Shown here: positions 1-64,000 of the stretch, one piece after another | How the letters are laid out: the number at the start of each line of letters is the position of its first letter | Position numbering within the stretch: position 1 is the stretch's first letter | From: Candidatus Nomurabacteria bacterium | GTDB lineage: Bacteria; Patescibacteriota; Patescibacteriia; HK-STAS-PATE-3 | NCBI GenBank assembly: GCA_023898465.1 | Contig: CP060223.1 | Span: forward strand, 1,018,587-1,082,586 | DNA length: 64,000 nt | Direction of reading: 5' to 3' | Notes under the pieces: generated by a model | The model's database searches: none | What the model was told of the DNA's origin: nothing | What the model saw: only the letters and a program-made list of their open reading frames with translations | Made by a program: the position numbers and the translations under genes

Positions 1-188
1 AAAGATGCCATCAGGTCGAGAACGTGTGCGCTCCCATCAAATTCGAGTAAGCCAAATGCTCCAACTAAAATCCCAGCAACCAAGTAGGCCACTAAGGTAG
101 GTTGACGTAGCACTCGGGCAACGAGTCCGAGAATTGCAGCGAGAACGATGACAAGGGTTACGTCGGCAAATGCAGCAGGCATATACAT
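1..188 (-). CDS. Partial CDS (N-terminus, runs off window): CPA2/Kef-type cation:proton antiporter-like membrane protein
   Basis: Reverse-strand frame starting ATG 186-188 reads MYMPAAFADVTLVIVLAAILGLVARVLRQPTLVAYLVAGILVGAFGLLEFDGS..., a typical N-terminus of monovalent cation/H+ antiporters. The supplied ORF track (37..240) is in a different frame and not protein-like. Confidence 0.5.
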   Translation of the reverse strand, partial: MYMPAAFADVTLVIVLAAILGLVARVLRQPTLVAYLVAGILVGAFGLLEFDGSAHVLDLMAS

Positions 189-196
189 AGTATAAA

Positions 197-238
197 GTGA
201 CAAGTAATAAGTGACAAGTAATAAGTGACAATAGATAC
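197..238. repeat. Tandem 14-nt direct repeat (gtgacaagtaataa x2 plus a degenerate third copy) in the promoter region upstream of the PPIase gene
   Basis: Direct reading: gtgacaagtaataa gtgacaagtaataa gtgacaatagatac. Confidence 0.7.
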
Positions 239-299
239 AAAGCAATTTCTCTTTGTTTACTTGTGAGAAAGGCAAGTTACTTGCTATACTTTTGCTGTT

Positions 300-944
300 A
301 TGTTCACACGTAAAACATTCATTCTTAGCATAAGCGCGCTTGGTCTGCTTGGTTTGATTTTCGCCTTCACTCGTTCCGGGGGAAATGTGAGTGAATCAAA
401 TACCAATACAAGTCGCGTTGAAGGAGTAGCCACTATGTCTAGTCAGCAGGAGAAGCTTGCCCAGTCGCCGACAGCTGTTGTAGAAACAAATTTCGGGACA
501 ATGAAGATTCGCTTTTATGCAGATGATGCGCCAGAGCTAACAAAAAACTTTATTGAGCTAGCCAAGAGCGGGTATTACGATGGATTAACTTTTCATCGGA
601 TTGTCCCGGGTTTTGTTATTCAGGGTGGTGACCCAAATGGTACAGGTACAGGCGGGCATAGCTATAAAGGTGAGGGTCAGGGCTTAGCCGATGAGCCAGG
701 TGCTTTAGCGCTTACGCATGAAGTTGGTGCGGTGGCCTGGGCAAAATCAAGCCTACCGAATTCTATTGGTAGTCAATTCTATATCGCTTTGCAGGAGTTA
801 CCAATGCTTGATGGTGGTTACTCAGTTTTTGGTCAGGTTGTTGAAGGTATGGATGTAGTGCAAAAAGTTGCTGCAGTGCAAACTGATGCCAGTGACATGC
901 CAGTGGATCCGGTGACCATTACAAAAGTAAGCTTGTTAGAATAA
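300..944 (+). CDS. ppiB: Peptidyl-prolyl cis-trans isomerase, cyclophilin type, with N-terminal membrane anchor or signal
   Basis: FHRIVPGFVIQGGDPNGTGTGG cyclophilin signature; hydrophobic N-terminus. Confidence 0.9.
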   Translation: MFTRKTFILSISALGLLGLIFAFTRSGGNVSESNTNTSRVEGVATMSSQQEKLAQSPTAVVETNFGTMKIRFYADDAPELTKNFIELAKSGYYDGLTFHRIVPGFVIQGGDPNGTGTGGHSYKGEGQGLADEPGALALTHEVGAVAWAKSSLPNSIGSQFYIALQELPMLDGGYSVFGQVVEGMDVVQKVAAVQTDASDMPVDPVTITKVSLLE

Positions 945-954
945 CTTAGCAAAA

Positions 955-990
955 AAATAAAAATCAGCTCGTAAAAAGCTGATTTTTATT
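955..990. terminator. Bidirectional intrinsic terminator between the convergent PPIase and efp genes
   Basis: aaaatcagc-tcgtaaaa-gctgatttt hairpin flanked by an A-run and a T-run. Confidence 0.7.
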
Positions 991-1041
991 TAGTCAAATT
1001 TATGCGCGCTCGACCTCTCAACTTGCTCGAAGTCTCGCTCG

Positions 1042-1614
1042 CTACGCTCTCTCGACGTATTCGCCGGTTTCAGTGTTGACGCGGATGACGTCGCCGTTTT
1101 TCACAAATGCCGGGACGCGGATAGTCGCACCAGTTTCCACTTTTGCTTCTTTTAAAACAGCACCTTGGGCAGTATCACCACGGACAGCGTCTGTGGTTTC
1201 TGTTACCGTCAGAGTTAGCTTCATTGGCAATTCAATAGTAACTGGCTTGCCGTTGTAGTTCATGATATCGACATCGAGTCCCTCAGTCATGAATTGCACT
1301 TCGTGTTCGAGTTGTGTTAGGGGGAGGGAGAATTGGTCGTAGCTTTCCGAGTCCATAAACACGCACTGATCGCCCTCGACATAGAGGAAACTTGCTTTGC
1401 CACGGCTAAGATCAGCCCGCTCTACTCGGTCGCCTGACTTAAAGGTCTGCTCGATAACCCGGCCATCCAACAAGTTTTTCAACTTCGTACGCATGTTCGG
1501 CTTACCCTGCGATTTGCGCATGAAGGATGCTTCCACAATCTTATATGGTGCACCACTCCAGTTAATCACCACGCCGAGTTTTAGGTCGGTGAGGTTTTGT
1601 AGAATGTCAGCCAT
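1042..1614 (-). CDS. efp: Elongation factor P
   Basis: Full-length similarity to EF-P (KOW/OB domains; ...KNGDVIRVNTETGEYVERA). Confidence 0.95.
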   Translation of the reverse strand: MADILQNLTDLKLGVVINWSGAPYKIVEASFMRKSQGKPNMRTKLKNLLDGRVIEQTFKSGDRVERADLSRGKASFLYVEGDQCVFMDSESYDQFSLPLTQLEHEVQFMTEGLDVDIMNYNGKPVTIELPMKLTLTVTETTDAVRGDTAQGAVLKEAKVETGATIRVPAFVKNGDVIRVNTETGEYVERA

Positions 1615-1617
1615 ATA

Positions 1618-1842
1618 CTATTGAACCACAAATGGGATAAGCGCCATGAAGCGAGCACGCTTGATTGCTTCGGCCAGGCGTCGCTGGTGCTTCATGCAGA
1701 CACCTGATCGGCGCCGCGGCACAATCTTCCCATATGAAGAAGTGAAACGCTGCAAGAGGCGAGTATCTTTGTAATCAATGTCTTCGATTGCGTTGACGCA
1801 AAAGTGACATGAGTGAGGTTGGATTTTTTGAGTGTTGTTCAT
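1618..1842 (-). CDS. rpsR: 30S ribosomal protein S18
   Basis: CHFC...IDYKD...[27 protein letters not shown]; conserved rpsF-ssb-rpsR cluster. Confidence 0.95.
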
Positions 1843-1843
1843 A

Positions 1844-2284
1844 CTAGAAAGGAATTTCTTCTACATTAATTTCGCCGTCATCAGCTGGGGCCGATTGAGG
1901 AGCACTTGCACCAGCACTGTCCTGTGACGGTGCGCTAGACATCGGGCTTTGGCCAGGTCGGTCAAGCATAATCATATTCTCAGCTACGATTTCTGTTCGG
2001 TTTCGCTTATTGCCTGATGGGTCTTCCCAGTTACGGGTTTGCATGCGACCTTCGATGAAGACGCGGCTACCCTTTTTGAGATATTGACTGCAGGTTTGTG
2101 CTAAACCAGACCAGGCGACAACATTATGGAACTCAGCAGCTTGCTTTCGTTCTCCGCTGTCTCGGTCTTTCCAAGTGCGGTTTGTAGCGACGCCGAATGA
2201 GCAGACTGATTGTCCGTTTGGAGTGTTACGGAGCTCAGGGTCTCGAGTGACGTTGCCGATAATTTGTGCGCGATTGAAATCCAT
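1844..2284 (-). CDS. ssb: Single-stranded DNA-binding protein
   Basis: OB-fold N-terminus; Gly/Ser/Ala-rich linker; acidic C-terminal tail [12 protein letters not shown]. Confidence 0.9.
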
Positions 2285-2296
2285 AGGTGTGTTTGC

Positions 2297-2794
2297 TTAT
2301 TTGATGAGATCTTGTTCAAGGAGCTCGTCGATTTTTTCGTCTAAGTTTTCGAGAGAAGCGCGATCGTCTTCTTTTTCCACCTTGCGAGAAGAGGTGTTTT
2401 CCTCTTTTTCATCGCGTGACTCTTCAGCCTCGCTTTGCGCTTCTGCGCGTCGCTTGGCTTGAATGCGTTCTTGCAATTCCCGCTGGGCTGCTTCCATTTC
2501 TGGAGTGCGGACTGGCAAACGGATAATCTGATGACGTACTAAGTCTTGCTCGAGTCGAAAAATGCGATCGAGCTCAGCTAACTTTGTGCCGTCGATATCA
2601 AGCTCAAGAAGGACATAGAAGCCCTGCTTTAAGTGATTAATCTCATAGGCTAAGCGGCGCTTGCCCATGTTTTCGATTTTGGTGATTTGTCCACCAATAT
2701 CGCTGATGTGCTTTTGCAACGTAGAAGCGTATTGTTCAGCTTCTTCGTCAGTAAAGCGGGGGTTGATGAGGAGGAGTAATTCGTAGTGTTGCAT
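2297..2794 (-). CDS. rpsF: 30S ribosomal protein S6 with a long acidic C-terminal extension
   Basis: MQHYELLLLINPRFTDEEAE...GKRRLAYEI matches S6. True start is the internal Met (cat at 2792-2794); the upstream 40 codons of the track ORF look non-coding. Confidence 0.9.
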   Translation of the reverse strand: MQHYELLLLINPRFTDEEAEQYASTLQKHISDIGGQITKIENMGKRRLAYEINHLKQGFYVLLELDIDGTKLAELDRIFRLEQDLVRHQIIRLPVRTPEMEAAQRELQERIQAKRRAEAQSEAEESRDEKEENTSSRKVEKEDDRASLENLDEKIDELLEQDLIK

Positions 2795-3102
2795 ATGCTG
2801 AATTAAGAATATCGCACGGATGGCGGACCCGGGCGATGTAGACTTAGCTATATCGTGCGGGGGCCCTTGAGGGGTAATCCTTACTTCGCATAGAGCTCGA
2901 AGGACTGTCCGCAATCTCGTTGTAAAAGCACCCTAACACAGGGTTATTTTTTTGGCAAGGGTAGAGAAAGTAAAGCACGAAACTCCAAATACAAGGCTCT
3001 AAACAAATTCTAAATCCAAAACATTTACTAAATAGACTGAATTTAGGTCATTGAAATTTCTTATTTGTTTGGATATTCGATATTAGTATTTAGAATTTAT
3101 CT

Positions 3103-4335
3103 ATGAGACTGTGCTACACTTCTCCTATGCCCCAGTATTACTTTATTCTTGGTAAAAACCCGAAGCTCTCTTTAGCAGAGCTAGACCAAGCCCTGCAGAC
3201 TCGTGCCATTACCAGCGAAGTGGTGGCTCGTGCTTCTGACTACTGTATTTTGGAGACCAAAGAAGAGTTAAATCTGGTGGAGTTATTGCAGCACTTGGGA
3301 GGTACACTGAAGGCAGGGCAAATACTTGAAGGGCTTTCTTCACGAGATGAAGTACAAAGTATCTGCGCAAATGTAGATTGGGCAGAGAAAAAACTACCGC
3401 TCACAAAACATCGGGCAGAATTTGGTATAAGCGTCTACGGGACAAAAAAGTCTGGACCCTTAAGTAAGCGCTATGGTCTAGGTTTAAAAAAAGCATTGCA
3501 GTCAATTGGACATTCTGTGCGGATGATTTTTGATCCAAGCGGCCAACTCAGCAGTGTTACCGTAGCAAAGAATGGATTACTGAGTAAGGGTTTTGAGCTT
3601 TGCGTGTTAGAAAGTGCCACTCAACATTGGCTTGGACTTAGTCAGGCAGTGCAATCATTCCGCAAGTTTAGTGAGCGGGATTATGGCCGACCTGACCGTG
3701 ATGCGCGCAATGGCATGCTTCCGCCAAAGTTGGCACTCATGATGCTTAATATTGCGGGCGCAAAAAGCGGAAGCGTCGTGCTCGATCCTTTTTGTGGATC
3801 AGGTACTGTACTGCAAGAAGCACTTTTGCTGGGATGCAAAAAAGTTTATGGTTCGGATATTAGCGAGAAGGCGGTAAAAGATTCGCAAAATAATGTACAG
3901 TGGCTTAGTACGCAGGAGAAGTCGATTGGCACTGTGCAGATACGTAAAGTTGACGCTCGTCAGCTGCGTCCTACCTATGTCGCAGAGTCGGTTGATGTGA
4001 TTGTGACCGAGCCAGACCTTGGTCCGCCGCGACCGGCGCGTAACGAGGAGCAAATAGAAGAACGACGACAAGAAGCCATTGCTTTGTATCGATCTTTCTT
4101 ATCATCAGCGACCAAGGTGTTGAAGGCAAACGGTCGGGTGGTTATGGCTTGGCCCGTTTGGTCTCTGCAGGATACTCGTTATCACTTGCATCCAAAGAAA
4201 ATACTACCAGACGGCTGGACACTACTTTGGCCCTATGGTGATCTAGTATCGCAGGATGGTGAAAAGACCTTGCTCTATGAGCGACCAGGTCAGTTTGTAG
4301 CTCGTGAGATTGTGATACTCTCCCCAAATAAATAG
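3103..4335 (+). CDS. Putative SAM-dependent methyltransferase (UPF0020/Trm11/RlmL-like amino-methyltransferase fold), substrate unknown
   Basis: Motif I VLDPFCGSGTVLQEA; acidic D/E ...SDISEKA; motif IV-like VTEPDLGPP. Confidence 0.6.
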   Translation: MRLCYTSPMPQYYFILGKNPKLSLAELDQALQTRAITSEVVARASDYCILETKEELNLVELLQHLGGTLKAGQILEGLSSRDEVQSICANVDWAEKKLPLTKHRAEFGISVYGTKKSGPLSKRYGLGLKKALQSIGHSVRMIFDPSGQLSSVTVAKNGLLSKGFELCVLESATQHWLGLSQAVQSFRKFSERDYGRPDRDARNGMLPPKLALMMLNIAGAKSGSVVLDPFCGSGTVLQEALLLGCKKVYGSDISEKAVKDSQNNVQWLSTQEKSIGTVQIRKVDARQLRPTYVAESVDVIVTEPDLGPPRPARNEEQIEERRQEAIALYRSFLSSATKVLKANGRVVMAWPVWSLQDTRYHLHPKKILPDGWTLLWPYGDLVSQDGEKTLLYERPGQFVAREIVILSPNK

Positions 4336-4405
4336 CCTTGACATTGATGTCGGCATTACTTATGTTGGCAGTGTTTGTTGCACCTTAAAGAGGAGGGAAG
4401 AGTCG

Positions 4406-4594
4406 ATGGGAGATTGTGAGGGTGAACACGAGGGCGTTAGGACTGGACTTACGGAAGTCTACTGGGATCCCAAATCAGGGAAGTTTCTATATAGAGGCCG
4501 TACGCGTCCGGGTGTGCCCAGTGAAAGGTCCATCAAGTCGAAGCTCGGGGAGAAGTCGAAATCTCGAAAGAAAAGGAGTGGCAAGAAGAAATGA
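4406..4594 (+). CDS. Small (62 aa) basic hypothetical protein with a K/R/S-rich tail; GC-rich standalone gene
   Basis: Own promoter TTGACA-17-TATGTT (4338-4366), RBS AGGAGGG 7 nt upstream, intrinsic terminator directly downstream. Confidence 0.45.
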   Translation: MGDCEGEHEGVRTGLTEVYWDPKSGKFLYRGRTRPGVPSERSIKSKLGEKSKSRKKRSGKKK

Positions 4595-4604
4595 GGCGGC
4601 GTAT

Positions 4605-4640
4605 GGCGACACATCAGGACGATGGTCGCCTTTTTCTTAT
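4605..4640 (+). terminator. Intrinsic terminator
   Basis: ggcgac-(14 nt loop)-gtcgcc followed by tttttctt. Confidence 0.6.
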
Positions 4641-4689
4641 AAAAAGCAAAAAGCTGAGATAGTGACTAGTTTCAAAAAATGAACGAAAA

Positions 4690-4975
4690 AGAGACTGACA
4701 CAGAGGCCAGTCTCTTTGGAATTCAATCAGATCGCGTTATCGAACACGAGTCCCCATCATTTGTTGACGGGGCCGCGGAATGACGCGGGGAGGTGGCGAG
4801 GGTCGAGTGGTGCGTCTGCTTTGGATGAGCAGGCGGGCCGCCATTCGTACAGCAAATCGTCCGTCAACACAAGGGCGAAGTCCGTATTTGAAATTCGCCC
4901 ACAGGGTTCTCCTGTTCGTGGCGATCATGCCAGTCCTTTCGTTGCAGTGTGGAAAGTGCATTCCCTCCACTAACA
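4690..4975 (-). other. Minus-strand transcription unit (promoter TTGCAG-16-TATACT at about 4985-5012; terminator hairpin agagactg..cagtctct+T5 at 4686-4720). Encodes either a 74-aa Arg-rich ORF or a ncRNA
   Basis: Promoter, internal RBS GGAGGG-5-ATG (MHFPHC...) and a rho-independent terminator are all on the minus strand. Neither translation looks like a known protein. Confidence 0.35.
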
Positions 4976-5030
4976 TAGCTAGTATAGCGCGTTCCTATAC
5001 GACTGCAAGTGGATAGCGTACAATGCACAT

Positions 5031-5717
5031 ATGTCAGAACGATTACAGAAATTTATTGCCCGTTCGAGTCAGTATTCGCGACGCCGAGCTGAGGAGCTCA
5101 TGAAAAGCGGTGTGGTAAAAGTAAACGGCCAGGTTATTCGCCAACTCGGCACCAGTGTAAATCCAGAAGAAGACGTGGTGGAGGTGCTTGGTAAGAGGGT
5201 GAATCCAGAAACGCGGATCCGCTACATAGTTGTACATAAGCCGCGCGGGTATGTGTGTACACGGGCGCGTCATGCAAAAGAAAAAACAGTCTACGACCTT
5301 GTGCCAAATAGTCGAGACCTGGTGATTGCTGGGCGCTTGGACAAAGAGTCAGAGGGTCTCGTACTACTCACCAATGATGGCGCATTAGTGCAGCAGCTGA
5401 CCCATCCTAGTTACCAGCATGAGAAAGAATACGAAGTAGTAACTGCGCAGCGAATCACTGATGCTCATATTGCCAAACTGCTTCGTGGAGTGCCGCTTAA
5501 GGAAGGTTTGGCAAAAGCGGATAAAGTACAACGAATAAGTGAGAAGAAAATAAGACTAGTACTTCATCAAGGTTGGAAACGGCAAATTCGTCGTATGTGT
5601 GAAGTGATTGGCTTAAGCGTATTGCGATTGAAGCGAATTCGCATGGGGAGTCTGAAGCTTGATACACTTGAACTTGGCGCATCCCGCGGTGTGAAAAGGG
5701 ATGACTTTTTAAGTTAG
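5031..5717 (+). CDS. Pseudouridine synthase, RsuA/RluB family, with N-terminal S4 RNA-binding domain
   Basis: S4 domain (RLQKFIARSSQYSRRRAEELMKSGVVKVNG), VVHKPRGYVCT, AGRLDKESEGLVLLTNDG catalytic-Asp motif. Confidence 0.85.
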   Translation: MSERLQKFIARSSQYSRRRAEELMKSGVVKVNGQVIRQLGTSVNPEEDVVEVLGKRVNPETRIRYIVVHKPRGYVCTRARHAKEKTVYDLVPNSRDLVIAGRLDKESEGLVLLTNDGALVQQLTHPSYQHEKEYEVVTAQRITDAHIAKLLRGVPLKEGLAKADKVQRISEKKIRLVLHQGWKRQIRRMCEVIGLSVLRLKRIRMGSLKLDTLELGASRGVKRDDFLS

Positions 5718-5812
5718 ATATTGTTGAAGAAAAAGCATTGTAACAGCTGCTTGTCTATTTTTTTGCTATGTGTTAAAAAAGGGAATGGATCTTTTCAACC
5801 TGGAGGTGAGTT

Positions 5813-6037
5813 ATGGGTTGTCATGAGTCTAGTAATGGCCCCGATGCACATGACTGTGCCGACTGGGAAAGTTGGGTGGAGTTTTTGCAGGGACCTAAGC
5901 CAACTTCTCCGCTGTTGGATGTACCTCGAGAATCGAGCGGATTTTCTGGAATCGATGAAGGTCTGAGACAGGATTTCTGGGCTAGCCTTTTGCGTTTTTC
6001 GAAGATCCTGAATGAAGAGAAGCCTGAGTCGAGCTAA
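5813..6037 (+). CDS. Hypothetical small acidic protein (74 aa), GC-rich
   Basis: RBS GGAGGTG 5 nt upstream; first gene of a two-gene unit closed by a terminator at 6340-6370. Confidence 0.4.
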   Translation: MGCHESSNGPDAHDCADWESWVEFLQGPKPTSPLLDVPRESSGFSGIDEGLRQDFWASLLRFSKILNEEKPESS

Positions 6038-6048
6038 GGAGGGACAGT

Positions 6049-6306
6049 ATGGGAACCGGAGAATGTACTGGTGGAGAACGCATCCGGACTGGTGAGTCCT
6101 GGGAGGAGCATCAGGAAGGCTATCGCTATCTCGAGATGCAAGCGCGCTTGGACGCTATGTCAGATGCTCTTGGTCTGCCCTTGGCTGGTTCGAGTCGTCG
6201 AATGGAAGTGGTGCCGCCTGCTCAGGTGCCGAGGTGGTTGCGACCTGACGCATCAATGCAGCGGCCGAAGTATGCACCTTGGTATCGCCAGTCGCATGAA
6301 TGGTGA
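6049..6306 (+). CDS. Hypothetical small protein (85 aa), GC-rich
   Basis: RBS AAGGAGGG 6 nt upstream; terminator follows. Confidence 0.4.
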   Translation: MGTGECTGGERIRTGESWEEHQEGYRYLEMQARLDAMSDALGLPLAGSSRRMEVVPPAQVPRWLRPDASMQRPKYAPWYRQSHEW

Positions 6307-6339
6307 GTCGGCATGCACGACATCAACATCCAATAGAGA

Positions 6340-6370
6340 GGTCGTCCTATCAAGGAACGACCTTTTTCTT
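6340..6370 (+). terminator. Intrinsic terminator
   Basis: ggtcgt-cctatcaaggaa-acgacc followed by tttttctt. Confidence 0.65.
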
Positions 6371-6439
6371 ATAATAGTTTTTTGAAAAAAAATTTAGTTT
6401 GGAATAGTATAATAAAAGAAAGCATTAAACAAATAGCAT

Positions 6440-7057
6440 ATGCAATCAAAAATACTCACCGCAACACTTTCTGTAGCTATTATCATAATGGCGGGTGTAA
6501 TTATCTATTTATTAGGAACAAATAAGGAGAGTCAGACCACGGCGACAACAAATTCTTCATTAACGAACACTAGTGTCTTGGTTGATACGGTGACCGAAAA
6601 GAATTGTTTGGCTGATGATTGTCTCTTGGTTGATAACCTGGAATACCCAGCAGCCAATCTTCCTTCATATGTAATCACCGCGCTTGGCAAAGCAATTGAT
6701 GATGAGTATAAAGCGCGAGCGACTTACGAAGCGGTAATTGATCAATTTGGTTCCACTCGACCCTTCTCCATGATCATCCGGGCTGAGGAGCAGCACATTA
6801 GCTCACTTAAAGCTATATATGATAAGTATGGAGTAGATATCCCGGTTGATCCGTATGAGGTCGACGCTCTCGACATCCCCGATACAATTGCGGAAGCGTG
6901 TCAACTTGGAGTAGAGGCGGAAATTGCAAATGCTGCGTTATATCGAGATGAGTTATTACCAGAGGTGAGCGCATACGCCGACATAATCTCAGTGTTTGAA
7001 AGCTTAATGAATGCCTCACAAGAGAAGCATCTTCCGGCATTTCAAAAGTGTAGTTGA
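6440..7057 (+). CDS. Membrane-anchored ferritin-like protein of the DUF2202 family
   Basis: N-terminal TM helix; DDEYKARATYEAVIDQFGSTRPFSMIIRAEEQHISSLKAIYDKYG...ALYRDELLPEV pattern typical of the DUF2202 ferritin-like fold. Confidence 0.65.
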   Translation: MQSKILTATLSVAIIIMAGVIIYLLGTNKESQTTATTNSSLTNTSVLVDTVTEKNCLADDCLLVDNLEYPAANLPSYVITALGKAIDDEYKARATYEAVIDQFGSTRPFSMIIRAEEQHISSLKAIYDKYGVDIPVDPYEVDALDIPDTIAEACQLGVEAEIANAALYRDELLPEVSAYADIISVFESLMNASQEKHLPAFQKCS

Positions 7058-7107
7058 GTAATGAGAAAAACCGCGCAGCCTGTGAGAAGCGTGCGCGGCT
7101 GGTCGAG

Positions 7108-7620
7108 TCATTCGGGGTAGAGGGCGAGCGATGAGCGGTCAACATCTGGCACGTCAGCTAGGCAGAGTGCAGGGGTGAGCGTGGGATCGCGAATGAGCAG
7201 GCTGATGTGAAGTAGATCCTCATCACCGGTACGTTTTGACCGGAAGATGATGGGGTCGCGATACCAAGGCTTGATGATGAGCGTCCATCCCTCTCGCATA
7301 TGACCTGGATTTGCAAAAGTGATTGACTGATCGTGCACAGACGGACTCCAAGGAAAGGAGCTCGTATGTTTCCCTGCTGCGGTTGTGAGTGTAACTCGCG
7401 AGCCAAGGAAGGCGCGATTACAGTGATAGACTTGAATCGAGTCAGGTTCGATGTCCTCGAGTTCGGGGTCAAAGACGGCGATCCGTGGATAAGGAGTCAC
7501 TTGGACTCGCTTCGGACCATAGACATGATCATAGACCCAGGTCACCGAAGCAGGGAATACGCCGATGAGAAGCAGTAGTGAGACGATCACAAGGGAAATC
7601 CAGCCAAAAGCCTTTCGCAC
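7108..7620 (-). CDS. Hypothetical membrane-anchored protein (GTG start)
   Basis: RBS AGGAGG 6 nt before GTG; N-terminal TM segment ISLVIVSLLLLIGVF. Confidence 0.5.
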   Translation of the reverse strand: MRKAFGWISLVIVSLLLLIGVFPASVTWVYDHVYGPKRVQVTPYPRIAVFDPELEDIEPDSIQVYHCNRAFLGSRVTLTTAAGKHTSSFPWSPSVHDQSITFANPGHMREGWTLIIKPWYRDPIIFRSKRTGDEDLLHISLLIRDPTLTPALCLADVPDVDRSSLALYPE

Positions 7621-7794
7621 TACGCACCTCCTGTGCAGGTTTTCCTAAAGAGCAATTGCTATAGAGCACAGCTTAACTGGATTTTGTATTTTCGCCAAGT
7701 CTAAAGTAGCACTTGCAAATTTTTAGCTCCCTGTGGTAAAGCAAAGAAGCTCTTTATCCCGTGAACGCAAAACATTCAAGTAAAGGAGGTTGCG

Positions 7795-8067
7795 GTGTCA
7801 CCGGAACAGCGGAATAGGAAGCGTTTGCGCAAGAGTTGCGAAAAGCAACTTCAACGGAACGGAACCATGCCTCCTGGTCCGTGGAGGTGGGTGCATGGCG
7901 TGCTCTATGATCGCAATGATCAGGAGTTGACTCGCGAGCGTCCAGAAGCCCTTGGTCTCGAGGGCCTCCCAAAGCCGCTCGAACGGTCAGGATCTCGTTT
8001 CCCGAATCGACCGAGGGAGTATGGGCGGGACGGTTCGTCCACTCAGCAGAGGCCAAGCTGGTGGTGA
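7795..8067 (+). CDS. Hypothetical small basic protein (90 aa), GTG start, GC-rich
   Basis: RBS AAAGGAGG 5 nt upstream of GTG; low-complexity basic sequence. Confidence 0.35.
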   Translation: MSPEQRNRKRLRKSCEKQLQRNGTMPPGPWRWVHGVLYDRNDQELTRERPEALGLEGLPKPLERSGSRFPNRPREYGRDGSSTQQRPSWW

Positions 8068-8127
8068 GATGTCTGCAGGTGAGTTGCAATATACTCACCT
8101 GCCTTTTTATTAGTAAAGCCGCGCAAC

Positions 8128-8349
8128 TCAGAGTGAGTGCGCGGCTGAAGCCGGACAAGAATCTTCTTCGCAGTCGGTTTCGTGGTTTCCGGTGGAAACA
8201 TCGGGCTTCTGACGAGTCACGACGAGTACGACGACGAGGAAAATGGACAGTGCGCAGAGAAAGCACACCATAAGTATGGTGTAGTCGGGGTCCGGCGCAG
8301 GCTGAGGCGGATCGACTAGTCCAAAGATAGGGTCAAGGTAAAAGAGCAT
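8128..8349 (-). CDS. Hypothetical small single-TM membrane protein (about 73 aa; internal Met start)
   Basis: RBS GGAGG 6 nt before internal ATG (MLFYLDPIF...); Pro-rich segment then a TM helix; candidate promoter TTGACC-17-TACCAT upstream. Confidence 0.35.
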   Translation of the reverse strand: MLFYLDPIFGLVDPPQPAPDPDYTILMVCFLCALSIFLVVVLVVTRQKPDVSTGNHETDCEEDSCPASAAHSL

Positions 8350-8453
8350 GACTACCTCCGAGTTTGCAGCCATTTGCATGGTAGTTAGTTTTTACCTTTA
8401 GGTCAATAAAAACCTGCGAGTATATTCTTGACAAAGGGTCATGAATTGCTAAG

Positions 8454-8663
8454 GTGGTTTTGTTTACTAGGCTCTTTTTAGGCGAGGTGCACATGGCTGA
8501 GAAAATGCCCAAATCAGTAAAGGCCAAGAACGCTCAGTTTGAGCAATGTCCGATCTGCCGACAGGTAGATATCCGACCACTTGTAGATCATCTCACCCCG
8601 GACGGTAAGATGACCTGTCCTGGACCGCGGCTTCAGGTATGTGACGGTGAATCAAGCAACTGA
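8454..8663 (+). CDS. Hypothetical small Cys-containing (CPxC ... CPGP..C) protein, probably starting at the internal Met (MAEKMPK...)
   Basis: Promoter-like TTGACA-16-TAAGGT upstream; Cys pattern suggests a zinc ribbon. Confidence 0.3.
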   Translation: MVLFTRLFLGEVHMAEKMPKSVKAKNAQFEQCPICRQVDIRPLVDHLTPDGKMTCPGPRLQVCDGESSN

Positions 8664-8675
8664 GGAGGTGTTACC

Positions 8676-8891
8676 GTGGCGGATGGTGAATCGACTGGCG
8701 GATCGATCGAGTACTCGATCGGCACGCCTGAAGGGTGGGAAGAGCTCAAGCGAGCTCAACGAGACCTTCGAGATGCGCAAGCGGGTTCGAGCGGCTGTTT
8801 TCTCCGGCCTCATTGGCCAAAGAGAGAGGTGGTCAGAGCACTGAAAGAGCATGGACTCTTGAAGTCCAAGACTCGTGAGCGACCGTCCTAG
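8676..8891 (+). CDS. Hypothetical small protein (71 aa), GTG start, GC-rich
   Basis: RBS GAGGAGG upstream of GTG; intrinsic terminator 8879-8908 (gcgacc..ggtcgc+T5) overlaps the stop. Confidence 0.45.
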   Translation: MADGESTGGSIEYSIGTPEGWEELKRAQRDLRDAQAGSSGCFLRPHWPKREVVRALKEHGLLKSKTRERPS

Positions 8892-8935
8892 GATGGTCGC
8901 TTTTTCTTTATTGCAAAAACGCCTCGCTAAGAGAG

Positions 8936-9454
8936 TTAGTATGGGATCGAATCAATCAAAGAGTAGTTAGCATTTACAAAATCTTTATAGCTTGACCACG
9001 GCCAGTCCTCAGGTTTATTTACCAACCCATCCCTCACTGGATTATAATGAATATAGTTCACGTGATGATTTAGATCTTGTTGGTCACGGATGATGTGGTC
9101 GTAAAATGATTTTTGCCAAATAAATTTCGTAGATAGCCGAGGATGATCATCCTCGGCTATGAGGTGTGGATATATAATATTAATACTCCTTGAAATGTTT
9201 CTTTTTAGGCAATGCATAAGATCAGAAATATTACTTTCATAACGAGGCCGTAACAAAAAATGTGCATGATCATGCATTACAACATACGCGTATAGATAAT
9301 AAGGTTGGATATTTTTTGTTATTTGGAGTCGGGAGATAACAATATTCGCAAGATGAGAATCTTTGAAGAAGGGAATTCTATTGTGAGTTACAATTGTGAC
9401 AAAATATATTCCATCCGGAATATAGATTCGTTTAAGCTTACTAATAAACAACAT
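8936..9454 (-). mobile_element. IS200/IS605-family Y1 (REP-associated tyrosine transposase-like) transposase gene, very AT-rich
   Basis: HxH motif (MHDHAHFLL) and catalytic Tyr region (FYDHIIRDQQD...YIHYNPVRDGLVN...DWPWSSY) typical of the Y1_Tnp family; GC of about 32% against about 58% flanks. Confidence 0.8.
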
Positions 9455-9532
9455 GGCGTCTCCTTAAAGATCGCCACATTTCCAGCCTATACTGCTGTTC
9501 TGGAAAAGTAAAGCTGCGCGATACTGAGTCCC

Positions 9533-10582
9533 TTACTGACTGATATGGAAATGCACAACGTCTCCATCTTGGATGATGTACTCCTTGCCTTCCATGCGCA
9601 TGAGGCCTTTTGCTTTTGCGTTAGCTTCGCTCCCAGCCTCAAGTAAGGTTTTCCAGTTAATCACTTCAGCTCGAATGAAAGCCTTAATAAAGTCGGTATG
9701 AATCACTCCAGCAGCTTGCGGGGCGGGACTTCCTTGCTTCACAGTCCAAGCGCGGGTTTCCTTCGGACCCGTGGTCAACATGGTGATGAGGTTGAGCAAT
9801 TCGTAGGAAGCGCGAATGAGTCGATCAAGTCCACTCGATTTCCATCCCAATTCTTGCAGCATGGCTTTTGCGTCTTCGCTGGGGAGCTCGGCTAGTTCAG
9901 CTTCCATTTTTACGCATACTTTTAGCGGAGTGGTGGCCTCACTTACCTCATCTTCGCTCACGTTATAGAGAGTGAGGATAGGCTTCATAGTAAGTAGATT
10001 GAGGTAGCGAATCGCCTCCTTTTCCTCTTTACTGAGATCGACAGTATTGGCTGGCTTCCCTTCATTCAGAGCTGCATTTATTCGCTCTAATATACCCACC
10101 TGCAACTTGGCTTCTTTGTCACCTGATCGAGCTTTACCGTTTTGTGTATCTAAAGCTTTTGTCACCTGATCTAAATCAGCCATAGCCAGTTCATAGAGGA
10201 TAGTTTGTTCATCCTCATCTGGGTTGACTCGACCGGATACATGATGGACATTCGCATCTTCAAATCCACGTACGACGTGACAGATTGCATCAACCTCTCG
10301 GATGTTTGAGAGAAATTTATTACCTAAGCCTTCACCTTGCGAAGCACCTTTGACCAAACCGGCAATGTCGACAAACTCAATTGTCGTAGGAATAATTTCC
10401 TGCGATGCTGAGAGTTTTGCTAAAGGCTCCAATCGATCATCAGGCACGGCAACGACGCCCACATTTGGGTCAATGGTAGCAAAAGGATAGTTAGAGGTAT
10501 CAACCTGCTTTTTGGTTAGCGCTTGGAAAAGGGTTGATTTACCGACATTGGGTAGTCCGACAATTCCGACCTGCAGTGACAT
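9533..10582 (-). CDS. ychF: Ribosome-binding ATPase YchF (Obg-family GTPase)
   Basis: GIVGLPNVGKSTLFQALT G1 motif, TGS C-terminal domain. Confidence 0.95.
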   Translation of the reverse strand: MSLQVGIVGLPNVGKSTLFQALTKKQVDTSNYPFATIDPNVGVVAVPDDRLEPLAKLSASQEIIPTTIEFVDIAGLVKGASQGEGLGNKFLSNIREVDAICHVVRGFEDANVHHVSGRVNPDEDEQTILYELAMADLDQVTKALDTQNGKARSGDKEAKLQVGILERINAALNEGKPANTVDLSKEEKEAIRYLNLLTMKPILTLYNVSEDEVSEATTPLKVCVKMEAELAELPSEDAKAMLQELGWKSSGLDRLIRASYELLNLITMLTTGPKETRAWTVKQGSPAPQAAGVIHTDFIKAFIRAEVINWKTLLEAGSEANAKAKGLMRMEGKEYIIQDGDVVHFHISQ

Positions 10583-10600
10583 AGAGGAGTGGGTTACAAA

Positions 10601-10933
10601 TTATGAAACATTTTTCTTCCACTCGCGCTGCTGATTTTTTTCTTCTTTCGCGCGCAGTGCTTGAGGAAGGTCTATAGAAAGCTTATTCGCAATATCAGTC
10701 AGGTAAATTATGCAGTCGGCTATTTCCTCAGCTGCTTCTGACCGCTTGGTGTCATCGGCCATTGCTAGGCCTTCTGACTTTCGAATCGCCCTAGCGAGCT
10801 CGCCGATTTCTTCCATTAGGAGCACGAGCTTATCTTTGACTGACTCATCATCAAAACCCCGTTCAGTGAGTACTCGTTGAAAATACTCTTGGAGCTCGCT
10901 TAAGCTGGGATTATGTGATAGTTGCATAGACAT
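10601..10933 (-). CDS. MazG-like nucleotide pyrophosphohydrolase domain protein
   Basis: EEIGELARAI...EEIADCIIYLTDIA (EExxE / metal-binding helices of the MazG family). Confidence 0.7.
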   Translation of the reverse strand: MSMQLSHNPSLSELQEYFQRVLTERGFDDESVKDKLVLLMEEIGELARAIRKSEGLAMADDTKRSEAAEEIADCIIYLTDIANKLSIDLPQALRAKEEKNQQREWKKNVS

Positions 10934-10937
10934 AGCG

Positions 10938-11675
10938 CTACCCTTTTCCCTTACGCCAACGCACCGCGTTCAGTAGCGGCCCATAGAGATCATCACGTTT
11001 GTTGATATGCAAATTGCGAATCTCCTTTGGACTAGGATTTCGTTTTTGGAATTGCACGAAAGGGAGCTTGGTGATAAGAGCGAGTGGTGTTTGTTCAGTA
11101 CCCTCACCCATAACGGCAACTGCTGCAGCGGCTAAGGCATCACTGTGATTTGCCTGCGATAAGTACATGGGATGACCAAATAAATCCTTAGTCCCGCGAT
11201 AATCTTTCAGTGCCAAGAAGCCAGAGTGGGCAATCGCAACTCCAGTGGTTCCCCAGCGCAAAGGTCGAGTAGTGCTGTCACTGATGATAACGCCGATCTG
11301 CTGACGCCGGAAACGCTTTTGCAAATAGGTTCGAATCGCATTAGCACTTTTTTTAGGATGCTTTGGCAGCATCACGTGCGCGCCCGCCGCATTCGAGTGA
11401 TCAACTCCCGCTGCAGGGAATAAGTGCGAGTATTTAATTGTCAGCATGGTGTGATATTTACTGCGCTGTCGTGGTAAATACCATTCAGCCTCTCTTTGAA
11501 TCAAGGTGTCTTTATCTGTCCTACGGTCTATATGACCCTCACACAGTGCTACGATTTTTGACGTTACGACGAGGATGCTTTTTTCCGGAATGTTTTTTAC
11601 TGCGCGATCAAGAATACCGGTCAGTGGGCCGGATTCCTCAGTTATACGTGGAGTGCGGATCGCTTTGATATTCAT
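10938..11675 (-). CDS. F420-0:gamma-glutamyl ligase (CofE)-like family protein
   Basis: SILVVTSKIVALCEG ... AGVDHSNA ... matches the CofE/F420_ligase fold. Confidence 0.65.
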   Translation of the reverse strand: MNIKAIRTPRITEESGPLTGILDRAVKNIPEKSILVVTSKIVALCEGHIDRRTDKDTLIQREAEWYLPRQRSKYHTMLTIKYSHLFPAAGVDHSNAAGAHVMLPKHPKKSANAIRTYLQKRFRRQQIGVIISDSTTRPLRWGTTGVAIAHSGFLALKDYRGTKDLFGHPMYLSQANHSDALAAAAVAVMGEGTEQTPLALITKLPFVQFQKRNPSPKEIRNLHINKRDDLYGPLLNAVRWRKGKG

Positions 11676-12358
11676 CGAGGGTATTGTATACCGTATCGCA
11701 GGAAAAGTTCGCTGTCTAGCTCTTTTTGGCTGATAAGCTTCAGCTGAGGCAGGCGCTTTGGTTGGAACATGCTTCCTTCTAGCAAATGAAGACTATTACC
11801 TTTTTCACTGCCTAGCAACTTTGGCGTGAAAGTGAGGAATAGTTCATCGAGTAATTTTGCCTGTACAAAACTCTGTACTAATTGCGGGCCGCCCTCAACT
11901 AAGATGTGATGATAGCCATCCCGATAGAGTTTGGCGCTTAACTTTTTTGCAGAAAAGTTTTTATCCTTCACTTGCTGTATCGCCGTATAGGCAGGTGCAG
12001 ATCTGCGAAGGCCTTGCATAATCTGCGCTTGCCTACTGACTACGATATAGAGGAGCGGTCGGTGTTTGCCAAGCTGCTTTCGTCGCTTTTGAAAGTTCGG
12101 GTCAGTCAGGCGCTGCAGAGTGGGTGAGTTTAGTGCAGTATTGCGGCCATGAATAAGCACGTCAGCATGGGCCCGCAATTCAAGCAGCGTTGCAAAATCA
12201 CGCTGGCTGCCGAGAGGCCAGTATGCTCGGGGATGTTTCCTTGATTGCACTACACCGTCTACTGATTGAACAAAGTTCGTGTAGAAGTAAGGGCGCTTAG
12301 ACTTCAGCGGAAGCTTCAGCCGTCGGTAAAGTGCTTGGTTTGCTCGGTGTTTTGTCAT
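11672..12358 (-). CDS. RibD C-terminal domain (5-amino-6-(5-phosphoribosylamino)uracil reductase-like / DHFR-like) protein
   Basis: NFVQSVDGVV...HHILVEGGPQLVQSFVQAKLLDELFLTFTPKLLG. Confidence 0.7.
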   Translation of the reverse strand: MTKHRANQALYRRLKLPLKSKRPYFYTNFVQSVDGVVQSRKHPRAYWPLGSQRDFATLLELRAHADVLIHGRNTALNSPTLQRLTDPNFQKRRKQLGKHRPLLYIVVSRQAQIMQGLRRSAPAYTAIQQVKDKNFSAKKLSAKLYRDGYHHILVEGGPQLVQSFVQAKLLDELFLTFTPKLLGSEKGNSLHLLEGSMFQPKRLPQLKLISQKELDSELFLRYGIQYPR

Positions 12359-12998
12359 TGCGTAGCCAACGAACGCCTAGGTAAACAAATGGCGTTTCAA
12401 TAATAGACATAGCGCATTTGAGCAACCAGTATGGCAAGATGAGACTGAAGAGGAAGCTGGCGTTATTTCCCAAACCTTTATCAAATGCGTAGAAGGCCAA
12501 GGTCATGAATACAACTGTATCGACGAGTTGTGCCACGATATTAGAAAGGTTATTGCGTAACCACAAACCTTTGTCCTGCATTTTTTTTCGTAGGCGGGCA
12601 AAGACAGCTACATCAAGGAATTCAGCCAGAGCAAAAGCGATCAGACTAGCGGCGGAGATGCGAATTGATTGTACAAAGATAGTATCATAAGCTGCTTCGC
12701 TCCCAGAAAAACGAGTGGAGGGTGGCAAGCTGGTCGCCAGTGCAGTGAAGAGAAAAAGCAAGAAAATCATGAGTAGCCCAGCGCGGATAACGCTACGAGC
12801 TCGTTCGCTTCCGTACACCTCAACAATGACGTCGTTAATGGTGAAGAGGATTGGAATCACAAAAATTGCTACGCTGGCATTCAGGGTGTAGGAGCCGAGG
12901 TGCAGCAATGGAAAAGTCTTGGCGCCCAGCAGCTCAGAGCACATGATGCAGAAGATGTAGATGGCGACCAGTAGGTCAAATTTGCGGATGGAAAACAT
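12297..12998 (-). CDS. yhhQ: Queuosine-precursor transporter YhhQ/Vut family membrane protein
   Basis: Multi-TM; FTINDVIVEVYG motif of the DUF165/YhhQ family. Confidence 0.8.
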   Translation of the reverse strand: MFSIRKFDLLVAIYIFCIMCSELLGAKTFPLLHLGSYTLNASVAIFVIPILFTINDVIVEVYGSERARSVIRAGLLMIFLLFLFTALATSLPPSTRFSGSEAAYDTIFVQSIRISAASLIAFALAEFLDVAVFARLRKKMQDKGLWLRNNLSNIVAQLVDTVVFMTLAFYAFDKGLGNNASFLFSLILPYWLLKCAMSIIETPFVYLGVRWLRNDKTPSKPSTLPTAEASAEV

Positions 12999-13128
12999 CT
13001 CGCCAAGTTTATCAGTGAGCTCTCAGAAAAGCAAGTAATATTGACAAGCTGCAGTTGTGTTGTTAAATTGTCGTGTCGTTCATTAAGATTTCTTTTTTCC
13101 ACGTGCCCTGACTAGAGGAGGTAAGGCC

Positions 13129-13743
13129 GTGCATTGGAACTTTGGGCCCCGATTCGGCACCCCGGGGAAAACGTTTCAGAGGTATCAGGTGATTCTGACT
13201 GAAGAGCAGGAAGAGCGTCTGGCCGGTACCTGCTTCCGCCCTACTCACGCGGCATTGTCGGGACGGATCATGCGAGCTGGCTTTGCTTGTTTGCTTTTCT
13301 CTGAGGACTTGTGCGAACAGATCCTGGGAAAGATCGAGGAACAGATCCGGTTCTTGATTCCGGTACCGTGGCGTGGCTACACGTTTCGTCTTTCCGTGAG
13401 CAGTGTTGGGCCGATTGGTTGGACCTCAACCATTACCAAGGAGCACCTGCTCTGGCGCAGTTTGCAGCCGCGGTATATGGAGCTCTTTCAGATCAACAAG
13501 CATGCAAACGGGTATCGGGTACGACCGGCTTACCATGATCGTTTCCCGGCACCTCTGACGAGCGTGATCACCATGGCCACTACCATTCGCTGGAATCCGA
13601 TTGATGCGAGATGGAACGTGTATGTCGAGACGGTGTACCCGGGAGTTGACATTGGACCCCTGCGTGCTCCCAGTTGTAGCTCTCGGATGATCAGGGATGT
13701 GAAGTTTTGGGATTGGAATGCGCCCGGCCAGCCGCTTAGCTGA
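13129..13743 (+). CDS. Hypothetical protein (204 aa), GTG start, GC-rich
   Basis: Promoter TTGACA-17-TAAATT (about 13035-13063); RBS AGGAGG 7 nt before GTG; terminator 13762-13797. Confidence 0.5.
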   Translation: MHWNFGPRFGTPGKTFQRYQVILTEEQEERLAGTCFRPTHAALSGRIMRAGFACLLFSEDLCEQILGKIEEQIRFLIPVPWRGYTFRLSVSSVGPIGWTSTITKEHLLWRSLQPRYMELFQINKHANGYRVRPAYHDRFPAPLTSVITMATTIRWNPIDARWNVYVETVYPGVDIGPLRAPSCSSRMIRDVKFWDWNAPGQPLS

Positions 13744-13761
13744 GCGTGAAAGAATCGTAAC

Positions 13762-13797
13762 GAAGCCTTATCCTACTTGGATGAGGCTTCTTTCTCT
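13762..13797 (+). terminator. Intrinsic terminator
   Basis: gaagcct-(15 nt)-aggcttc followed by tttctct. Confidence 0.6.
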
Positions 13798-14302
13798 ATC
13801 TTAATATACGCCGAATTTTTGGTAGCGCCTCAAGCATATGCTTAAAAGCTATATTTTCAGGCGTATGATCAATCGGAATCCACTCATAGCCATCAACATC
13901 ATCAGATGGTTGAATGTTCTGATCAAGTAATTCGCAGTAGTAGTAGAGATTGAGTACTTTTGTTCCATCACTAACACTTGGATGCTGATAGGTATCAATG
14001 TAAGAGCCAAGGTAATCTCGAACCTCCACATCAACTTTGAGTTCCTCTTTGCACTCTCGCAGTATGCATGATTCGCCACTTTCACCGTTGTCGAGAAAAC
14101 CACCAGCAAAATCTAGACATCCTTTCCGTGGTTCACGAGCACGTCGGACGTAAAGCAGTTTTCCATTTTGATAAAAAATACCCACAGTGGCTGGAATGGG
14201 ATTATGAAACTGCATAGTATTGCATTGGCTGCAGCGGAGATGTTGTCCATCAAATTGTACGAGTCGTCCACCACAGTACATGCAAAATTGTCGTGTGCGC
14301 AT
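13796..14302 (-). CDS. NUDIX hydrolase with N-terminal zinc ribbon (NudC/NADH-pyrophosphatase-like)
   Basis: CMYCGG...CSQC zinc ribbon; NUDIX box GGFLDNGESGESCILRECKEELKV. Start is the internal Met (MRTRQF); the upstream part of the track ORF is probably non-coding. Confidence 0.8.
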   Translation of the reverse strand: MRTRQFCMYCGGRLVQFDGQHLRCSQCNTMQFHNPIPATVGIFYQNGKLLYVRRAREPRKGCLDFAGGFLDNGESGESCILRECKEELKVDVEVRDYLGSYIDTYQHPSVSDGTKVLNLYYYCELLDQNIQPSDDVDGYEWIPIDHTPENIAFKHMLEALPKIRRILR

Positions 14303-14424
14303 AGCCCTAGTGTACTGCGGAAATGGTTTTGCGAAAAGAGCAAGGATTGACAAAATTGCGATTTTGAGGTAATAAATGAAATAGATACAACACCATTGTC
14401 CTTTGACAGAAAAGGAGGCAGCCG

Positions 14425-14958
14425 ATGCGTAAATCGCTTGCTTTTTTGTTGTTTGTCTTGGCTCTCTGCCTGGCTCACTTGCCTGCTCGCGTTTACGCGG
14501 AAGGCTGCAACGGCCAGAAGTGGTGCGTCGAGACATCGGAGTTCGCTTTTCGATTGGGTGAATACCCGATCGAGATCGACCGCCTGCGTCACTTGGAAGA
14601 AAAGGGTGCGCCAGACATGGCGAGTACCATCCGGTACATTCTCCAGCATCCGAAAACCATCACGTATATCGGGTGGATTCGCCCGACTCCTGAGATGCAC
14701 TATCTCAGCCTACGGTGGAACGTCGGTCTCCAGCTCAAGAGCGGCGAAGTCATTTGGGCTCAGCAGTGGATCTACGAAGAGAATGGTCACATGGTTCAGA
14801 GTGATCCAGGAAACTTGCATTTCTCACCCATTTCTAGCGGTAGGAGTGGCGAGAACAATCAAGGAAAGTCCTACCTCGCTTTTGTGGTTTTCCCGGAGCG
14901 GAAGGCCGACGGAAAGGATTGGAAAGACAAGGAAGTCGCGGGATTGGTATTCGAGTAA
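14425..14958 (+). CDS. Secreted hypothetical protein (signal peptide), GC-rich
   Basis: Promoter TTGACA-17-TAATAA; RBS AAAGGAGG; signal peptide MRKSLAFLLFVLALCLAHLPARVYA. Confidence 0.5.
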   Translation: MRKSLAFLLFVLALCLAHLPARVYAEGCNGQKWCVETSEFAFRLGEYPIEIDRLRHLEEKGAPDMASTIRYILQHPKTITYIGWIRPTPEMHYLSLRWNVGLQLKSGEVIWAQQWIYEENGHMVQSDPGNLHFSPISSGRSGENNQGKSYLAFVVFPERKADGKDWKDKEVAGLVFE

Positions 14959-15045
14959 CCCCGGTTTCGTGGCGTCATCATGATAGACACATCGTGAGCC
15001 ACGGAAGAAACGCAGTCCGACGACTGCACAAGAAGGAGAGCGGAG

Positions 15046-15261
15046 ATGAAGAAGCTTTTGATCTCTCTGTCGGCGATTGCGCTCCTCGCCAGCCCGGCCG
15101 TGATCCCGAAGGTCGATGTGGCTGACAACGGAAGCGTCGAGATCAGTCAGAGCGGTGACGCTCAGGCCTGGAATCTCGTTCTCATCATGTGTAAGGAGTT
15201 GCACGTCGATGAGATGTGCGATCTCTACGACCACGGTGTGGACGAGGGCTGGTGGAACTAG
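15046..15261 (+). CDS. Small secreted acidic peptide (71-aa precursor, 2 Cys, ends GWWN)
   Basis: RBS AAGGAG; signal peptide MKKLLISLSAIALLASPAVIP; co-transcribed with 14425..14958; T-run terminator after the stop. Confidence 0.45.
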   Translation: MKKLLISLSAIALLASPAVIPKVDVADNGSVEISQSGDAQAWNLVLIMCKELHVDEMCDLYDHGVDEGWWN

Positions 15262-15298
15262 CCATCGACGGGCTACCGCGCCGTATTCTTCTCGCTTA

Positions 15299-16159
15299 CT
15301 AGCGAAGAGAGTGCGGCGCTTTTTCTTTTACTATAAACGCCTCTACCGTGCTCTGCAGCAACATTGCGACAGTTACAGGACCAACGCCACCAGGTACCGG
15401 ACTGCGCCAGGCAGCCACACCTTCAACACTCTCAGCATCAACATCTCCAGTCACGCTCCCATCAGGCATTTCGTTTATTCCTACGTCGATCAGTATGCTC
15501 TTGGGTTTAAGCATGTCACCCCGGAGGTATTTAGACTTCCCTGCAGCAATAATAACGACGTCGGCTTTTTTTACATCATCAACTTGCATTTCATCAGCTC
15601 GTTGCGCGCTCACTTGTAAGCCTACGCTTTCTAGTGCTTTACGCATGGGTAGGAAAAAGGTGTCAGAGTAAGCTAAAACCAGCGCCTCTTTGTTATTCAT
15701 TTGCTCATCGGTTTTTTGTAGAAGCGCCATAATGCTGCGAATCAGGCTGGGCGCTTGACCGCTCTGTCCAGTCAGGTAGCGCTCTACATTCATTGGATGA
15801 AAGCCATCCACATCTTTACGCCAGTCTATGGCCTGGGTGATACGATCTTCATTCAAGTGCGAAGGCAAAGGCAGCTGCACCACAATGCCGTGCACTTTTG
15901 CGTCACTATTCAACTCTTCGAGCTTTCGTAGTACATCAGCCTCATTTGCATCAGCTGGAAATCGATGGAGCGCAAAATGAATGCCGAGTTTTTCGCAGGC
16001 TCGCTCTTTTACTTTCACATATACCTCAGAAGCCGGATCATTGCCAACTAGGATAATAGCTAAACCAGGCGTGCCTGAGATTTTAGCAAGTTGCGCGGCA
16101 GTACGATCGGTAATTTCTTTGGCCAGTGCTCGGCCATCAATGAGTTGGGTTGTGAACAT
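15299..16159 (-). CDS. folD: Bifunctional methylene-THF dehydrogenase/methenyl-THF cyclohydrolase
   Basis: Full-length FolD similarity (DGRALAKEI..., VQLPLP, GGVGP). Confidence 0.95.
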   Translation of the reverse strand: MFTTQLIDGRALAKEITDRTAAQLAKISGTPGLAIILVGNDPASEVYVKVKERACEKLGIHFALHRFPADANEADVLRKLEELNSDAKVHGIVVQLPLPSHLNEDRITQAIDWRKDVDGFHPMNVERYLTGQSGQAPSLIRSIMALLQKTDEQMNNKEALVLAYSDTFFLPMRKALESVGLQVSAQRADEMQVDDVKKADVVIIAAGKSKYLRGDMLKPKSILIDVGINEMPDGSVTGDVDAESVEGVAAWRSPVPGGVGPVTVAMLLQSTVEAFIVKEKAPHSLR

Positions 16160-16161
16160 GA

Positions 16162-17391
16162 TTACAACTCAGGATAGAGTGGGAAGGCGGCAGTTAATTC
16201 CTCTACCATTTGTATTGTCTGCTTTTGCTGCTCCTCGCTCTTTGGATTCTTGAGCAGTGCGGCAATAGCCTGACCAATGCGAGTGAACTCAGCTTCTTTC
16301 ATGCCTCGGGTAGTCAGTGCAGGAGAGCCTAAACGGATTCCTGACGGATCCATAGGCTTGCGCGGATCATCCGGGATCATGTTTTTATTCAAAGTAATGT
16401 GAACGCTGTCGAGTAATTCCTGGGCTTCTTTACCGCCTAAACCAAGCGGAGTGACATCAGCCAGGATAAGGTGATTTTCCGTGCCACCAAACATTATGCG
16501 CATACCACCTTCTTGTAATGCATTGCAGAGTGCCTGTGCGTTCAACTTAATTTGCTTCGCGTAGTCTTTAAACTCAGGAGTAAGCGCTTCTCCAAAAGCA
16601 ACAGCTTTCGCCGCAATGTTATGTTCATGCGGACCGCCCTGCATACCAGGGAAGACTGCTTTATCAATTGCTTTGGCATGTTGCTCTTTGCACATAATCA
16701 TACCGCCGCGAGGTCCGCGTAGGGTTTTGTGCGTAGTGGTAGTAACGACATCAAAGAGCGGCACTGGATTCGCCATTTCTCCAGCAGCAATTAATCCGGC
16801 AATATGGGAAATATCGGCCATGGTCAGCGCGCCAACCTCATCAGCAATTTTTTTTACCCGCGCATATTCAATTTCTCGCGAATAAGCAGAGTAGCCAACC
16901 AGGATGAGTTTCGGATGATGCTCTTTTGCCAATCGCTCCATTTCTTCGTAATCGATCTGTCCCTCGGCGGTTGTTTTGTAGCGAATGAAGTTAAACAGTT
17001 TAGCCATCCAGGTCACCGGATGTCCGTGGGTGAGGTGACCGCCATGACTGAGGTCCATACCTAGCACTGTGTCGCCCGGTTCCAGCAAGGCAGAGTACAC
17101 CTCGATATTTGCTGGTGCGCCTGAGAGGGGTTGCACATTCACATGCTCGGCGCCAAAAAGCTGTTTAGCTCGGTCAATCGCCAACTGCTCAACCGTATCG
17201 ACATGTTCGGTACCGCCATAATAGCGTTTACCAGGATAGCCTTCGGAATATTTATTTGTGAGCACAGAGCCGAGTGCCTCAAGTACAGCCAAGGAAACAA
17301 AGTTCTCGGATGGAATCAATTCAAGGCCGTGGCGCTGGCGTTCCAGCTCAGCCTTGATGGCTTCTTGGATAATTGGGTCGTGGGTTTGCAT
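16162..17391 (-). CDS. glyA: Serine hydroxymethyltransferase
   Basis: [20 protein letters not shown]-Lys region ([14 protein letters not shown]). Confidence 0.97.
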
Positions 17392-18232
17392 CGGACTTGA
17401 GTGTAGAATGCTCTGGGCGGACTGGCAAGGGATAGCGTTTCTGGCTAATACGAATGAGCATCCAGAAACCGAGCAGGATAAAAAGTGCGCTCACAATGAG
17501 CGGCAGACGTATACCGATAATATGTGGCGTTGCATCAAAGCGAAAGAGCTCGGCTGCAAAACGGCCAACTCCATAGAGTAGGAAAAAGAGGGCGGTAACA
17601 ACCCCAATCGCTGTGTCATTTTGACGTTTTCGTTCCAGCCAAATAAAGCCAAGTAGTAGCACTACACCGAAAAGATCAATGAGCGATTCATAAAGGAAGA
17701 CCGGATGAAAGTAGCTGGCGTTGATATAGCTTTCTGGTCGAAGTGATTCAGCAATTGGAATGCCCCAAGGCAAGCTTGTTGGTCGTCCAAATAACTCTTG
17801 ATTAAAATAGTTTCCCCAACGCCCAATACTTAAGCCCAGGAGTACGCCAGGCGCCAGGAGGTCCGTCAGGCGAAGGAGGGGAAGTTGCAAGCGCCTTGCT
17901 CCATAATAGAGCACTAGTAATCCGACAAGTATGCCACCATGGATAGCCAGGCCGCCCTGCCAAATTTGGAATATGTCACCTGGGTGTTGCCAATAGTACA
18001 CGGGTTCGTTCAGCACGTGATAGAGCCGCGCGCCAATGAAGCCGAGAAAGGCAGTGAGCAGGAGGAGGTCGGTCAGTCGGCCGAGCGGGATATTTCGCTT
18101 ACGAGAAAGGAGGTAGGTAATAAAATACGCGCTCAGCATGCCCAGACTTAAGCAGAGTCCGTACCAGCTAATAGAGATATTTCCTAGCGTAAAAGCGACG
18201 GCATTGGGAAGTGTTTCGTGGAGGAAATCCAT
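17348..18232 (-). CDS. lgt: Prolipoprotein diacylglyceryl transferase
   Basis: Multi-TM Lgt pattern (ISWYGLC..., [25 protein letters not shown]). Confidence 0.9.
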
Positions 18233-18322
18233 AGCTCAAGTGTAGCACGCTTGCGAATCTCTGCACTTCGCGCTACCTTAGGGCATGTCTGCCTACGCGA
18301 AGCCGCTTTGGCAGACGGGCAC

Positions 18323-18408
18323 GCCGGAGTGGTGAAATGGCAGACACGCCAGGTTTAGGACCTGGTGGGAGCAATCCCGTGGAGGTTCAAGTCCTCTCTC
18401 CGGCACCA
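18323..18408 (+). tRNA. tRNA-Leu (anticodon TAG), long variable arm, CCA encoded
   Basis: Acceptor gccggag/ctccggc; anticodon stem ccagg/cctgg with loop ttTAGga; T-loop ttcaagt; 3' acca. Confidence 0.85.
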
Positions 18409-18415
18409 CGGCCCA

Positions 18416-18475
18416 TCGCGGGCTGCGGCTTCCGTAGATTCAAACAAGTTGAATCTACGGAAGCCTCCACCCGCG
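18416..18475 (+). other. Long near-perfect hairpin (17-bp perfect core ggcttccgtagattcaa / ttgaatctacggaagcc, extended by gcggg..cccgc) immediately 3' of tRNA-Leu
   Basis: Direct inspection; part of the tRNA-associated repeated element. Confidence 0.7.
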
Positions 18476-18584
18476 TGTGCCTCTTCGTCTCGCGCTTAAC
18501 CCTTCGGGCCCAAGTCTTGAATATACATACAAAACAAGGTCAGCGCGCTGCTGGCCTCTTTCTTTTTCCCGTAATGTGAGCGCA

Positions 18585-19310
18585 CTACGCTTTGGCGAGC
18601 GTATCGTCCTTCTTATCCTCACTCTCCTTTGTTGCTGTTTCTTTCATTTCAGCAAAGTGTGCATCTAGGAATCGATTCAGGGCAGTACGGAGAGCGTTGG
18701 CCTGCGGTTTTGCTTCAAAGATTTTTACAATATCCTCTTTTACCTCCGCCCAAAGTTCCTTACTTACCTGGGACTCATATCGCAAAATATCTGGCAACGC
18801 ATTTTTTTGCCAACTGATTAGAGCGCGACCGCTTCGATTTTTTTCACTTAACTCATCGCGCAATCGCATGAGCTCATTGCGTAATTCACTTCGATAATAG
18901 CGACGATGAATGCGTCGGTGGCGTTCGTCCTTCAGCACGCTGAAAAGGAAGAGAAGCAACCAACCTGCGCCAAGTAGCACCACGCCAAAGAGTAGTGCTT
19001 GGAGCCAGCCAGCGCCAACCATTTCCATGAGGGTGGTTGAGAAGAGGAAGGAAAATCCTGCCACAATCATAGCTAGGCCATTTCGGGTAGCCCGACGTTC
19101 CGCTAAAAGATTCACAGCCGCAAAGGGATTCTGGCCATAGAATCCGCGTGTCTCATCTTCAATCTGTTGAGGAGATTTTACCAAACTGAAACTGAGGAGA
19201 ATACCTCCGATAAACTGCATGCCAAGTCCGATAAGTTGCAGTGCTTCCATAACAATAGTATAGCGATTTTTTATTGAGAACCCAAATGCGCTATACTGCA
19301 AATGAGACAT
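18585..19310 (-). CDS. Hypothetical membrane protein (2-3 TM N-terminal, charged coiled C-terminal half)
   Basis: Hydrophobic segments followed by an RR/E-rich region; no recognisable family. Confidence 0.45.
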   Translation of the reverse strand: MSHLQYSAFGFSIKNRYTIVMEALQLIGLGMQFIGGILLSFSLVKSPQQIEDETRGFYGQNPFAAVNLLAERRATRNGLAMIVAGFSFLFSTTLMEMVGAGWLQALLFGVVLLGAGWLLLFLFSVLKDERHRRIHRRYYRSELRNELMRLRDELSEKNRSGRALISWQKNALPDILRYESQVSKELWAEVKEDIVKIFEAKPQANALRTALNRFLDAHFAEMKETATKESEDKKDDTLAKA

Positions 19311-19494
19311 TCCTTACCGAGCCATCGTGCTGGTTTCACAAAAAAACGTTCGATCGATTTCACGTCCTCCTCTTATCCGCTCCTTTTTTCTCGGCTCATG
19401 ATGTCTCATTTGACTGCGTAAGGTAGCCCACTGACCTTGCGTAGTTTTTTTATAGAAAAAGTCCCGCCTCATTGCGTGAAGCGGGACTCGTAGG

Positions 19495-20325
19495 TCAGGA
19501 CAGATGGAGACGTCGCATCAGCGATGGGATCGCCAGAGGAAGGTCATCGTCAGACAGTTTGGCAAGCTCAGGTAGAGCACCCTTAATCGCATGAAGTATG
19601 CGAGGCATCTTTTCAGAGGCGACACCGATTACCTTATCCTGCGTCGTTCCTTCATCAGGCTTGTCAGTGATGAGACAGACCGGGGTGACAGCCATGCCCA
19701 GTTCCCTGCCCAAGAATGCCTCGGGTAGAACAGTGAGCATGCCAGCAATCGTCACGCCGAGTGCGCGCATGCGTTTCACATCAGCGCGGGTTTCGAACTT
19801 TGGTCCGCGAATCACCTCAAGTGTTCCGAAATCACGCCACCCAATACCCTGCTGGGTGAGGTGATTGCTTACTTCGTGGTGCAGCATAACACTGAATGGA
19901 TTCGGCATGTCGCCGAAGAACTCGGGACCGTCGTCGGGTTCGGCGAAGCTCAGTCTGCCAAAGCATGGCGTAATACATTGGTTAGGTAAGACGACCTGAC
20001 CAATGTATGTCTTGTCTGCTACTCCTCCCACGAGACTCGTGCCGATGATCCGACGAACACCTATCTTCGCTAGAGCAGCGATGTAGATACGATGATCGAT
20101 GAACTGGGGGAGTATGTAATGTCCCGACTTGAGCGTTCGCCCGTACCCATGTCGGTTTACATGGGCAATCGGGATGTCGCCGACTCGGAAGACCTGAACG
20201 AACACGTTTCCACCTGTCGGAGGGTTCATCTCGTATTCTTGGTAGTCACCAAAGACGCTCTGCAGATCGTGCGCTCCAGTCCCTGTAGTAAGGGCAAAGC
20301 GGCAAAGAGGCGGTTGATGAGACAT
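19495..20325 (-). CDS. mtnP: Purine nucleoside / 5'-methylthioadenosine phosphorylase family (MTAP-like)
   Basis: IAHVNRHGYGRT...IAALAKIGVRRIIGTSLVGGV pattern of PNP/MTAP family. Start is the internal Met with a perfect RBS (ttaggaggagaatcATG); terminator hairpin at 19447-19485. Confidence 0.75.
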   Translation of the reverse strand: MSHQPPLCRFALTTGTGAHDLQSVFGDYQEYEMNPPTGGNVFVQVFRVGDIPIAHVNRHGYGRTLKSGHYILPQFIDHRIYIAALAKIGVRRIIGTSLVGGVADKTYIGQVVLPNQCITPCFGRLSFAEPDDGPEFFGDMPNPFSVMLHHEVSNHLTQQGIGWRDFGTLEVIRGPKFETRADVKRMRALGVTIAGMLTVLPEAFLGRELGMAVTPVCLITDKPDEGTTQDKVIGVASEKMPRILHAIKGALPELAKLSDDDLPLAIPSLMRRLHLS

Positions 20326-20451
20326 GATTCTCCTCCTAAGGTTTGCGCTTTCAAGGATCTTTCTTTCTCTTAGCATGGCGAAATAAGAGCTTACAAGTAC
20401 CATTGTCCACATTTTATTGACATGTACGCATAAAATATGGCGAAATACCCC

Positions 20452-20480
20452 TTGACAAGGCTTTTCGGCAGCAGTATACT
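20452..20480 (+). promoter_or_regulatory. Near-consensus sigma70 promoter TTGACA-17-TATACT heading the 23S-5S rRNA leader
   Basis: ttgacaaggcttttcggcagcagtatact. Confidence 0.6.
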
Positions 20481-20577
20481 GTCTGCGCATTATTCAATCG
20501 TAGCTTTTCACGATATGACTCAGTTACTTACTCCTAATACTACCGTCGGCTAATACCGAGCCTTTTTCGTTCGGTTG

Positions 20578-20601
20578 CGCCGCCGGAAGGCGGTTTTTTA
20601 G
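20578..20601 (+). terminator. Terminator-like hairpin (ccgcc-ggaa-ggcgg) plus T6 inside the rRNA leader, about 100 nt after the promoter
   Basis: gcgccgccggaaggcggtttttt. Confidence 0.45.
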
Positions 20602-21116
20602 TCCTCAGGCCCTTTCACAACTGGAATATCGAGATATAAAGCTGGTCGACAGCACGCTGTCCATCAACTTTGTACCTTGAATTGTCGAGAGGGAGTTAGC
20701 CAGCTGGCTATATGGGACGTGGTCCCTGACGCTTGAGCTGACCCGGTCTAATGCTGACCCCTTTCGCTGTTGCGCCAGACTATCGGATTTCGGCAGTGGA
20801 TCCATCCCCGGGAAAAACTCTGAAAACCTCTCTAGTCCGGCGTAACTCTTCGACTGCACTGCAACACCCCTCCTTATGTTGGCTGGTAGTTCCAAATCCC
20901 ATCCTTCCTAAAGACGTGTTGCAGTGCAGTCCCTTTTTCTCCCTTGAACTGATGCGGGAATGACTCGATCTCGATTGTGTCGTTCCCGTGTCTGCTCAAG
21001 GCATGAACCTTGAAAACTGAATGATGATGCGGATAACCCAAATATCTACACATGTTAGTTAGTAAGTTAGTTTAGTTAGTGTTTCGTAACGGAAGAATTC
21101 TTAATTCTAACGTTAC

Positions 21117-24203
<3,087 letters not shown>

Positions 24204-24451
24204 AACATTAGAGTTTGGAATAACGAATGCAACAAACATTGACATTCGAGTTATTCCGCGTCATCATTCTTTGCAGCTATGGAAAGACTTAAGCAATTTC
24301 GTGTCAGTCTGAGTCTGATTATCCTCGGATTGGTAGTAACGGCCTTTGTTGGAATCGTTTTAGCCGTCTCGCCAGCCACGTTAATTGGTCCACAATAGTC
24401 CTATTCATGAGGGGCCGGTGGGTAGTAATTCGTCCTAGGCGGATTACTAGC

Positions 24452-24568
24452 CTCCGGTGCTTCAAGCGATGAGGTCACACCCGATCCCATTCCGAACTCG
24501 GTCGTTAAGCTCATCAGCGCTGATGATACTACGGGGCATACCGTTGGGAAAGTAAGCCAGTGCCGGTT
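24452..24568 (+). rRNA. rrf: 5S ribosomal RNA
   Basis: ...cacccgatcccattccgaactcggtcgttaagctcatcagcgctgatgatactacgggg... with terminal helix ccggtgc/gtgccgg; T-rich terminator follows at 24575-24615. Confidence 0.85.
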
Positions 24569-24677
24569 TATCAAGAAACTCTTGGAGAAATTCAGGAGTT
24601 TTTTGTTTTTTTGCCCGTGTGCTAGGCTGTAAATAAGGATGTCGGGGATAGTTCTTTGGAAAAGGAGGACAGGACGC

Positions 24678-25403
24678 ATGCGACCTATCATGTTTGTTAT
24701 CTGGCTGCTGGTAGTCAGCAGTATTGGGCTTGGGATCGCCCAAGCCAACCCTCGCACGGATCGGCAGGACCTCCTGATCGAGGATCAGGTAGCTCCTCAC
24801 TTTGAGTTGAGGGAGGCACTGGGTAACGATGGCTACAACACCATCTTCGATGGCCAAGTCATCGAGGCTGACCAGCTGACTCAGCTCATTGCGGTTGTCG
24901 ATACGATGAGCGCCAACGACGTCGAGTACGTGGAGTTTGTCTGGCGACCCATCGGCGAGACCAACTGGAACCTGATCGATGCAGATCTGCATATCAAGGA
25001 CGGTGTCACTTGGGAACTCGGATCCTGGCAACCGGTGGATCTAGGCTATCCTATCATCGAGCTGGCTCCAGTCGGAGTTGACTACGTTGGAAATGTGGAT
25101 TGGAATCCGGAGACGCTGATCATCAGAACCTCGGCTTCAGCTCCATCGGCACCAGTGCGGCTGCGAGTCTACCGTGCTGGAGATGCTGGATATCAATTCC
25201 AGCTCATGTCACAGGGCGTACCTTCGGAGATTCAGATCTTCAATGTCGCCGGGCGTCGAGTCGCCCTACTGCCTGTACCGAGCAATGCGGAGCGCGTTAC
25301 TTGGTCAGGTCGTAGCATGAGCGGCGAGCAGGTCGCCAACGGCGTTTACTTCGCCCGAGTAGCTGACAGCGATCAGCAAGCTCGAGTCGTGGTTCTGCGC
25401 TAG
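24678..25403 (+). CDS. Secreted hypothetical protein with a C-terminal T9SS/Por-type sorting-domain-like (or FlgD-Ig-like) tail; GC-rich
   Basis: RBS AAGGAGG; signal peptide MRPIMFVIWLLVVSSIGLGIAQA; C-terminus IQIFNVAGRRVALLP...W.G....G..VANGVYFARV...ARVVVLR. Confidence 0.5.
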   Translation: MRPIMFVIWLLVVSSIGLGIAQANPRTDRQDLLIEDQVAPHFELREALGNDGYNTIFDGQVIEADQLTQLIAVVDTMSANDVEYVEFVWRPIGETNWNLIDADLHIKDGVTWELGSWQPVDLGYPIIELAPVGVDYVGNVDWNPETLIIRTSASAPSAPVRLRVYRAGDAGYQFQLMSQGVPSEIQIFNVAGRRVALLPVPSNAERVTWSGRSMSGEQVANGVYFARVADSDQQARVVVLR

Positions 25404-25513
25404 TCAGTCTTCAAAAGCCCCATCTGGAAACAGGTGGGGCTTCTTCTTGACACATTTTTCCATGCCTGACAAAGTATGTCTGGTCGTTCTTTTTTGAGTA
25501 GTGGAGGTGAACG

Positions 25514-25834
25514 ATGGACCGGCCTGAGTATACCTTTCAGAATGGAGATGCGGTGTTCCGATTCACGGGGCATCTTGGTCGAGGCGGCGAGCACAATGGC
25601 GGATGTCATTGCGGACAGGGAATGAGCGATCAGGCACACTATGTCCTGGCCACCCAGATTGACCCCGCCGGATCAGCCAGTGATCGGAATAACTGGCAGG
25701 TGGTTGCGGAGTTCTGTGATCCCTGGCGTGACTGTATGGCAGCCGAGCGTGGCAGCCGAGGTGATCGTACCTCAGCAGAACAGTGGGAGAAACCCGAACG
25801 AATTCAGGAGGCCTTGGAGCAGCTCCAGTCCTAG
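25514..25834 (+). CDS. Hypothetical protein (106 aa), GC-rich, Cys/His-containing (GGCHCGQG)
   Basis: RBS GGAGGTG; terminator 25843-25875 (aacgccg..cggcgtt+T). Confidence 0.45.
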   Translation: MDRPEYTFQNGDAVFRFTGHLGRGGEHNGGCHCGQGMSDQAHYVLATQIDPAGSASDRNNWQVVAEFCDPWRDCMAAERGSRGDRTSAEQWEKPERIQEALEQLQS

Positions 25835-25936
25835 GATACATAAACGCCGTCGAGCCTGTCTCCGCGGCGTTTTCATAGCTCGCTACCCTATTCAGTAAAG
25901 GCGTTTTTTGGTATACTCATACCACGCAGAAACGGT

Positions 25937-27685
25937 ATGACACCAACAACGCAAAGGAAAGCAAATACAGGACAACATCGACGACGTCGACGATCCCGCA
26001 ATCAAACAGCACCGGGACAGTCTTCTCCAAAGCTACGCCTGATACCCCTGGGTGGCATGGAAGAAGTTGGGCGAAATTCGATGATTTTAGAGTATGGGAA
26101 AGATATTCTCATTATTGATTTGGGCTTGCAGTTTCCTGAGGAGGATATGCCGGGCGTGGATTATAGTATCCCAAATATTTCCTACCTCAAGGGCAAGGAA
26201 AAAAATGTACGAGGAATTCTCATCACGCATGGTCATTATGACCACATTGGAGGCGTGCCACATTTAGTGCATAAGTTAGGTAACCCAACCATTTACGGAT
26301 CAGACCTTACTCTGGCGTTAATAAAGAAGAAGCAGGAAGATATCAACCCGCAGCACAAGCTGCGTTTAGTAACGGTAAAGAAAGATACGAAGTTAAAAAT
26401 TGGCCCTTTCCGTATTGAGTTTGTAGGCCTGTCTCATAATATCCCTGCTAGCTTTGGTATTATCATACATACCCCCCTCGGCCCAGTGATGCACACGGGT
26501 GATTTTAAGATTGACCATAAGGGTGGCTATCGCAACGAGACTGATATTCAAAAAATCGAGCGTTTGAAAAAAATGCGGATGTTGGCGCTCATGTGTGATT
26601 CAACCAATGCCCCACATCAAGGCCATCAACTTTCTGAGAGTGAAATTACTCAGAACCTAGAAGAAATGTTTAAGCGAGCAAAAGGACGCATAATTTTTGC
26701 TACTTTTGCATCTTTGCTTACTCGCATTCAGCAGATTGTGTGGCTGGCCGAGAAGCACAATCGTAAAGTGCAGGTTGAAGGCTTCAGCATGCGTACTAAT
26801 ATTGAGATTGCGAAACAGCTAGGCTATCTCAAGTCAAAAAAAAACACTTTTGTGAAAGATAAGGAAGCAGCGAAATTGCCCGACAGTCGCCGTGTGATTC
26901 TTTCCACCGGCGCGCAAGGTGAAGAGCGGGCAGTGTTGATGCGTATGGCAAACGGCGAACATAAGTATTTGAAAATCCAAAAAGGCGACCTAGTCGTATT
27001 TTCATCTTCCGTGGTGCCGGGGAATGAGCGGGCAGTGCAGCGCTTAAAGGATGGACTCTTCCGCGAAGGTGCAGATGTATATGACAACCAGATGCTCGAT
27101 ATTCACGCTGGCGGTCATGCCAAAAGCGAGGATCTTCGCTGGTTCATCCGCACGATTCGACCGCAGTACTTTATTCCTATTGAAGGCAATCACTCTTTCC
27201 TACGCATGAACGCACGCTACGCTATGGAGGAGGGCATGGCCGAGGATCACGTCTTAGTCGCTGATAACGGTCAGGTGATTGAATTTACGAAGCAAGGTGG
27301 CAAGTTGACCAAGGAATATGTCCCAACCGATCATGTTTTTGTGGATGGCTTAGGCGTGGGCGATGTTTCTCATGTGGTGCTCCGTGATCGTAAGCATTTA
27401 TCAGCCGACGGCATGGTGTTGATTGTAGCGACTGTCGATGGTCGGACTGGTCGGCCCCTTGGGAAGCCCGACATTATTACGCGAGGTTTTATTTTCCCAC
27501 AAAGCAATCAACAGTTGTTGAATGAAATTCGTAAGACGGTGCAGGGTGAGCTCAAAGACACCGAGCCAAAGACTCAGGCAAATGAAGCTGATTTGCGCAA
27601 TAAAATTCGTAAGGCATTAGAAAAGCTCATCTTCAAGCGCATTGAGCGCACGCCAATGATTTTGCCAGTAATCATAGTGACCTAG
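25937..27685 (+). CDS. rnj: Ribonuclease J (metallo-beta-lactamase/beta-CASP RNase)
   Basis: ITHGHYDHIGG zinc-binding motif, beta-CASP and C-terminal domains. Confidence 0.95.
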   Translation: MTPTTQRKANTGQHRRRRRSRNQTAPGQSSPKLRLIPLGGMEEVGRNSMILEYGKDILIIDLGLQFPEEDMPGVDYSIPNISYLKGKEKNVRGILITHGHYDHIGGVPHLVHKLGNPTIYGSDLTLALIKKKQEDINPQHKLRLVTVKKDTKLKIGPFRIEFVGLSHNIPASFGIIIHTPLGPVMHTGDFKIDHKGGYRNETDIQKIERLKKMRMLALMCDSTNAPHQGHQLSESEITQNLEEMFKRAKGRIIFATFASLLTRIQQIVWLAEKHNRKVQVEGFSMRTNIEIAKQLGYLKSKKNTFVKDKEAAKLPDSRRVILSTGAQGEERAVLMRMANGEHKYLKIQKGDLVVFSSSVVPGNERAVQRLKDGLFREGADVYDNQMLDIHAGGHAKSEDLRWFIRTIRPQYFIPIEGNHSFLRMNARYAMEEGMAEDHVLVADNGQVIEFTKQGGKLTKEYVPTDHVFVDGLGVGDVSHVVLRDRKHLSADGMVLIVATVDGRTGRPLGKPDIITRGFIFPQSNQQLLNEIRKTVQGELKDTEPKTQANEADLRNKIRKALEKLIFKRIERTPMILPVIIVT

Positions 27686-27686
27686 T

Positions 27687-28676
27687 ATGGCAAAAACCAC
27701 CCCTCGAGTTTTTTCAGGCATTCAGCCTTCCGGTACTCTTCACCTTGGTAATTACCTGGGTGCGTTAAAACAATGGGTGCCGCTGCAAGAGACCCATGAC
27801 TGTATTTTTAGCATTGTTGATCTGCACGCGATTACCGTTCCCTACGAGCCTAAAGATTTGCAGCAGCGTATCCTTGATGTCGCGCTAGATTATTTAGCAG
27901 CAGGTTTAGATCCAAAAAAGGCGACCTTATTTGTCCAATCGCATGTGCCTGAGCACGCTGAGTTGGCTTGGTCATTAAATACGATTACCCCTCTAGGGGA
28001 GCTTGAAAGAATGACGCAGTATAAAGAGAAGTCCTATCAGCACGCATCAACGAGTGCGGGTATTTTAACCTATCCCGTGCTCATGGCCGCAGATATTCTT
28101 CTTTATGGCACGCAGATTGTGCCAGTTGGTGAAGATCAGCAGCAGCATGTAGAGCTCACCCGTATTATCGCACGGAAGTTTAATAGTCGCTTTGGTCAAA
28201 CCTTCATCGAAGCAAAAACGCAATTAACTGAGGCAAAGCGTGTTATGTCGCTGGCTGATCCCTTAAAGAAAATGTCCAAATCGCTCGGGCCGAAGCATTA
28301 TATTGCACTGACTGATGATGAAAAAACGATTCGCGAAAAAGTTGCCAAAGCAGTGACGGCCAGCGGTGGGCAGACTACAGGTGAGATGGATCCTGGGGTG
28401 AAAAATTTACTCGTGCTTTTGAAGGAGTTTGGCACCTCAGCTCAGGTGAAGAAGTACGAAGCAGCCTATGCTGACGGTAGTATTCGTTATAGCGACCTGA
28501 AGCACGATTTAGCTGATGCTTTGGTAAAAGGTTTAGCACCGTTCCAAGAGCGCCGGGCCAAGCTGGCCAAAGATCCCAAAAAGGTTTGGAAGATCTTGCA
28601 CGATGGTGCGAAAAAAGCTCGACCGATTGCTCAGCAGACAATGCAAGACGTGAAGCAGGTAATGGGTTTAGCTTAG
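27687..28676 (+). CDS. trpS: Tryptophanyl-tRNA synthetase
   Basis: FSGIQPSG, HLGNY (HIGH), KMSKS. Confidence 0.95.
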   Translation: MAKTTPRVFSGIQPSGTLHLGNYLGALKQWVPLQETHDCIFSIVDLHAITVPYEPKDLQQRILDVALDYLAAGLDPKKATLFVQSHVPEHAELAWSLNTITPLGELERMTQYKEKSYQHASTSAGILTYPVLMAADILLYGTQIVPVGEDQQQHVELTRIIARKFNSRFGQTFIEAKTQLTEAKRVMSLADPLKKMSKSLGPKHYIALTDDEKTIREKVAKAVTASGGQTTGEMDPGVKNLLVLLKEFGTSAQVKKYEAAYADGSIRYSDLKHDLADALVKGLAPFQERRAKLAKDPKKVWKILHDGAKKARPIAQQTMQDVKQVMGLA

Positions 28677-29453
28677 ATTTACTTTTTCGAAGCGGACCGG
28701 ATGGCCCAGCCAGCGAGCAGCCATGTCATTTGCGTGCGGGGTGACATCAGTCAGCGTGAAAACCGCTTCACCGTTTTTTGCTAATTGCGCGTCCAAATCA
28801 GGATGCTCCTGCAGGTAATGCTTAATAGTAGCAGCTGTCTCTTCTGCTGGGTCAATAATAGCAACTCGCTTGCCAGCTTTCTGATGAATGATGTTCTTCA
28901 GCAAGGGGTAATGGGTGCAGGCGAGAATGAGGGTATCGATTTGCTGTCGCTTCAAAGGATAGAGATAGCTGCGTAGGACCATTTTTGTGGCTGGTTTATC
29001 CAACCAGTTTTCCTCCACTAACGGCACCAAGAGAGGACAAGCTTGCCCAAACACCTCAATCTTTTTTGCATTGGTTAACTCGCGCTCATAAATACCCGAG
29101 TTGATAGTTGCTCGCGTGCCAATCACTCCGACACGGCCCTTGCTTACATCATGGGCGTGTTTTACTGCTGGACCAATAACGTCAAAGATTGGAATCTCGG
29201 GATATTTTTCACGCAGGGCAGGGAGCGCAACACTCGAAGCTGAGTTGCAGGCAACTACCAGGATTTTCGCACCGTGCTTTACTAATTCCTCCGCGTCATC
29301 CAAGGCATACTGAATAATCGCCTCAGGGCTTTTGTTGCCATAGGGCATCCGGGCCGTATCGCCCAGATAACGAAAAGCATAACCAGGTAAGACCTTTTGC
29401 AATTCTTTAACGACAGTTAAGCCCCCGATGCCTGAGTCAAAAATGCCGATCAT
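28668..29453 (-). CDS. murI: Glutamate racemase
   Basis: IGIFDSGIGGLTV, VACNSAS, conserved catalytic Cys and Thr-His. Confidence 0.95.
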   Translation of the reverse strand: MIGIFDSGIGGLTVVKELQKVLPGYAFRYLGDTARMPYGNKSPEAIIQYALDDAEELVKHGAKILVVACNSASSVALPALREKYPEIPIFDVIGPAVKHAHDVSKGRVGVIGTRATINSGIYERELTNAKKIEVFGQACPLLVPLVEENWLDKPATKMVLRSYLYPLKRQQIDTLILACTHYPLLKNIIHQKAGKRVAIIDPAEETAATIKHYLQEHPDLDAQLAKNGEAVFTLTDVTPHANDMAARWLGHPVRFEKVNLS

Positions 29454-29456
29454 ATA

Positions 29457-30881
29457 TTATTCCAGCGCTTCTAAGTTTACATTAATCTTTGCCTTCCAGT
29501 CGATTTCTAGGAAGGTGTGCAATTTATCAGAGAGATATTTTCGCAGCTCGTCGTAACGTCCTTGGGCTGTTGCCTCGTATTTTACCGTGAGGTAGGGACC
29601 GTTTTGCGAATAACGCACCACAAACATCGCATCTGGTAATTCTAAACGCACGCCATCACCAGCTCGCTCGTCATCAATTACGTCCGCATCAGGGTAATCC
29701 TTTTTCAACTCAGCGCTAATTCTTTGGACCACATCAACTTTTTTTGTATCGTCGCAGTAGAGTTTAATTTCCGGACTGGAGATAAACTTTGGTAGTTGCT
29801 CAAGTGCTTGTGAAAGGGTTTGGCCGCTTCGTGAGAGATAGTGCAGTAGGCGCATGGTGGAGTAGAGGCCATCATCGTGGTTGTAAAAGTCAGCCGAAAA
29901 AAAGAAGTGGCCGGAAAGCTCTCCAATAAAAGCAGCTTTTACTTCCTGGTTTTTCTTTTTAAGGAATGAATGGCCGGTTCGCCACATGAATGGCTCGCCG
30001 CCGTGCTTTGTAATAGTTTCCGGCACGACTTTTGAGCAGAGGGTGTTAAACATTATTTTGGCGCCTGGATGATCCTCTAATACCTCAACCGCAAAAAGGG
30101 CAACCAGCACGTCGTTCCAAATAATGGTGCCTTTTTCATCCACTACGCCAATACGGTCTCCATCTGGATCATAGGTGAAGCCAATGTCAGCCTTAGCTTC
30201 TAATACCGCCTTACGAAGGTCTTCTGCTACATCATTTTCCGTTGGGTCGCAGGTCATAGGGAAGCTCGGATCGACCTCAGTTCGATATTCAATAACTTCG
30301 CAACCAGCCTGCCGGAGGAGCTCTGGAGCAATTGCGCCTGAGGTGGCATGACGAGCATTCACGACCACGCGGAATTTCTTTTCAAGCGGCAAACGCTTAA
30401 TGAGATCGGCATAATAAGCGGGTCGAATATCTTGCTGACGTATCTGACCTGCTTCCTCCCCTTGCTCATAATCCTCTTCTTCAACCATGCGCTGAATTTC
30501 CTGCATACCTTCAGTGACCAGTGTTTCAGAAAGGCCAATTGCGAATTTAAATCCGTTGTATTCAGCCGGGTTATGAGAAGCGGATACCATAGCGCCGCCC
30601 GGGCGATTAAGATAGTGCTGCGCCCAATAAAAAGTGCCAACTAAGTTCATGCCAATATCGACCACATCGATTCCTGCCCAGCTGTATCCTTTCATGAGCG
30701 CTTCACTATAGGCAGGACTGGATGCTCGAAAGTCGCGCGCCACCACTGCTTGGGTGATGCCATGTCGCTTCATATAGGTACCATGCGCCCGACCAAGATG
30801 TTCAGCGATTTCCGGGTTTAATTCTTTATCAACAAGGCCGCGGAGATCATAGGCACGGAACATCGTTGGGGTGATTTTCAT
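29457..30881 (-). CDS. Phosphoglucomutase/phosphomannomutase (alpha-D-phosphohexomutase)
   Basis: ASHNPAEYNGFK phosphoserine loop, GDGDR metal loop, sugar-binding GEMSGH-like (GELSGHFFF). Confidence 0.9.
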   Translation of the reverse strand: MKITPTMFRAYDLRGLVDKELNPEIAEHLGRAHGTYMKRHGITQAVVARDFRASSPAYSEALMKGYSWAGIDVVDIGMNLVGTFYWAQHYLNRPGGAMVSASHNPAEYNGFKFAIGLSETLVTEGMQEIQRMVEEEDYEQGEEAGQIRQQDIRPAYYADLIKRLPLEKKFRVVVNARHATSGAIAPELLRQAGCEVIEYRTEVDPSFPMTCDPTENDVAEDLRKAVLEAKADIGFTYDPDGDRIGVVDEKGTIIWNDVLVALFAVEVLEDHPGAKIMFNTLCSKVVPETITKHGGEPFMWRTGHSFLKKKNQEVKAAFIGELSGHFFFSADFYNHDDGLYSTMRLLHYLSRSGQTLSQALEQLPKFISSPEIKLYCDDTKKVDVVQRISAELKKDYPDADVIDDERAGDGVRLELPDAMFVVRYSQNGPYLTVKYEATAQGRYDELRKYLSDKLHTFLEIDWKAKINVNLEALE

Positions 30882-31012
30882 AGCGTGAATATTAGGATGA
30901 AAAGCTGGATAAGACTGCTTATCTGCTGCCTTTATCCTACGCTTTTTTTAGGCTTTTTTCAATAGGAAAAGGCGCATCCGGAATGTTCCAGATGCGCCCT
31001 GATGTCCCCCAG

Positions 31013-31309
31013 CTACCGACTGGCAGCGACGCCCTTCCAGCGGCCGTTGAAGTGGGTTTTGATGCCCCGCTTCTCGAGCCAGGTGGCGTTTGCAGCCGTG
31101 TCGGTGGTGACCGACGTGGCGTCCGCCCGGAGATGAGTAGCAAGTCGATGCATATCCCCGACTACCTGACCGTCCGAGAAGACAGTCATCTCTTCGTCAC
31201 CTTCAGGTCCGACCATGTAGTTGAGTCGACGACCATCATGCAAGGAGAGAGTGAGCGGAACGCGCTTGGGCTTACGAGCCCGTGTCGGTTTCCCAGTCTT
31301 TGCCGTCAT
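31013..31309 (-). CDS. Hypothetical protein (98 aa), GC-rich
   Basis: ORF with a strong downstream terminator hairpin (ggcgcatccgga..tccagatgcgcc + T-run on minus strand, about 30965-31000). Confidence 0.35.
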   Translation of the reverse strand: MTAKTGKPTRARKPKRVPLTLSLHDGRRLNYMVGPEGDEEMTVFSDGQVVGDMHRLATHLRADATSVTTDTAANATWLEKRGIKTHFNGRWKGVAASR

Positions 31310-31801
31310 ACTTGAGCCCTTCTTTCGAAGTGTGAATCTTCCTATGTCCCATCCATGGGACGCGAACGAAACGTAGAGCAGGCTCTACTAAAGGAATTTC
31401 AGTGTCATTCGACCTCCACAGCTAGCTCCCAATTCCCCCAGTTTCCTCGGATGAACACTCCTTCGATTGAAGGATGAAAAAGGCGAGGTGAGTCTCTACA
31501 TGTTCACTCGGACACAGATAGCAGAGTGTGCTGACGGGTGAGGGCTCAAGCTAACCCAGTCAGTCACAATGCTACCGTGCCGTTTCCTTAGAACAGTCTA
31601 CAGAGAGACTCACCTCAGATCGGTAGTTTGAGATTGCGAAAGAGCAATCGAACTGTACGCACAAAAATAGCCCCTATTTGGGCTTTTGTCAAGACTATAG
31701 CGATAGTAAAAAATTTCCTGGAGCGGGTAGCTCCCGCAATTCAGCGGGATAAAGTCCATCGAACCCGCACTGTATGTAAGTATTTCTCCTTACGTCCTCT
31801 G

Positions 31802-31872
31802 AGCGGGTGAGGGGAATCGAACCCCTGGCATCAGCTTGGAAAGCTGAGGTATTACCACTATACGACACCCGC
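31802..31872 (-). tRNA. tRNA-Gly (anticodon TCC), CCA not encoded
   Basis: Reverse complement gcgggtg tc gtat agtggtaat acc tcagc ttTCCaa gctga ... ggggttcgattcccc t cacccgc. Confidence 0.85.
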
Positions 31873-31938
31873 TCAGAAGAAATAAGACTTAGTAGAGCCT
31901 TTAGAGCAGAATTACCCTAGCAGCTTTTTTCTACCGTT

Positions 31939-32289
31939 TCAAGTCTTAGGCGGCTGCCAAAGATATTTTTTTAGATCCACGGTATACACGCCATTTTTGA
32001 TCTCTACTTGCACACCCTCTTTTTCCAAGAGTCGTTTCTGTGTGACCTGGGTATGAGTTTCGCAAGTCGTACTTATTTCTCCTCGGCTATTAATTACTCG
32101 ATGCCAGGGCAGAGCTTGATTATCCAGTTGATGAAGTGCCCAGCCAACCACGCGGGCTGCTCGGGGTGTACTGATGAGTGCGGCAAGTTGCCCATAGGTA
32201 GAAACTCGCCCATAGGGGATTTGTTCCATTAGCACATAGACAGCTTGGAAGAAATTTTTATTTTGCACTTTCTTTTTTTGTCTCACCAT
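31939..32289 (-). CDS. atl: Alkyltransferase-like (ATL) protein: MGMT DNA-binding domain with Trp replacing the catalytic Cys
   Basis: PYGRVSTYGQLA...RAARVVGWALHQ...LPWHRVINSRGEIS: PWHRV in place of the Ogt PCHRV active site. Confidence 0.8.
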   Translation of the reverse strand: MVRQKKKVQNKNFFQAVYVLMEQIPYGRVSTYGQLAALISTPRAARVVGWALHQLDNQALPWHRVINSRGEISTTCETHTQVTQKRLLEKEGVQVEIKNGVYTVDLKKYLWQPPKT

Positions 32290-32408
32290 AGGCCTACTCT
32301 AGAGCGCTTCTCTCCTATCGTCAATTGCTTGGGACCAAAGCATTACTATGGTATAATAATGCTTGAAGTATTTTCTTATTTCTAGTTATTTTTTAGGGGA
32401 CACGGGGG

Positions 32409-34550
32409 ATGGATCAACACAATTTTTCTTCGGCAGGGAATACGTCGGGTACACCACAACCCCTGGATGACTTTTCTGTACCATCGCATGCGCCGGTAGC
32501 TCCAACGCAGCCTTCATATACCCCTCGAGTCGCTTTTACACCACCATCCACCCAAGTGCAGACTCCAACTGACAAGCAAATGCCAAACTTAAATGCACAA
32601 CAAATGCCGCCAGTGATTCCGCCAAGTACTCCTGAGCCGCTTCATCAATCTCCAGCATATACCGGGCAGGGTCGGACGCCTCGTCGCAGTTCGTCAGCCC
32701 CTAAAATTCTCCTGGGGGTTTTATTTGGATTACTCTTGGTCGGAGGTACGGCCTGGGCTTCAATGACTGGTTATCTCCCTTTTGAAATTCCCTTCCTACC
32801 AAATAACAGTTCAGCAAAGCTGCTAGGTGAGGCATTTAGCAAGTTGAACAATGCGACTGAAGGACAAACAAAAATAGAAATCAGCGCAAAAGTAGAAACA
32901 AAAGGAGTTGATGTTCCTACACCACCAGAAGCTTTACATTCTACAAATACTAATAGTGAAAGCACGGTTCGTACTCTTCTTGCAGATTTTTCTGACGGTT
33001 CAGCAATGAATATTTCCATTGATGGATTTACAGTTAAGTCAGACAAAAGCGATTTATTGAATTCCGAAGGTCATATTACTGCTAACCCGGTAATCAATGG
33101 TCAAAGCTGGCCTACGGTCGTTAATCTGAAACTTGTAGATGGGGTTTATTATATCAACATTGAGAAGCTACCAGAGATACCATTCTTTCCTAGCGATACA
33201 ACAGCAATCGTTGGTAAGTGGATTAAAATTGACTTGGCAGAAATTGCCGGCTTGGCTGCAGGAGAAGATTTGCCAGTTAATATCCAAAAAACTCCGTCGG
33301 CAGATCAAGAAGAGCAATTGATGCTCATTGTGCAGTCAGCTTATGAGGATGGCGTGTTCACTGTTGATGAGTCAGTCGAGAGTGAGAATATAAATGGAAT
33401 CTCCACAAAGCGATTCAGCGTGCATTTTCAGGCAGCGGCTATTCCGGCTTGGTATAACAATATTACTCAGGATTTGATTGAGCGTTATCCCAGTACGGCA
33501 CTCTTACCTTATGATGCGAGTTTCTACAAAGAATTAATAGATGCAGATAACCAAGCTGCGATGCAGTACCTCTTTGACCTTTCAGAAGTAAATTTTTGGG
33601 TCCAGCCAACAAGTAAAGAAATAGTACAGTACAGTCTTGCTACTCGAATTCCTTTTTCTTCGCAGCTTGACGGCCAGTATGATAAACAACTTACTCTTTC
33701 ATTTACTCAAACCTTGACTGATCTCGATCCCGGTCAAAGCGTGACTGCGCCAACCGAAACGATGAGCGCCGAAGAAGCGCAGTTGGCACTCCTAGGAAGT
33801 GTTGAGAATGGCTTCAGTACAGACCCTGTTTCTGCCGAGATACAAAATCAATTTGTGAAGCTAGTAAACGTCTGGGGAGCGCTTGATGAATATTACGCTC
33901 AGAACGAGACCTACCCACTTGTCTTAAGTGATTTACTCACTGACTACCTTACCGAGGAAGATATACTCGATGTATTTACTGCTGCAGAATTTCCTTATAG
34001 CAGTGACGGGACTACCTATTCTTTAACATATCAAATGCTGAATGTATCAGTTTCTGTGAGGGATTATGTGGAGGGCGAAAACACTATGACACCAGACCTG
34101 CTTTCAGTTGAGGCGCAGACAGTGCAAACGAGCGCAAACGCGAATACAAATACCAGCACAGCAAACACGAATAACAATGTTCTGGATGATGACGTGGTAG
34201 TAAATCTAGATTCAGATAAGGATGGCTTGCCGGATTCACGAGAAAAGATTTATAAGACCGATCCCTATGATGCTGATACGGACGATGATGGGTATTTAGA
34301 TGGCGCAGAAGTTTCTAGCGGTTACGATCCACTTGGTCCAGGCTTGCTGGAAGACTCGATTATTTACAATTACAATACCAATACTTCTTCAAGTAATGGT
34401 CTAGCAGATTCCGATAGCGATGGACTAACTGATGATGAAGAAGCGCAATACGGCACTGATCCGAATAACCCTGACACTGATGGTGACGGATATGCTGACG
34501 GCGAGGAAGTGCAGAACGGCTACAATCCCAACGGGTCCGGGACACTTTAA
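32409..34550 (+). CDS. Large membrane-anchored surface protein with Pro-rich N-terminus and C-terminal thrombospondin-type-3-like Asp-rich Ca-binding repeats
   Basis: TM ILLGVLFGLLLVGG; repeats DSDKDGLPD...DADTDDDGYLDG...DSDSDGLTDDEE...DTDGDGYADGEE. Confidence 0.6.
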   Translation: MDQHNFSSAGNTSGTPQPLDDFSVPSHAPVAPTQPSYTPRVAFTPPSTQVQTPTDKQMPNLNAQQMPPVIPPSTPEPLHQSPAYTGQGRTPRRSSSAPKILLGVLFGLLLVGGTAWASMTGYLPFEIPFLPNNSSAKLLGEAFSKLNNATEGQTKIEISAKVETKGVDVPTPPEALHSTNTNSESTVRTLLADFSDGSAMNISIDGFTVKSDKSDLLNSEGHITANPVINGQSWPTVVNLKLVDGVYYINIEKLPEIPFFPSDTTAIVGKWIKIDLAEIAGLAAGEDLPVNIQKTPSADQEEQLMLIVQSAYEDGVFTVDESVESENINGISTKRFSVHFQAAAIPAWYNNITQDLIERYPSTALLPYDASFYKELIDADNQAAMQYLFDLSEVNFWVQPTSKEIVQYSLATRIPFSSQLDGQYDKQLTLSFTQTLTDLDPGQSVTAPTETMSAEEAQLALLGSVENGFSTDPVSAEIQNQFVKLVNVWGALDEYYAQNETYPLVLSDLLTDYLTEEDILDVFTAAEFPYSSDGTTYSLTYQMLNVSVSVRDYVEGENTMTPDLLSVEAQTVQTSANANTNTSTANTNNNVLDDDVVVNLDSDKDGLPDSREKIYKTDPYDADTDDDGYLDGAEVSSGYDPLGPGLLEDSIIYNYNTNTSSSNGLADSDSDGLTDDEEAQYGTDPNNPDTDGDGYADGEEVQNGYNPNGSGTL

Positions 34551-34553
34551 TCT

Positions 34554-34982
34554 TTAGCGAACTCCCAGCTCTTTACGCATCAGCGCTTCGATTTTGCTAA
34601 TGGTTTGACTCAGTTGCTCATCAAGCTGCGCGGCCTCTTCTTCACTAGTCTCATCCTTATTCATCCGTTCCTCAACTTCATCGACTTCATCCATATACGC
34701 ATGGATTGCTTCTTGGAGTTGTCGACCACCGAGGAGGAGAGACTCGCTGAAAAAAGAGTTCATTCGCATGCGTCGTTCGAGCCGGCCTAAGCCTCGCATA
34801 TCGTCCTCACTAAAGAAGTTGTTAATTCGGCCGATCACGTCTTTGTAGGCCCTGCGTCTAGCTTCAAAAAGCATCACCTGACTGTTTCGTGATTTATCAA
34901 GGAAGTGTTTGATAAGAATACCCAGGAAGGCGCCTAGGCCGAGGGTAGAGGCGAGTTGGGCGATGTCAGTGAGGAGTTCCAT
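34554..34982 (-). CDS. Hypothetical membrane-anchored protein
   Basis: N-terminal TM (LGLGAFLGILI) and charged helical remainder. Confidence 0.45.
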   Translation of the reverse strand: MELLTDIAQLASTLGLGAFLGILIKHFLDKSRNSQVMLFEARRRAYKDVIGRINNFFSEDDMRGLGRLERRMRMNSFFSESLLLGGRQLQEAIHAYMDEVDEVEERMNKDETSEEEAAQLDEQLSQTISKIEALMRKELGVR

Positions 34983-35112
34983 AGGCGCAGTATAGCACCA
35001 TATTTCGCTTTTCCAAGAGGCTTGATTTTCGGATAAGTCTTTGCTACACTCATTGACGCTAACCTCGTCTTGGCGTTGTTTTAAAGAAGGTATTGTTAGG
35101 CAAAGCGCTCAG

Positions 35113-35187
<75 letters not shown>

Positions 35188-35202
35188 GAAGTAAATTTAC
35201 AT

Positions 35203-35279
35203 GCGGGTGTAGTTCAGTTGGCTAGAACGTCTCCTTGCCAAGGAGAAGGTCGGCGGTTCGAATCCGCTCACCCGCTCCA
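35203..35279 (+). tRNA. tRNA-Gly (anticodon GCC), CCA encoded
   Basis: Acceptor gcgggtg/cacccgc; anticodon stem tctcc/ggaga with loop ttGCCaa; T-loop ggttcgaat. Confidence 0.85.
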
Positions 35280-35527
35280 CGGGCCATCACTTACTGCGGG
35301 CTCCGTGAAGACAAATACATTGTCCTCACTGCGCCCTTCGCAAGGATGTCCCTTTACGCCTCAGACTTAACCCTGCGGGCCCAAGTCTTCGGCGTTTGAG
35401 CAGAGAAAGAGCTTAATTTCATATCCTGTTGGCGGACCACTTCGACCCCTTGTGCATTGAAGAAACCTTTTTGTTTTTTTGATGTGCGTTTGTTATAGTA
35501 AAAAAGTCTCAATTAATATCAATGTAA

Positions 35528-36559
35528 ATGCATAATCAACGTGGTTTCTCGCTCATCCCTGCGCTCTTTGTACTGATTGCAGTTGGTTTAGGTATTAGCG
35601 TGGGATATGCCCTGTGGGCTAATTATCAAAATAGCAAAACAACCAATAGTGTGAAAGTAAATAACGTAGCCTGTACCGAGGAGGTCAAACTCTGCCCCGA
35701 CGGCTCCTACGTTGGTCGCACTGGGCCGGATTGTGAATTTGCGGAGTGTTCAGCAGCGAACACAAACATTAACAGTAGTGATGATTCCTCAGAAGATGAG
35801 TATCTTCAAATTACTGAATGGGGTGTTGAACTACCTATTACTGAAGGAGTTGAGTATACTTATGTAGCAGATTCAGGCCGCGCTTCTTTTTCAACAATTG
35901 GACTTGAGGACCATGATTACTGCGGGTCAAGTGATGATGGTATTGGAATAATTTCTCGATACACCTCGCCTATTCCCGAAGGCCCTCTTAGGTTTCAGGA
36001 CCCGATCCAAATTAATGATTGGTATTATTACTATACCAGGCCGCAATCAGCTTGTTCGCCTAATGCCACAATAGTTGAAATGCAAACCTTGGCCAGCACA
36101 GCACTTGAAGAGAGTTTTGCAGGATTACGTGAGAGTGTAGATGAATGGCAGACATATACGAATGCGGAGCTTGGAATAGAATTTGAAATTAGGGCTACCG
36201 ATAATACTTATTATTATAGTCAATCCGATGCCCACTATATTGATCTTTATCCTACTGGCGAGGATGATCACTACGCTTATGTTAGAATTGGTTCAATCGC
36301 AGACCAGGACGCAATAGTTAATGATGAAGTTGTATCAATTAACGGCCACGAACCGGTTTCTGAAGGTGTGCTAAGTGGACAACCAGCGAATATCTTTTTA
36401 TTTAGGCCAGCATGCGATGATGGTCCAGGCTGTGGGCCGTACAATATGGGATACGCATTAGTTCATAACGATACTATGTTTAGCCTTTGGTTTGTTGGTG
36501 ATGACCAGTTAAATGACGTAGAGAGGCACATCCTTTCTACATTTGAATTTACTGAATAA
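35528..36559 (+). CDS. Secreted/pilin-like hypothetical protein with a conserved Cys module (paralog 1)
   Basis: Prepilin-like N-terminus MHNQRGFSLIPALFVLIAVGLG; module NNVACTEEVKLCPDGSYVGRTGPDCEFAECS shared with the next gene. Confidence 0.55.
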   Translation: MHNQRGFSLIPALFVLIAVGLGISVGYALWANYQNSKTTNSVKVNNVACTEEVKLCPDGSYVGRTGPDCEFAECSAANTNINSSDDSSEDEYLQITEWGVELPITEGVEYTYVADSGRASFSTIGLEDHDYCGSSDDGIGIISRYTSPIPEGPLRFQDPIQINDWYYYYTRPQSACSPNATIVEMQTLASTALEESFAGLRESVDEWQTYTNAELGIEFEIRATDNTYYYSQSDAHYIDLYPTGEDDHYAYVRIGSIADQDAIVNDEVVSINGHEPVSEGVLSGQPANIFLFRPACDDGPGCGPYNMGYALVHNDTMFSLWFVGDDQLNDVERHILSTFEFTE

Positions 36560-36570
36560 ATAGCACAAAT

Positions 36571-38625
36571 ATGATAAATAAAGGCATCACTTGGCTTCCC
36601 ATCCTCTTCATCTTCGCCGCACTTGGTGTTGGTTCATTTATCGTGTACATTGGCTGGCAAGTTGCAACGCAGACGCAGGAAGTAGCTAATGTAAATAATG
36701 ACGTGGCCTGCACTTTAGAGGCCAAACTCTGCCCCGATGGTTCCTACGTAGGTCGCACCGGACTGAATTGTGAGTTTGCGGAGTGTTCTGAGGAGGTAAC
36801 TTGCGGTACTATCGCCGGTCTAGAGTGTCCAAGCGGATATAAATGTGAATATGATAATCCAGAAATTGCTGACGCTGCCGGGACGTGTGTTTTAGATACA
36901 GAAACCAGCACTGAAGAAGATTATTCCAATTGGTCTCGATCAATGAATTGGCGGGAATATAGCTATCGTTATACTACAAAAGAATTTATACATACTACAC
37001 AGGATGCTGGAGAAGAGATAATTACAACTCCATTTAATGCGTCTGAATACACCGGGACAGTTACCTGGAATGGTGCGCTTTTCTGGAGAACAGGTCCGAG
37101 TGCAACAACCTATATTCCTGATATCTCAAGCGACTTTGAATATGAGGCAGGCGTAGATCCAGATTTTTGGTTTTATGACTATGCGTCTGAACAGTTTATC
37201 CATCTTCCAAAAGTTGACTACCTAGATGGTACGGAACTATTTGAAAGTACGGTACAAGTTTTTCCATCTCTCAATGAACCTAAACTACTTCTTGAAGTAG
37301 GAAAATTTGATATACAAAGTGAAGAGTTTATTCCCGGTTTCAGCAGTCCCATGCCGGTATCAACACGGGGCTTGGTGTATAACTTTGCTAAGAATACTTT
37401 TGAAGACGCAGTCGATCCAATTGATAGCTTTAATCAAGTAATGAAGAGCAAGGGAACGGCATATACCAGCATTGTATGGAATAGTGAGAAAGAAATTATT
37501 ATTGCAGCTCCAGGCGGCGAGGGTTGTGGTAACTACAGTTACGTGAATCTTATTGATTATCAATCACTGAGTAAGGAAGTGGTAGGTGGAGAAGCTAGTT
37601 ATAACTATAGTGAAACTCCATGTAATCCAAAGAGTGGAATGAGTCCAGATGGAAAGTGGTTTGTGCTCTATGGAAGCACCACGGATGATACTTTTGTAGT
37701 ACGACTCTATGCAAGCGATGGAACGACTTCACCAGTAGCCACATTAATAGGTGACGTGTTGCCGCAATACAGCTCTTTGTCCGAGTGGGATGTGAGTAGA
37801 GAATATCCAGTACTTACTTTTAATGAGGGAAGTACAGCGAATTTTATTACCGCTGAATTTAAAGCAGTAATTCAAGAGGACAATGAAGGAGAAGTTCAAA
37901 AAAATTCCTATACTGATCAAATATTTGGTTTTACATTTAAATATCCAATTCGTTATCACGTAAATAGGGCGGCAAATAATAATGAAGATTTGGTTCTTCA
38001 AGTTTTCGAAAGCAGCGATGCTGATAATTCAGTATTTTCGCTGTATCATTCCGATGATACTGAAAAATATGAAGGAGAATATCGCTCCGATGGATTTGAA
38101 AACTTCGTATTAGTAAGCAATGATGCCCAAATAGGAGACGAAATAATCGAGTCATTTAATTTCGTCGACACATGGCGTACTTACCAAAATGAAACGTATA
38201 GCTATACTATTCGCTATCCCCAAACATATAGCATCGGAGGACCACCAGCTGATATGCCTCATGACGATTGGAAATCGATTAGGAGGAATGATATATCAGA
38301 ACAATATAATGTCGAGGTCAGAATTTTTGATCGTGATGAGTTTGTTGATGATAATATTTTTAATTGGGTAGTAAATGGTTTTCCTGGCGATGTCCCGGCG
38401 GAAGGCTATAACCCAGAAGGATATTTAAACAAGCGAACAGTTGATATTGATGGTAAAAAATTTACAGTATTTGATTATAGTTATGATGGCGTTGAGTTTT
38501 TTCAATACTTCTTTTATTGGGAAGAGCAAAAAAGAGTTATTCAGTTGTTTGATTCTCATCCGGTTGGAAGTGTTAGTAAAATAAATCAAGCGATTATCCA
38601 GTCACTCGACTTTACGGGTTTTTAG
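36571..38625 (+). CDS. Secreted hypothetical protein with the same Cys module (paralog 2), 684 aa
   Basis: N-terminal TM; NNDVACTLEAKLCPDGSYVGRTGLNCEFAECS; long Tyr/Asn-rich extracellular region. Confidence 0.55.
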   Translation: MINKGITWLPILFIFAALGVGSFIVYIGWQVATQTQEVANVNNDVACTLEAKLCPDGSYVGRTGLNCEFAECSEEVTCGTIAGLECPSGYKCEYDNPEIADAAGTCVLDTETSTEEDYSNWSRSMNWREYSYRYTTKEFIHTTQDAGEEIITTPFNASEYTGTVTWNGALFWRTGPSATTYIPDISSDFEYEAGVDPDFWFYDYASEQFIHLPKVDYLDGTELFESTVQVFPSLNEPKLLLEVGKFDIQSEEFIPGFSSPMPVSTRGLVYNFAKNTFEDAVDPIDSFNQVMKSKGTAYTSIVWNSEKEIIIAAPGGEGCGNYSYVNLIDYQSLSKEVVGGEASYNYSETPCNPKSGMSPDGKWFVLYGSTTDDTFVVRLYASDGTTSPVATLIGDVLPQYSSLSEWDVSREYPVLTFNEGSTANFITAEFKAVIQEDNEGEVQKNSYTDQIFGFTFKYPIRYHVNRAANNNEDLVLQVFESSDADNSVFSLYHSDDTEKYEGEYRSDGFENFVLVSNDAQIGDEIIESFNFVDTWRTYQNETYSYTIRYPQTYSIGGPPADMPHDDWKSIRRNDISEQYNVEVRIFDRDEFVDDNIFNWVVNGFPGDVPAEGYNPEGYLNKRTVDIDGKKFTVFDYSYDGVEFFQYFFYWEEQKRVIQLFDSHPVGSVSKINQAIIQSLDFTGF

Positions 38626-38630
38626 AGTAA

Positions 38631-39323
38631 CTATATAAGTACGTTTGAATTGAGGTCTTTCGGTATCCCCGCGCTCAAGTCCCGCGCACCAGTCGCAGTA
38701 ATTTCATACATATCCTCGATACGGATGCCGATCTTGTCTTTGATATAAATGCCAGGCTCGATAGTCACCACGTCCCCAACGGCCAGTAAGCGATTTCCGC
38801 GACGCGAAGGAGTGAGATACGGCGGCTCGTGAATTGCTCGGCCGACGCCATGGCCCGTGGAGTGAATAAAGAATTTGCCAAAACCGGCTTTGGCAATCAC
38901 TCCACGACATATATCATCAATATCCCGGGCAGGTATACCTGGACGAAGTTTTTGGGCGGCACGCTCCTGTGCGCGAAGGACTAAGGTGTAGAGTGCTTTC
39001 TGTTCTGCGCTTGGCTTGCCCAGGAAGACAGTGCGGGTGATATCAGTTTTCCAGCTTTCGTAGGTAACGCCAAAATCTATTTTAATACTATCACCAGCTT
39101 GGAGCACGCGACCATTTGGAACATGATGAGGCTCCGCTGCCTGTTCACTGGCTGCGACAATAAATGGAAAAGCACGCCGGTCAAGTCCTTCGCTCAGAAG
39201 CAGACGGCGTAATAATCGGCTCACTTGGCGCTCGCTTAATCCAAGCTTTACTTGTTGTAAAAACAAGGGCCAAACTTTTGCAGTCTTTTTTATCGCAGTT
39301 TCTTGAGCAAGTATTTTAATCAT
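38631..39323 (-). CDS. M24-family metallopeptidase (methionine aminopeptidase / Xaa-Pro peptidase-like catalytic domain)
   Basis: HSTGHGVGRAIHEPP, IEPGIY, metal ligand pattern of the pita-bread fold. Confidence 0.8.
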   Translation of the reverse strand: MIKILAQETAIKKTAKVWPLFLQQVKLGLSERQVSRLLRRLLLSEGLDRRAFPFIVAASEQAAEPHHVPNGRVLQAGDSIKIDFGVTYESWKTDITRTVFLGKPSAEQKALYTLVLRAQERAAQKLRPGIPARDIDDICRGVIAKAGFGKFFIHSTGHGVGRAIHEPPYLTPSRRGNRLLAVGDVVTIEPGIYIKDKIGIRIEDMYEITATGARDLSAGIPKDLNSNVLI

Positions 39324-39715
39324 TTTAGCTTAAGTTGATGGCGGGCAGTGCGGAGGTCCTTCGCGATTTGCTTTTGCAGTGCCTCAACCGTGGTATAGGG
39401 AATAAGGGCTCGAATCCAATCAACCAGGTGTACTTCCACGCGAGTGCCAGCGCGTACTTTCACCGTACCAAGGATGTGGACCTCCACCTTGCCGTGTTTC
39501 CGCTTCTTTCGTTGATAGGGCACACCGATGATCAGGGTGGCAGGGTAGCGCTTACCGTGGAGGCTAGCCCAACAGGACCAGAGGCCCCTTTTAGGCAAGG
39601 TGCCTTGTAGTGTGCGTCGGTCAAGATTAAGAGTGGGGTAGCCAGTTGTTGTCGTAGCAATACCTTCACCTCGCATAGTGCGGCCAGAGAAGTGCTGAGC
39701 GTTATGTTTCAACAT
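39320..39715 (-). CDS. Riboflavin kinase (monofunctional RFK domain)
   Basis: GYPTLNLD ... LPKRGLW ... GKRYPATLIIGVPY ... VEVHLVDW (flavokinase domain pattern). Confidence 0.7.
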   Translation of the reverse strand: MLKHNAQHFSGRTMRGEGIATTTTGYPTLNLDRRTLQGTLPKRGLWSCWASLHGKRYPATLIIGVPYQRKKRKHGKVEVHILGTVKVRAGTRVEVHLVDWIRALIPYTTVEALQKQIAKDLRTARHQLKLK

Positions 39716-40070
39716 CGAGGCTTAAGTGAGGATAATGTTGAAGTGCGTTATTGATGGGATTAACCGCAACTAAATCACATTGATAAAGCATTTTTTGATA
39801 TTGAGGGTGCGTATTGCGATAGTCTTCGATCGCTGCTGCTAAGCGTTGTTGCTTAGATTGGCTCATGGATTGTAGCACGTCACCAAATGCGCTTGTTTTC
39901 CGAGCTCGTACTTCAATAAAAATAAGCGTATCGTTCTTTCGTGCAATAATATCAATTTCCCCAAAGCGACAGGTGTAGTGCTGGTCGAGGATTTCGTAGT
40001 GCTGTTGTTGCAGCCATTGTGCCACAAAATCCTCCGCAAGTTTTCCACGCTGTTGGGTTGGGGATGGCAT
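39702..40070 (-). CDS. yraN: UPF0102 protein YraN (predicted endonuclease)
   Basis: GKLAEDFVAQWL...YEIL..H...FGEIDIIA...L.FIEVRAR. Confidence 0.8.
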   Translation of the reverse strand: MPSPTQQRGKLAEDFVAQWLQQQHYEILDQHYTCRFGEIDIIARKNDTLIFIEVRARKTSAFGDVLQSMSQSKQQRLAAAIEDYRNTHPQYQKMLYQCDLVAVNPINNALQHYPHLSLDVET

Positions 40071-40073
40071 GTG

Positions 40074-40646
40074 TTAGCTGCTTGGTGCTCGACCGACTTT
40101 CTCTATAACCATTCCGTAGTGATAGAGTCCGGCATCAAAAAATTCAAGCTCTCGGGCACCTAGCTTTTCAAGATAGGAACGGATTTGATCGGCCGGGACC
40201 AGCTCTTTCTCTGTTGGTCCAATAGTTGCTCGGCCAGTATTCCACTCAATCACTAAGGCCCGACCTCCACCCTTCAGAGTACGAAAAACTTCCTTGAGTA
40301 CTGCTTCAGGGTGAGAGCTTTGATAGAGAGCGTTGGCCACAATGCCAAAATCAACCGAGCCATCGTGGATCGCCTTCGCGGCTCCGAAGCGTTCTAGGTT
40401 AGACCAAACCGGGATGACATTCGTGTAGCCAGCCAGACGAACACGAGCCATAAGGGCTGAGAGCGAGGACTTTAAAATATCCACTGCATAGACCTTACCT
40501 TGATTCCCGGCAATTTTCGCAGCCTCCATAGTGAAGGGTCCTGTTCCGCCGCAGCCAAAATCAGCCACAGCCATACCAAACTCGAGTCCAGTGCTGCGAA
40601 GGATAAGTCCAGGTTTAAGTATTCCGGCTTCGGAACTCTGATCCAT
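40074..40646 (-). CDS. Class I SAM-dependent methyltransferase
   Basis: Motif I VADFGCGGTGPF; motif post-I AVDI. Confidence 0.7.
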   Translation of the reverse strand: MDQSSEAGILKPGLILRSTGLEFGMAVADFGCGGTGPFTMEAAKIAGNQGKVYAVDILKSSLSALMARVRLAGYTNVIPVWSNLERFGAAKAIHDGSVDFGIVANALYQSSHPEAVLKEVFRTLKGGGRALVIEWNTGRATIGPTEKELVPADQIRSYLEKLGARELEFFDAGLYHYGMVIEKVGRAPSS

Positions 40647-40704
40647 GAGAGAAATACTAGTAACAAGCTGTATTAGTATACCACAAAGTTCCCTCTAGCA
40701 GTAC

Positions 40705-41313
40705 TTAGGACTCGATATGAATGAAGCTTTTTCGATGAAATGGCGCGACACCGTGCTTTTGTATGGCATCGATATGTGCTGCGGTGCCATATCCTTTATG
40801 TTGGGCAAATCCATATACTGGCCATTTTTTGTCAGCCTGGCACAGGAGGTTGTCGCGATATACTTTGGCAATTATCGAAGCCGCAGCAATACTAAACACC
40901 TTGGCATCACCGTCGATAATTGCTTGATAGGGAATATCTACCTGCTGCACAGGGAAGGCGTCAGAAAGAATGTAATCAGGCTGCAGGCTTAAGCCTTGTA
41001 AGGCGAGGACAAAGGCTTGGCGGTTAGCATAGGCAATTCCTCGTTGATCAATGGCCCTATGACTCACCACCCCAACACTCCAGGCCTTTGCCTGGCTGGT
41101 AATCTCCTCATAGCGTTCCGCTCTGGCTTTTGGGCTGAGCACTTTTGAATCGTGAATTCCCTCAATATGTGTCCCGGGATGAAATATTACAGCCCCAGCC
41201 ACAATCGGGCCGGCCAGTGCTCCCCGGCCTGCTTCATCTAGTCCAACAATGGCTTGGTAACCTTGCTGCCAAAGCTTTTGCTCATGATCGCTTCGGAGGT
41301 ATTGTCTAGCCAT
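40705..41313 (-). CDS. rnhB: Ribonuclease HII
   Basis: GLDEAGRGALAGPIVAGAV, DSK, conserved catalytic DEDD. Confidence 0.95.
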   Translation of the reverse strand: MARQYLRSDHEQKLWQQGYQAIVGLDEAGRGALAGPIVAGAVIFHPGTHIEGIHDSKVLSPKARAERYEEITSQAKAWSVGVVSHRAIDQRGIAYANRQAFVLALQGLSLQPDYILSDAFPVQQVDIPYQAIIDGDAKVFSIAAASIIAKVYRDNLLCQADKKWPVYGFAQHKGYGTAAHIDAIQKHGVAPFHRKSFIHIES

Positions 41314-41743
41314 GGATGCCTAGAGTACGACGAGCTACCATAATGCAGGAACCATCAGCTACTCCGTCAAGATGCAGTTGCGTTATTTTTTGACGAATGC
41401 GTTCATCCTCAGCTCCGGGTTGGAACCAGACTTTGTCGATACCGAGCTCCTCTATCTCATCAAGTACCCGAAGTCCATCATCAGCCTTAATAACAAAAAC
41501 TACTACGTCAATCTTCCCTGGTATTTCCCGAAGTGAGGAGTAAATAGAGATGCCTTCTACTTCGCCTGCCTGAGGGTGTATGCCAAAAACCCGCAGACCA
41601 GCACTCTGGAGATCGAGTAAAACTTTGTGTCCGTACTTTTCCGGATTATATACTGAGCCTATGACTGCGTAGCGGAAATTTTTTTGCAGAAATCGAGAGA
41701 GATCCATGTCAATAGAGTAGCACCGTACGCAAGAAGCGCTCAA
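41306..41743 (-). CDS. CoA-binding domain protein (YccU-like)
   Basis: YAVIGSVYNPEKYGHKV...GL.V.GI.P...I.G...Y.SL.E.P..IDVVVFV. Confidence 0.7.
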   Translation of the reverse strand: MSASCVRCYSIDMDLSRFLQKNFRYAVIGSVYNPEKYGHKVLLDLQSAGLRVFGIHPQAGEVEGISIYSSLREIPGKIDVVVFVIKADDGLRVLDEIEELGIDKVWFQPGAEDERIRQKITQLHLDGVADGSCIMVARRTLGIHG

Positions 41744-41866
41744 CTGGTAAGCGCTTCAGTGCAGAACACGACAAGCATGAAGTGTTGATGACAGTGTAGT
41801 AAATTTTTAGTGCCCCGTCAAGCAAGTTTTTACTTTTTCCCGCTTCACCGACTATCTTTCTAGCAC

Positions 41867-43141
41867 TTAAGCGCCTTTGGCTTGGATTGCTTTTGCTACG
41901 CGCTCTACTGCAACCACATATGCACCAGTGCGTAGGTCTGTGGTATGTTTCTCTGCTGCATTCCACATTGAAGCAAAGGCCTCACGCATCTTATTATCAA
42001 GTTTTTGTAGCACTTCCTTGTCAGACCAGAGTACTCCCTGACGATTTTGCACCCATTCGAGATGGGATCCAGCCACTCCACCTGCATTGGCTAGGAAGTC
42101 GGGGATAACCGGTATCTTGCGCTTGAAAAAGTACTCATCAGCCTCGGGGGTAAGTGGCCCATTAGCCATTTCGAGTATTGCTTTGGCCTTCACCTTACGC
42201 ATATTTTCCTTGGTGATAGCATTTTCTAACGCTGCAGGGACGAGGAGGTCAACTGGAAGCTGGAGAAGTTTTTCATTTGTAATTGCAGTGTAATTTTCGC
42301 AGTCGCAAACTGAACCTACGCAGTAGCATCCGTGGATCATGCCGCGTTCTTTTTTCGATTTCATTACATTGCGAGGGTCCATTGACTTTCCGTTCTTCGC
42401 AAGAATACCACCCTGAGAGTCTGATAAGGCGATAACCTTGAACCCAGCATCATGAAGCATTTCTGCAATGAAATAGCCGACGTTGCCGAAGCCTTGCACG
42501 GCTACGGTTGTTTTGGCTGGTTTTAACTTCATTTTTTTCACCAGCTCCTCTACAACGATAAGGCCTCCTCGGGCAGTAGAGTATTCTCGGACTGGTATAC
42601 CACCTAACTCAACCGGCTTGCCAGTAAAGGTGGCTGGCTGCCAGGAGCCTACCATGCGGCTATATTCATCTACCATCCATCCCATAATCATGGGGTTGGT
42701 ACTGACGTCAGGCGCTGGGACGTCAATATCCGGTCCAATATTGCGATACATTTCACGCACCCATCCTCGGCTCAATCGTTCAAGCTCACCTTTTGATAGT
42801 TTTTTAGGATCAACAATCACGCCACCTTTACCACCGCCAAAAGGGATGTCTACAATGGCGCACTTCCAGGTCATCCAAGCAGCAAGCGCTTTTACCTCAT
42901 GGAGGTTTGTCTTTGGATGATAGCGAATACCACCCTTAAATGGTCCACGAGCATCATTATATTGCACGCGATAGCCAGTAAAGACTTGTCGTGATCCGTC
43001 ATCCATAAGTACCGGAATGGTGAATTCATGAATGTGACGAGGTTTTTTAAGTTCAGCAACAATGTGTGGAGCTAGCTGAAGCAAGCCTAGTGCTTTTTCG
43101 AGTTGCGATAAGGCGGACTGGAATGGATTAGCAGTAGCCAT
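41867..43141 (-). CDS. gdhA: NAD(P)-specific glutamate dehydrogenase
   Basis: GGIRYHP, IPFGGGKGG, GFGNVG Rossmann motif. Confidence 0.95.
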   Translation of the reverse strand: MATANPFQSALSQLEKALGLLQLAPHIVAELKKPRHIHEFTIPVLMDDGSRQVFTGYRVQYNDARGPFKGGIRYHPKTNLHEVKALAAWMTWKCAIVDIPFGGGKGGVIVDPKKLSKGELERLSRGWVREMYRNIGPDIDVPAPDVSTNPMIMGWMVDEYSRMVGSWQPATFTGKPVELGGIPVREYSTARGGLIVVEELVKKMKLKPAKTTVAVQGFGNVGYFIAEMLHDAGFKVIALSDSQGGILAKNGKSMDPRNVMKSKKERGMIHGCYCVGSVCDCENYTAITNEKLLQLPVDLLVPAALENAITKENMRKVKAKAILEMANGPLTPEADEYFFKRKIPVIPDFLANAGGVAGSHLEWVQNRQGVLWSDKEVLQKLDNKMREAFASMWNAAEKHTTDLRTGAYVVAVERVAKAIQAKGA

Positions 43142-43164
43142 AAATGTAGTATGAAGTTGTGTGT

Positions 43165-43491
43165 CTAACTAAGGGCGCTTTGCAGCTCTTCAGCCAGCTT
43201 TTCCTTACTTTGGACACCTACACCCTGCCAGACAATCTGGCCATTCTTGTAGAGTGCAACAGTAGGAATACTGAGTACATTGTACTTTTGCGCAGACATA
43301 GGGTTTTCATCAACCTCTAGTTTGCCAACCTTTACTTTGCCTTCAAACTCCTTGGCAATTTCCTCAATGATTGGACCTTGGATTCGGCATGGGCCACACC
43401 ATGGTGCCCAGAAGTCAACTAAAACTGGCATAGAGCTCTCTTGCTCTACTTCAGTTGCAAAATTTGCGTCGCTAAATGTGTGTTCGGCCAT
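43165..43491 (-). CDS. trxA: Thioredoxin
   Basis: VDFWAPWCGPCR active site. Confidence 0.95.
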   Translation of the reverse strand: MAEHTFSDANFATEVEQESSMPVLVDFWAPWCGPCRIQGPIIEEIAKEFEGKVKVGKLEVDENPMSAQKYNVLSIPTVALYKNGQIVWQGVGVQSKEKLAEELQSALS

Positions 43492-43627
43492 ACGTGTATT
43501 CTGTTAAGTATCTCGTGCTGGGTAAGTGTAACTGAAGCCACCGAGCTTGTCCAGCTATGCCAAGATAATCTAAGCAACATGGCGACAAGTAGTAATTACG
43601 CCGTACTCGATGATTGCTTCTTGCTGG

Positions 43628-44935
43628 CTATTTTCCCTGCTCGCCCTCGGATTTGTCACTTGCTCGCTCTTTCAATAGGGCGAAGACCTTCTGGTTGCGG
43701 AGGTGGTTTTTGAGAGAGTCCTTATATTCAGGAGTAGCGAGCTCTTGCTTCAAGATTCCTTGAGCCGAAGCTTGCTGGACGTGTTCTTCCAGCTCTTTTT
43801 GTAACTCCTCATCACTTATAGCGAGGTTTTCAACATCAGCGATGTGGCGCAGCAGGAGGGCGCTCTTAATGCGCTTCTCAGCTTGTGGGGCCATTTCTTT
43901 TCGCAGCTCTTCTTCACTCTGCTTAATATGTTGCAGGTAGTCTTCCCATTTGAGGCCGCGTCCTTCAATATCAGTTTTCATTTCGCGGATGATGCGATTG
44001 AGTTCTACGCCTCGGAGGATTTCAGGAATGGGGTCAAAGCTTGCTTTTTCAATCAGCTCTTCCATAAGTGCCACTTCAAATTCGTGCTCAATCTCACGCT
44101 TTTTTTCTTCGTGGAGATTTTCTTCAATCTTCTTTTTCACATCATCCATGTGAGCAAAGGCCCCAAGGGATTTTGCAAACTCATCATTCAATTCAGGTAA
44201 TTCAATTTGGAAGACCTGGTTTACCTTTGCTTGCACTTCAACGGTTTTTCCGGCAAAGCGTTTTTCTGAACTGTCTTTAGGGAAGGTGAGCGTAAATTCT
44301 TTTTCCTCATTTGCTTTCATGCCCACCAAATTGTCTTCAAAACCTGGGATTAAGGTTGACTCACCAAGCTTCACTGGGAAGTTTTGCGATTGGCCATTAT
44401 CAACCGGTACCTTATCCATAAAAATCTTGTAGTTGATAACGACGCGGTCACCCTTGGCAGCTGGTCGATCTACTGCACTTTCCTTTGCGCGCATTTCACG
44501 GAGACGCTCAATCGTTTTTTCAACCTCTTCTGGTTTTACTTCGAGCTTTTCTGGCCGTGCTTTCAAAGTTCCGTACTCCACCTTTGTTACCTTTGGCAAG
44601 AGTCCGACTTTGGCGGTATAGATGACATCATTATCTGGAGCGAGCTTCTCAATATTTACTTCAGGTGGTCCAACAGTAATAAGCTTGTGTTCATTGACCG
44701 CTTGAGTGAAGGTTTCTTGCACGATTTCCTCAGCCGCTTCTTCTAAAATAGCCCCATCACCGAGGCGCTGACGTAAAACAGCATACGGTGCCTTGCCTAC
44801 GCGAAAACCCTCAACTTTTACTTTTTGAGAAATGCGTTGGCTAGCTTTTTCGAGATAAGGTGGGAGGGCGAGGGCAGGAACAGTGACCTGGAGAGTTACG
44901 GTACCTTCCTCGTTGGAGACGATTTTGCTTTGCAT
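43628..44935 (-). CDS. tig: Trigger factor
   Basis: N-terminal ribosome-binding domain, FKBP-type PPIase middle domain, C-terminal arm; probable start MQSKIV. Confidence 0.9.
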   Translation of the reverse strand: MQSKIVSNEEGTVTLQVTVPALALPPYLEKASQRISQKVKVEGFRVGKAPYAVLRQRLGDGAILEEAAEEIVQETFTQAVNEHKLITVGPPEVNIEKLAPDNDVIYTAKVGLLPKVTKVEYGTLKARPEKLEVKPEEVEKTIERLREMRAKESAVDRPAAKGDRVVINYKIFMDKVPVDNGQSQNFPVKLGESTLIPGFEDNLVGMKANEEKEFTLTFPKDSSEKRFAGKTVEVQAKVNQVFQIELPELNDEFAKSLGAFAHMDDVKKKIEENLHEEKKREIEHEFEVALMEELIEKASFDPIPEILRGVELNRIIREMKTDIEGRGLKWEDYLQHIKQSEEELRKEMAPQAEKRIKSALLLRHIADVENLAISDEELQKELEEHVQQASAQGILKQELATPEYKDSLKNHLRNQKVFALLKERASDKSEGEQGK

Positions 44936-45202
44936 AATAGACGAAAATAACAAAAATTTGACTGCTTGAGCGGGGCTATAGTATCATGCTTCTTGCCCTT
45001 TTACAAGTGGCTAGTATCACGAAGTAGCACGAGTTCGGTGGAACGTTTGAGTGCTCGCCAACCACCCGTTTTAGGCGGGAACGGTGGTTACCACAGCTCT
45101 GTCATCTCAAGACAGGGAACGATGCGCGCGTGTTGTTTCCCTGGCTTGTCCAGGGATTTTTGTTTGGCCCATGACGCGTGCAAACGCATGGAGGTAGTGG
45201 AG

Positions 45203-45586
45203 ATGGCTATTCCATGTCCGCAGCGAGATGCGATTGAGTCTGCTCTTCATCAAGCAGGGTGGACTGGCGAGGAAGCGGCTGAGTTCGTTGTGCAGTCGGA
45301 GATCAGAACCGAAAGTGGCCCAGCATTCTTCCTTGGGGTGAGTGAAGGAACCGGAATGCGCGGTCGCTGGCGTGAAACCAATGTGGCTGTCTACGAGCTG
45401 AAGAAAGGGGCGCGCAAGACGGACCCGCTCAAAGGACAGCGGCATTGGATTGGCCGGAAGGTACATGCACCGGTCTTGATTCTGCATGGTGAGTCCAATG
45501 CCTGTCAGGCACTTCTGCTGACTCCTCCCGAGGAAGGTGTGACCTTCACCACCGCCTCGGAAGCTGACTACGCTGCTATCGCCTGA
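45203..45586 (+). CDS. Hypothetical protein (about 128 aa), GC-rich
   Basis: RBS GGAGG 8 nt upstream of ATG (MAIPCPQ...); terminator 45600-45640. The upstream part of the track ORF (44966-45202) more likely forms a structured leader or sRNA. Confidence 0.4.
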   Translation: MAIPCPQRDAIESALHQAGWTGEEAAEFVVQSEIRTESGPAFFLGVSEGTGMRGRWRETNVAVYELKKGARKTDPLKGQRHWIGRKVHAPVLILHGESNACQALLLTPPEEGVTFTTASEADYAAIA

Positions 45587-45692
45587 TCTGAGATGATCAC
45601 ACAGCAGCCTTGTTCTACGGAATGAGGCTGCTTTTCTTTAAACCCCTCCCAGCCTCCCCTTAGACTAGGGGAGGAGCTAGGCTTTGTCCTGC

Positions 45693-47156
45693 TTACTCCT
45701 TCGGTCGGTTATCGAGTATTCTTTTTTCCTTGAGCTCGGTTTCCATGCCGAGGCGCTGCAAGAGGTCGGTCAGCGGCACAATATCAGTTTGTACGGTGAG
45801 CATCATTTTATCGTGTAGCATTCGTTGAGTTTCGGCTTGGACAGTGTGAGCATCCATACCCGTCTTAGGAGTGAGGTGGACGATAATTTCATCCAGGCCA
45901 TGTGGGTCATCATTCTTTTTACGGAGTTCAACTTGCCATTCCTCAATGCCAGGATGGGCAGAGAGAAGCGGATAGAATTCATTCAAGTTAATCAGTTCAC
46001 CCTTCAACTTCGCCATATGAAATTCGCGCATTTCCGTGACACGCTGAATGTCAGGATAAATGAGCGGTACCGTCTTCCCGCAGTGTGGGCAGGGTTCATT
46101 GGTCATCCCGCGAACCATATCGCCGGTTCGGTAGCGAACGACCATGGAGCCGCGCCAGTTCAAAGCCGTGTAGACAAGCTCGCCAGCCTCACCCTCTTTG
46201 ACGCGCTGCCCCTCAGGGTCAACCACTTCGAAGAATTCGAGATCCGGGTAGGTGTGATAGCCGCTATGTTCATCACACTGAATCCAAGCGGTTTTTCCCT
46301 CGGTCATAGCATAGGTAACGAGCAGCTTCACGTTCTCTGACTTAAGCTCTTTGAGGAGCGCCTTTACCTTCGTACGGAATCCATCATTCACCCGGTCACC
46401 GCCGAAGATAATATGCTGCAGGTTTGAAAAGTCACGCTGCTGCTTCACTGCTTCGCGCAAGAGATGATAAGCATAGCCAGGAATAAAGGCAGCTAATCCA
46501 GCCTTCATTCTTTCCAGAGCGTCAATAATTTTTTGCGTGCCCATAATCTTGCCACCGCCGGTCTGCAGGCTGGTCATACCAATGGTAGTCATGGCGTGAT
46601 AGGTGAGCCAGAAAGCCAAGTGCGGGGAATAAGGAAAGCCGTTGATGCCCACCACACTAGGATCAACTCCAGTTACTTCCAGGAGTCGCTTCCCGGTTTC
46701 TTTTAACATCTGCATGTCGCGGGCAGAATAACCAAAAGCAGTTGGTAAGGCTGAGCGACCGGTGGTGAAATGGAGATGAATCGGTTTATATTCCCACTCA
46801 AGCAGTGGCTTCGGATCTTTACGCTGCAACTTCATAGAGGCTAATTTGAGCAACGTGCTCTTAGAAGCATATTTCTTTAAGAGTTCTTCATCCGGCTGCA
46901 GCATGAAGGTTTTTGGTTTGCCTGGTTCTGCTTCAGTAGGGGCGACGTCTGATTTCGCGATAAAGGGAATCTTCACCAAATCATCTGTAGTGCGGAAGTC
47001 GCTGAAGCTTAAATTACGGTCAGCAAAAAGCTTCCGATAGTGCGGACTATAAGGGAGCTGATGTCGGACCATTGCCTGAAAAAGACGGTTTTGCATGTCT
47101 GCCCGCTCCTCCGGCGAGAGATGTGCAACCCGTTGCCAATCATGGGTGAGTTGCAT
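45693..47156 (-). CDS. Phenylacetate-CoA ligase (PaaK)/coenzyme-F390-synthetase-like adenylate-forming enzyme
   Basis: N-terminal H...LPYS..Y...F.....DL.KIPF..K.DV; C-terminal GELVYTALNWRGSMVVRYRTGD (PaaK-type RYRTxD). Confidence 0.7.
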   Translation of the reverse strand: MQLTHDWQRVAHLSPEERADMQNRLFQAMVRHQLPYSPHYRKLFADRNLSFSDFRTTDDLVKIPFIAKSDVAPTEAEPGKPKTFMLQPDEELLKKYASKSTLLKLASMKLQRKDPKPLLEWEYKPIHLHFTTGRSALPTAFGYSARDMQMLKETGKRLLEVTGVDPSVVGINGFPYSPHLAFWLTYHAMTTIGMTSLQTGGGKIMGTQKIIDALERMKAGLAAFIPGYAYHLLREAVKQQRDFSNLQHIIFGGDRVNDGFRTKVKALLKELKSENVKLLVTYAMTEGKTAWIQCDEHSGYHTYPDLEFFEVVDPEGQRVKEGEAGELVYTALNWRGSMVVRYRTGDMVRGMTNEPCPHCGKTVPLIYPDIQRVTEMREFHMAKLKGELINLNEFYPLLSAHPGIEEWQVELRKKNDDPHGLDEIIVHLTPKTGMDAHTVQAETQRMLHDKMMLTVQTDIVPLTDLLQRLGMETELKEKRILDNRPKE

Positions 47157-47772
47157 AGTCTGGTATTTCCTTATTACTGAGCTGAGCTAAGCGCTCCATC
47201 AGCGCTCGGGTGTGCTTCTGAAGTATAGCATAGCTTATTTCTTCATCCTTCATTGTGGGAATCCGCAGAGGCTCCCCGATATGCACCTCAGTATTTCGAA
47301 GAATAGATGGGAGCTGCCAGAGGGCAGAGACGAAACTGGCATGAGATTTGCCTCGGATGCCCATGGGGAGGACAGGCAATCCTGTTCGCATGGCCATGCG
47401 CACGCAGCCGGTTTTTCCAGGCAACAAGCGTGGCGAGGGATTTCTTTTTCCCTCAGGGAAAAATCCAATCACCCCGTTTTGCGTTAAGTGTTTTTCCGCT
47501 TCATGCATGGCGCCGTTTCGATTCTCAGGATCAATGGGGATAGTATAGGAGCCAAGCATTTGATATGACTTCACTCGAGCAACATAGCGGATGGGCACAT
47601 AAGGAATTTTTTTATCAAGTGCGACTAAAAGCATGATACCGTCCAGCCAGTCGATGTGATTTGCGGCTACGATGAAAGGTTGCTGCAGCGGCACGTGCTC
47701 AAGTCCCTCAACATGAGTAAGTCGCTTGGTGCAGTAAGCTTCAAATGGCGACCAAAATCGACGACGCATCAT
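47140..47772 (-). CDS. Lysophospholipid/1-acylglycerol-3-phosphate acyltransferase family (PlsC-like), paralog 3
   Basis: AANHIDWLDG (HX4D), FFPEGKRN. Confidence 0.8.
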   Translation of the reverse strand: MMRRRFWSPFEAYCTKRLTHVEGLEHVPLQQPFIVAANHIDWLDGIMLLVALDKKIPYVPIRYVARVKSYQMLGSYTIPIDPENRNGAMHEAEKHLTQNGVIGFFPEGKRNPSPRLLPGKTGCVRMAMRTGLPVLPMGIRGKSHASFVSALWQLPSILRNTEVHIGEPLRIPTMKDEEISYAILQKHTRALMERLAQLSNKEIPDYATHP

Positions 47773-48401
47773 TGACGTTGATATTCCTTGGCACTTAAGG
47801 CGGCGATTGCCCGCATGCATTCATCAGTCAGACGATGCAACTCTTCACGAGTAATGTTTTCCATCGAGGCAGTGAAGTGTATAGGCGCACCCAAGCGAAT
47901 ACGCAGAGGTGTTTTTTGTAGCACTTCCTTGAGCGCATCAGTAGCTCCACCTGGCCCGGCAAAAATACCAGCCGGCACGATAGGCGCACCGCTGCTCAAG
48001 GCCAGACGTGCTGCGCCAGTTTTCCCAGTTCGCAACTGCACTTCAGCATTTCGTTTACCCTCGGGGAAAATGCCAATAACACCACCCTGTTTCAATTGTT
48101 GCACGCAGGCTTCCAATACTGCGCCAGGTTTATCATCGAGCACAGGCAGCATGCCTAGGCTTTGGGCGCCGCGGGCACCGAGCATTTTCTTATACCGCTT
48201 CCATACCCAGGAGGTAGTTGGGAAGAGCGGTGTTTGTCCGGTGTGTTTTTGCACGACATAGGATAGGATGGGCGCGTCTAAGAAACCCTGGTGGTTTCCT
48301 GCGATGATGAAAGGCCCATGCGTGGGCAGCAACTCGATATTTTCGATGACGAGCTGCTTTTTCAGAGCTGCCCTGAGTAAGAAAGTGACAGGATTAGCCA
48401 T
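47769..48401 (-). CDS. PlsC-like acyltransferase, paralog 2
   Basis: AGNHQGFLDAPIL (HX4D), IFPEGKRN. Confidence 0.8.
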   Translation of the reverse strand: MANPVTFLLRAALKKQLVIENIELLPTHGPFIIAGNHQGFLDAPILSYVVQKHTGQTPLFPTTSWVWKRYKKMLGARGAQSLGMLPVLDDKPGAVLEACVQQLKQGGVIGIFPEGKRNAEVQLRTGKTGAARLALSSGAPIVPAGIFAGPGGATDALKEVLQKTPLRIRLGAPIHFTASMENITREELHRLTDECMRAIAALSAKEYQRQ

Positions 48402-49023
48402 AGTGTTGTTCGGGAGGATAAGGAATACCAGAGAGTCGACTGAGCTCCTCCATAATAGCATCTGCTTGGGCTGGGTAGGAACGTGGGTCTGTTTCCCTCG
48501 GAATAAGGATAGGCTTACCAATACGCAAGCGGACGCTCTCTGAGCCAATGAAGGCGTGCGCAAGCGGATGCATGCGACGAATGCCAATGGGGAGGATGGG
48601 CACCCCAGTATCCTGAGCTATGCGTAGGAGGCCAAGCTTGGGCTGTAGGAGATGTTGTGCATGAGAAACCTCTCCTTCAGGGAATATACCGATGCAGTCA
48701 CCGCGCTGGAGATAGGACTCAACATGTCGGAACCATGCATCATGATCATCCTCCCGAGTGGGTGTGGGTATTGCGTGCGTCCACCATTGCGAATAGCGAC
48801 CAAAGTAGCGCCAATATTTTTTATGTGGATCTACCAGGAAACGTATGAGACGTCCACTTGCCTCCACGATCGGTGCGCCGACAAAGAGTGGATCAAGTAA
48901 GCCCACATGGTTGGCGGCTACCAGGAAGGGCTGATCTTTTGGTACAAACTCAATACCCTCAACCGACTTGATGCCAAGCCGGATGAGGGGAAAGAGAGTT
49001 TTTCGAGCGACTGGGTAATGCAT
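48394..49023 (-). CDS. PlsC-like acyltransferase, paralog 1
   Basis: AANHVGLLDPLFV (HX4D), IFPEGEVS. Confidence 0.8.
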   Translation of the reverse strand: MHYPVARKTLFPLIRLGIKSVEGIEFVPKDQPFLVAANHVGLLDPLFVGAPIVEASGRLIRFLVDPHKKYWRYFGRYSQWWTHAIPTPTREDDHDAWFRHVESYLQRGDCIGIFPEGEVSHAQHLLQPKLGLLRIAQDTGVPILPIGIRRMHPLAHAFIGSESVRLRIGKPILIPRETDPRSYPAQADAIMEELSRLSGIPYPPEQHYG

Positions 49024-49041
49024 AGTCCCAGCCGATACTAT

Positions 49042-51126
49042 TTAGATGAAGAGTGGAGCCAAGACCAAGGTCAGGGTTGCCAACAACTTGATCAAGACGT
49101 GCAGTGATGGACCAGCGGTATCCTTTAATGGATCACCAACGGTATCACCAATAACGGTAGCTGCGTGTACCTGACTTCCTTTGGCTTGAATGTTGCCATT
49201 GGAATCTTTGAACTTACCTGATTCAATGAATTTCTTTGCGTTGTCCCAGGCGCCACCACCATTGTTCATCACGATAGCGAGCAAGACACCGACAATGGTG
49301 CCGATCATTAACATTCCGGCAACCGCTTCTGCTCGGAAGATAAGACCGACTAAGATTGGGACAGTGACGGCAATGATACCTGGCAAAACCATTTGGCGCA
49401 GGGCGCTCTTGGTAGCAATATCAACTGCTTGGCCGTAGTCAGGCTTTTCTGTGCCGTTCATGATGCCTGGCTTTTCGCGGAATTGACGACGCACTTCGTT
49501 GATAATCGCATAGGCAGATTTACCAACTGCTCGGATGGCCAATGAAGAGAAAAGGAAGATTAACATGGCACCAAGCATAGCACCGATGAAGACCGGTACC
49601 TTTGATAGGTCAACTGCAGTAATGAGATCAGGTGAGAGGTTATTTACTTCCTCAATATACGCAGAGAAGAGGAGGAAGGCAGCCAGGGCGGCAGAACCAA
49701 CCGCGTATCCCTTGGTAAGAGCCTTGGTGGTGTTTCCTACTGCATCCAAGGTGTCTGTCAGCTTACGGGTTTCTTCTGGGCGACCGGAGTTTTCGACAAT
49801 ACCACCAGCGTTGTCAGTGATCGGACCAAAGGTGTCCATAGCCAAGATATAAGTAGCTGTGACGAGCATACCCATAGTGGCCAGCGCAGTACCATAGAGA
49901 CCACCTTGCTCAACACCACTTGCATCACCGAGCAGGTAGGAGCCAAACAGTGTGGCTGCAATGGCAATGATTGGGAAGGCAGTGTTTTCAAACGCTACTG
50001 CCAAACCAGTAATGATGTTGGTTGCCGGACCAGTTTCTGAAGCCTCGGCAATTGAACGGACTGGACGATATTTATGTTCAGTGTAGTACTGCGTCAGGAG
50101 CATGAAGACAATACTCATGATGATACCGACTAAGCCAGCCAGGAAGAACCAGGTGGCTGCTCCACCAAACATTTCGCGAGTAACAAAGAAGAAGGCGATA
50201 GCGGACAAAAGGCTGGTGACATAGTAACCGCGGTTCAGGGCCTTCATAGGGTCTTCATTTGCTCGTGTGCGGACAACCAAAATACCGATAATAGAAGCGA
50301 TCAAACCAAAAGCCATGATGACGAGCGGGAAGAGGACACCCTTAATTCCAAAAGTTGGGAAAAGGGCCACACCGAGAATCATTGCACCGATATTTTCAGC
50401 TGCAGTTGATTCAAAAATGTCAGCTCCACGACCAGCGCAGTCACCTACATTATCGCCGACCAAGTCAGCAATCACGGCTGGGTTACGTGGGTCGTCTTCT
50501 GGGATGCCGGCTTCTACTTTACCCACGAGGTCAGCTCCAACGTCAGCTGCTTTGGTGTAAATACCACCACCGAGCTGAGCAAAGAGGGCGACAAAAGAAG
50601 CGCCGAATCCAAATCCGACAATCAAGCCAGGGATAGAGCGCTCTTCAAAGCCGAGCCAAGAGTAGACAAGGAAAAGGGATGATAAGCCAAAGAGTGCCAA
50701 GGCAACAACCATGATACCTTCCACGGCTCCACCGCGGAGGGCGATTTGGACGGCCTTGTTAAGATCCTGCTTATCAGCGGCGGCGGCAGTTTTTAAGTTC
50801 GCACGAACTGAAACGGCCATACCGGTGTAACCCGCAATACCAGAGCAGAGTGCTCCAAAGAGGAAGGCAAGTCCGGTCTGTGTGCCGACATCTAACTTAC
50901 CAAGGATGGCATAGACGCCAAAGATGAGTAAGGCGAGTGCAATCGACAGTAAAGCGATAGTGCGGTACTGGCGACGAAGGAAGGCTTTTGCTCCTTGGCG
51001 GATAGCATTTGCCACCTCTTGCATTTCTGAGGTGCCGTTATCTTGGCGATTTACCAATCGACCAAAGAATAGGGCGATAATGAGACCAGCTAAACTGACA
51101 AAGAAAGCGAGATAGATAAATTCCAT
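49042..51126 (-). CDS. hppA: Membrane-bound proton/sodium-translocating pyrophosphatase
   Basis: GDNVGDCAGRGADIFES, DVGADLVGK, about 16 TM segments. Confidence 0.95.
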   Translation of the reverse strand: MEFIYLAFFVSLAGLIIALFFGRLVNRQDNGTSEMQEVANAIRQGAKAFLRRQYRTIALLSIALALLIFGVYAILGKLDVGTQTGLAFLFGALCSGIAGYTGMAVSVRANLKTAAAADKQDLNKAVQIALRGGAVEGIMVVALALFGLSSLFLVYSWLGFEERSIPGLIVGFGFGASFVALFAQLGGGIYTKAADVGADLVGKVEAGIPEDDPRNPAVIADLVGDNVGDCAGRGADIFESTAAENIGAMILGVALFPTFGIKGVLFPLVIMAFGLIASIIGILVVRTRANEDPMKALNRGYYVTSLLSAIAFFFVTREMFGGAATWFFLAGLVGIIMSIVFMLLTQYYTEHKYRPVRSIAEASETGPATNIITGLAVAFENTAFPIIAIAATLFGSYLLGDASGVEQGGLYGTALATMGMLVTATYILAMDTFGPITDNAGGIVENSGRPEETRKLTDTLDAVGNTTKALTKGYAVGSAALAAFLLFSAYIEEVNNLSPDLITAVDLSKVPVFIGAMLGAMLIFLFSSLAIRAVGKSAYAIINEVRRQFREKPGIMNGTEKPDYGQAVDIATKSALRQMVLPGIIAVTVPILVGLIFRAEAVAGMLMIGTIVGVLLAIVMNNGGGAWDNAKKFIESGKFKDSNGNIQAKGSQVHAATVIGDTVGDPLKDTAGPSLHVLIKLLATLTLVLAPLFI

Positions 51127-51153
51127 ATCAGTGCGGATAAAAGGTAAATAATC

Positions 51154-52596
51154 TTATGAAGACTTTGACGCTGCTTCCTCCTCCACTGGAGCCTCGTCAT
51201 TTTTCTCTACTACTTCACCCTCGGTCGCTGGATTTGCTTCCTCAGGTGCGGCTTCCTCGGCTTTTTCTTCTTCAGCCGGTGCGGCCTCTGTTTCACTAGG
51301 TGTTTCGTCATCAGGTGATGCGCTTGCTTCGACCGGAGCGGCTTCACCCTCTTCACCTTCTTTTGCTTCACGTTGGGCCTGACGATCGGCTACATCTTGA
51401 CCTTCGCCGACAATGTCAATTTTCCAGCCAGTGAGTTTGGCGGCTAAGCGTACGTTTTGTCCGCTCTTGCCAATAGCCAGAGAGAGTTGATCTTCTTTCA
51501 CTTCTGCCACGGCAGCTTTTTCCTCTTCATTCAACTTGATGCTGAGGATTTTGGCCGGGGACAGGGCGTTGGAAATGAATTTCACTGCGTCATTTGACCA
51601 CTCGATAATATCAATCTTCTCACCGCTTAATTCAGCAATGATGGTTTGAACGCGAGTACCGCGCTGACCCACGCAGGAACCGACCGGGTCAATATTTTTC
51701 TGATCAGTGAAGACTGCAACCTTGGTGCGAGAACCAGCTTCGCGGGCAATCGCTTTGATTTCCACGGCACCACTTTGCACTTCAGGGACTTCAACCGTGA
51801 AGAAGCGTCGTACCATTTCAGGATGCGAGCGGGAAACAATGATCTCAGGGCCTTTTGGCGTAGTGTTTACCGAAACCACATAGAATTTCATGCGCAAGCC
51901 AGGTGCGTATTGCTCACGGTCTACTTGTTCTTGTGGTGGCATCAGGGCAGTGGCGTGACCGAGGTCAACCAGCACCATGCGTCCTTCCAGACGCTGTACC
52001 ACACCGGCGATAATTTCGCCTTCCTTATCTTTAAACTCTTGGTAAATAGTTTCACGTTCAGCTTCACGGAGTCGCTGCACAATAACCTGCTTGGCAGTTT
52101 GGGCAGCCATGCGTCCGTAGGCGGCTGGTGGGAAAAGCTCAGTCCAGATTTCTTCACCAAGCTCAGCATCTTCTTTCAGCGCTTTTGCTTCACTCAAACC
52201 AATCATGGTTTTAGGATCCCAGCGTTCTTCCTCTTCTTCATTCTCTGCTGCTTGTTCCTCTGCTTCCGCCTTAGCTTTTTCAGCTTCGGCATGCTTGGCA
52301 GCAGCTTCTGGACCCTGCTCAGCTGCTTCTGCAGCCGCGCGCTCGCGCTCTTCTCGTTCGGCTTCGTACTGGGCTTTTAACTCATCAGTACCGACTATTT
52401 TGACGTCAAAAACCCGGGCGGTGCCGGTTTCCACGTCAAACTTTGCTTTGATGTTTTGATTCTTTTCACCAAAGTCTTTGCGGTAGGCAACTGCCAAGGC
52501 CGCTTCGATAGTTGCAATGACCGAATCATAGGGAATGTTTTTTTCCGCACAGATTTGCTCGATTGCTTGCTTTATTGCTGACTCTTCTTTTGCCAT
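51154..52596 (-). CDS. nusA: Transcription termination/antitermination factor NusA with a Glu/Ala-rich insertion and acidic C-terminal tail
   Basis: NusA NTD, S1 and KH1/KH2 similarity (GKSGQNVRLAAKLTGWKIDI). Low-complexity E/A insert at about aa 80-150 and an E/A/P-rich tail. Probable start MAKEES. Confidence 0.9.
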   Translation of the reverse strand: MAKEESAIKQAIEQICAEKNIPYDSVIATIEAALAVAYRKDFGEKNQNIKAKFDVETGTARVFDVKIVGTDELKAQYEAEREERERAAAEAAEQGPEAAAKHAEAEKAKAEAEEQAAENEEEEERWDPKTMIGLSEAKALKEDAELGEEIWTELFPPAAYGRMAAQTAKQVIVQRLREAERETIYQEFKDKEGEIIAGVVQRLEGRMVLVDLGHATALMPPQEQVDREQYAPGLRMKFYVVSVNTTPKGPEIIVSRSHPEMVRRFFTVEVPEVQSGAVEIKAIAREAGSRTKVAVFTDQKNIDPVGSCVGQRGTRVQTIIAELSGEKIDIIEWSNDAVKFISNALSPAKILSIKLNEEEKAAVAEVKEDQLSLAIGKSGQNVRLAAKLTGWKIDIVGEGQDVADRQAQREAKEGEEGEAAPVEASASPDDETPSETEAAPAEEEKAEEAAPEEANPATEGEVVEKNDEAPVEEEAASKSS

Positions 52597-52940
52597 ATAG
52601 TGTTGTTCTCCATACAAAATGAACTAGCCTTCTAATGTGCTAGTCTGTAAACGAGTATAGCAGAAAATAGGAACACGTCAAGTGGAAAGAAAAGCTCCAC
52701 GCGGAGAGGGGTGCGTGGAGAGATAGTTATCGACCTTGGCCGGTCTGCTTCCAGTCCCTTTGAGGGGAGGTTGGCAATTTGGCTAGTATCCGCCAGATTC
52801 GATTATCCTCTCCGAACCTGGATGCCCACCTTAGCGCCTCCATTATGACCTGTCAAACAGTATTGCGTTGACGGTCTGGGCTGCCTGGCGTAGTCTGCTA
52901 GTGTTCTCAGGACAAAGATGCCGCAATGGGGGATAGGTGC

Positions 52941-53384
52941 ATGGAGGAATTGTTTCGGAACAAGGCTCTTTTCGCTGCGATTATCGCAGCCTGCTCAGCT
53001 CAGGTGCTCAAGTTTCTCTTGTCCATCTGGACAGAGCGTCGCTGTGATTGGTCGCGACTCTGTGAAACAGGAGGGATGCCCTCCGCGCATACTGCTGGAG
53101 TTGTTGCACTGGCGATAAGCGTGGGACGTCTGCAAGGTTGGGCGAGCGTGGCCTTTGCCATCACTGCCGTGTTTGCCTACATCGTGATCTACGATGCCAC
53201 CAATGTACGGCGGGCAGCTGGGCAGCACGCGCATCTCCTCAATCAACTCGTCGTGGAATTGGAGGAACTCTTCAGCGGCGATTTCCAGCCCGAACAACTG
53301 AAGACTTTGTTGGGGCATAGTTACCCGCAAGTTTTCTTTGGAGGTGTGGTCGGGGCAGTCATTTCTCTCTGCTTACTCCACTGA
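52941..53384 (+). CDS. Divergent PAP2 family (DUF212/YuiD-like) membrane protein
   Basis: GGMPSAHTAGVVALA ... IYDATNVRRAAGQHAHLLNQL. Promoter TTGACG-17-TAGTCT upstream. Confidence 0.75.
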   Translation: MEELFRNKALFAAIIAACSAQVLKFLLSIWTERRCDWSRLCETGGMPSAHTAGVVALAISVGRLQGWASVAFAITAVFAYIVIYDATNVRRAAGQHAHLLNQLVVELEELFSGDFQPEQLKTLLGHSYPQVFFGGVVGAVISLCLLH

Positions 53385-53468
53385 ACATAGTCGCCTTGTC
53401 TCTGACAGGGCGACTTTTGACGTCACCAGCATGATTCGTTACCTTAGAGAGAGAAAGGGGGTGGAGGA

Positions 53469-53543
53469 ATGTACGACGGCGATACATGCCCAAACTGCGG
53501 CGCTGAAAAGCAAGATGGCGTTTGCCCATCCTGCGGTCAGTAG
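53469..53543 (+). CDS. Tiny (24 aa) double CPxCG zinc-ribbon peptide MYDGDTCPNCGAEKQDGVCPSCGQ
   Basis: G-rich SD (gggggtggagga) upstream; terminator hairpin 53554-53595 (aaggcttgtc..gacaggcctt + T-run). Confidence 0.3.
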   Translation: MYDGDTCPNCGAEKQDGVCPSCGQ

Positions 53544-53646
53544 CTTCGGGTAAAAGGCTTGTCAGCACTTCAGGACAGGCCTTTTGCTTTTGTTTGATGT
53601 CTGAGCGTTAGTGAATGAGCAATTTAGGGGAGCGAGCGTAGCCTAA

Positions 53647-53844
53647 CTATTTCTTTAGAACGTAACCCTGTTGGAGACAATATTCGGTTGCGTATTGATC
53701 CGCTTCTTCTTGAGTGTCGAATTCTTTGTCCCAAAAGTCCTTCCTCTCATTTAGAGTAGGCCCATTTATAACAATACGCTGATAGAGCGGTACCCATTTC
53801 CCACTCTCAATCTGATAAGAAGCGGGTCTAAAGTAAATAGTCAT
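53647..53844 (-). CDS. Hypothetical small protein (65 aa)
   Basis: ORF only. Confidence 0.25.
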   Translation of the reverse strand: MTIYFRPASYQIESGKWVPLYQRIVINGPTLNERKDFWDKEFDTQEEADQYATEYCLQQGYVLKK

Positions 53845-53922
53845 GGTGATTAACTTAGCGAGCGAACCGGCTAGCCCGTGTTAGGCGCCGTATACCAAAA
53901 ATTGTTAAGCTTGGTTATTATC

Positions 53923-54129
53923 CTATTTTCGCCTGTTCTTTCTTTTTTCAACCATTTCTCGCACGAGAGCTATAACAGCCATTATCAAGGCAATGAAACC
54001 GATAGTGCCAACGGCAGACGCATAAATGGACTCGCCTCCAAGAAACCAGGACAGGATATATCCGATAGCTGCTACAATGAACAGGTGCCAAGCGCGTAAC
54101 GCCTTTCTTTTTTGATTGGTATTGTTCAT
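53923..54129 (-). CDS. Hypothetical small membrane protein (68 aa, 2 TM)
   Basis: Hydrophobic helices LFIVAAIGYILSWFL and IGFIALIMAVIAL flanked by K/R. Confidence 0.35.
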   Translation of the reverse strand: MNNTNQKRKALRAWHLFIVAAIGYILSWFLGGESIYASAVGTIGFIALIMAVIALVREMVEKRKNRRK

Positions 54130-54273
54130 AGTTCTCGGGTTAAAAATTGATAATTGTGAACATCTTGAGAGGTATATGGCGCCTAACGTTTGCGTCTATG
54201 CGATGTGGCGTCAGCCATATGGGTGGAGCAACCGGAGGGAGCGGAACCGGATAGACGCTGTTATGTGAAGTGG

Positions 54274-54792
54274 CTAGCTTATTACAATCGTGTATCTCTT
54301 AAATATTTTGTTTAGGTTTTTGTATATTGAAGTAGCCAATCCGAAGCTCCCAACGCTCTTTTCACTACCCTTTGGTTCGTCCGGAAAAAGAAATTCAGAG
54401 AAGTAACGGCACGAATGAAAAAAAAGATCGTCGGGATGTTGGGTTTCTTCGCCGATTCTCGCCTCGTAATTTTGTTGTACTGCATATACTGCGTCGCTTG
54501 TCTGTTTAATTTTATCATCGCTCCATCCTAACGACCGCCCACTCTTTTTTATAGAGTCATATGTAAGTACAAAAGTTTTTCCAACGTCAAAGACATTTTT
54601 TGAATTGACTGTTAAATACAGCGAGAGAAGGTGAAGTCTGAAAACTAGTATATATTCTTTCAGCTTACCGATATCCTGGTCGGTAAAGAACTTCGTATTT
54701 GAAAAATCAACCTTATTTTCAGACTTCAATATTTCATCTACAAGCGACTGAATAAACTCTTCGGCGGTTATCTTTTTACGGAATAGTGACAT
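54274..54792 (-). CDS. Hypothetical protein (172 aa), AT-rich relative to neighbours
   Basis: ORF with no recognisable motifs; compositional outlier. Confidence 0.4.
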   Translation of the reverse strand: MSLFRKKITAEEFIQSLVDEILKSENKVDFSNTKFFTDQDIGKLKEYILVFRLHLLSLYLTVNSKNVFDVGKTFVLTYDSIKKSGRSLGWSDDKIKQTSDAVYAVQQNYEARIGEETQHPDDLFFHSCRYFSEFLFPDEPKGSEKSVGSFGLATSIYKNLNKIFKRYTIVIS

Positions 54793-54931
54793 AAGTTGGT
54801 CTATTTAGATAAATTAGCCATTTCACACAACTCGTTCTTATGCGAATACCCCCATTCTCCTCCATTATACTGAAGCTGGCAAATATCTTTATTGACCCCA
54901 TACAAAAGCCCAATTACGCTATACTATATAT

Positions 54932-56680
54932 ATGACAACTTCTTTAGCTAAACAGCTTCGCGATATTCCTAAGCAACCCGGCGTGTATCTCTATTATGAT
55001 CGCCAGGGCGTGGTTATCTATGTGGGGAAGGCAAAGAATCTCGCCAAACGGGTGAAGTCGTATTTCCAACGCACCAAAGACCTCACGGCCGAGAAGCAAA
55101 TCCTAGTCCGGTCAATTCATCGTATCGAGACTATTGTGACCAGCTCGGAGATTGAGGCCTTGTTGCTGGAAGCAACCCTGATTAAGCGTCATCAACCCAA
55201 GCATAATATTGTGCTGCGGGATGATAAATATTTTCTCTATGTACGCATACCACTGGACGATCCCTATCCGCCGGTCGTGTTAGTTCGCAGCCTGAAGCGT
55301 GATCGCGCTCGCTACTTTGGTCCCTATACCTCGGCGTATAAGCTACGCAGCACTTTAAAGTTGTTGCGTAAAATTTTCCCATACCGTATTTGTCCAAACC
55401 CACCGGAGACGCCTTGCTTTGACGCGCAGCTAGGACGTTGCGCCGGGCATGATTTAGGGCCAGACAGTCGAGCGCACTATCAAGAGATTATTCAGGGCGT
55501 CATGCGTTTCTTGTCTGGTCACAGCACCGAGCTATTGAAGCAGCTAAAAAAAGAAATGCAGCTTGCTTCGCGCTCACATGATTTTGAGCGGGCGGCCGAG
55601 TTTCGTGATCGTCTGCAAGCAGCTGAAACAGTCGTAGCTGAGCAAAAGGTGGTTTCAGCGGCACGTGAAAATGAAGACTATGTAGGTTTCGCGCGATCAG
55701 GCTCACTGGTGCTGGTGAATCTTTTCCGAGTGCGCCAAGGTAAGTTGATAGGCAGCGAGCAGTTTCGTTTAAGTCACGCGGCCCAAGCATCAGAGGGTGA
55801 AACGCTGGCGGCTTTCCTAGAGCAATACTATGCCCAGAGCGCTGATCATCCCAGGCAGGTACTCTTACCTCTTTTACCCGACGGCATCCAGGAAATAACA
55901 AACGCTTTGCAATTGCCTTTTGTCATGCCGCAGCGAGGTAAGAAGAAAAAGCTACTTCAACTAGCTGCAGAGAATGCCAAGCTGCATTTGGATCAAGACG
56001 CAAAAACGGAATTGAAAGAGCGCGATCGTCGCACGAAGGCCTTAAAAGATTTAGCCCAGGCTTTGGGTTTGGCTAACGCTCCACGTCGCATTGAGGCGTA
56101 TGACATTTCCAACATCCAGGGTCGCAATCCAGTAGCCTCCATGGTTGTGGTAGAAGAAGGTGTGCCTAAGAAGAGCGAGTATCGTAAATTTATTATCCGT
56201 CATGTGAAGGGACCGGATGACTTTCATATGTTGGCCGAGACATTAGGGCGTCGCTTGCAACATCCTGATTGGACGAAGCCTGATCTCATAGTATTGGATG
56301 GCGGTAAGGGGCAACTCTCAGTTGTTCGCGCCCTGGTGCCTACCAAAATTCCCATGGTTGCTTTAGCCAAACGCGAAGAGGAAATTTTTTTACCCGAGAC
56401 AAGCAAGCCCGTCATGTTGCCGCGCGATTCAGAAGCGCTCTATCTCATGCAGCGCATTCGTGATGAGGCACATCGTTTCGCCATTGGCTTCCATCGACAG
56501 CGCCGTGGCAAAGAAGCGCTGCGTTCTCGCCTGGATGATGTCGAAGGTATTGGGCCAAAGACTAAGAAGTTGTTGAAAGAGCGCTATGGTACGGTCGCTG
56601 CTATTCGCTCAGCCAATTTCGACGACCTCGTGCGCTTGGTTGGCAAGGCCAAAGCAAGCCTGTTGCGCGAGATGCTGTGA
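54932..56680 (+). CDS. uvrC: Excinuclease ABC subunit C
   Basis: GIY-YIG N-terminus (GVYLYYDRQGVVIYVGKAKNLAKR), UvrBC domain, RNaseH-like and HhH C-terminus. Confidence 0.95.
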   Translation: MTTSLAKQLRDIPKQPGVYLYYDRQGVVIYVGKAKNLAKRVKSYFQRTKDLTAEKQILVRSIHRIETIVTSSEIEALLLEATLIKRHQPKHNIVLRDDKYFLYVRIPLDDPYPPVVLVRSLKRDRARYFGPYTSAYKLRSTLKLLRKIFPYRICPNPPETPCFDAQLGRCAGHDLGPDSRAHYQEIIQGVMRFLSGHSTELLKQLKKEMQLASRSHDFERAAEFRDRLQAAETVVAEQKVVSAARENEDYVGFARSGSLVLVNLFRVRQGKLIGSEQFRLSHAAQASEGETLAAFLEQYYAQSADHPRQVLLPLLPDGIQEITNALQLPFVMPQRGKKKKLLQLAAENAKLHLDQDAKTELKERDRRTKALKDLAQALGLANAPRRIEAYDISNIQGRNPVASMVVVEEGVPKKSEYRKFIIRHVKGPDDFHMLAETLGRRLQHPDWTKPDLIVLDGGKGQLSVVRALVPTKIPMVALAKREEEIFLPETSKPVMLPRDSEALYLMQRIRDEAHRFAIGFHRQRRGKEALRSRLDDVEGIGPKTKKLLKERYGTVAAIRSANFDDLVRLVGKAKASLLREML

Positions 56681-56728
56681 ATCCGCCCAGGATCAATTCC
56701 TGGGTTACGAGGTACAATATTGACATCG

Positions 56729-56754
56729 CCGCCCAAGCTCAATGCTTGGGCTAC
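56729..56754. repeat. REP-like palindromic element (ccgcccaagc-tcaat-gcttgggctac), copy 1, 3' of the RAYT gene
   Basis: 8-bp stem / 5-nt loop hairpin; identical 26-mer to copy 2. Confidence 0.8.
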
Positions 56755-56785
56755 TAGCGTAGGCGAAGTATTACTCTTTGCTGTG

Positions 56786-57265
56786 TCAAAGGAAATCAGG
56801 ATTATCTAAATGAATCGGTTCATTGAGACTAAGATATCGAGCCTTAGCTGAAGACCAAGGATAGTCTGTTGCTTCATTCACCAATCCTGATTGAACAGGG
56901 TTGTGATGAATATAAGCCGCTTTATTATTGTAGTCATTTTGATCCCGTATAATATGATCATGAAAACCATGCTGAATAAGTTGTCCGGATTTATTTTTTC
57001 TAATATTCCATTCCCGCGAAAATCTTCCATTGAGATGTCGTAGGGTGTTGCTAATCGAGCCATCTTTTGATGGACAAATAATGAGATGGTAATGATCAGG
57101 CATGAGCACGAATTCGTATATGCGAATCCCGTAGCGGACACGCAGTTGTATGAGAATGTTCAAAAAAATATTACAAGCAGTTTCGGAAAGGAATATATTG
57201 CGCCGCTTGTGCATGACCACAGTTACAAAGAAAGGGAGATAATAGATGTCTAGGCGCTTTTTCAT
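56786..57265 (-). mobile_element. IS200/IS605-family Y1 transposase (REP-associated tyrosine transposase, RAYT-like)
   Basis: HxH (MPDHYHLII) and Tyr region (FHDHIIRDQNDYNNKAAYIHHNPVQSGLVN..DYPWSS); flanked both sides by identical REP hairpins. Confidence 0.8.
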
Positions 57266-57273
57266 ATCAAACT

Positions 57274-57343
57274 CCGCCCAAGCTCAATGCTTGGGCTACG
57301 TAAAAATGTAATTCTCTGCGCAGGCGAAGAATTGATCTTCGCC
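57274..57343. repeat. REP-like palindromic element, copy 2 (identical 26-mer), plus a second hairpin ggcgaaga-attga-tcttcgcc, 5' of the RAYT gene
   Basis: ccgcccaagctcaatgcttgggctac at 57274-57299; ggcgaagaattgatcttcgcc at 57323-57343. Confidence 0.8.
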
Positions 57344-57523
57344 GTGCCGATTCAATGGAATACACAACATGACAACCTTTTTGATCGCCACTTCTTTACC
57401 CTATTCGCTTCTGTTTATTTGGTCAAGTTGGGTTGAAATATGAAAACTACCCAAACTTGAATAGTGCTGCTAGGATGAGGGTAAATCAGTACCTGGGTTT
57501 TTGGATGATGTAAGGAGGGCGAT

Positions 57524-58645
57524 ATGTCCGGTGTCCGGATACTTGGTTACGGCGCATACGTGCCCCAGTGGATCGTTGACAATGACGAGATGACACGACT
57601 CATCAACGAAGCTGTTCGGGCTGGACTTGCCAGTGGCGAGATCAGTGGAGACCTCGACGGACTTCTGTGCAATGAGGGTTTCATCGAAGCGCGAACAGGG
57701 ATTTGTGAGCGTCGCTTCGTGGTGCCGGGTCAAGCGAGTAGCGATTTGGCGGTGGGCGCGCTACAGTCCTGTGAACGCACGACTGGTTCAATCGAAGGAG
57801 ATGGGAGCTTCTTACGCATTGCAACGGTGACTCCGGATTATCCGGCCTCACCTCCTACGGCAGCTGTTGTTCAAGAAGCTATGGGGTGGCCCTGCGCTCA
57901 TCCCGATGGTCGCTTGATCGATCGGCTGGTGGGAGATGGTTCGGCTGCCTGCACTAGCTTCGTCACCGAGCTGGCCCTAGCTGAAGCGTTGCTGAGGTCA
58001 GGGAATCGACGGGCCGGATATGTCGTTGGCGCGGATGTGATGTCGACCTTGCCTGATCCTTGCGACCGGGCAGTACGCATCATTCTCGGCGATGGAGCCT
58101 TTGCGCTCCAACTTGGTGTCGGTGAAGAAGATGAGGACTGCTTCCTGCCTGGCGGAAAGAGCTTCTTCTTCGGATCTGACGGCAGCATGGCTGATTTGAT
58201 CAAGGTGCCGGCTGGTGGATCACGTCGCCCGGTTGGCTTGGATGATCTGCGTGGCGCGGTGCCGCGTTTGGCGTATCTGCACATGCAGGGCAACGAAGTG
58301 TTCAAGAAGATTGTCCGTCGCGTGACTGATGAAATCGTCTTGCAGGCATTGGCGAAAGTCGGGCTGCAGGTCTCGGACATTGACTTGTTCGTGTTTCATC
58401 AGGCCAATCTGCGTATGATCGATGCGGTGACGAAGCGCCTCGAGATTGAAGCCAGGACTTTCAACAACATTGATCGTTTCGGCAACACGACCAGTGCATC
58501 GATCGGCCTGTGTCTGGCCGAGGCGCACGCCAAAGACAGGCTCAAGGCAGGTATGCGCGTCATGTTGGTGGGCTTTGGCGGAGGCTTCACCTGGGGGACC
58601 TGCATTCTCCGTTGGCCCGACCTACCTGTCTGTTCTTTTCTCTAG
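57524..58645 (+). CDS. 3-oxoacyl-ACP synthase III (FabH/KAS III)-like condensing enzyme, GC-rich
   Basis: Thiolase fold; FHQANLRM (His), GNTTSASI (Asn), candidate nucleophile in GSAACTSF. Confidence 0.75.
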   Translation: MSGVRILGYGAYVPQWIVDNDEMTRLINEAVRAGLASGEISGDLDGLLCNEGFIEARTGICERRFVVPGQASSDLAVGALQSCERTTGSIEGDGSFLRIATVTPDYPASPPTAAVVQEAMGWPCAHPDGRLIDRLVGDGSAACTSFVTELALAEALLRSGNRRAGYVVGADVMSTLPDPCDRAVRIILGDGAFALQLGVGEEDEDCFLPGGKSFFFGSDGSMADLIKVPAGGSRRPVGLDDLRGAVPRLAYLHMQGNEVFKKIVRRVTDEIVLQALAKVGLQVSDIDLFVFHQANLRMIDAVTKRLEIEARTFNNIDRFGNTTSASIGLCLAEAHAKDRLKAGMRVMLVGFGGGFTWGTCILRWPDLPVCSFL

Positions 58646-58849
58646 TGCTTCCACGCCAGCCTATACTTCACGAGTCTAGGCTGGTTTTTCCTTTATCTAA
58701 TATATATAGCATCCCTCGACTTCTCGACTTAGCTCGAAGCTCGGGATGATTTTGCTATTTTTTTGTGTTGGGAAAATCAAAACCGCCCGATGGGACGGGC
58801 AGCGTTCTACTGAGTGTGGGAGCAGTGCGAAACGTGCTCCCAGAGTGGG

Positions 58850-59013
58850 TTAGTGTATCGTTGTGAGGTGTGCTCCGCAGGCCAGAGCAACAGCCATGAT
58901 CATCGGATCGGCCAGAACCAGAACCACCAGGACCTTGACCCAACCAGGCGTCTCGCGCCAAACCTGAATCATCTGCTTTCCAACAGCGATGCATTCCTTG
59001 CACCAGTGCAGCA
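58850..59013 (-). CDS. Hypothetical small membrane protein (54 aa) with N-terminal CxxC: MLHWCKECIAVGKQMIQVWRETPGWVKVLVVLVLADPMIMAVALACGAHLTTIH
   Basis: Purine-rich aaagggga 6 nt upstream of ATG; two downstream hairpins, the second followed by a T-run (about 58780-58815). Not in the ORF track (<60 aa); competing + ORF 58814..59041 lacks an RBS. Confidence 0.3.
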
Positions 59014-59149
59014 TGTGAGATCCCCTTTCCGAAACATGTGAACGAACGACCCAAACTCTGAGCGCAGTGTACTCTTTTCTTTCACCAATACAAGGGTAGG
59101 CAAAAAGCTAACCCTTGACTTTCTCAATGGATGTGCTGAGGTCTATTTT

Positions 59150-60403
59150 TTAGCGAGGCCTGATTTGACCAGCTCCTTCAATAATCCACTTATAGGTGGT
59201 GAGTTCGCGCAGCGCCATCGGGCCACGGGCATGTAATTTCTGCGTGCTGATGCCAATTTCTGCACCTAGGCCAAACTCAAAGCCATCGGTAAAGCTAGTT
59301 GCCGTGTTTACATATACGGCCGCAGCATCAACTTGTTGCTCAAATGCTTGGGCTGCTTTGGTATTCCGCGTCACAATTGCTTCTGAGTGTCCGGAAGTAT
59401 GCGATTGCACAAAAGCGATTCCTTCTTTCCAATCCCTCACCGTCTTTACTGAAGCCTGGAGGGAGAGAAACTCCTTACCATAATCAGAAGACTTCGCATG
59501 TTTAAGTAACGTTGCTGGATAGTAGGATTTGAGAGCGGCGTAACTTTTTGCATCAGCATAGAGCACCACTTCCTCTTTCATGAGCTCAGCAGCCAGTTTT
59601 TTCATGAATGATTTCACTACGCTTTTATCAACGACGATAGTGTCGAGAGCGTTACAGACGCTGGGACGGCGAGTCTTTGCGTTTACTACAATACGAGTTG
59701 CCCAATCCAAGCGGGCAGATTTTTCTACGTAGGTATGACAGACTCCAGCGCCAGTTTCAATCACTGGCACAGTAGCGTTTTGACGTACAAAGCGGATAAG
59801 GCGGTCGCTGCCCCGGGGGATCAGTACATCGACATAGCCATCAGCTTGCATGAGTGCTTTTGTTTGACTCGGATCAAGCAGGGAAATTGCTGCCGGATTC
59901 AGCTTATGCTTTTTTAACACCTCATGGGCGATTTGCACAAATGCTTTATTGGAAAAGTCGGCATCACTTCCGCCCTTGAGGACAACGGCGTTGCCTGTTT
60001 TAAGCGTGATACTAGCGACCTCGACCGTCACGTTTGGCCTGGCTTCATAGATAACCCCCAATACGCCAATCGGTACAAGTACGCGACGAAGGTGCAACTT
60101 ATTTTTTAGACGACGTTGCTCAAGCACTTCACCGATTGGATCAGGCAGACCTTTCACCGCACTGACACTCTTGGCAATTCCTCGGATGCGCTCTTTTGTG
60201 AGCAGTAAACGATCAGCCAGAGGATAGTCTTTCGGGAGTTTGGCAAAGTCTCGGTGATTCGCTTGAAGAATTTTTTTTTCATGACGCAGTAAGGCAGCAG
60301 CAAAGTCCGCTAGCAGCTTATTTTTTTGTGCAGTACTTAAAAGAGCCAGTGCATTTGCGGCTTGACGAGCTTGGGTAAGTTGTCGTTCTAGTGCGTGCTG
60401 CAT
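59150..60403 (-). CDS. proA: Gamma-glutamyl phosphate reductase
   Basis: ALDH-fold ProA similarity (VIYEARPNVTVE, catalytic Cys region GAGVCHTYV). Confidence 0.95.
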   Translation of the reverse strand: MQHALERQLTQARQAANALALLSTAQKNKLLADFAAALLRHEKKILQANHRDFAKLPKDYPLADRLLLTKERIRGIAKSVSAVKGLPDPIGEVLEQRRLKNKLHLRRVLVPIGVLGVIYEARPNVTVEVASITLKTGNAVVLKGGSDADFSNKAFVQIAHEVLKKHKLNPAAISLLDPSQTKALMQADGYVDVLIPRGSDRLIRFVRQNATVPVIETGAGVCHTYVEKSARLDWATRIVVNAKTRRPSVCNALDTIVVDKSVVKSFMKKLAAELMKEEVVLYADAKSYAALKSYYPATLLKHAKSSDYGKEFLSLQASVKTVRDWKEGIAFVQSHTSGHSEAIVTRNTKAAQAFEQQVDAAAVYVNTATSFTDGFEFGLGAEIGISTQKLHARGPMALRELTTYKWIIEGAGQIRPR

Positions 60404-60503
60404 ACGATAGATACTAGCATAGCTTTAGTTGCCAAGCTATAGATGTAGAGAGAAAAGTGCCGCTGCTATTTTTTTGCAACGGCACTTGAGTGGGTTCCTC
60501 CTA

Positions 60504-61871
60504 TCAGATTACCTGAGTCTCTCCATGAGAGAACTCACGGCAAGGGTCGAAGTGTGAAATGTCGACCAGGTGTTCGTCGAAGGGAGCGGGCAGGCGAACG
60601 GTGTGCGGTTTTCCGTTCACATAAGTATCGCCGCTCAGTAGACGTCCAACCAGGAAAGCGGTGTATGGGGCGTGCATGAGTCCGTGTCCCGAGAATCCAA
60701 CCGCGTGGACCAGATTCCCAAGCTGGGCATCCAATCCAATGATGGGGTTGTGATCCGGGGTGGTCCCATAGTAGCCGCTGGTTACCCTAGTGACTCGGCC
60801 GGGGTCGACCAAGTCAGGGGCAAAGTGGGCAAGCTCCAGATGGAGACGCTCTGCATATTCCCCTGTGCATCCGAACTGAGGCGGCACGTGATCCTGATCC
60901 TCATCAGTGAAGTGAGGTTCAGAGTCAGCCCGGTGCGCCCAGCCCATCATGAGCAAAGCTCCATCTGGACGAGAGTAGGATCCGCGAGCACTGCACATCC
61001 CGTAGATGATCATCGGTAGCTGTCGCCAAGCCTCCTCGGTCATCAGGTTTTCTTTACGCTGACGATCCAGGAAGTAAAGGAATCGCTTCAGTGGCTCAAC
61101 CGGCAACTCCATGCCGCCGATTTTTCCACTCAGACGATTCGCCCAGGCGTTGGTCGCGTTGATCACCCAATCGCAAGGGATTTCACCTTGCGTAGTCTGC
61201 AGAGCCACGATATGGCTTCGCTCCAGTCGCGCACCGACGACCTCGGTGTTTTGGAGAATCGTCACACCAAGTTCGCGAGCCCGCTCGAAGCCGTGCTGGT
61301 AGATCAGATCATGACGCAAGAAGCCATCCGTCGGACACCAGGTGGCGCCGATGATGTTTCCTTGATCAATGAAAGGCCAGCGCTCACGCACCTGCGCAGC
61401 ATTGAGGAGCTCGACCGGTAGGTCATAGCTCTGCTGCATACGCACGCGCTCCGGGGCGTCTTGCCAGCTCATCGCCGCATCTGCTGGATCAGGGCAGTCA
61501 CTGCTCGAGGGATCTTCGTACATGAAGAGATAGCCGTTTTGAACGAATACCCTTCCCGTACCATTTTCACTCGTCTGCAGTTTCGTGGCGAAGTTGACAT
61601 ACCAGTCCTCTGCGTAGCGCATACCGATAACGGTTTCCGGTGTGCCAAACTGTGCGCGGGCACAGGCGGCAGAACGACTGGAAGATCCATTACCGATCGA
61701 CGCTTTTTCACAGACAGTGACCTGGTATCCGGCCTCAGCCAGATTGACGGCAATCAGTGCGCCGGTGGCGCCTCCGCCGATGATGACTACCTTGTCTCCC
61801 GTTGTTGTTGACCGCCGCGGCGGCGGGCCATCAGTTCCGTTCATAACCGTACTCCTTGTGCAGCTCAGCAC
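60504..61871 (-). CDS. FAD-dependent oxidoreductase (DAO/glycine-oxidase-like), GC-rich
   Basis: VVIIGGGATGALIAVNLAEAGYQVTVCEK dinucleotide-binding motif; terminator after the stop (60455-60490). Confidence 0.75.
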   Translation of the reverse strand: MLSCTRSTVMNGTDGPPPRRSTTTGDKVVIIGGGATGALIAVNLAEAGYQVTVCEKASIGNGSSSRSAACARAQFGTPETVIGMRYAEDWYVNFATKLQTSENGTGRVFVQNGYLFMYEDPSSSDCPDPADAAMSWQDAPERVRMQQSYDLPVELLNAAQVRERWPFIDQGNIIGATWCPTDGFLRHDLIYQHGFERARELGVTILQNTEVVGARLERSHIVALQTTQGEIPCDWVINATNAWANRLSGKIGGMELPVEPLKRFLYFLDRQRKENLMTEEAWRQLPMIIYGMCSARGSYSRPDGALLMMGWAHRADSEPHFTDEDQDHVPPQFGCTGEYAERLHLELAHFAPDLVDPGRVTRVTSGYYGTTPDHNPIIGLDAQLGNLVHAVGFSGHGLMHAPYTAFLVGRLLSGDTYVNGKPHTVRLPAPFDEHLVDISHFDPCREFSHGETQVI

Positions 61872-63613
61872 GAGGTTGGAATAGAGCTTAGTAGCTGCAG
61901 TACTTCTTCACAGGTGAATTCCTGTTGTTCACCTGTGTGCCGAAGACGTAGTTCCACCTTCCCTTCTGCTGCCAATCTTCCGACGGTGATTCGTCTCGGG
62001 CAGCCGATAAGGTCCGCATCAGCGAATTTCACACCAGCTGATTCACCTCGATCATCATAGAGCACATCGATTCCGCGTGCGCTCAGTTGCTCGTAGAGTC
62101 TATCAGCCAGCTCTCGCTGAACATCAGCTTCATGGTTCGCGGTGAGGATGTGTGCTTGATAGGGCGCCACAGCTTCAGGCCAACAAATGCCTTGTCCATC
62201 GCGGTTTTGCTCCACGATGGCTTGCATGAGTCGAGTGGTCCCGATGCCATAGCAGCCCATCCAAGGCACCTGCGCTTCGCCCGATTGATCCAGGAAGCTC
62301 ACATCCAAAGCCCTTGCATAGCCCTGCTGTAGCATGAAGATGTGTCCCACCTCAATGCCTCGACTGATACCCAGTCGACCTTCATCGCAGTTGGGGCATC
62401 CGTGTCCCTCAGCAGCATTATGCAGGTCGTAGTAGTGCTCCGGTTCCGGAAGTTCGCCGCCAAAGTTGACGTCGAGCGCATGGTGGTCCGTGGTGTTGTA
62501 GCCGCACAAGAAGTTGGACATGCCGCACACTGATTGATCAAACAGAATGCGTACATTCCGTTGACCAATCGGTCCAGCAAAGCCTACCTCCGCACCAGTC
62601 ACTTCACGTACCACAGGGTCTAGGGCGGGGACCACCTCGTCAGCACCCAGTGCATTCCGTACCTTCACGAGATTGATGCCCAAATCGCCTCTAATGCAGA
62701 CAGCGATGTCGTAGGGATCATTCCCCTTGGGGTTGACCGTGCAGATGATAGTCTTCACCATGTGCTGGGCAGTGATTCCTTGGTCTGCGAAATGCCGTTC
62801 CAGCTCTTCAACCGTCCGGATACCCGGAGTGGGTACCCATCTGATTGTGCGTCGTTCATCAGAGTAGCTCGGTCGCGTATAGCGACTCGCCGCCCTTTCC
62901 ATGTTTGCGCCGTAGTCGCAGTGATCGCAGGTGAGCAATTCATCCTCACCAACGTCACAGACGGCCATGAATTCCGAAGAGCCTTGTCCGCCGATCGCTC
63001 CGCTGTCCGCTTGGACGGCGATGCAGCTTCGGAGACCCACGGCTTCGAAAATGCGCCGATAGATTCCTCGGTACATATCGAAGGACGCTCGCATGCCATC
63101 TTCATCCGGATCGAATGAATAGGCATCTGACATGGAGAACTCGCGACCGCGGAGCAGTCCCATCCGGGGGCGTAGCTCATCACGGAATTTGGGTCCGATC
63201 TGATGGAGATGCAGCGGTAGCTCACGCCAACCACTCAGCTCAGCCGCTACCAGAGCAGTAACCACTTCTTCAGCAGTCGGTGCCAAACCATAGGGTTGGC
63301 GACTTTGCTGTTCCGTAGTCACGAACATGGTACCGGACTGCACATACTTAGCCCAGCGCCCGCTTTGTTGCCAGAGCGACTCCGGCTGGAGGATAGGGAG
63401 CTGGACATTTTGCACGCCGCCCCTTTCCATTTCAGCGAAGATGATCTGACAAATCCGCTGATGCACGCGCCATCCCAGAGGGAGAAGTGCGTATACACCA
63501 GCTGCTACCTGTCGGATGAAGCCAGCTCTTTCGAGTAAGGCGTGCGAAGGAATGAGACCTTCGCGCACCTCGCGCCGTGTTCTGGGGAAGTGAGCAGTCA
63601 TGCGCACACTCAC
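61865..63613 (-). CDS. proS: Prolyl-tRNA synthetase (bacterial type with editing insertion), GC-rich
   Basis: N-terminus FPRTRREV...LLERAGFIRQVAAGVYALLPLG; class II motifs; INS editing domain. Confidence 0.95.
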   Translation of the reverse strand: MSVRMTAHFPRTRREVREGLIPSHALLERAGFIRQVAAGVYALLPLGWRVHQRICQIIFAEMERGGVQNVQLPILQPESLWQQSGRWAKYVQSGTMFVTTEQQSRQPYGLAPTAEEVVTALVAAELSGWRELPLHLHQIGPKFRDELRPRMGLLRGREFSMSDAYSFDPDEDGMRASFDMYRGIYRRIFEAVGLRSCIAVQADSGAIGGQGSSEFMAVCDVGEDELLTCDHCDYGANMERAASRYTRPSYSDERRTIRWVPTPGIRTVEELERHFADQGITAQHMVKTIICTVNPKGNDPYDIAVCIRGDLGINLVKVRNALGADEVVPALDPVVREVTGAEVGFAGPIGQRNVRILFDQSVCGMSNFLCGYNTTDHHALDVNFGGELPEPEHYYDLHNAAEGHGCPNCDEGRLGISRGIEVGHIFMLQQGYARALDVSFLDQSGEAQVPWMGCYGIGTTRLMQAIVEQNRDGQGICWPEAVAPYQAHILTANHEADVQRELADRLYEQLSARGIDVLYDDRGESAGVKFADADLIGCPRRITVGRLAAEGKVELRLRHTGEQQEFTCEEVLQLLSSIPTSC

Positions 63614-63802
63614 AAAAACCTCCCTTGCTTTGTTGTTCTTCGCACGTGTACCAAAACGCCGCAGGGTGACTTACATCACACTTCGTTGTTAAGGTCCTAC
63701 TAAATTGTTGGGTACTGTACGTGGCTATGCGCGACCTGTCAAGGAAAACAAAAATGAAGCGCATACTTCATCATACATGAGATAAAATCTTGATTAATTT
63801 TT

Positions 63803-64000
63803 TTCTAAGGACTCGGCGATTTCCTGCGCTCTTTTAAATGCAGCCTGCAGTGCCTTGGTCCAGGCAGCAGTGCTCTTTGCGCGCTGCATTATCTTAAGCG
63901 CTTCCTCAGTTGTTCCTTTTTTCGAAGCAACCTTTTGGACCAGTGCGAGAGGTTCGTCGCTGGCATCTTGATAAAGAGCAGCAGCACCGAGCAGCGTTTC
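63803..64000 (-). CDS. Partial CDS (C-terminal end; upstream part beyond window), unknown function
   Basis: Open minus-strand frame ...ALKIMQRAKSTAAWTKALQAAFKRAQEIAESLEKN* ending at 63803; not in the track because the start is outside the window. Confidence 0.25.

Follow-up and report, generated by a model that had tools for sequence, protein, structure and literature searches.

A structure-conserved element family attached to the 3' ends of tRNA genes in Patescibacteria

RNAs linked to tRNA genes include E. coli 3'ETS-leuZ, the plant tRNA-snoRNA units and the gammaherpesvirus tRNA-miRNA units, which are released by tRNA 3' processing. Integron attC sites carry an inverse core RYYYAAC and a core GTTRRRY at their two ends, and the two ends pair in one hairpin. 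PATEs, which are MITEs of the IS200/IS605 type, are recognized, on their folded (active) strand, by a conserved target of four or five nucleotides located 5' of the left end and by a distance of about 10-20 nt from each cleavage site to the foot of the hairpin. HDV-like and hatchet ribozymes cut at their own 5' ends and are recognized by a nested pseudoknot or by family core motifs.

The sequences described here form a family of elements of about 115-122 nt that is attached to tRNA genes, conserved in structure and absent from current libraries. Searches against Rfam 15 (E<=10, both strands) with the window copies A and B and with copies from L008, L012 and L136 give no match over the element; only the tRNAs match. 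Like the tRNA 3' external transcribed spacers and other tRNA-linked RNAs, the element shares the strand of a tRNA and directly adjoins its 3' end, and maturation of that tRNA 3' end would generate the 5' end of the element. The known examples, however, are not multi-copy, structure-conserved families that span tRNAs and genomes, and the element folds better on the antisense strand. With attC sites it shares conservation of structure over sequence, conserved ends around a variable middle, a length within about 60-140 nt, conserved unpaired bases, the occurrence of hybrid sites and a better fold of the strand antisense to the cassette gene. It differs from attC sites in having two hairpins, unconserved cores and no IntI gene, and the "cassette" would be a tRNA gene.

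Copies A and B and the adjoining tRNA genes

ARAGORN finds four tRNAs in the window, as the whole 64-kb stretch of DNA that was analysed is called here. Two of them abut copies of the element (Table 1). A preliminary description of this DNA had placed an element directly after the CCA end of tRNA-Gly(GCC) in a tRNA-Cys/tRNA-Gly pair. The pair is present, tRNA-Gly ends in an encoded CCA, and copy B begins at the next base. There is no element 3' of tRNA-Cys(GCA), and tRNA-Gly starts 15 nt downstream of it.

Table 1. Positions of copies A and B, their structural parts and related features of the window.
Feature	Position	Strand	Remarks
tRNA-Cys(GCA)	35113..35187	+	First gene of tRNA pair; ARAGORN; Rfam tRNA 70.2 bits
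tRNA-Gly(GCC), CCA encoded	35203..35279	+	Last base abuts copy B; ARAGORN, Rfam
Copy B, whole element, 115 nt	35280..35394	+	C, 5' hairpin domain, UUUA linker, 3' hairpin domain
B 5' domain	35281..35352	+	Manual structure, alignments
B P1	35281-83/35350-52	+	Followed by conserved C.U mismatch
B P2	35285-88 and 35290-93 with 35341-48	+
B conserved internal loop	CUGC 35294-97 / UUCG 35337-40	+
B P3a	35298-301/35333-36	+
B P3b	35305-14/35320-29	+	Loop 35315-19
B 3' domain	35357..35394	+	Manual structure, alignments
B P4, CGCC/GGCG	35357-60/35391-94	+	Followed by UC/UC 2x2 loop
B P5, AGACUU/AAGUCU	35363-68/35383-88	+	Followed by A / CC asymmetric loop
B P6, CCC/GGG	35371-73/35377-79	+	3-nt loop
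24-mer	35366..35389	+	Core of B 3' domain (P5 end, P6, start of P5 3' strand); window pattern count
tRNA-Leu(TAG), CCA encoded	18323..18408	+	Abuts copy A; ARAGORN
Copy A	18409..18524	+	5' domain architecture as in other copies; 108.7 bits with covariance model R1
Lgt gene	17348-18232		Neighbour of copy A
Intrinsic terminator, canonical (9-bp stem and CTTTCTTTTT)	18537..18567	+	3' of copy A; kept in sister strain
Y1 transposase genes, IS200-like, RAYT type (PF01797)	8936-9454, 56786-57265	-	37% identical to each other

Copies A and B each begin at the base 3' of an encoded CCA, that of Leu-TAG for A and that of Gly-GCC for B. Copy B starts with CGGGCCATC at 35280 and copy A with CGGCCCATC at 18409. 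The two are homologous: about 115 nt align with almost no gaps, and covariance model R1 scores copy B at 126.6 bits over 35280-35395. Of the extent first proposed for copy B, 35280-35400, the start holds and the end moves to about 35394. The 24-mer CTTAACCCT[G/T]CGGGCCCAAGTCTT, named as a shared 3' block, occurs in the window only in copy B and at 18495-18518 in copy A, against a chance expectation of 0. The shared 5' 9-mer is likewise present at both starts, but by itself it is not significant (at <=1 mismatch, 12.5 matches are expected and 18 occur). The block that A and B truly have in common at equal offset is CTGCGG, at element positions 15-20.

Two other parts of the preliminary description have to be replaced. 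The supposed common block gcgggctccg is out of register: in A, GCGGGC forms one strand of a helix, whereas in B it covers an internal loop and the helix that follows. The ccttcgcaagg hairpin said to stand in B for the 17-bp hairpin of A is not its counterpart, which is an interrupted 4+10-bp hairpin at 35298-35336 (GGGC..GTGAAGACAA/TTGTCCTCAC..GCCC). CCCTTCG and CAAGGATG of copy B belong to separate helices, each pairing with the 5' part, and covariation over seven copies supports this.

Relatives and conserved secondary structure

Pattern scans and a covariance model reveal relatives in a sister strain and in a further two lineages of Patescibacteria, preceded by tRNA-Thr, tRNA-Ser, a foreign tRNA-Leu and a syntenic tRNA-Leu. 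The known set comprises seven full and about six partial copies in three lineages. In five of the seven full copies, each behind a different tRNA (Leu, foreign Leu, Gly, Thr and Ser), the first base immediately follows the CCA, and all are on the tRNA strand. Upstream of the remaining two, the first 7-8 nt of the element are repeated imperfectly in tandem. The earlier suggestion of a mobile or structured family, as opposed to random intergenic DNA, is borne out by homologues that lie behind tRNAs in other genomes in the same position and orientation; a lack of other genomic copies had been named as evidence against it, and such copies exist.

In the sister strain (L008; Lgt 98% identical) the same locus holds a divergent tRNA-Leu(TAG) with a third version of the element, A', directly 3' of it. 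A gapped pattern derived from A, B and A' locates a copy on a JGI contig (L012) directly 3' of tRNA-Thr(GGT), with further copies nearby. A 23-nt 5' pattern has 112 matches in GTDB, of which 111 are chance matches in high-GC genomes and one is real; this copy (L028) lies directly 3' of tRNA-Ser(GGA). Model R1 was built from five copies, which did not include L009 and L012:949-1070. It detected these two unseen copies, L012:949-1070 and L009:4286-4401, each at about 95 bits (E ~1e-22). Copies identical to L009:4286-4401 are present in L010 and L011. The L009 element lies between a homologue of a 241-aa ORF of the window and lgt, which are the neighbours of copy A, at a protein identity of 52-54%. 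There tRNA-Leu and the element are inverted together, as one unit, compared with the window, and the helices are kept by compensatory change.

Searches elsewhere were negative. Models R1 and R2, the latter built for the 3' domain alone (71.1 bits for that of copy B) and also run with filters off, find no further copy in the window, and the two models find none beyond those listed in about 140 kb of related loci. The window with a 10-kb leftward extension holds two copies in all, both at tRNA ends. The exact 20-mer of the 3' block has 0 matches in GTDB genomes and JGI metagenomes, and looser patterns give only chance matches in viral contigs, with flanks that are not conserved. BLAST against phages matched the tRNA only and BLAST against plasmids gave no match. 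Lgt-anchored loci of other relatives (L131-L135, L140 and L141) are without the element. Copies abut the CCA of five different tRNAs exactly and in one orientation and are lacking elsewhere, which indicates that the element is tied to tRNA genes. No protein gene consistently accompanies the copies. A GIY-YIG nuclease was considered as a partner, since it adjoins the L012 and L028 copies, and was rejected because it is absent from the window.

All seven full copies are built alike, as two imperfect hairpins whose internal loops are conserved. The structure was drawn manually and checked on alignments of five and seven copies. The 5' domain opens with P1 (GGS/SCC, 3 bp) and a C.U mismatch that is invariant. 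P2, a bulged helix of about 8 bp, comes next, then a conserved internal loop with CUGC facing UUCR, P3a (4 bp) and a variable P3b hairpin, the loop of which is often ACAAG. A linker of 3-4 nt leads to the 3' domain, in which P4 (4-5 bp) is followed by an invariant UC/UC loop, P5 (6 bp, ending CUU/AAG in every copy), an A / CC loop and P6 with a 3-nt loop. In copy A, P3 is a continuous 17-bp helix and the 3' domain is degenerate, with no P4 and with unmatched P5 arms (GCGCUU against AAGUCU).

Bases are paired in 94-95% of the alignment cells, and 26-27 of the 38-41 pairs show compensatory double changes. None of 500 shuffles reaches the observed pairing and compensation, and slid controls are 29-51% paired. 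For the seven-copy alignment taken singly, the values are 94% of cells, 26 of 38 pairs and 31-51% in the slid controls. P5 occurs as AGACUU/AAGUCU, ACGCUU/AAGCGU and GUACUU/AAGUAC, and P4 as CGCC/GGCG, CAUC/GAUG and CGUC/GACG. The variable core, first noted as a pattern of the family, keeps its base-pairing via compensatory changes. Folding computations indicate that the tRNA and the two hairpins of the element fold independently.

Three other structures or functions were considered and rejected. Pairing between the 5' end and the distant 24-mer does not survive in A', where a G>A change disrupts 5' GGSCC / 3' GGGCCC pairing yet compensates the local P6 helix. A UUCG-tetraloop register for P6 is disfavoured by covariation, which supports the triloop register. 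A short peptide ORF from the ATG in GGATGTCCC meets a stop at codon 4 in A', and its lengths and C-termini vary; the element is not coding.

A separate observation concerns the GATG of the P4 3' strand. It gives an ATG that is stop-free and in frame with the downstream ORF at L009:4398, L028:1224 (-) and L012:877 (-), and these are all three loci where an ORF closely follows the element. In L009 and L028 the element is followed by GGGAGA and a second CCCAAGUG half-site, which in L009 is the better partner for P5.

Remodelling of the tRNA loci

In L008/L136 and in L012, full copies have tandem arrays of partial units behind them, each unit made up of the last ~12 nt of the 5' domain and a 3' domain. 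Three 3' domains (A, L136 and L009) are hybrids with unmatched P5 arms. The 3' domains are alike within a genome (65-81% identity), and the B-type 5' domain is common to several genomes behind different tRNAs (74-79% identity). Replacement in the sister strain starts at tRNA-Leu position 12 and extends to the core of the 3' domain. L008:269-330 (-) together with L136 (sister strain, SRR17818317) retains only the first 11 nt of the resident tRNA-Leu; this remnant is followed by 44 nt of new sequence and then by the divergent, apparently foreign tRNA-Leu(TAG) with its own element and partial units. This is a strain-level replacement. The comparisons show that these loci recombine actively and that remodelling around the tRNA genes is unusually active. 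Either homologous recombination in the longest shared block or site-specific recombination could have generated the rearrangements.

Other insertions and tRNA-derived sequences are found at or near such loci. In L009 a 2.9-kb DGR cassette (RT, bAvd; 1347-4262) is inserted between tRNA-Leu and the element. It contains 132-nt TR/VR-like direct repeats (3280-3411 and 3844-3975), has 143-nt inverted repeats of 94% complementarity at its boundaries, and is flanked by a GCACCA direct repeat. In L132 the tRNA-Leu(TAG) beside lgt shares its 3' end with a large serine recombinase gene (8408-9928), so the same tRNA locus is an integration site there. A pseudo tRNA-Tyr 3' half with a 54-nt T-loop insert and an altered acceptor strand lies right after an intact tRNA-Tyr at L012:1130-1245 (-). 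Small GIY-YIG nuclease ORFs (80-85 aa) adjoin tRNA genes at L012:1403-1645 (-), L028:1445-1702 (-) and L141:2842-3096 (-). Those of L012 and L028 are 50% identical, and those of L012 and L141 have GC-rich structured spacers upstream. In the window tRNA-Gly(TCC), at 31801-31872, has no encoded CCA. About 30 nt 3' of it, at 31715-31800 (-), is a fragment resembling a tRNA-Gly 3' half (gcgggttcgatgg...cccgc...acccgctcca), which is possibly a duplication or an integration scar.

A proposed co-transcribed trailer and the competing explanations

The explanation that we prefer, and to which we assign about an even chance, is that the element is a structured 3' trailer that is co-transcribed with the tRNA, is released by cleavage at CCA and works as a processing or insulating module. 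It includes the spread and reshuffling of copies between tRNA loci by recombination. A further role as a trans-acting small RNA is possible. The trailer is favoured by the attachment to tRNAs, by the signs of sense transcription and by the independent folding. A canonical terminator follows copy A and none lies between A and its tRNA, which places copy A inside the tRNA-Leu transcription unit. This terminator is bidirectional and also ends a convergent gene, 18585-19310(-). A promoter scan finds no promoter-like site between tRNA and element. In L028, L009 and L012, ORFs on the same strand start no more than tens of nucleotides from the element; those of L028 and L012 begin within 50 nt and are without a promoter-like site of their own. 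From the terminator after A, the lack of an intervening promoter and these close ORFs, the sequence indicates that the sense strand is transcribed through the element. The features expected of a trailer RNA, namely position on the tRNA strand, no promoter in between and a terminator downstream, are thus found, with the terminator clear for A only. Retention has been long-term, as the unit of tRNA-Leu and element lies between the same two genes in the L009 lineage despite the protein divergence given above.

Transcription from the tRNA promoter would run through the tRNA, or tRNAs, and the element. The trailer is predicted computationally to fold into two independent imperfect hairpins, with the first helix 2 nt after CCA. 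This first hairpin would block 3' exonucleolytic trimming, so that an endonucleolytic cut at or next to CCA|C would be needed. Thermotoga-type RNase Z cleaves after CCA and is a candidate enzyme for this cut. In the released RNA the 5'-proximal hairpin would shield the RNA, or the downstream mRNA at loci with a following ORF, from 5'-3' decay by RNase J, an enzyme that is encoded in the window at 25937-27685. The element would in this way serve in processing and as insulation between the tRNA and the sequence downstream.

Some features speak against the trailer. The antisense strand folds better in all seven copies, and the sense strand is rich in C and poor in G, an unusual composition for a structured RNA. 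Conserved non-Watson-Crick positions also look wrong on this strand. The partial tandem units and hybrid hairpins are not needed by the model. If the trailer is real, it would be the first of its kind to be described for bacterial tRNA genes, a 3' trailer module with conserved structure at multiple loci. It would also offer a handle on the maturation of encoded-CCA tRNA 3' ends in the Patescibacteria, which are genome-reduced and cannot be cultured alone. Whichever explanation holds, R1 and R2 provide a testable definition of the family.

The antisense strand is the more stable by 6-18 kcal/mol, and the RNAalifold consensus folds are at -57.2 kcal/mol for antisense and -42.6 kcal/mol for sense. 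The sense A.C, C.U, UC/UC and UGC/UUC become antisense G.U pairs, tandem G.A, GAA/GCA loops and mostly C(GNA)G triloops; such triloops are very stable in DNA. Simple counts of G.U against A.C in five copies are 6 against 9, and the antisense bias is seen only in the seven-copy analysis. The better antisense fold and the lack of a conserved antisense promoter leave room for a role of the bottom strand as single-stranded DNA. The element would then be a DNA recombination site whose bottom strand folds for a recombinase or nuclease in the manner of attC, with tRNA and element as an exchangeable cassette. We consider this unlikely. It is consistent with the stable antisense motifs (G.A, G.T and the triloops), with the replacement in the sister strain of a tRNA-Leu by another that carries its own element and an array of partial units, and with the inversion of the tRNA-Leu and element unit as a whole between lineages. 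The hybrid 3' domains would place crossovers in the conserved core, and other mobile DNA, the DGR cassette of L009 and the serine recombinase of L132, is present at the same junction.

Against a recombination site, no recombinase gene is associated with any copy: a Pfam scan of the 39 window ORFs and the genes next to the L009, L012 and L028 copies include no recombinase or integron integrase. The 5' end of the element pairs with positions 71-73, not with the 3' end, and there are two separate hairpins where attC has one that pairs both ends. The core motifs are not conserved, as RCTTAAC fits only A, B and L012-1 (the others have AGT, AAT or AGC) and GTTRRRY is absent. Homologous recombination within the longest shared block would yield the same hybrids. 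A true attC-like bottom-strand site that makes tRNA genes exchangeable cassettes in Patescibacteria is more improbable still, although it would explain the swap of tRNA-Leu with its element, the hybrid hairpins and the antisense folding bias. If an antisense or DNA explanation were correct, a recombination system acting at tRNA genes that has not been described would be involved.

The same thermodynamics and the loop composition would suit an independent small-RNA gene that runs on the antisense strand towards the tRNA and ends there, and one minus-strand promoter-like site lies about 100 nt upstream of B (35522-35495). Such a gene is very unlikely. No promoter or sequence is conserved beyond P4 on that side, the last hairpin has no U-tract, and at A the terminator of the convergent gene sits just before the element. 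The sense-strand ORFs that start close to the element in L028, L009 and L012 mean that the sense strand must be transcribed there. An antisense gene also gives no reason for the exact abutment to CCA.

Equally doubtful is a non-autonomous mobile repeat, either REP/REPIN or a MITE derived from IS200/605, whose single-stranded hairpins a Y1 HUH transposase would use to move it. The window encodes two Y1 transposases of the IS200-like kind (Table 1), folding is strand-asymmetric, and B-type 5' domains stand behind different tRNAs in different genomes. As in PATEs and MITEs of the IS200/IS605 group, the hairpins are near both ends, the seven junctions show no terminal inverted repeats or target duplication, and the position is 3' of a fixed short sequence (..CCA in the element). 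However, the distances from hairpins to ends do not fit: the left hairpin is 1 nt from the junction and leaves no room for the guide and cleavage-site arrangement of IS608 type. The two hairpins are unlike each other, and the strand that folds better is opposite to the one that carries the CCA "target". On the folded strand no target motif is conserved; the antisense 5' flank is TCAA in three copies of the window lineage and CTCCC-like in the others.

REP/REPIN sequences are defined by a GT(A/G)G head followed by a short palindrome (PMC2817692). Their cognate RAYT gene has the repeat on its flanks, and copies are numerous and scattered through intergenic DNA. The element resembles REP, BIME and REPIN sequences with their RAYT genes in being a short extragenic hairpin repeat at gene 3' ends, with palindromes kept by complementary mutations, tandem composite arrays and Y1 transposase homologues in the genome (PMC2817692). 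It has no GT(A/G)G head on either strand, is a two-domain element of about 115 nt, and is found strictly at tRNA CCA ends, at a very low copy number (only two copies in about 84 kb, none away from tRNAs) in place of abundant dispersed copies. It flanks neither Y1 gene, and the second of these is flanked by its own, different REP-like repeat (GTAG and CCCAAGC/GCTTGGG). A RAYT link was rejected on account of this different repeat; the flanks of both Y1 genes show no similarity to the element.

Least probable of all is an intrinsic terminator of the tRNA operon or a decaying attachment-site scar of an integrated element: GC-rich hairpins at the end of a tRNA unit, the U-runs after the 3' domains of B (3 U) and A' (5 U), the use of tRNA 3' ends as classic integration sites and the tRNA fragments nearby are outweighed by the missing U-tract in most copies, the separate canonical terminator after A, a terminator scan that reports none at the element itself, two domains with conserved internal loops, no flanking repeat of the tRNA 3' end, and a structure kept by compensatory change across lineages, which is not expected of a scar. 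Self-cleaving ribozymes (HDV-like, hatchet) were rejected as there is no Rfam match and no pseudoknot, and the only candidate long-range pairing is the one broken in A'.

Two further features of the window are recorded here. The second Y1 gene has a 26-nt repeat, CCGCCCAAGCTCAATGCTTGGGCTAC, on both sides, and repeats lie at 56686-56704, 56732-56750 and 57277-57295. On the other strand CCGCCCAAGCTCAATGCTTGGGCTAC reads as GTAG plus a hairpin, a REP-like signature, and the two flanking copies are direct, not inverted. The GTAG-plus-hairpin repeat is located at 56732-56750 and 57277-57295. A 5S rRNA gene at 24453-24568 (+) lies 3' of the 23S rRNA gene, and the 16S rRNA gene is absent from the window. 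The 23S rRNA match at 21117-24203 (+) covers 3087 nt against a model of 2925 nt, so insertions are likely.

Follow-up and report, generated by a model that had tools for sequence, protein, structure and literature searches.

Positions 45693-49023 of the analysed stretch of a Patescibacteria (CPR) genome (64,000 nt, hereafter the window) encode a four-gene set that is best read, with a probability of about 0.55, as a core module for the salvage and assembly of glycerolipids. Its PaaK-type ligase would activate scavenged fatty acids for short PlsC/Aas-like acyltransferases; substrate and carrier are what we infer. The proposal is built on the observed protein families and folds, the intact catalytic motifs, the tight packing of the genes, their conserved linkage in relatives and the presence of lipid genes in the neighbourhood. 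Patescibacteria reportedly have fatty-acid-based lipids, but no known route of fatty acid synthesis or uptake and no PlsX/ACP machinery; phospholipid synthesis is likewise reported missing (PMC7242380, PMC11665869, PMC13293708). Since the usual donor-making enzymes are among those reported missing (PMC7242380), the adjacent adenylating enzyme is the obvious donor-making candidate, and the module a candidate membrane-lipid route for these tiny host-dependent bacteria reported to be devoid of lipid synthesis.

The four genes are found as open reading frames at exactly the limits given in a first-pass annotation of this DNA. All are located on the minus strand, so that the order of transcription is AT1, AT2, AT3, ligase; the annotation, which had placed the ligase first, had read it backwards. 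The module and its surroundings are composed as follows:

51154-52681, minus strand: NusA and a promoter-like site, upstream context (translation; conserved NusA position; promoter scan)
49042-51126, minus strand: membrane-bound H+-translocating pyrophosphatase (H+-PPase), upstream context (PF03030, E 6.9e-259)
48394-49023, minus strand: AT1, PlsC/LPLAT-family acyltransferase of 209 amino acids, first in the module (PF01553, E 5.3e-19)
47769-48401, minus strand: AT2, acyltransferase of 210 amino acids, second in the module (PF01553, E 2e-20)
47140-47772, minus strand: AT3, acyltransferase of 210 amino acids, third in the module (PF01553, E 1.3e-20)
45693-47156, minus strand: PaaK-fold adenylate-forming ligase of 487 amino acids, last in the module (PF00501 AMP-binding, 33 bits, E 3.4e-8)
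45603-45680, no strand assigned: two hairpins directly 3' of the ligase stop (sequence reading; terminator-like match)

The H+-PPase stop lies 18 nt ahead of AT1, AT1 and AT2 overlap by 8 nt, and AT3 and the ligase by 17 nt. The junctions are thus tight, as had been claimed, while the ATGA type assigned to all of them applies to AT2/AT3 alone. AT2 is likely to start at ATG 48401 and AT3 at ATG 47772, the mechanical ORF from TTG 48587 being too long in the first case and beginning too early in the second; the revised starts are supported by P0342, a public call of 209 amino acids that is 99% identical to AT3, and by calls in relatives, which comprise 205-218 amino acids. The only strong promoter-like site detected in a scan of the minus strand, TTGACG-16-TATACT with a TG at 52681-52654, is a consensus match only, from which a NusA-PPase-AT1-AT2-AT3-ligase transcription unit possibly starts. 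The end of that unit is probably marked by the hairpins, one being formed by CCTCCCCT/AGGGGAGG and the other having a 13-bp stem at 45603-45632. Since the plus strand has a T-run at the second hairpin, a small plus-strand ORF (44966-45586) may also end there.

The AF2 model of the ligase (pLDDT 88.7) has the PaaK-type ANL fold including the N-terminal helical microdomain; it is matched by Foldseek to BT_0428 and PaaK1 (2y27, 2y4n) with TM 0.75-0.87, E 1e-31 to 1e-35 and 19-22% identity, and no transmembrane segment is predicted. Invariant in 80 homologs are a variant A3 P-loop, T131-T-G-R-S-A-L-P-T139 (FTTGRSALPT), the A5 pair T285-E286, T344-G-D346 of the A7 motif RYRTGD (residues 341-346, as previously annotated), the likely A10 lysine K476, whose register to the PaaK sequence GKxxRxxDxR was set by hand, and the pocket motif N172-x-F-P-Y-x-P-H-L-x-x-W183; the C-terminal motif is ELKEKR-x-x-D-x-R. 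The aryl-pocket residues of PaaK1, in work of Law and Boulanger from 2011, are reportedly Y136, F141 and A147. In a profile alignment to 2y27, with the register checked on the chain sequence, these positions correspond to F174, H179 and T185 (consensus A) of the ligase, at its family-wide pocket motif.

In NCBIfam, the ligase stays far below every named-family cut-off, which led to the rejection of several assignments: the PaaK equivalog (84.9 bits versus 646.3 for TIGR02155 and 110.5 versus 700 for NF041878), coenzyme F390 synthetase (TIGR03335, 58.3 versus 458.7 bits) and the flexirubin ligase FlxY (NF053551), which is its best named match at 136.4 bits versus 520, with neither PKS genes among the annotated neighbours nor an ACP-like ORF in the window and 98 related loci. 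A FadD-type enzyme was rejected on 25-27 bits with FadD models and a BLAST E-value of 2.7 against E. coli Aas. The genes around the ligase, in the window and in relatives, are those of NusA, the H+-PPase, the acyltransferases and trigger factor, and paa catabolic genes are absent there. With scores of 85-136 bits against cut-offs of 459-700, no paa context and a remodelled, invariant acyl-pocket motif, the view that this is not an ordinary aryl-CoA ligase is upheld.

The HX4D/FPEG core described earlier is intact in all three acyltransferases (HVGLLD and FPEGEVS in AT1, HQGFLD and FPEGKRN in AT2, HIDWLD and FPEGKRN in AT3). Of the phosphate-binding arginines, that of motif III is found in AT2 and AT3, not in AT1, and about 60% of the relatives have one; among 121 related acyltransferases, the catalytic His is kept in 120 and the Asp/Glu in all. 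The motif II column is poorly conserved and depends on the alignment, basic residues often lying 1-4 positions away from it. Pairwise identities of 28.6%, 31.5% and 31.8% over ~195 amino acids agree with the ~30% estimated before, and the old divergence deduced from it is supported: in L001, the closest relative, each paralog has a separate counterpart at 41-46% identity (72% for the ligase). Lineage-specific duplications obscure the deeper orthology; among the paralogs, AT2 comes closest to the single copy of one-acyltransferase relatives, being the best BLAST match in L003, L004, L022, L024-L026, L028, L044, L046, L063 and L070.

The best PDB match of AT1 is Thermotoga maritima PlsC (5kym, E 4e-8), to which AT2 is related with E 2.3e-7. 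The AF2 model of AT3 (pLDDT 88.7), possessing a single short N-terminal helix, retrieves 5kym first in Foldseek (E 1.6e-8, TM 0.57), followed by the GPATs 1iuq, 8e4y and 1k30. The core starts at residue ~21-30 (21 in AT1), whereas PlsC of T. maritima and E. coli has it at 66, the PlsC-type N-terminal two-helix/TM membrane motif of ~45 residues is missing, and no transmembrane segment is found in AT1-AT3 (maximum 19-residue hydropathy ≤1.55). Scores remain at 60-64 bits versus a cut-off of 102.95 for TIGR00530 (AT1, 60.5) and 16-23 versus 501 for PRK15018. In the salvage reading, AT1-AT3 are taken as N-terminally short, peripheral PlsC/Aas-like acyltransferases, for which the PlsC reaction, LPA-dependent acyl transfer from acyl-ACP or acyl-CoA, would be a candidate activity. 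OlsA and ornithine-lipid synthesis were rejected (20-25 bits versus 300; no OlsB-like gene among the scanned neighbours in the window and the loci), and with them the lipoamino-acid chemistry offered in the first-pass annotation; LpxL/LpxM (PF03279) was rejected as well, AT2 alone matching at 16.6 bits versus a gathering score of 22.3.

The broader proposal of lipid chemistry gains support from the relatives (98 loci, 90 distinct). Among the distinct loci, 10 have a patatin-like phospholipase gene 3' of the ligase, 9 of them immediately after it and L002 beyond trigger factor, and a CarS-type cytidylyltransferase gene (127-145 bits, cut-off 148) precedes the acyltransferases or follows the ligase in 16; one or both occur within the block in 22 distinct loci. 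Neither gene is present in the 64-kb window, and no LplT-like transporter is encoded among the scanned neighbour genes. The window does encode Lgt, an enzyme needing a diacylglycerol-donating phospholipid. It also contains a FabH-like gene, which hints that the organism may not be wholly without acyl-chain chemistry.

According to the salvage reading, the ligase would adenylate a carboxylic acid obtained by scavenging. A long-chain fatty acid derived from host or environmental lipids is the likeliest candidate, and in relatives it could be freed by the patatin-like phospholipase encoded right after the ligase. The simplest form in which to pass on the acyl group would be an acyl-CoA thioester, with a carrier protein or the direct adenylate as other conceivable intermediates. 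AT1-AT3 would then acylate glycerol-phosphate-based acceptors, namely lysophospholipids and/or glycerol-3-phosphate and lysophosphatidate, with an acceptor or position specificity that would differ between paralogs. In relatives, phosphatidate formed in this way would be turned into CDP-diacylglycerol by the CarS-type enzyme encoded in the block. That the H+-PPase hydrolyses the PPi from adenylation is speculative. Because relatives keep phospholipase and CDP-lipid synthase genes alongside, the module is a candidate route by which membrane lipids would be rebuilt from scavenged parts. Counting against salvage, all solved structural relatives of the ligase use aryl or short hydroxy acids, and the sister clade of the ligase mostly stands alone.

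The same structural relatives, together with FlxY as best named match, would favour a different activity, in which the ligase activates an aryl, aryl-polyene or short hydroxy acid (cf. FlxY, PaaK, HCL) and the LPLAT-type acyltransferases esterify a lipid anchor or envelope polymer. Flexirubin and aryl-polyene clusters combine such ligases with LPLAT genes, and esterification of a lipid anchor has been proposed there. A Na+:solute symporter gene adjoining the ligase in L085 and L092 of the sister clade would fit a small soluble acid. Such a decoration is nevertheless unlikely, given the FlxY, PaaK and F390 scores far under their cut-offs, the replacement of the three PaaK1 aryl-contact positions and the finding that neither the 64-kb window nor 0.9 Mb of related loci contain an ACP-like ORF. 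Moreover, no ketosynthase, dehydratase, methyltransferase or exporter is encoded among the Pfam-scanned neighbours, the recurring neighbours are bulk-lipid enzymes, and the ligase is conserved at core-gene level in minimal genomes.

Failure of the arrangement to recur in relatives had been set beforehand as the refutation test of a dedicated module for acyl activation and acyl transfer. In 59 of the 61 informative loci (those with sufficient upstream sequence and a ligase of 52% identity or more), acyltransferases are encoded just upstream of the ligase on the same strand. The linkage thereby stands; the number of three does not, as the loci hold 1 to 4 acyltransferases. In most relatives the H+-PPase gene precedes them, and since the whole NusA-PPase-acyltransferase-ligase-trigger-factor block is syntenic, inherited gene order accounts for part of the linkage signal. 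It is therefore conceivable, although improbable, that AT1-AT3 are ordinary PlsC-type paralogs with another acyl donor, that the ligase serves an unrelated carboxylate metabolism, and that their adjacency is the frozen gene order of a housekeeping region, in which the unrelated NusA, PPase and trigger factor are equally syntenic. This would agree with the next ligase clade (46-49% identity), where 18 of 20 loci have no adjacent acyltransferase, and with the absence of ligase-acyltransferase fusions among the top family representatives. Yet the pair outlives breakage of the surrounding block: it is kept in L013 and L074 despite an otherwise entirely different set of neighbours, and in L005, L014 and L019, which are without PPase. 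Acyltransferase copy number varies at this site only, CarS shifts between the ends of the block and still remains attached, the start and stop codons within the module overlap, and the usual donor-making enzymes are missing from the lineage, as reported (PMC7242380).

Ligase identity across relatives (47-72%) is close to that of NusA (56-74%) and above that of trigger factor (35-53%), which is the behaviour of a core gene. The first-pass annotation had contrasted the module with housekeeping functions; this is probably wrong here. The ligase, about as conserved as NusA, is part of a housekeeping block, and synthesis of fatty acids and phospholipids is reportedly missing from the lineage (PMC7242380, PMC11665869, PMC13293708), so a housekeeping membrane-lipid route is more likely than exotic secondary lipid chemistry.

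A bolder version of the salvage reading, to which we give little credence, makes the ligase the missing acyl-activating enzyme of Patescibacteria. It would supply its short PlsC-like partners in an ACP-free and possibly CoA-free manner, the acyl-adenylate being handed over directly or an unrecognised carrier being used. Together with patatin and the archaeal-type CarS of relatives, this would give a self-contained pathway from host phospholipid to the symbiont's own CDP-diacylglycerol and, if true, a membrane-biogenesis route that is not known from other bacteria. Precedent for dispensing with CoA exists in the PaaK-family enzymes NatL2 and AjiA1, which use their own adenylates (PMC8388817), and the CPR genomes studied reportedly contain PlsY and PlsC, but neither PlsX nor ACP-dependent enzymes (PMC7242380). 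Both observations, the lack of an ACP-like gene near any of the loci and the family-specific variants of the ligase P-loop and hinge would suit a non-canonical chemistry with the same lipid role, in which acyl-CoA is replaced by acyl-adenylate passed to the acyltransferases or an unrecognised carrier, or by acyl-phosphate made for PlsY, so that no ACP and possibly no CoA is needed. This is the least probable of the alternatives: PlsC-family enzymes are not known to work with donors other than thioesters, CoA is probably available, as the conserved neighbourhood also includes a gene for a CoA-binding-domain protein, and the ligase keeps both the hinge Arg and the A10 Lys, which the two-step ANL cycle requires.

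No published description of this module was found in the literature, and its parts relate to known enzymes in different ways. The ligase shares with PaaK and BT_0428 the RxRTxD motif, a CxxC-like Cys pair, the C-terminal K-x-x-R-x-x-D-x-R and the N-terminal helical microdomain. It differs from PaaK in the P-loop (TTGRSALPT instead of SSGTTGxPT), in the pocket strand, where SYGYGLFTGG is replaced by the invariant NxFPYxPHLxxW, and in a ~37-residue extra N-terminal segment, its overall N-terminal length resembling HCL. AT1-AT3 have the GPAT/LPAAT fold, HX4D and FPEG of canonical PlsC (5kym, E. coli PlsC), but lack its N-terminal anchor and, in AT1, the motif III Arg, and they score under the TIGR00530 and PRK15018 cut-offs. 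As in flexirubin and aryl-polyene clusters, a PaaK-clade ligase is co-located with LPLAT-family genes, here without polyketide or ACP genes and in the housekeeping context of a minimal genome.

The closest parallels are found in lipid re-acylation. E. coli Aas is a fused 2-acyl-GPE acyltransferase/acyl-ACP synthetase, whose gene adjoins that of the lysophospholipid transporter LplT. Like the module, Aas couples an adenylate-forming enzyme to a PF01553 acyltransferase, re-acylating lipids from free fatty acid, and both its acyltransferase domain and AT1-AT3 have the core ~30 residues in and no PlsC-type membrane motif. An HMM of the CPR acyltransferases scores the Aas domain at 55 bits, PlsC at 51 and PlsB at 13, and its position 32 falls on Aas residue 29. 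Unlike in Aas, the genes of the module are separate, with 1-4 acyltransferases, the ligase is of the PaaK fold and not FadD-type, nothing points to an ACP, and all four proteins are devoid of transmembrane segments. In Chlamydia trachomatis, AasC-LpaT, an acyl-ACP synthetase and a lysophospholipid acyltransferase, incorporates host fatty acids; Chlamydia has retained ACP and the full FASII, and its AasC belongs to the FadD/Aas-type ANL enzymes. There, too, adjacent separate genes for an activating enzyme and a PlsC-family protein occur in a host-dependent bacterium, whereas the ligase of the module is PaaK-type, and FASII and ACP are reportedly missing from the lineage that carries it (PMC7242380). 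In kind, the module resembles the known Aas and AasC-LpaT systems, of which it is a different variant.

The ligase together with one to four acyltransferases forms a compact set of genes that is strongly conserved and coupled in translation. In the window, four genes of one direction occupy 45693-49023 on the minus strand. The first-pass annotation, which had placed a PaaK-like enzyme ahead of three PlsC-type paralogs, was correct as to the four genes, but not as to their order, since the acyltransferases come first and the ligase comes last:

49023-48394, minus strand, acyltransferase AT1, 209 amino acids, transcribed first
start ATG 48401, minus strand, acyltransferase AT2, 210 amino acids (the mechanical ORF, which begins at TTG 48587, is too long)
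start ATG 47772, minus strand, acyltransferase AT3, 210 amino acids
47156-45693, minus strand, PaaK-type ligase, 487 amino acids, transcribed last

AT1 and AT2 overlap by 8 nt, AT2 and AT3 meet in a true ATGA overlap, AT3 and the ligase overlap by 17 nt, and the stop of the upstream H+-pyrophosphatase (H+-PPase) gene lies 18 nt before AT1. The shorter acyltransferase starts were adopted because of a 99%-identical public protein of 209 amino acids and of gene calls of 205-218 amino acids in relatives. In Pfam, each acyltransferase matches PF01553 (E 1e-19 to 1e-21) and the ligase matches PF00501; pairwise identity among AT1, AT2, and AT3 is 28.6-31.8%. In the 740-bp spacer between ligase and trigger factor, no credible RNA gene was found with Rfam, either at the gathering threshold or at E<=1. 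The spacer region carries a small ORF on the opposite strand (44966-45586, plus) with no Pfam or NCBIfam match, whose 73-amino acid core (MAIPCPQRDAIE...MRGRW) shares 45% identity with an ORF of matching relative position and strand in L001, the locus of the closest relative; a hairpin with a T-run follows at 45603-45632.

The window belongs to a Patescibacteria (CPR) genome and carries typical housekeeping genes. A 23S and a 5S rRNA gene are located at 21117-24568 (plus), the 23S rRNA measuring 3087 nt against a model of 2925 nt, so that it contains ~160 nt of insertions. No 16S rRNA gene is found anywhere in the 64-kb window, which indicates an unlinked rRNA operon, a trait frequently reported for CPR. 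This small, streamlined genome also contains two transposase ORFs of the IS200-like (Y1_Tnp) type (8936-9454 and 56786-57265, both minus). Within 10938-12998 (minus), a CofE-like "putative folate metabolism gamma-glutamate ligase" (233 bits, cut-off 350) adjoins genes for a RibD_C-domain protein and a Vut_1 vitamin-uptake transporter, which together look like a small cofactor-salvage cluster.

Conservation of the arrangement was followed in 98 related loci (17 genome loci, 80 metagenome loci, and one exact-sequence locus) with 90 distinct ligase sequences. When the linkage count is restricted to ligases of at least 52% identity with at least 700 nt of upstream DNA (n = 61 loci), at least one acyltransferase abuts the ligase on the same strand in 55 of the 61; in four, the acyltransferases lie 370-780 nt away, and in two they are absent. 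Loci with at least 2.7 kb of upstream DNA contain one acyltransferase copy (11 loci), two (20), three (14), or four (1). Since the larger gene order (NusA / H+-PPase / acyltransferases / ligase / trigger factor) is conserved as well, adjacency alone is weaker evidence. On that ground the pairing might be mere frozen synteny, an unlikely explanation to which the survival of the pair in other surroundings is the counterweight: it is kept between TyrRS and an aminotransferase in L013, the locus with the most divergent acyltransferase-linked ligase, among unrelated neighbours in L074, where a second acyltransferase lies downstream, and without the PPase in three further loci (L005, L014, and L019). 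Across relatives, ligase identity is 47-72%, compared with 56-74% for NusA, and the ligase is better conserved than either trigger factor or the acyltransferases; this NusA-like conservation is read as the behaviour of a core function.

A sister ligase clade (46-49% identical, on low-GC bacterial contigs) is mostly stand-alone, with 18 of 20 loci devoid of an acyltransferase, and is set among unrelated housekeeping genes. An archaeal origin of this clade was considered and rejected, as AlaRS, RecO, and TyrRS of bacterial type are among its neighbours. In L085 and L092 (3340-7870), two loci of the clade, a Na+:solute symporter, the ligase, and a second ligase paralog stand in a row. Several "binchicken" MAG records (L001, L004, L012, and L017) bear the typical Patescibacteria block under the title "uncultured Gammaproteobacteria bacterium"; these labels look wrong.

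AT1, AT2, and AT3 all possess the HX4D and FPEG motifs. The sole solved sequence relative of the acyltransferases is PlsC of T. maritima (E 1.5e-11 to 2.3e-7), whose residue 66 aligns with acyltransferase residue ~21, and the AT3 model (pLDDT 88.7) matches PlsC first, followed by plant and human GPATs. From this alignment register and the AT3 model it follows that the acyltransferases lack the ~45-residue N-terminal membrane motif of PlsC; no transmembrane segment was found in any of the four module proteins. The CPR-acyltransferase HMM gives 55 bits for the acyltransferase domain of E. coli Aas, 51 for PlsC, and 13 for PlsB, with the core beginning at Aas residue 29 versus PlsC residue 66. 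A closer relationship to Aas than to PlsC was discarded, the two scores being nearly equal; by sequence, the acyltransferases are equidistant from both and resemble the Aas-type domain only in N-terminal architecture. On the curated PlsC, OlsA, YihG, and Aas models they stay far below cut-off. Because the motif III arginine is missing in AT1 only and kept in AT2 and AT3, the paralogs probably differ in acceptor. A claim that the motif II/III arginines rule out LPA as acceptor was dropped, the motif II column being alignment-sensitive. Three clean orthologous groups were likewise not obtained; the neighbour-joining tree shows a star-like topology and lineage-specific duplications and, therefore, no fixed AT1/AT2/AT3 orthology is claimable beyond the closest relative. 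The acyltransferase homolog search yielded 12 relatives only, as a word-index search seldom reaches such fast-evolving proteins. In L054, one of the related loci, a single ORF of 1329 nt (2480-3808) encodes two acyltransferase domains (E 3e-106), representing a fusion or an assembly artefact.

Judged by model scores, the ligase is accepted by no named family, be it FlxY (136 bits, cut-off 520), PaaK (two models, 110 and 85 bits, cut-offs 700 and 646), the DVU_1553 family (96 bits, cut-off 300), or F390 synthetase (58 bits, cut-off 459). Its AlphaFold model (pLDDT 88.7) superimposes on BT_0428, PaaK1/PaaK2, and 2-hydroxyisobutyryl-CoA ligase with TM 0.75-0.87 at an identity of only 19-22%. NatL2 and AjiA1, PaaK-family ligases that are CoA-independent, fit slightly worse (TMt 0.77-0.79, 18-19% identity). 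Invariant among 80 ligase homologs are a variant P-loop T-T-G-R-x-A-x-P-T, the motif N172-x-F-P-Y-x-P-H-L-x-x-W183, GGGK at 200-203, T285-E286, R341-Y-x-T-G-D346, the cysteine pair C356 and C359, the hinge residues D369, Q371, and R372, and a C-terminal E-L-K476-x-x-R-x-x-D-x-R. The last motif aligns by hand with G-K-x-x-R-x-x-D-x-R of PaaK, so that the catalytic A10 lysine would be retained. The aryl-contact positions Y136, F141, and A147 of PaaK1 correspond, within the invariant motif, to F174, H179, and T185 (profile alignment, register verified against the chain sequence). Invariant motifs, remodelled aryl-contact positions and fold argue for a distinct PaaK-clade subfamily, predicted to be catalytically competent and to possess a conserved acyl pocket peculiar to it. 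That the module instead attaches a non-fatty acid to lipids, on the model of FlxY or aryl-polyene clusters, is improbable, the FlxY match standing on one side and its cut-off and the remodelled aryl contacts on the other.

The ligase family proper is compact: of the 6236 matches that an exhaustive search of 1.84 billion cluster representatives gave at E<=1e-3, only 116 reach E<=1e-30. Among more than 2000 homologs, the 120 best have ~483 amino acids and are 55-74% identical, and their named sources are Patescibacteria, Kerfeldbacteria or Parcubacteria MAGs; no record with the exact sequence of the window's ligase was retrieved. A search with the L013 ligase for cultured Saccharibacteria orthologs with Tn-seq data gave only the same uncultured Patescibacteria set, and no acyltransferase domain was found in eight unusually long family representatives inspected for a Rosetta stone fusion. 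An amphipathic membrane helix in the extra segment of the ligase was rejected, since hydrophobic moments are unremarkable and the N-terminus of HCL is similarly long.

Loci in which extra DNA separates the ligase from trigger factor repeatedly contain genes of two families, both in the ligase orientation. A patatin-like phospholipase (PF01734, ~300 amino acids), named by no NCBIfam model, directly follows the ligase in nine distinct loci (e.g., L003 7434-8333; L008 7486-8388; L064 6592-7581); in a tenth, L002, it lies past trigger factor, ~3 kb farther along. A CarS-type cytidylyltransferase (~185 amino acids; PF01864 match, weak CTP_transf_1 match) occurs in 16 distinct loci (e.g., L003 8380-8943; L014 3303-3863; L022 3723-4265), scoring 127-145 bits against the cut-off of 148 of the CDP-archaeol synthase equivalog; in these bacterial loci it presumably makes CDP-diacylglycerol and is archaeal in ancestry or type. 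It is found after the ligase or the patatin gene, or immediately before the acyltransferases, thus switching ends of the block, yet remaining attached. Either or both families are present in 22 distinct loci, and neither lies within the 64-kb window. Elsewhere in the window, Lgt (prolipoprotein diacylglyceryl transferase; 17348-18232, minus), which uses up diacylglycerol-donating phospholipid, and a lipid-handling DUF212/divergent PAP2 membrane protein (52926-53384, plus; divergent from NusA) are encoded outside the module.

A regex scan for ACP-like small ORFs gave no credible match in the window or the 98 related loci (0.9 Mb), and a CoA-binding-domain protein is encoded in the conserved neighbourhood of the module. 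A FabH-like beta-ketoacyl-ACP synthase III ORF (57524-58645, plus; 237 bits against a cut-off of 249, NF006829) adjoins the transposase ORF at 56786-57265 (minus) and may have been acquired horizontally; it is unexpected in a lineage said to be without fatty-acid synthesis and bears on whether ACP or CoA acyl chemistry is present in this organism.

Patescibacteria (CPR) make up a large share of bacterial diversity. Their membranes are of the ordinary, fatty-acid-based kind, perhaps lysolipid-rich, and published reconstructions find no fatty-acid synthesis, no PlsX, no ACP-dependent steps or acyl donors, and no identified mechanism of lipid uptake or breakdown (PMC7242380, PMC11665869, PMC13293708). 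Phospholipase, acid-activating enzyme, PlsC-family acyltransferases, and CDP-lipid synthase point to glycerolipid turnover and assembly. Scavenged lipid would be cleaved to free fatty acid, which the PaaK-type ligase would adenylate and hand on, most simply as acyl-CoA; the short peripheral acyltransferases would then re-acylate lysolipids and/or make phosphatidate, and CarS-type enzymes, where present, would furnish CDP-diacylglycerol. Given the lipid-gene context, the core-like conservation and the published lipid gap, salvage of scavenged fatty acid into glycerolipid is the best-supported mechanism, with a probability of roughly 0.55. Families, folds, motifs, and linkage are observed; it is from family assignment and gene linkage that we infer all that goes beyond them, including acid, activated intermediate, and acceptors. 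An equal lipid role with non-canonical chemistry independent of ACP and CoA is the least probable alternative. For the salvage route, the module together with the phospholipase and CDP-lipid synthase of relatives would account for the release, activation, and transfer of fatty acids and for CDP-activation. The module is a concrete candidate, open to testing, for filling a gap of long standing, namely how CPR build membranes, a question that becomes tractable through four small soluble proteins.

A full-text literature search found no paper on this cluster, which is no proof of unpublished status. The ligase is publicly annotated as "AMP-binding protein" or "phenylacetate-CoA ligase", labels that are likely to mislead when metabolism is reconstructed from these genomes. 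Assignments of the module as PaaK, F390 synthetase, FlxY, canonical PlsC, OlsA or LpxL failed in membership tests. By analogy, it would work like E. coli Aas (with LplT) and the Chlamydia AasC-LpaT pair, albeit without being a member of either family. No ACP or transporter is linked to it; its ligase derives from another ANL branch, with a PaaK fold and similarity to Aas that is undetectable, and, in contrast to both known systems, its acyltransferases are multiplied.

Follow-up and report, generated by a model that had tools for sequence, protein, structure and literature searches.

The locus at positions 56683–57346 of the analyzed window, a 64,000 nt stretch of DNA from a Patescibacteria (CPR) MAG of ~1.08 Mb, is very probably a REPtron, i.e. 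a RAYT/TnpA-REP gene (here termed RAYT-1) together with its cognate REPs and iREPs. This assignment is based on a protein of the RAYT family, on GTAG-tagged hairpins that are arranged in doublets, and on the presence of comparable hairpins, with sequences of their own, beside the genes of relatives.

The RAYT-1 protein

RAYT-1 (tnpA-REP) is located at positions 56786..57265 on the minus strand. The coordinates and strand are as in the first-pass annotation. The open reading frame is intact and has a translated sequence of 159 aa. The aa sequence scores 120.5 bits with the NCBIfam model REP_Tyr_transpos (NF047646), which is above the cutoff of 80, and 24.7 bits with the IS200 model NF033573, which is below the cutoff of 55. 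The first-pass annotation had proposed a RAYT architecture and had suggested this comparison of models; both the comparison and the features described below agree with its proposal. The top PDB sequence match is the E. coli TnpA-REP protein 4ER8 (E-value = 7.9e-11). The HUH and YI..NPV motifs of the two proteins align, with the E. coli tyrosine motif reading YIYINPV. The AlphaFold model of RAYT-1 (pLDDT 93.7) also has 4ER8 as its best match, with a TM of 0.78 over 157 columns, and gives a TM of 0.54–0.58 over ~115 columns with IS200, IS608 and ISDra2. The predicted fold is of the TnpA-REP type over the full length, C-terminal part included.

The HUH motif of RAYT-1 is PDHYH (D57-H58-Y59-H60). 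Q98 and the catalytic Y118, which is found in YIHHNP together with N122 and P123, complete the set. Residues D57, H58, H60, Q98, Y118 and N122 are invariant in the 14 closest relatives, and the PDHYH and YIHHNP motifs are invariant or nearly so among relatives. The JGI label for relatives is "REP element-mobilizing transposase RayT". The class 2 signature consists of an HuH motif and a catalytic Tyr in Y-x-x-x-N-P (PMC6006769 Table 1). YIHHNP is of this type and does not match the IS200-type Y...Q, and the motif set DHYH / IQ / YIHHNP is an exact match to no published subclass (PMC6006769 Table 1). Judged by these motifs, the RAYT/TnpA-REP protein is a predicted class 2 Y1 HUH single-strand DNA endonuclease. 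The sequence and the model support RAYT-1 as a RAYT-class Y1 transposase and do not support a classical IS200 reading.

An alternative is that the locus is an autonomous IS200/IS605-like IS, in which two identical 26-mers (described below) would be the left and right subterminal ends of a ~570-bp unit (56729–57299) that was recently inserted past uvrC. This is unlikely. The IS200 model failed where the RAYT model passed, the Y motif is of class 2, and the nearest structure is TnpA-REP.

Repeat units at the RAYT-1 locus

The 26-mer CCGCCCAAGCTCAATGCTTGGGCTAC has exactly two matches on the plus strand, at 56729–56754 and 57274–57299 (0 expected from 100 shuffles), and these bracket the Y1 gene as had been reported. 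The hairpin it forms, with GCCCAAGC/GCTTGGGC as its 8-bp stem and a loop of 5 nt, is likewise as reported. The distances differ slightly: the upstream copy is 8 nt from the ATG and not 10 nt, and between the stop codon and the end of the downstream copy there are 31 nt rather than about 35 nt.

Five units are found at the locus. Read on its own strand, the unit has the layout G[T/C]A[G/A] - 7-bp stem - ATTGA - stem - CG, which is the canonical one for REPs with GTAG at the 5′ side. The tag is directly 5′ of the stem and is GTAG in three units, GTAA in one and GCAG in one; the conserved 5′ tetranucleotide that the first-pass annotation had recommended looking for is therefore present, as GTAG on the RAYT coding strand. 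A perfect 7-bp stem with an ATTGA loop occurs four times in the 64 kb, and all four occurrences are at the RAYT locus. Folded as single-strand DNA, the hairpins have z-scores of −4.0 to −6.0.

R1a is at 57274..57299 on the minus strand and reads GTAG-CCCAAGC-ATTGA-GCTTGGG-CGG on the RAYT coding strand (covariance model score 32.3 bits, fold −10.3 kcal/mol, z −6.0). Its 3′ CGG merges into a GGAG Shine-Dalgarno-like motif. R1b, at 56729..56754 on the minus strand and downstream of the gene, is identical to R1a and has the same score of 32.3 bits. R2 (57320..57345, plus strand) is an iREP with the sequence GCAG-GCGAAGA-ATTGA-TCTTCGC-CGT (32.4 bits, E-value = 2.6e-6, z −4.0). It contains the second perfect hairpin noted previously beyond the upstream 26-mer, GGCGAAGA/TCTTCGCC at 57323–57343.

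R1c, a third copy of the 26-mer (CCGCCCAGGATCAATTCCTGGGTTAC), is at 56683..56708 on the minus strand and begins 2 nt past the stop codon of uvrC, which ends at 56680. Its sequence, GTAA-CCCAGGA-ATTGA-TCCTGGG-CGG (31.8 bits, E-value = 4e-6, fold −7.7 kcal/mol, z −4.6), differs from R1 at two stem positions, each of which is altered on both arms, i.e. the changes are compensatory. R2deg (56759..56784, plus strand) is a degenerate iREP, GTAG-GCGAAGT-ATTAC-TCTTTGC-TGT, with five of seven stem pairs (27.6 bits, E-value = 6e-5). It adjoins the RAYT stop codon, and its region (56757–56785) is 79% identical to positions 57318–57346. R1c, the decayed R2deg, and the identity of R2 as an inverted unit of the same repeat type were not part of the first-pass annotation.

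Upstream of the gene, R1a(−) and R2(+) are head-to-head with a 20-nt spacer, and downstream R1b(−) and R2deg(+) are head-to-head with a 4-nt spacer. The gene thus has one REP/iREP doublet on either side, an arrangement like that of BIMEs or REPINs. With respect to the IS alternative, the 26-mers do have the properties of IS ends, as they are identical direct repeats and both are on the coding strand. In the IS200/IS605 family both ends are on the active strand, and the genetic structure of a REPtron is equivalent (PMC8266576). However R1c, R2 and R2deg are outside of or across the supposed ends, in doublets that are typical of REPtrons and not of ISs.

The stems are under selection for structure. 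Over the stem alignment 97.6% of cells are paired, six of the seven pairs change on both sides, and none of 500 shuffles reaches the observed score; slid controls have 31%–52% of cells paired. Since MAFFT misplaces short REPs whose loop is 4 nt long or whose stem differs, pairs were counted in fixed geometry and in an ungapped 6-row alignment. The GTAG, the loop and the CGG are kept in the REP while the stem covaries.

That the hairpins are ordinary terminators or regulatory stem-loops of uvrC, RAYT-1 or the neighboring FabH-like gene, and are near a transposase gene incidentally, is very improbable. R1c and R1b do follow closely upon the uvrC stop codon and R1a is in the RAYT 5′ leader, as would suit such elements, but none of the five units is followed by a T-run, none was called by the terminator scan, and the GTAG-stem-loop-stem layout is present in both orientations and on both sides of the gene.

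There is also a small chance that the locus is a relic REPtron, whose gene is kept or drifting and whose leftover REPs have ceased to be mobilised, with no current activity. The decay of one iREP to five of seven stem pairs would fit this, as would a streamlined host genome with little intergenic space. Against it, the gene retains an uninterrupted ORF and every catalytic residue, only one of the five REPs is imperfect, and R1a and R1b agree at 26 of 26 positions; this suggests recent copying or continuing selection.

Relatives of RAYT-1 and their hairpins

The arrangement is conserved in relatives. Genes with 39%–50% aa identity to RAYT-1 are accompanied by GTAG-tagged hairpins of their own, the stems of which covary. 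In one (P0002, 39% identity) an inverted hairpin pair, GTAA/GTAT-GCGCAAG...CTTGCGC, flanks the gene. A second (P0190, 48%) has GTAG-GCGAAGC-TTGA-GCTTCGC and GTAG-CCGAGGC-TTGA-GCCTCGG; these two were not used to build the covariance model, which gives them 24.7 and 21.6 bits. A third (P0154, 46%) has GTAA-GCGGAAA-CAAGA-TTTCCGC-CTAC. In the relatives L007, L014 and L015 the tags are likewise directly 5′ of the flanking stems.

In the relative with 50% identity (L013), the gene has one and the same hairpin before and after it in direct orientation, the same disposition as that of the 26-mers here, which is a point in favor of an IS. The L013 hairpins are followed by T-runs, as terminators would be. 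The terminator alternative is opposed by the wider set of loci: the GTAG-stem-loop-stem layout is also found beside RAYT homologues in unrelated gene contexts, and among the loci examined (~180 kb in total) such hairpins are almost exclusively beside RAYT genes.

RAYT-2, at positions 8936–9454, is a second Y1 gene located 47 kb away and is 36% identical to RAYT-1. Thus a genome of ~1 Mb contains two divergent RAYT genes. RAYT-2 carries a GTAG-tagged palindrome in frame within its own coding sequence, GTAG-ATAGCCGAGGAT-GATC-ATCCTCGGCTAT. No flanking REPs were found at RAYT-2. The hairpin downstream of it was considered as a REP and rejected, as it is an ordinary terminator with a T-run.

Copy number and dispersal

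The five REPs score 27.6–32.4 bits with the covariance model and the rest of the window scores at most 13.8 bits. Over 83 kb, i.e. the window and its extensions (~7.7% of the genome), the model finds no REP copies outside of the RAYT locus. At the REP density of E. coli, 83 kb would contain about 11 copies outside of the locus, and such a density is therefore ruled out here; a density of about one copy per 50–100 kb is compatible with the 83 kb searched. The criterion for REP dispersal, Analysis 4 of Bertels in 2017, is reportedly that flanking repeats are over-represented genome-wide. Dispersal is the trait that makes a REP repetitive, and it is not observed for these hairpins within the 83 kb.

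The sequence CCGCCCANNNTCAATNNNTGGGNTAC has three matches in a genome collection that does not include the source genome, which is about the number expected by chance. In a metagenome collection, also without the source genome, it has two matches; these were judged to be chance, as the stems are not complementary and one is inside a coding sequence. Looser scans of the window, which allowed loop mismatches, stem mismatches and alternative tags, gave background only. A hairpin at 24727–24746 has the stem letters of R1 but with the arms swapped and is inside a probable ORF, and it too was judged to be chance.

The absence of dispersed solo REPs from the 83 kb is what an autonomous IS would show, and it would also suit a relic. 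A tblastn search of the same 83 kb detects one copy of RAYT-1 and its single paralogue at 36% identity. Within these 83 kb this argues against an IS, which would usually be present in a genome as multiple near-identical copies, often together with tnpB.

A less conventional and improbable form of the REPtron assignment is that the REPtron of this ultra-small CPR genome is "private" or nascent, with REPs solely beside the gene and with identical same-strand hairpins that would still let the cassette move in the manner of IS200/IS605. If so, it would stand, as a living intermediate, between autonomous ISs and domesticated RAYTs, and would imply that the streamlined genomes of episymbionts can be invaded by REP/RAYT systems or can retain them.

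Genomic setting

RAYT-1 is between uvrC and the FabH-like gene. The first-pass annotation regarded the locus as the boundary of an insertion and described the FabH-like gene as GC-rich. One part of this stands: synteny with the two nearest relatives breaks downstream of uvrC, and the GC of RAYT-1 is 38.5% against a mean of 48.3 ± 4.9. The other does not, as the FabH-like gene (57.4% GC) is unremarkable; a foreign origin for it by GC was ruled out because native genes have similar values, e.g. proS with 56.0%. An insertion boundary is thus weakly supported. The low GC of RAYT-1 fits a foreign origin but may be a family trait and not a sign of recent transfer, since the RAYT genes of relatives also have a GC below that of their contigs.

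The breakpoint, and a GC 10 points under that of the genome, are both consistent with a recently inserted IS. However the locus has the same context in three independent samples and has no tnpB partner, which are contrary to that alternative.

Possible mechanism and significance

For the REPtron, a mode of action can be proposed by analogy with studied TnpA-REP proteins. In single-stranded DNA, RAYT-1 would bind the REP strand at the folded hairpin and its 5′ GTAG, cut nearby by means of Y118 with an HUH-bound metal, and rejoin the strands. REP units may be copied or moved by such cutting and rejoining. Binding, cleavage and mobilisation by RAYT-1 are thus all presumed from related systems. 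The identity of R1a and R1b at 26 of 26 positions and the clustering of all five units at the gene would fit a REPtron that presumably reached its Patescibacteria host fairly recently and whose units multiplied locally.

Studies of RAYTs and REPs have been made almost entirely in Proteobacteria, with some in Cyanobacteria and Bacteroidetes. No reports of RAYT/REP systems in CPR/Patescibacteria were found in the searchable literature. The locus is an ordinary example of a known RAYT/REP system in an unusual (CPR) host, and it leaves the current understanding of RAYTs unchanged. The two divergent RAYTs of this ~1 Mb genome indicate that even a highly streamlined genome can be reached by RAYT elements. 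With so few REPs, the locus would be tractable for study of how REP families start, whether through local multiplication that precedes dispersal or in another way. A REP of only 26 nt, with a conserved GTAG, loop and CGG and a covarying stem, would also be a convenient recognition substrate.

Comparison with known systems

RAYT-1 shares with the IS200/IS605 family (IS200, IS608, ISDra2) the HUH/Y1 core, hairpins on one strand that border the gene and, putatively, single-strand DNA chemistry. The family has the Y motif Y[IV]ENQ with DH[VI]H, whereas RAYT-1 has YIHHNP and DHYH. RAYT-1 is under the curated IS200 cutoff and the likeness in fold is weaker and limited to the core. The locus also differs in having no tnpB, no multiple identical copies (83 kb) and additional inverted REPs.

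The nearest protein by sequence and by fold, 4ER8, is the E. coli TnpA-REP (RayT/YafM; REPtron Ec; Group 2 / subclass 2.2). The two proteins align at the HUH motif, at a Q and at the tyrosine motif YI..NPV, and in both systems GTAG is 5′ of the hairpin and REP/iREP doublets (BIMEs) flank the gene. The protein identity however is only ~25%. The E. coli REPs are imperfect palindromes of 29–37 nt and need a bulge for activity, whereas those described here have perfect 7–8 bp stems. E. coli has ~600 dispersed REPs, and here none is outside of the locus in 83 kb.

The REPs resemble those of group 3, in which a short perfect palindrome follows directly upon GTAG (PMC8266576). The REPtron Sm of Stenotrophomonas maltophilia (group 3 / subclass 2.5) has such palindromes with GTAG directly before them, as found here, and in the REPtron Mb of Marinomonas sp. 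MWYL1 the GTAG is 2 bases before the palindrome (PMC8266576). In both Sm and Mb, as in the present locus, a REP and an iREP flank a small tnpA-REP gene of ~150–160 aa (PMC8266576). The REP type fits Bertels Group 3 / Quentin subclass 2.5 but the protein motifs are not an exact match, as subclass 2.5 has DH[LF]H / WQ / YI[VI]ANP where RAYT-1 has DHYH / IQ / YIHHNP. Other differences from Sm and Mb are the conserved loop of 5 nt (ATTGA) and the host, which is a Patescibacteria MAG and not a gammaproteobacterium. Many group 3 hosts have hundreds of REP copies, and here there are five in the 83 kb searched. The concentration of REPs beside the gene is shared with Marinomonas, where the REPs of REPtrons Ma and Mb are concentrated near tnpA-REP and were interpreted by the authors as evidence of recent arrival (PMC8266576).

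The RAYT-1 protein

RAYT-1, the tnpA-REP gene at 56786..57265 (minus strand), where the first-pass annotation had placed it, is an intact open reading frame of 159 amino acids. Pfam places the protein in Y1_Tnp (37.9 bits). The NCBIfam models tell the two candidate families apart: REP_Tyr_transpos (NF047646) gives 120.5 bits, above its cutoff of 80, and IS200 (NF033573) 24.7 bits, under its cutoff of 55. The E. coli TnpA-REP structure 4ER8 is the top solved-structure match by sequence (E 7.9e-11); in the alignment PDHYHLI of RAYT-1 corresponds to PEHMHCI and YIHHNPVQSGLV to YIYINPVKHGWV. Transposases of ISDra2 and IS200 match only at E ~1e-3 or weaker. An AlphaFold model built with 65 sequences is confident (pLDDT 93.7, pTM 0.89), and a fold search with it returns 4ER8 first, at TM 0.78 over 157 columns, the IS200/IS608/ISDra2 folds giving TM 0.54–0.58 over ~115 columns.

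Residues D57, H58, H60, Q98, Y118 and N122 are invariant in the 14 closest sequences. YIHHNP in RAYT-1 is a signature of class 2 (TnpA-REP) and not of class 1 (IS200), which has Y[IV]ENQ (Quentin et al. 2018; PMC6006769, Table 1). Exhaustive searching with phmmer gives 20,083 representative clusters at E <= 1e-3 and only 5 at <= 1e-30; RAYT-1 is a divergent protein within a very large family. Relatives are named "REP element-mobilizing transposase RayT" or "REP-associated tyrosine transposase" by JGI, and the record for the exact protein reads "MAG: transposase [Candidatus Nomurabacteria bacterium]".

Hairpin units flanking RAYT-1

The 26-mer CCGCCCAAGCTCAATGCTTGGGCTAC is present in two exact copies, at 56729–56754 and 57274–57299, where none is expected by chance. 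The ATG lies 8 nt from the upstream copy and the stop codon 31 nt from the end of the downstream copy, which corrects earlier estimates of 10 and about 35 nt. The second hairpin that had been described, GGCGAAGA/TCTTCGCC, is found at 57323–57343, and a degraded copy of it (56757–56785, 79% identical) abuts the RAYT-1 stop codon. A third related hairpin, previously missed, lies at 56683–56708, 2 nt past the uvrC stop.

Read on the strand that places the tetranucleotide 5′, all five units have one layout. The REP copies R1a (57274–57299) and R1b (56729–56754), both on the minus strand, are GTAG-CCCAAGC-ATTGA-GCTTGGG-CGG, and thus carry the canonical conserved GTAG tag; R1c (56683–56708, minus) is GTAA-CCCAGGA-ATTGA-TCCTGGG-CGG. 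The inverted REPs (iREPs), on the plus strand, are R2 (57320–57345), GCAG-GCGAAGA-ATTGA-TCTTCGC-CGT, and the degenerate R2deg (56759–56784), GTAG-GCGAAGT-ATTAC-TCTTTGC-TGT. Two REP/iREP doublets, each head-to-head, thus enclose RAYT-1, R1a/R2 upstream (20 nt spacer) and R1b/R2deg downstream (4 nt spacer), and there is one extra REP. R1a and R1b agree at 26/26 positions, which points to recent copying, and the decayed R2deg shows turnover. A relic, inactive REPtron (a RAYT gene with its cognate REP/iREP units) is disfavoured, the catalytic residues being intact and the REPs perfect and identical.

As single-stranded DNA the units fold far more stably than shuffled controls (z −4.0 to −6.0). None of the five has a T-run 3′ of the hairpin and a terminator scan picks up none; that they are terminators or regulatory stem-loops is very unlikely. 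R1a is located within the 5′ leader of RAYT-1 and its 3′ CGG merges into a GGAG Shine-Dalgarno-like motif; thus autoregulation is conceivable, though purely speculative.

Palindromes elsewhere in the window include two unconnected with RAYT genes by position. One, at 18427–18465, is perfect with a 16-bp stem (GGCTTCCGTAGATTCA-aacaagt-TGAATCTACGGAAGCC), lies 19 nt past tRNA-Leu (18323–18408) and has GTAG/CTAC inside the stem. The other, a 15-bp perfect AT-rich palindrome at 955–991 between convergent genes at 300–944 (plus) and 1042–1614 (minus), is probably a bidirectional terminator.

Hairpins at related loci

Tagged hairpins accompany the genes of three RAYT-1 relatives. P0002 (locus L007, 39% identity) has an inverted pair, GTAA-GCGCAAG-CAAAG-CTTGCGC upstream and GTAT-GCGCAAG-TGAAG-CTTGCGC downstream. 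At P0190 (L014, 48% identity) GTAG-GCGAAGC-TTGA-GCTTCGC and GTAG-CCGAGGC-TTGA-GCCTCGG are both downstream, in opposite orientations, and P0154 (L015, 46% identity) displays a "double-foot", GTAA-GCGGAAA-CAAGA-TTTCCGC-CTAC. The closest relative examined, P0003 (L013, 50% identity), has GTGGCGA-caaga-TCGCCAC as a direct repeat on both sides (222–242 and 843–861), with a 3′ T-run and without GTAG. Here the flanking-repeat theme takes a terminator-like form.

All seven stem pairs are Watson-Crick in nine of ten units, and identity changes at six of the seven stem positions. Pairing holds for 97.6% of cells in a six-row alignment without gaps, and both sides change in six of seven pairs; the covariation score is reached by none of 500 shuffles, and sliding the partner lowers pairing to 31–52%. 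With a covariance model built from the same six rows, the five window units reach 27.6–32.4 bits, the rest of the window <= 13.8 bits, and the held-out L014 units 24.7 and 21.6 bits. Conservation extends to the fold of the hairpin, its 5′ tag and its tie to a RAYT gene, and the stem sequence drifts, a pattern described as RAYT/REP co-evolution (PMC8266576).

Genomic position and base composition

The proposal that RAYT-1, between uvrC and a GC-rich FabH-like gene, marks an insertion boundary gains modest support, from synteny. Per-gene GC in the window averages 48.3% (sd 4.9). At 57.4% the FabH-like gene does not stand out from proS (56.0%) or its neighbour (57.3%), so its GC is not evidence of foreignness. 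Of the three genes lowest in GC, two are RAYT-1 (38.5%) and a second RAYT-class gene, RAYT-2 (34.3%). The third is a 172-aa open reading frame at 54274–54792 (minus; 37.2%), directly upstream of uvrC, for which there is no Pfam match. At all four relatives' loci the RAYT gene is also below its contig in GC (L007 0.47 vs 0.55, L013 0.44 vs 0.49, L014 0.51 vs 0.53, L015 0.34 vs 0.35); low GC may therefore be a family property rather than proof of recent transfer.

In the nearest relative (L016, UvrC 63% identical) the order NusA...uvrC...proA-proC is kept, and DUF8173, radical-SAM, ABC/FtsX and MFS genes occupy the uvrC-proA interval in place of RAYT and the FabH-like gene. At L017 (UvrC 59% identical) uvrC is ~2.5 kb from HSP20-VanW-NIF3, compared with ~14 kb in the source genome, and the RAYT of that genome sits at a different locus. 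Each of the three related CPR genomes has its own, wholly different genes from uvrC downstream to proA or HSP20-VanW-NIF3. From this gene-order comparison (window 56680–59150, L016 9750–16450, L017 9753–12330), RAYT-1 is therefore at a synteny breakpoint 3′ of uvrC. Given the divergence of the relatives, the breakpoint is weak evidence of a recent RAYT-1 insertion.

Distribution of REP copies

The window was extended by 9.7 kb to the left and 9.6 kb to the right, giving 83 kb or ~7.7% of the genome. Exact-geometry scans and the covariance model find no REPs away from RAYT-1 in the 83 kb. E. coli has ~600 REP copies per 4.6 Mb (PMC8266576), at which density ~11 copies would be expected here; an E. 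coli-like density is thus excluded. One REP per 50–100 kb (~1–2 copies expected) remains compatible with the result. Scans of genome and metagenome collections, neither of which holds the source genome, give chance matches only, and two loci (38 kb) of the related genome GCA_964637345.1 show nothing beyond the two flanking REPs. The RAYT-1 locus is carried, 99.9–100% identical, in the assemblies of three other samples.

The most serious rival is an autonomous IS200-like element. It is favoured by the identical hairpins, which lie on one strand as direct repeats, by the gene's low GC and by the finding of no dispersed REPs in 83 kb, but is improbable since the family, motifs and fold of RAYT-1 point elsewhere, extra REP/iREP units are present, RAYT-1 is single-copy in the 83 kb and tnpB is absent. 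Family score, motifs, fold and GTAG-tagged units all agree with the original reading of a RAYT-type Y1 transposase with flanking REP-like hairpins, and the locus is a REPtron.

RAYT-2

RAYT-2 (8936–9454, minus; 172 aa, USN53501.1) is a second divergent RAYT-class gene 47 kb from RAYT-1, to which it is 36% identical (NF047646 142.4 bits). It has the lowest GC in the window. No REPs flank it. Its coding sequence contains a perfect palindrome of 28 nt preceded 5′ by GTAG, gtag-ATAGCCGAGGAT-gatc-ATCCTCGGCTAT (9129–9160, plus; fold z −6.9), of which there are no other copies in 83 kb. In subclass 2.4, REP insertions inside the gene have been described (PMC6006769), and the palindrome matches these.

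The host

The closest named relatives of uvrC (54932–56680), at 46–50% identity, are Kerfeldbacteria and "Patescibacteria group" MAGs. Together with the database record of the RAYT-1 protein, this makes a CPR origin of the source genome secure, and the class-level assignment in the GenBank label "Candidatus Nomurabacteria bacterium" may be loose. The window has a 23S rRNA gene (21117–24203) and a 5S rRNA gene (24453–24568), without a neighbouring 16S gene. The match to the 23S model, which has 2925 positions, extends over 3087 nt, so that the gene probably carries one or more insertions. Insertions in rRNA genes are often seen in CPR.

Possible mechanism and relation to known systems

TnpA-REP binds single-stranded REP and not iREP, and both GTAG and the hairpin are necessary to it. 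Cleavage falls at a dinucleotide on the 5′ or the 3′ side of the REP, proceeds by way of a tyrosine-phosphate intermediate and is followed by rejoining of the strands (PMC8266576, PMC3479197). By analogy, RAYT-1 is most likely sequence-specific for the unpaired GTAG, the ATTGA loop and the 3′ CGG. The stem would be recognised through shape, which is proposed as the reason that it covaries freely. After recognition, RAYT-1 would copy or move REP units.

The searchable literature yielded no description of a RAYT/REP system from CPR/Patescibacteria. The interest of the locus is modest and lies mainly in its host and the compactness of the REP set. In the Marinomonas REPtrons Ma and Mb the REPs are likewise concentrated beside the gene, which has been interpreted as a recent arrival with local multiplication afterwards (PMC8266576). 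The REPs, as short perfect palindromes adjacent to GTAG, are of the kind associated with Group 3 / subclass 2.5. The combination DHYH / IQ / YIHHNP in RAYT-1 is an exact fit to none of the subclasses listed in Table 1 of PMC6006769, subclass 2.5 included.
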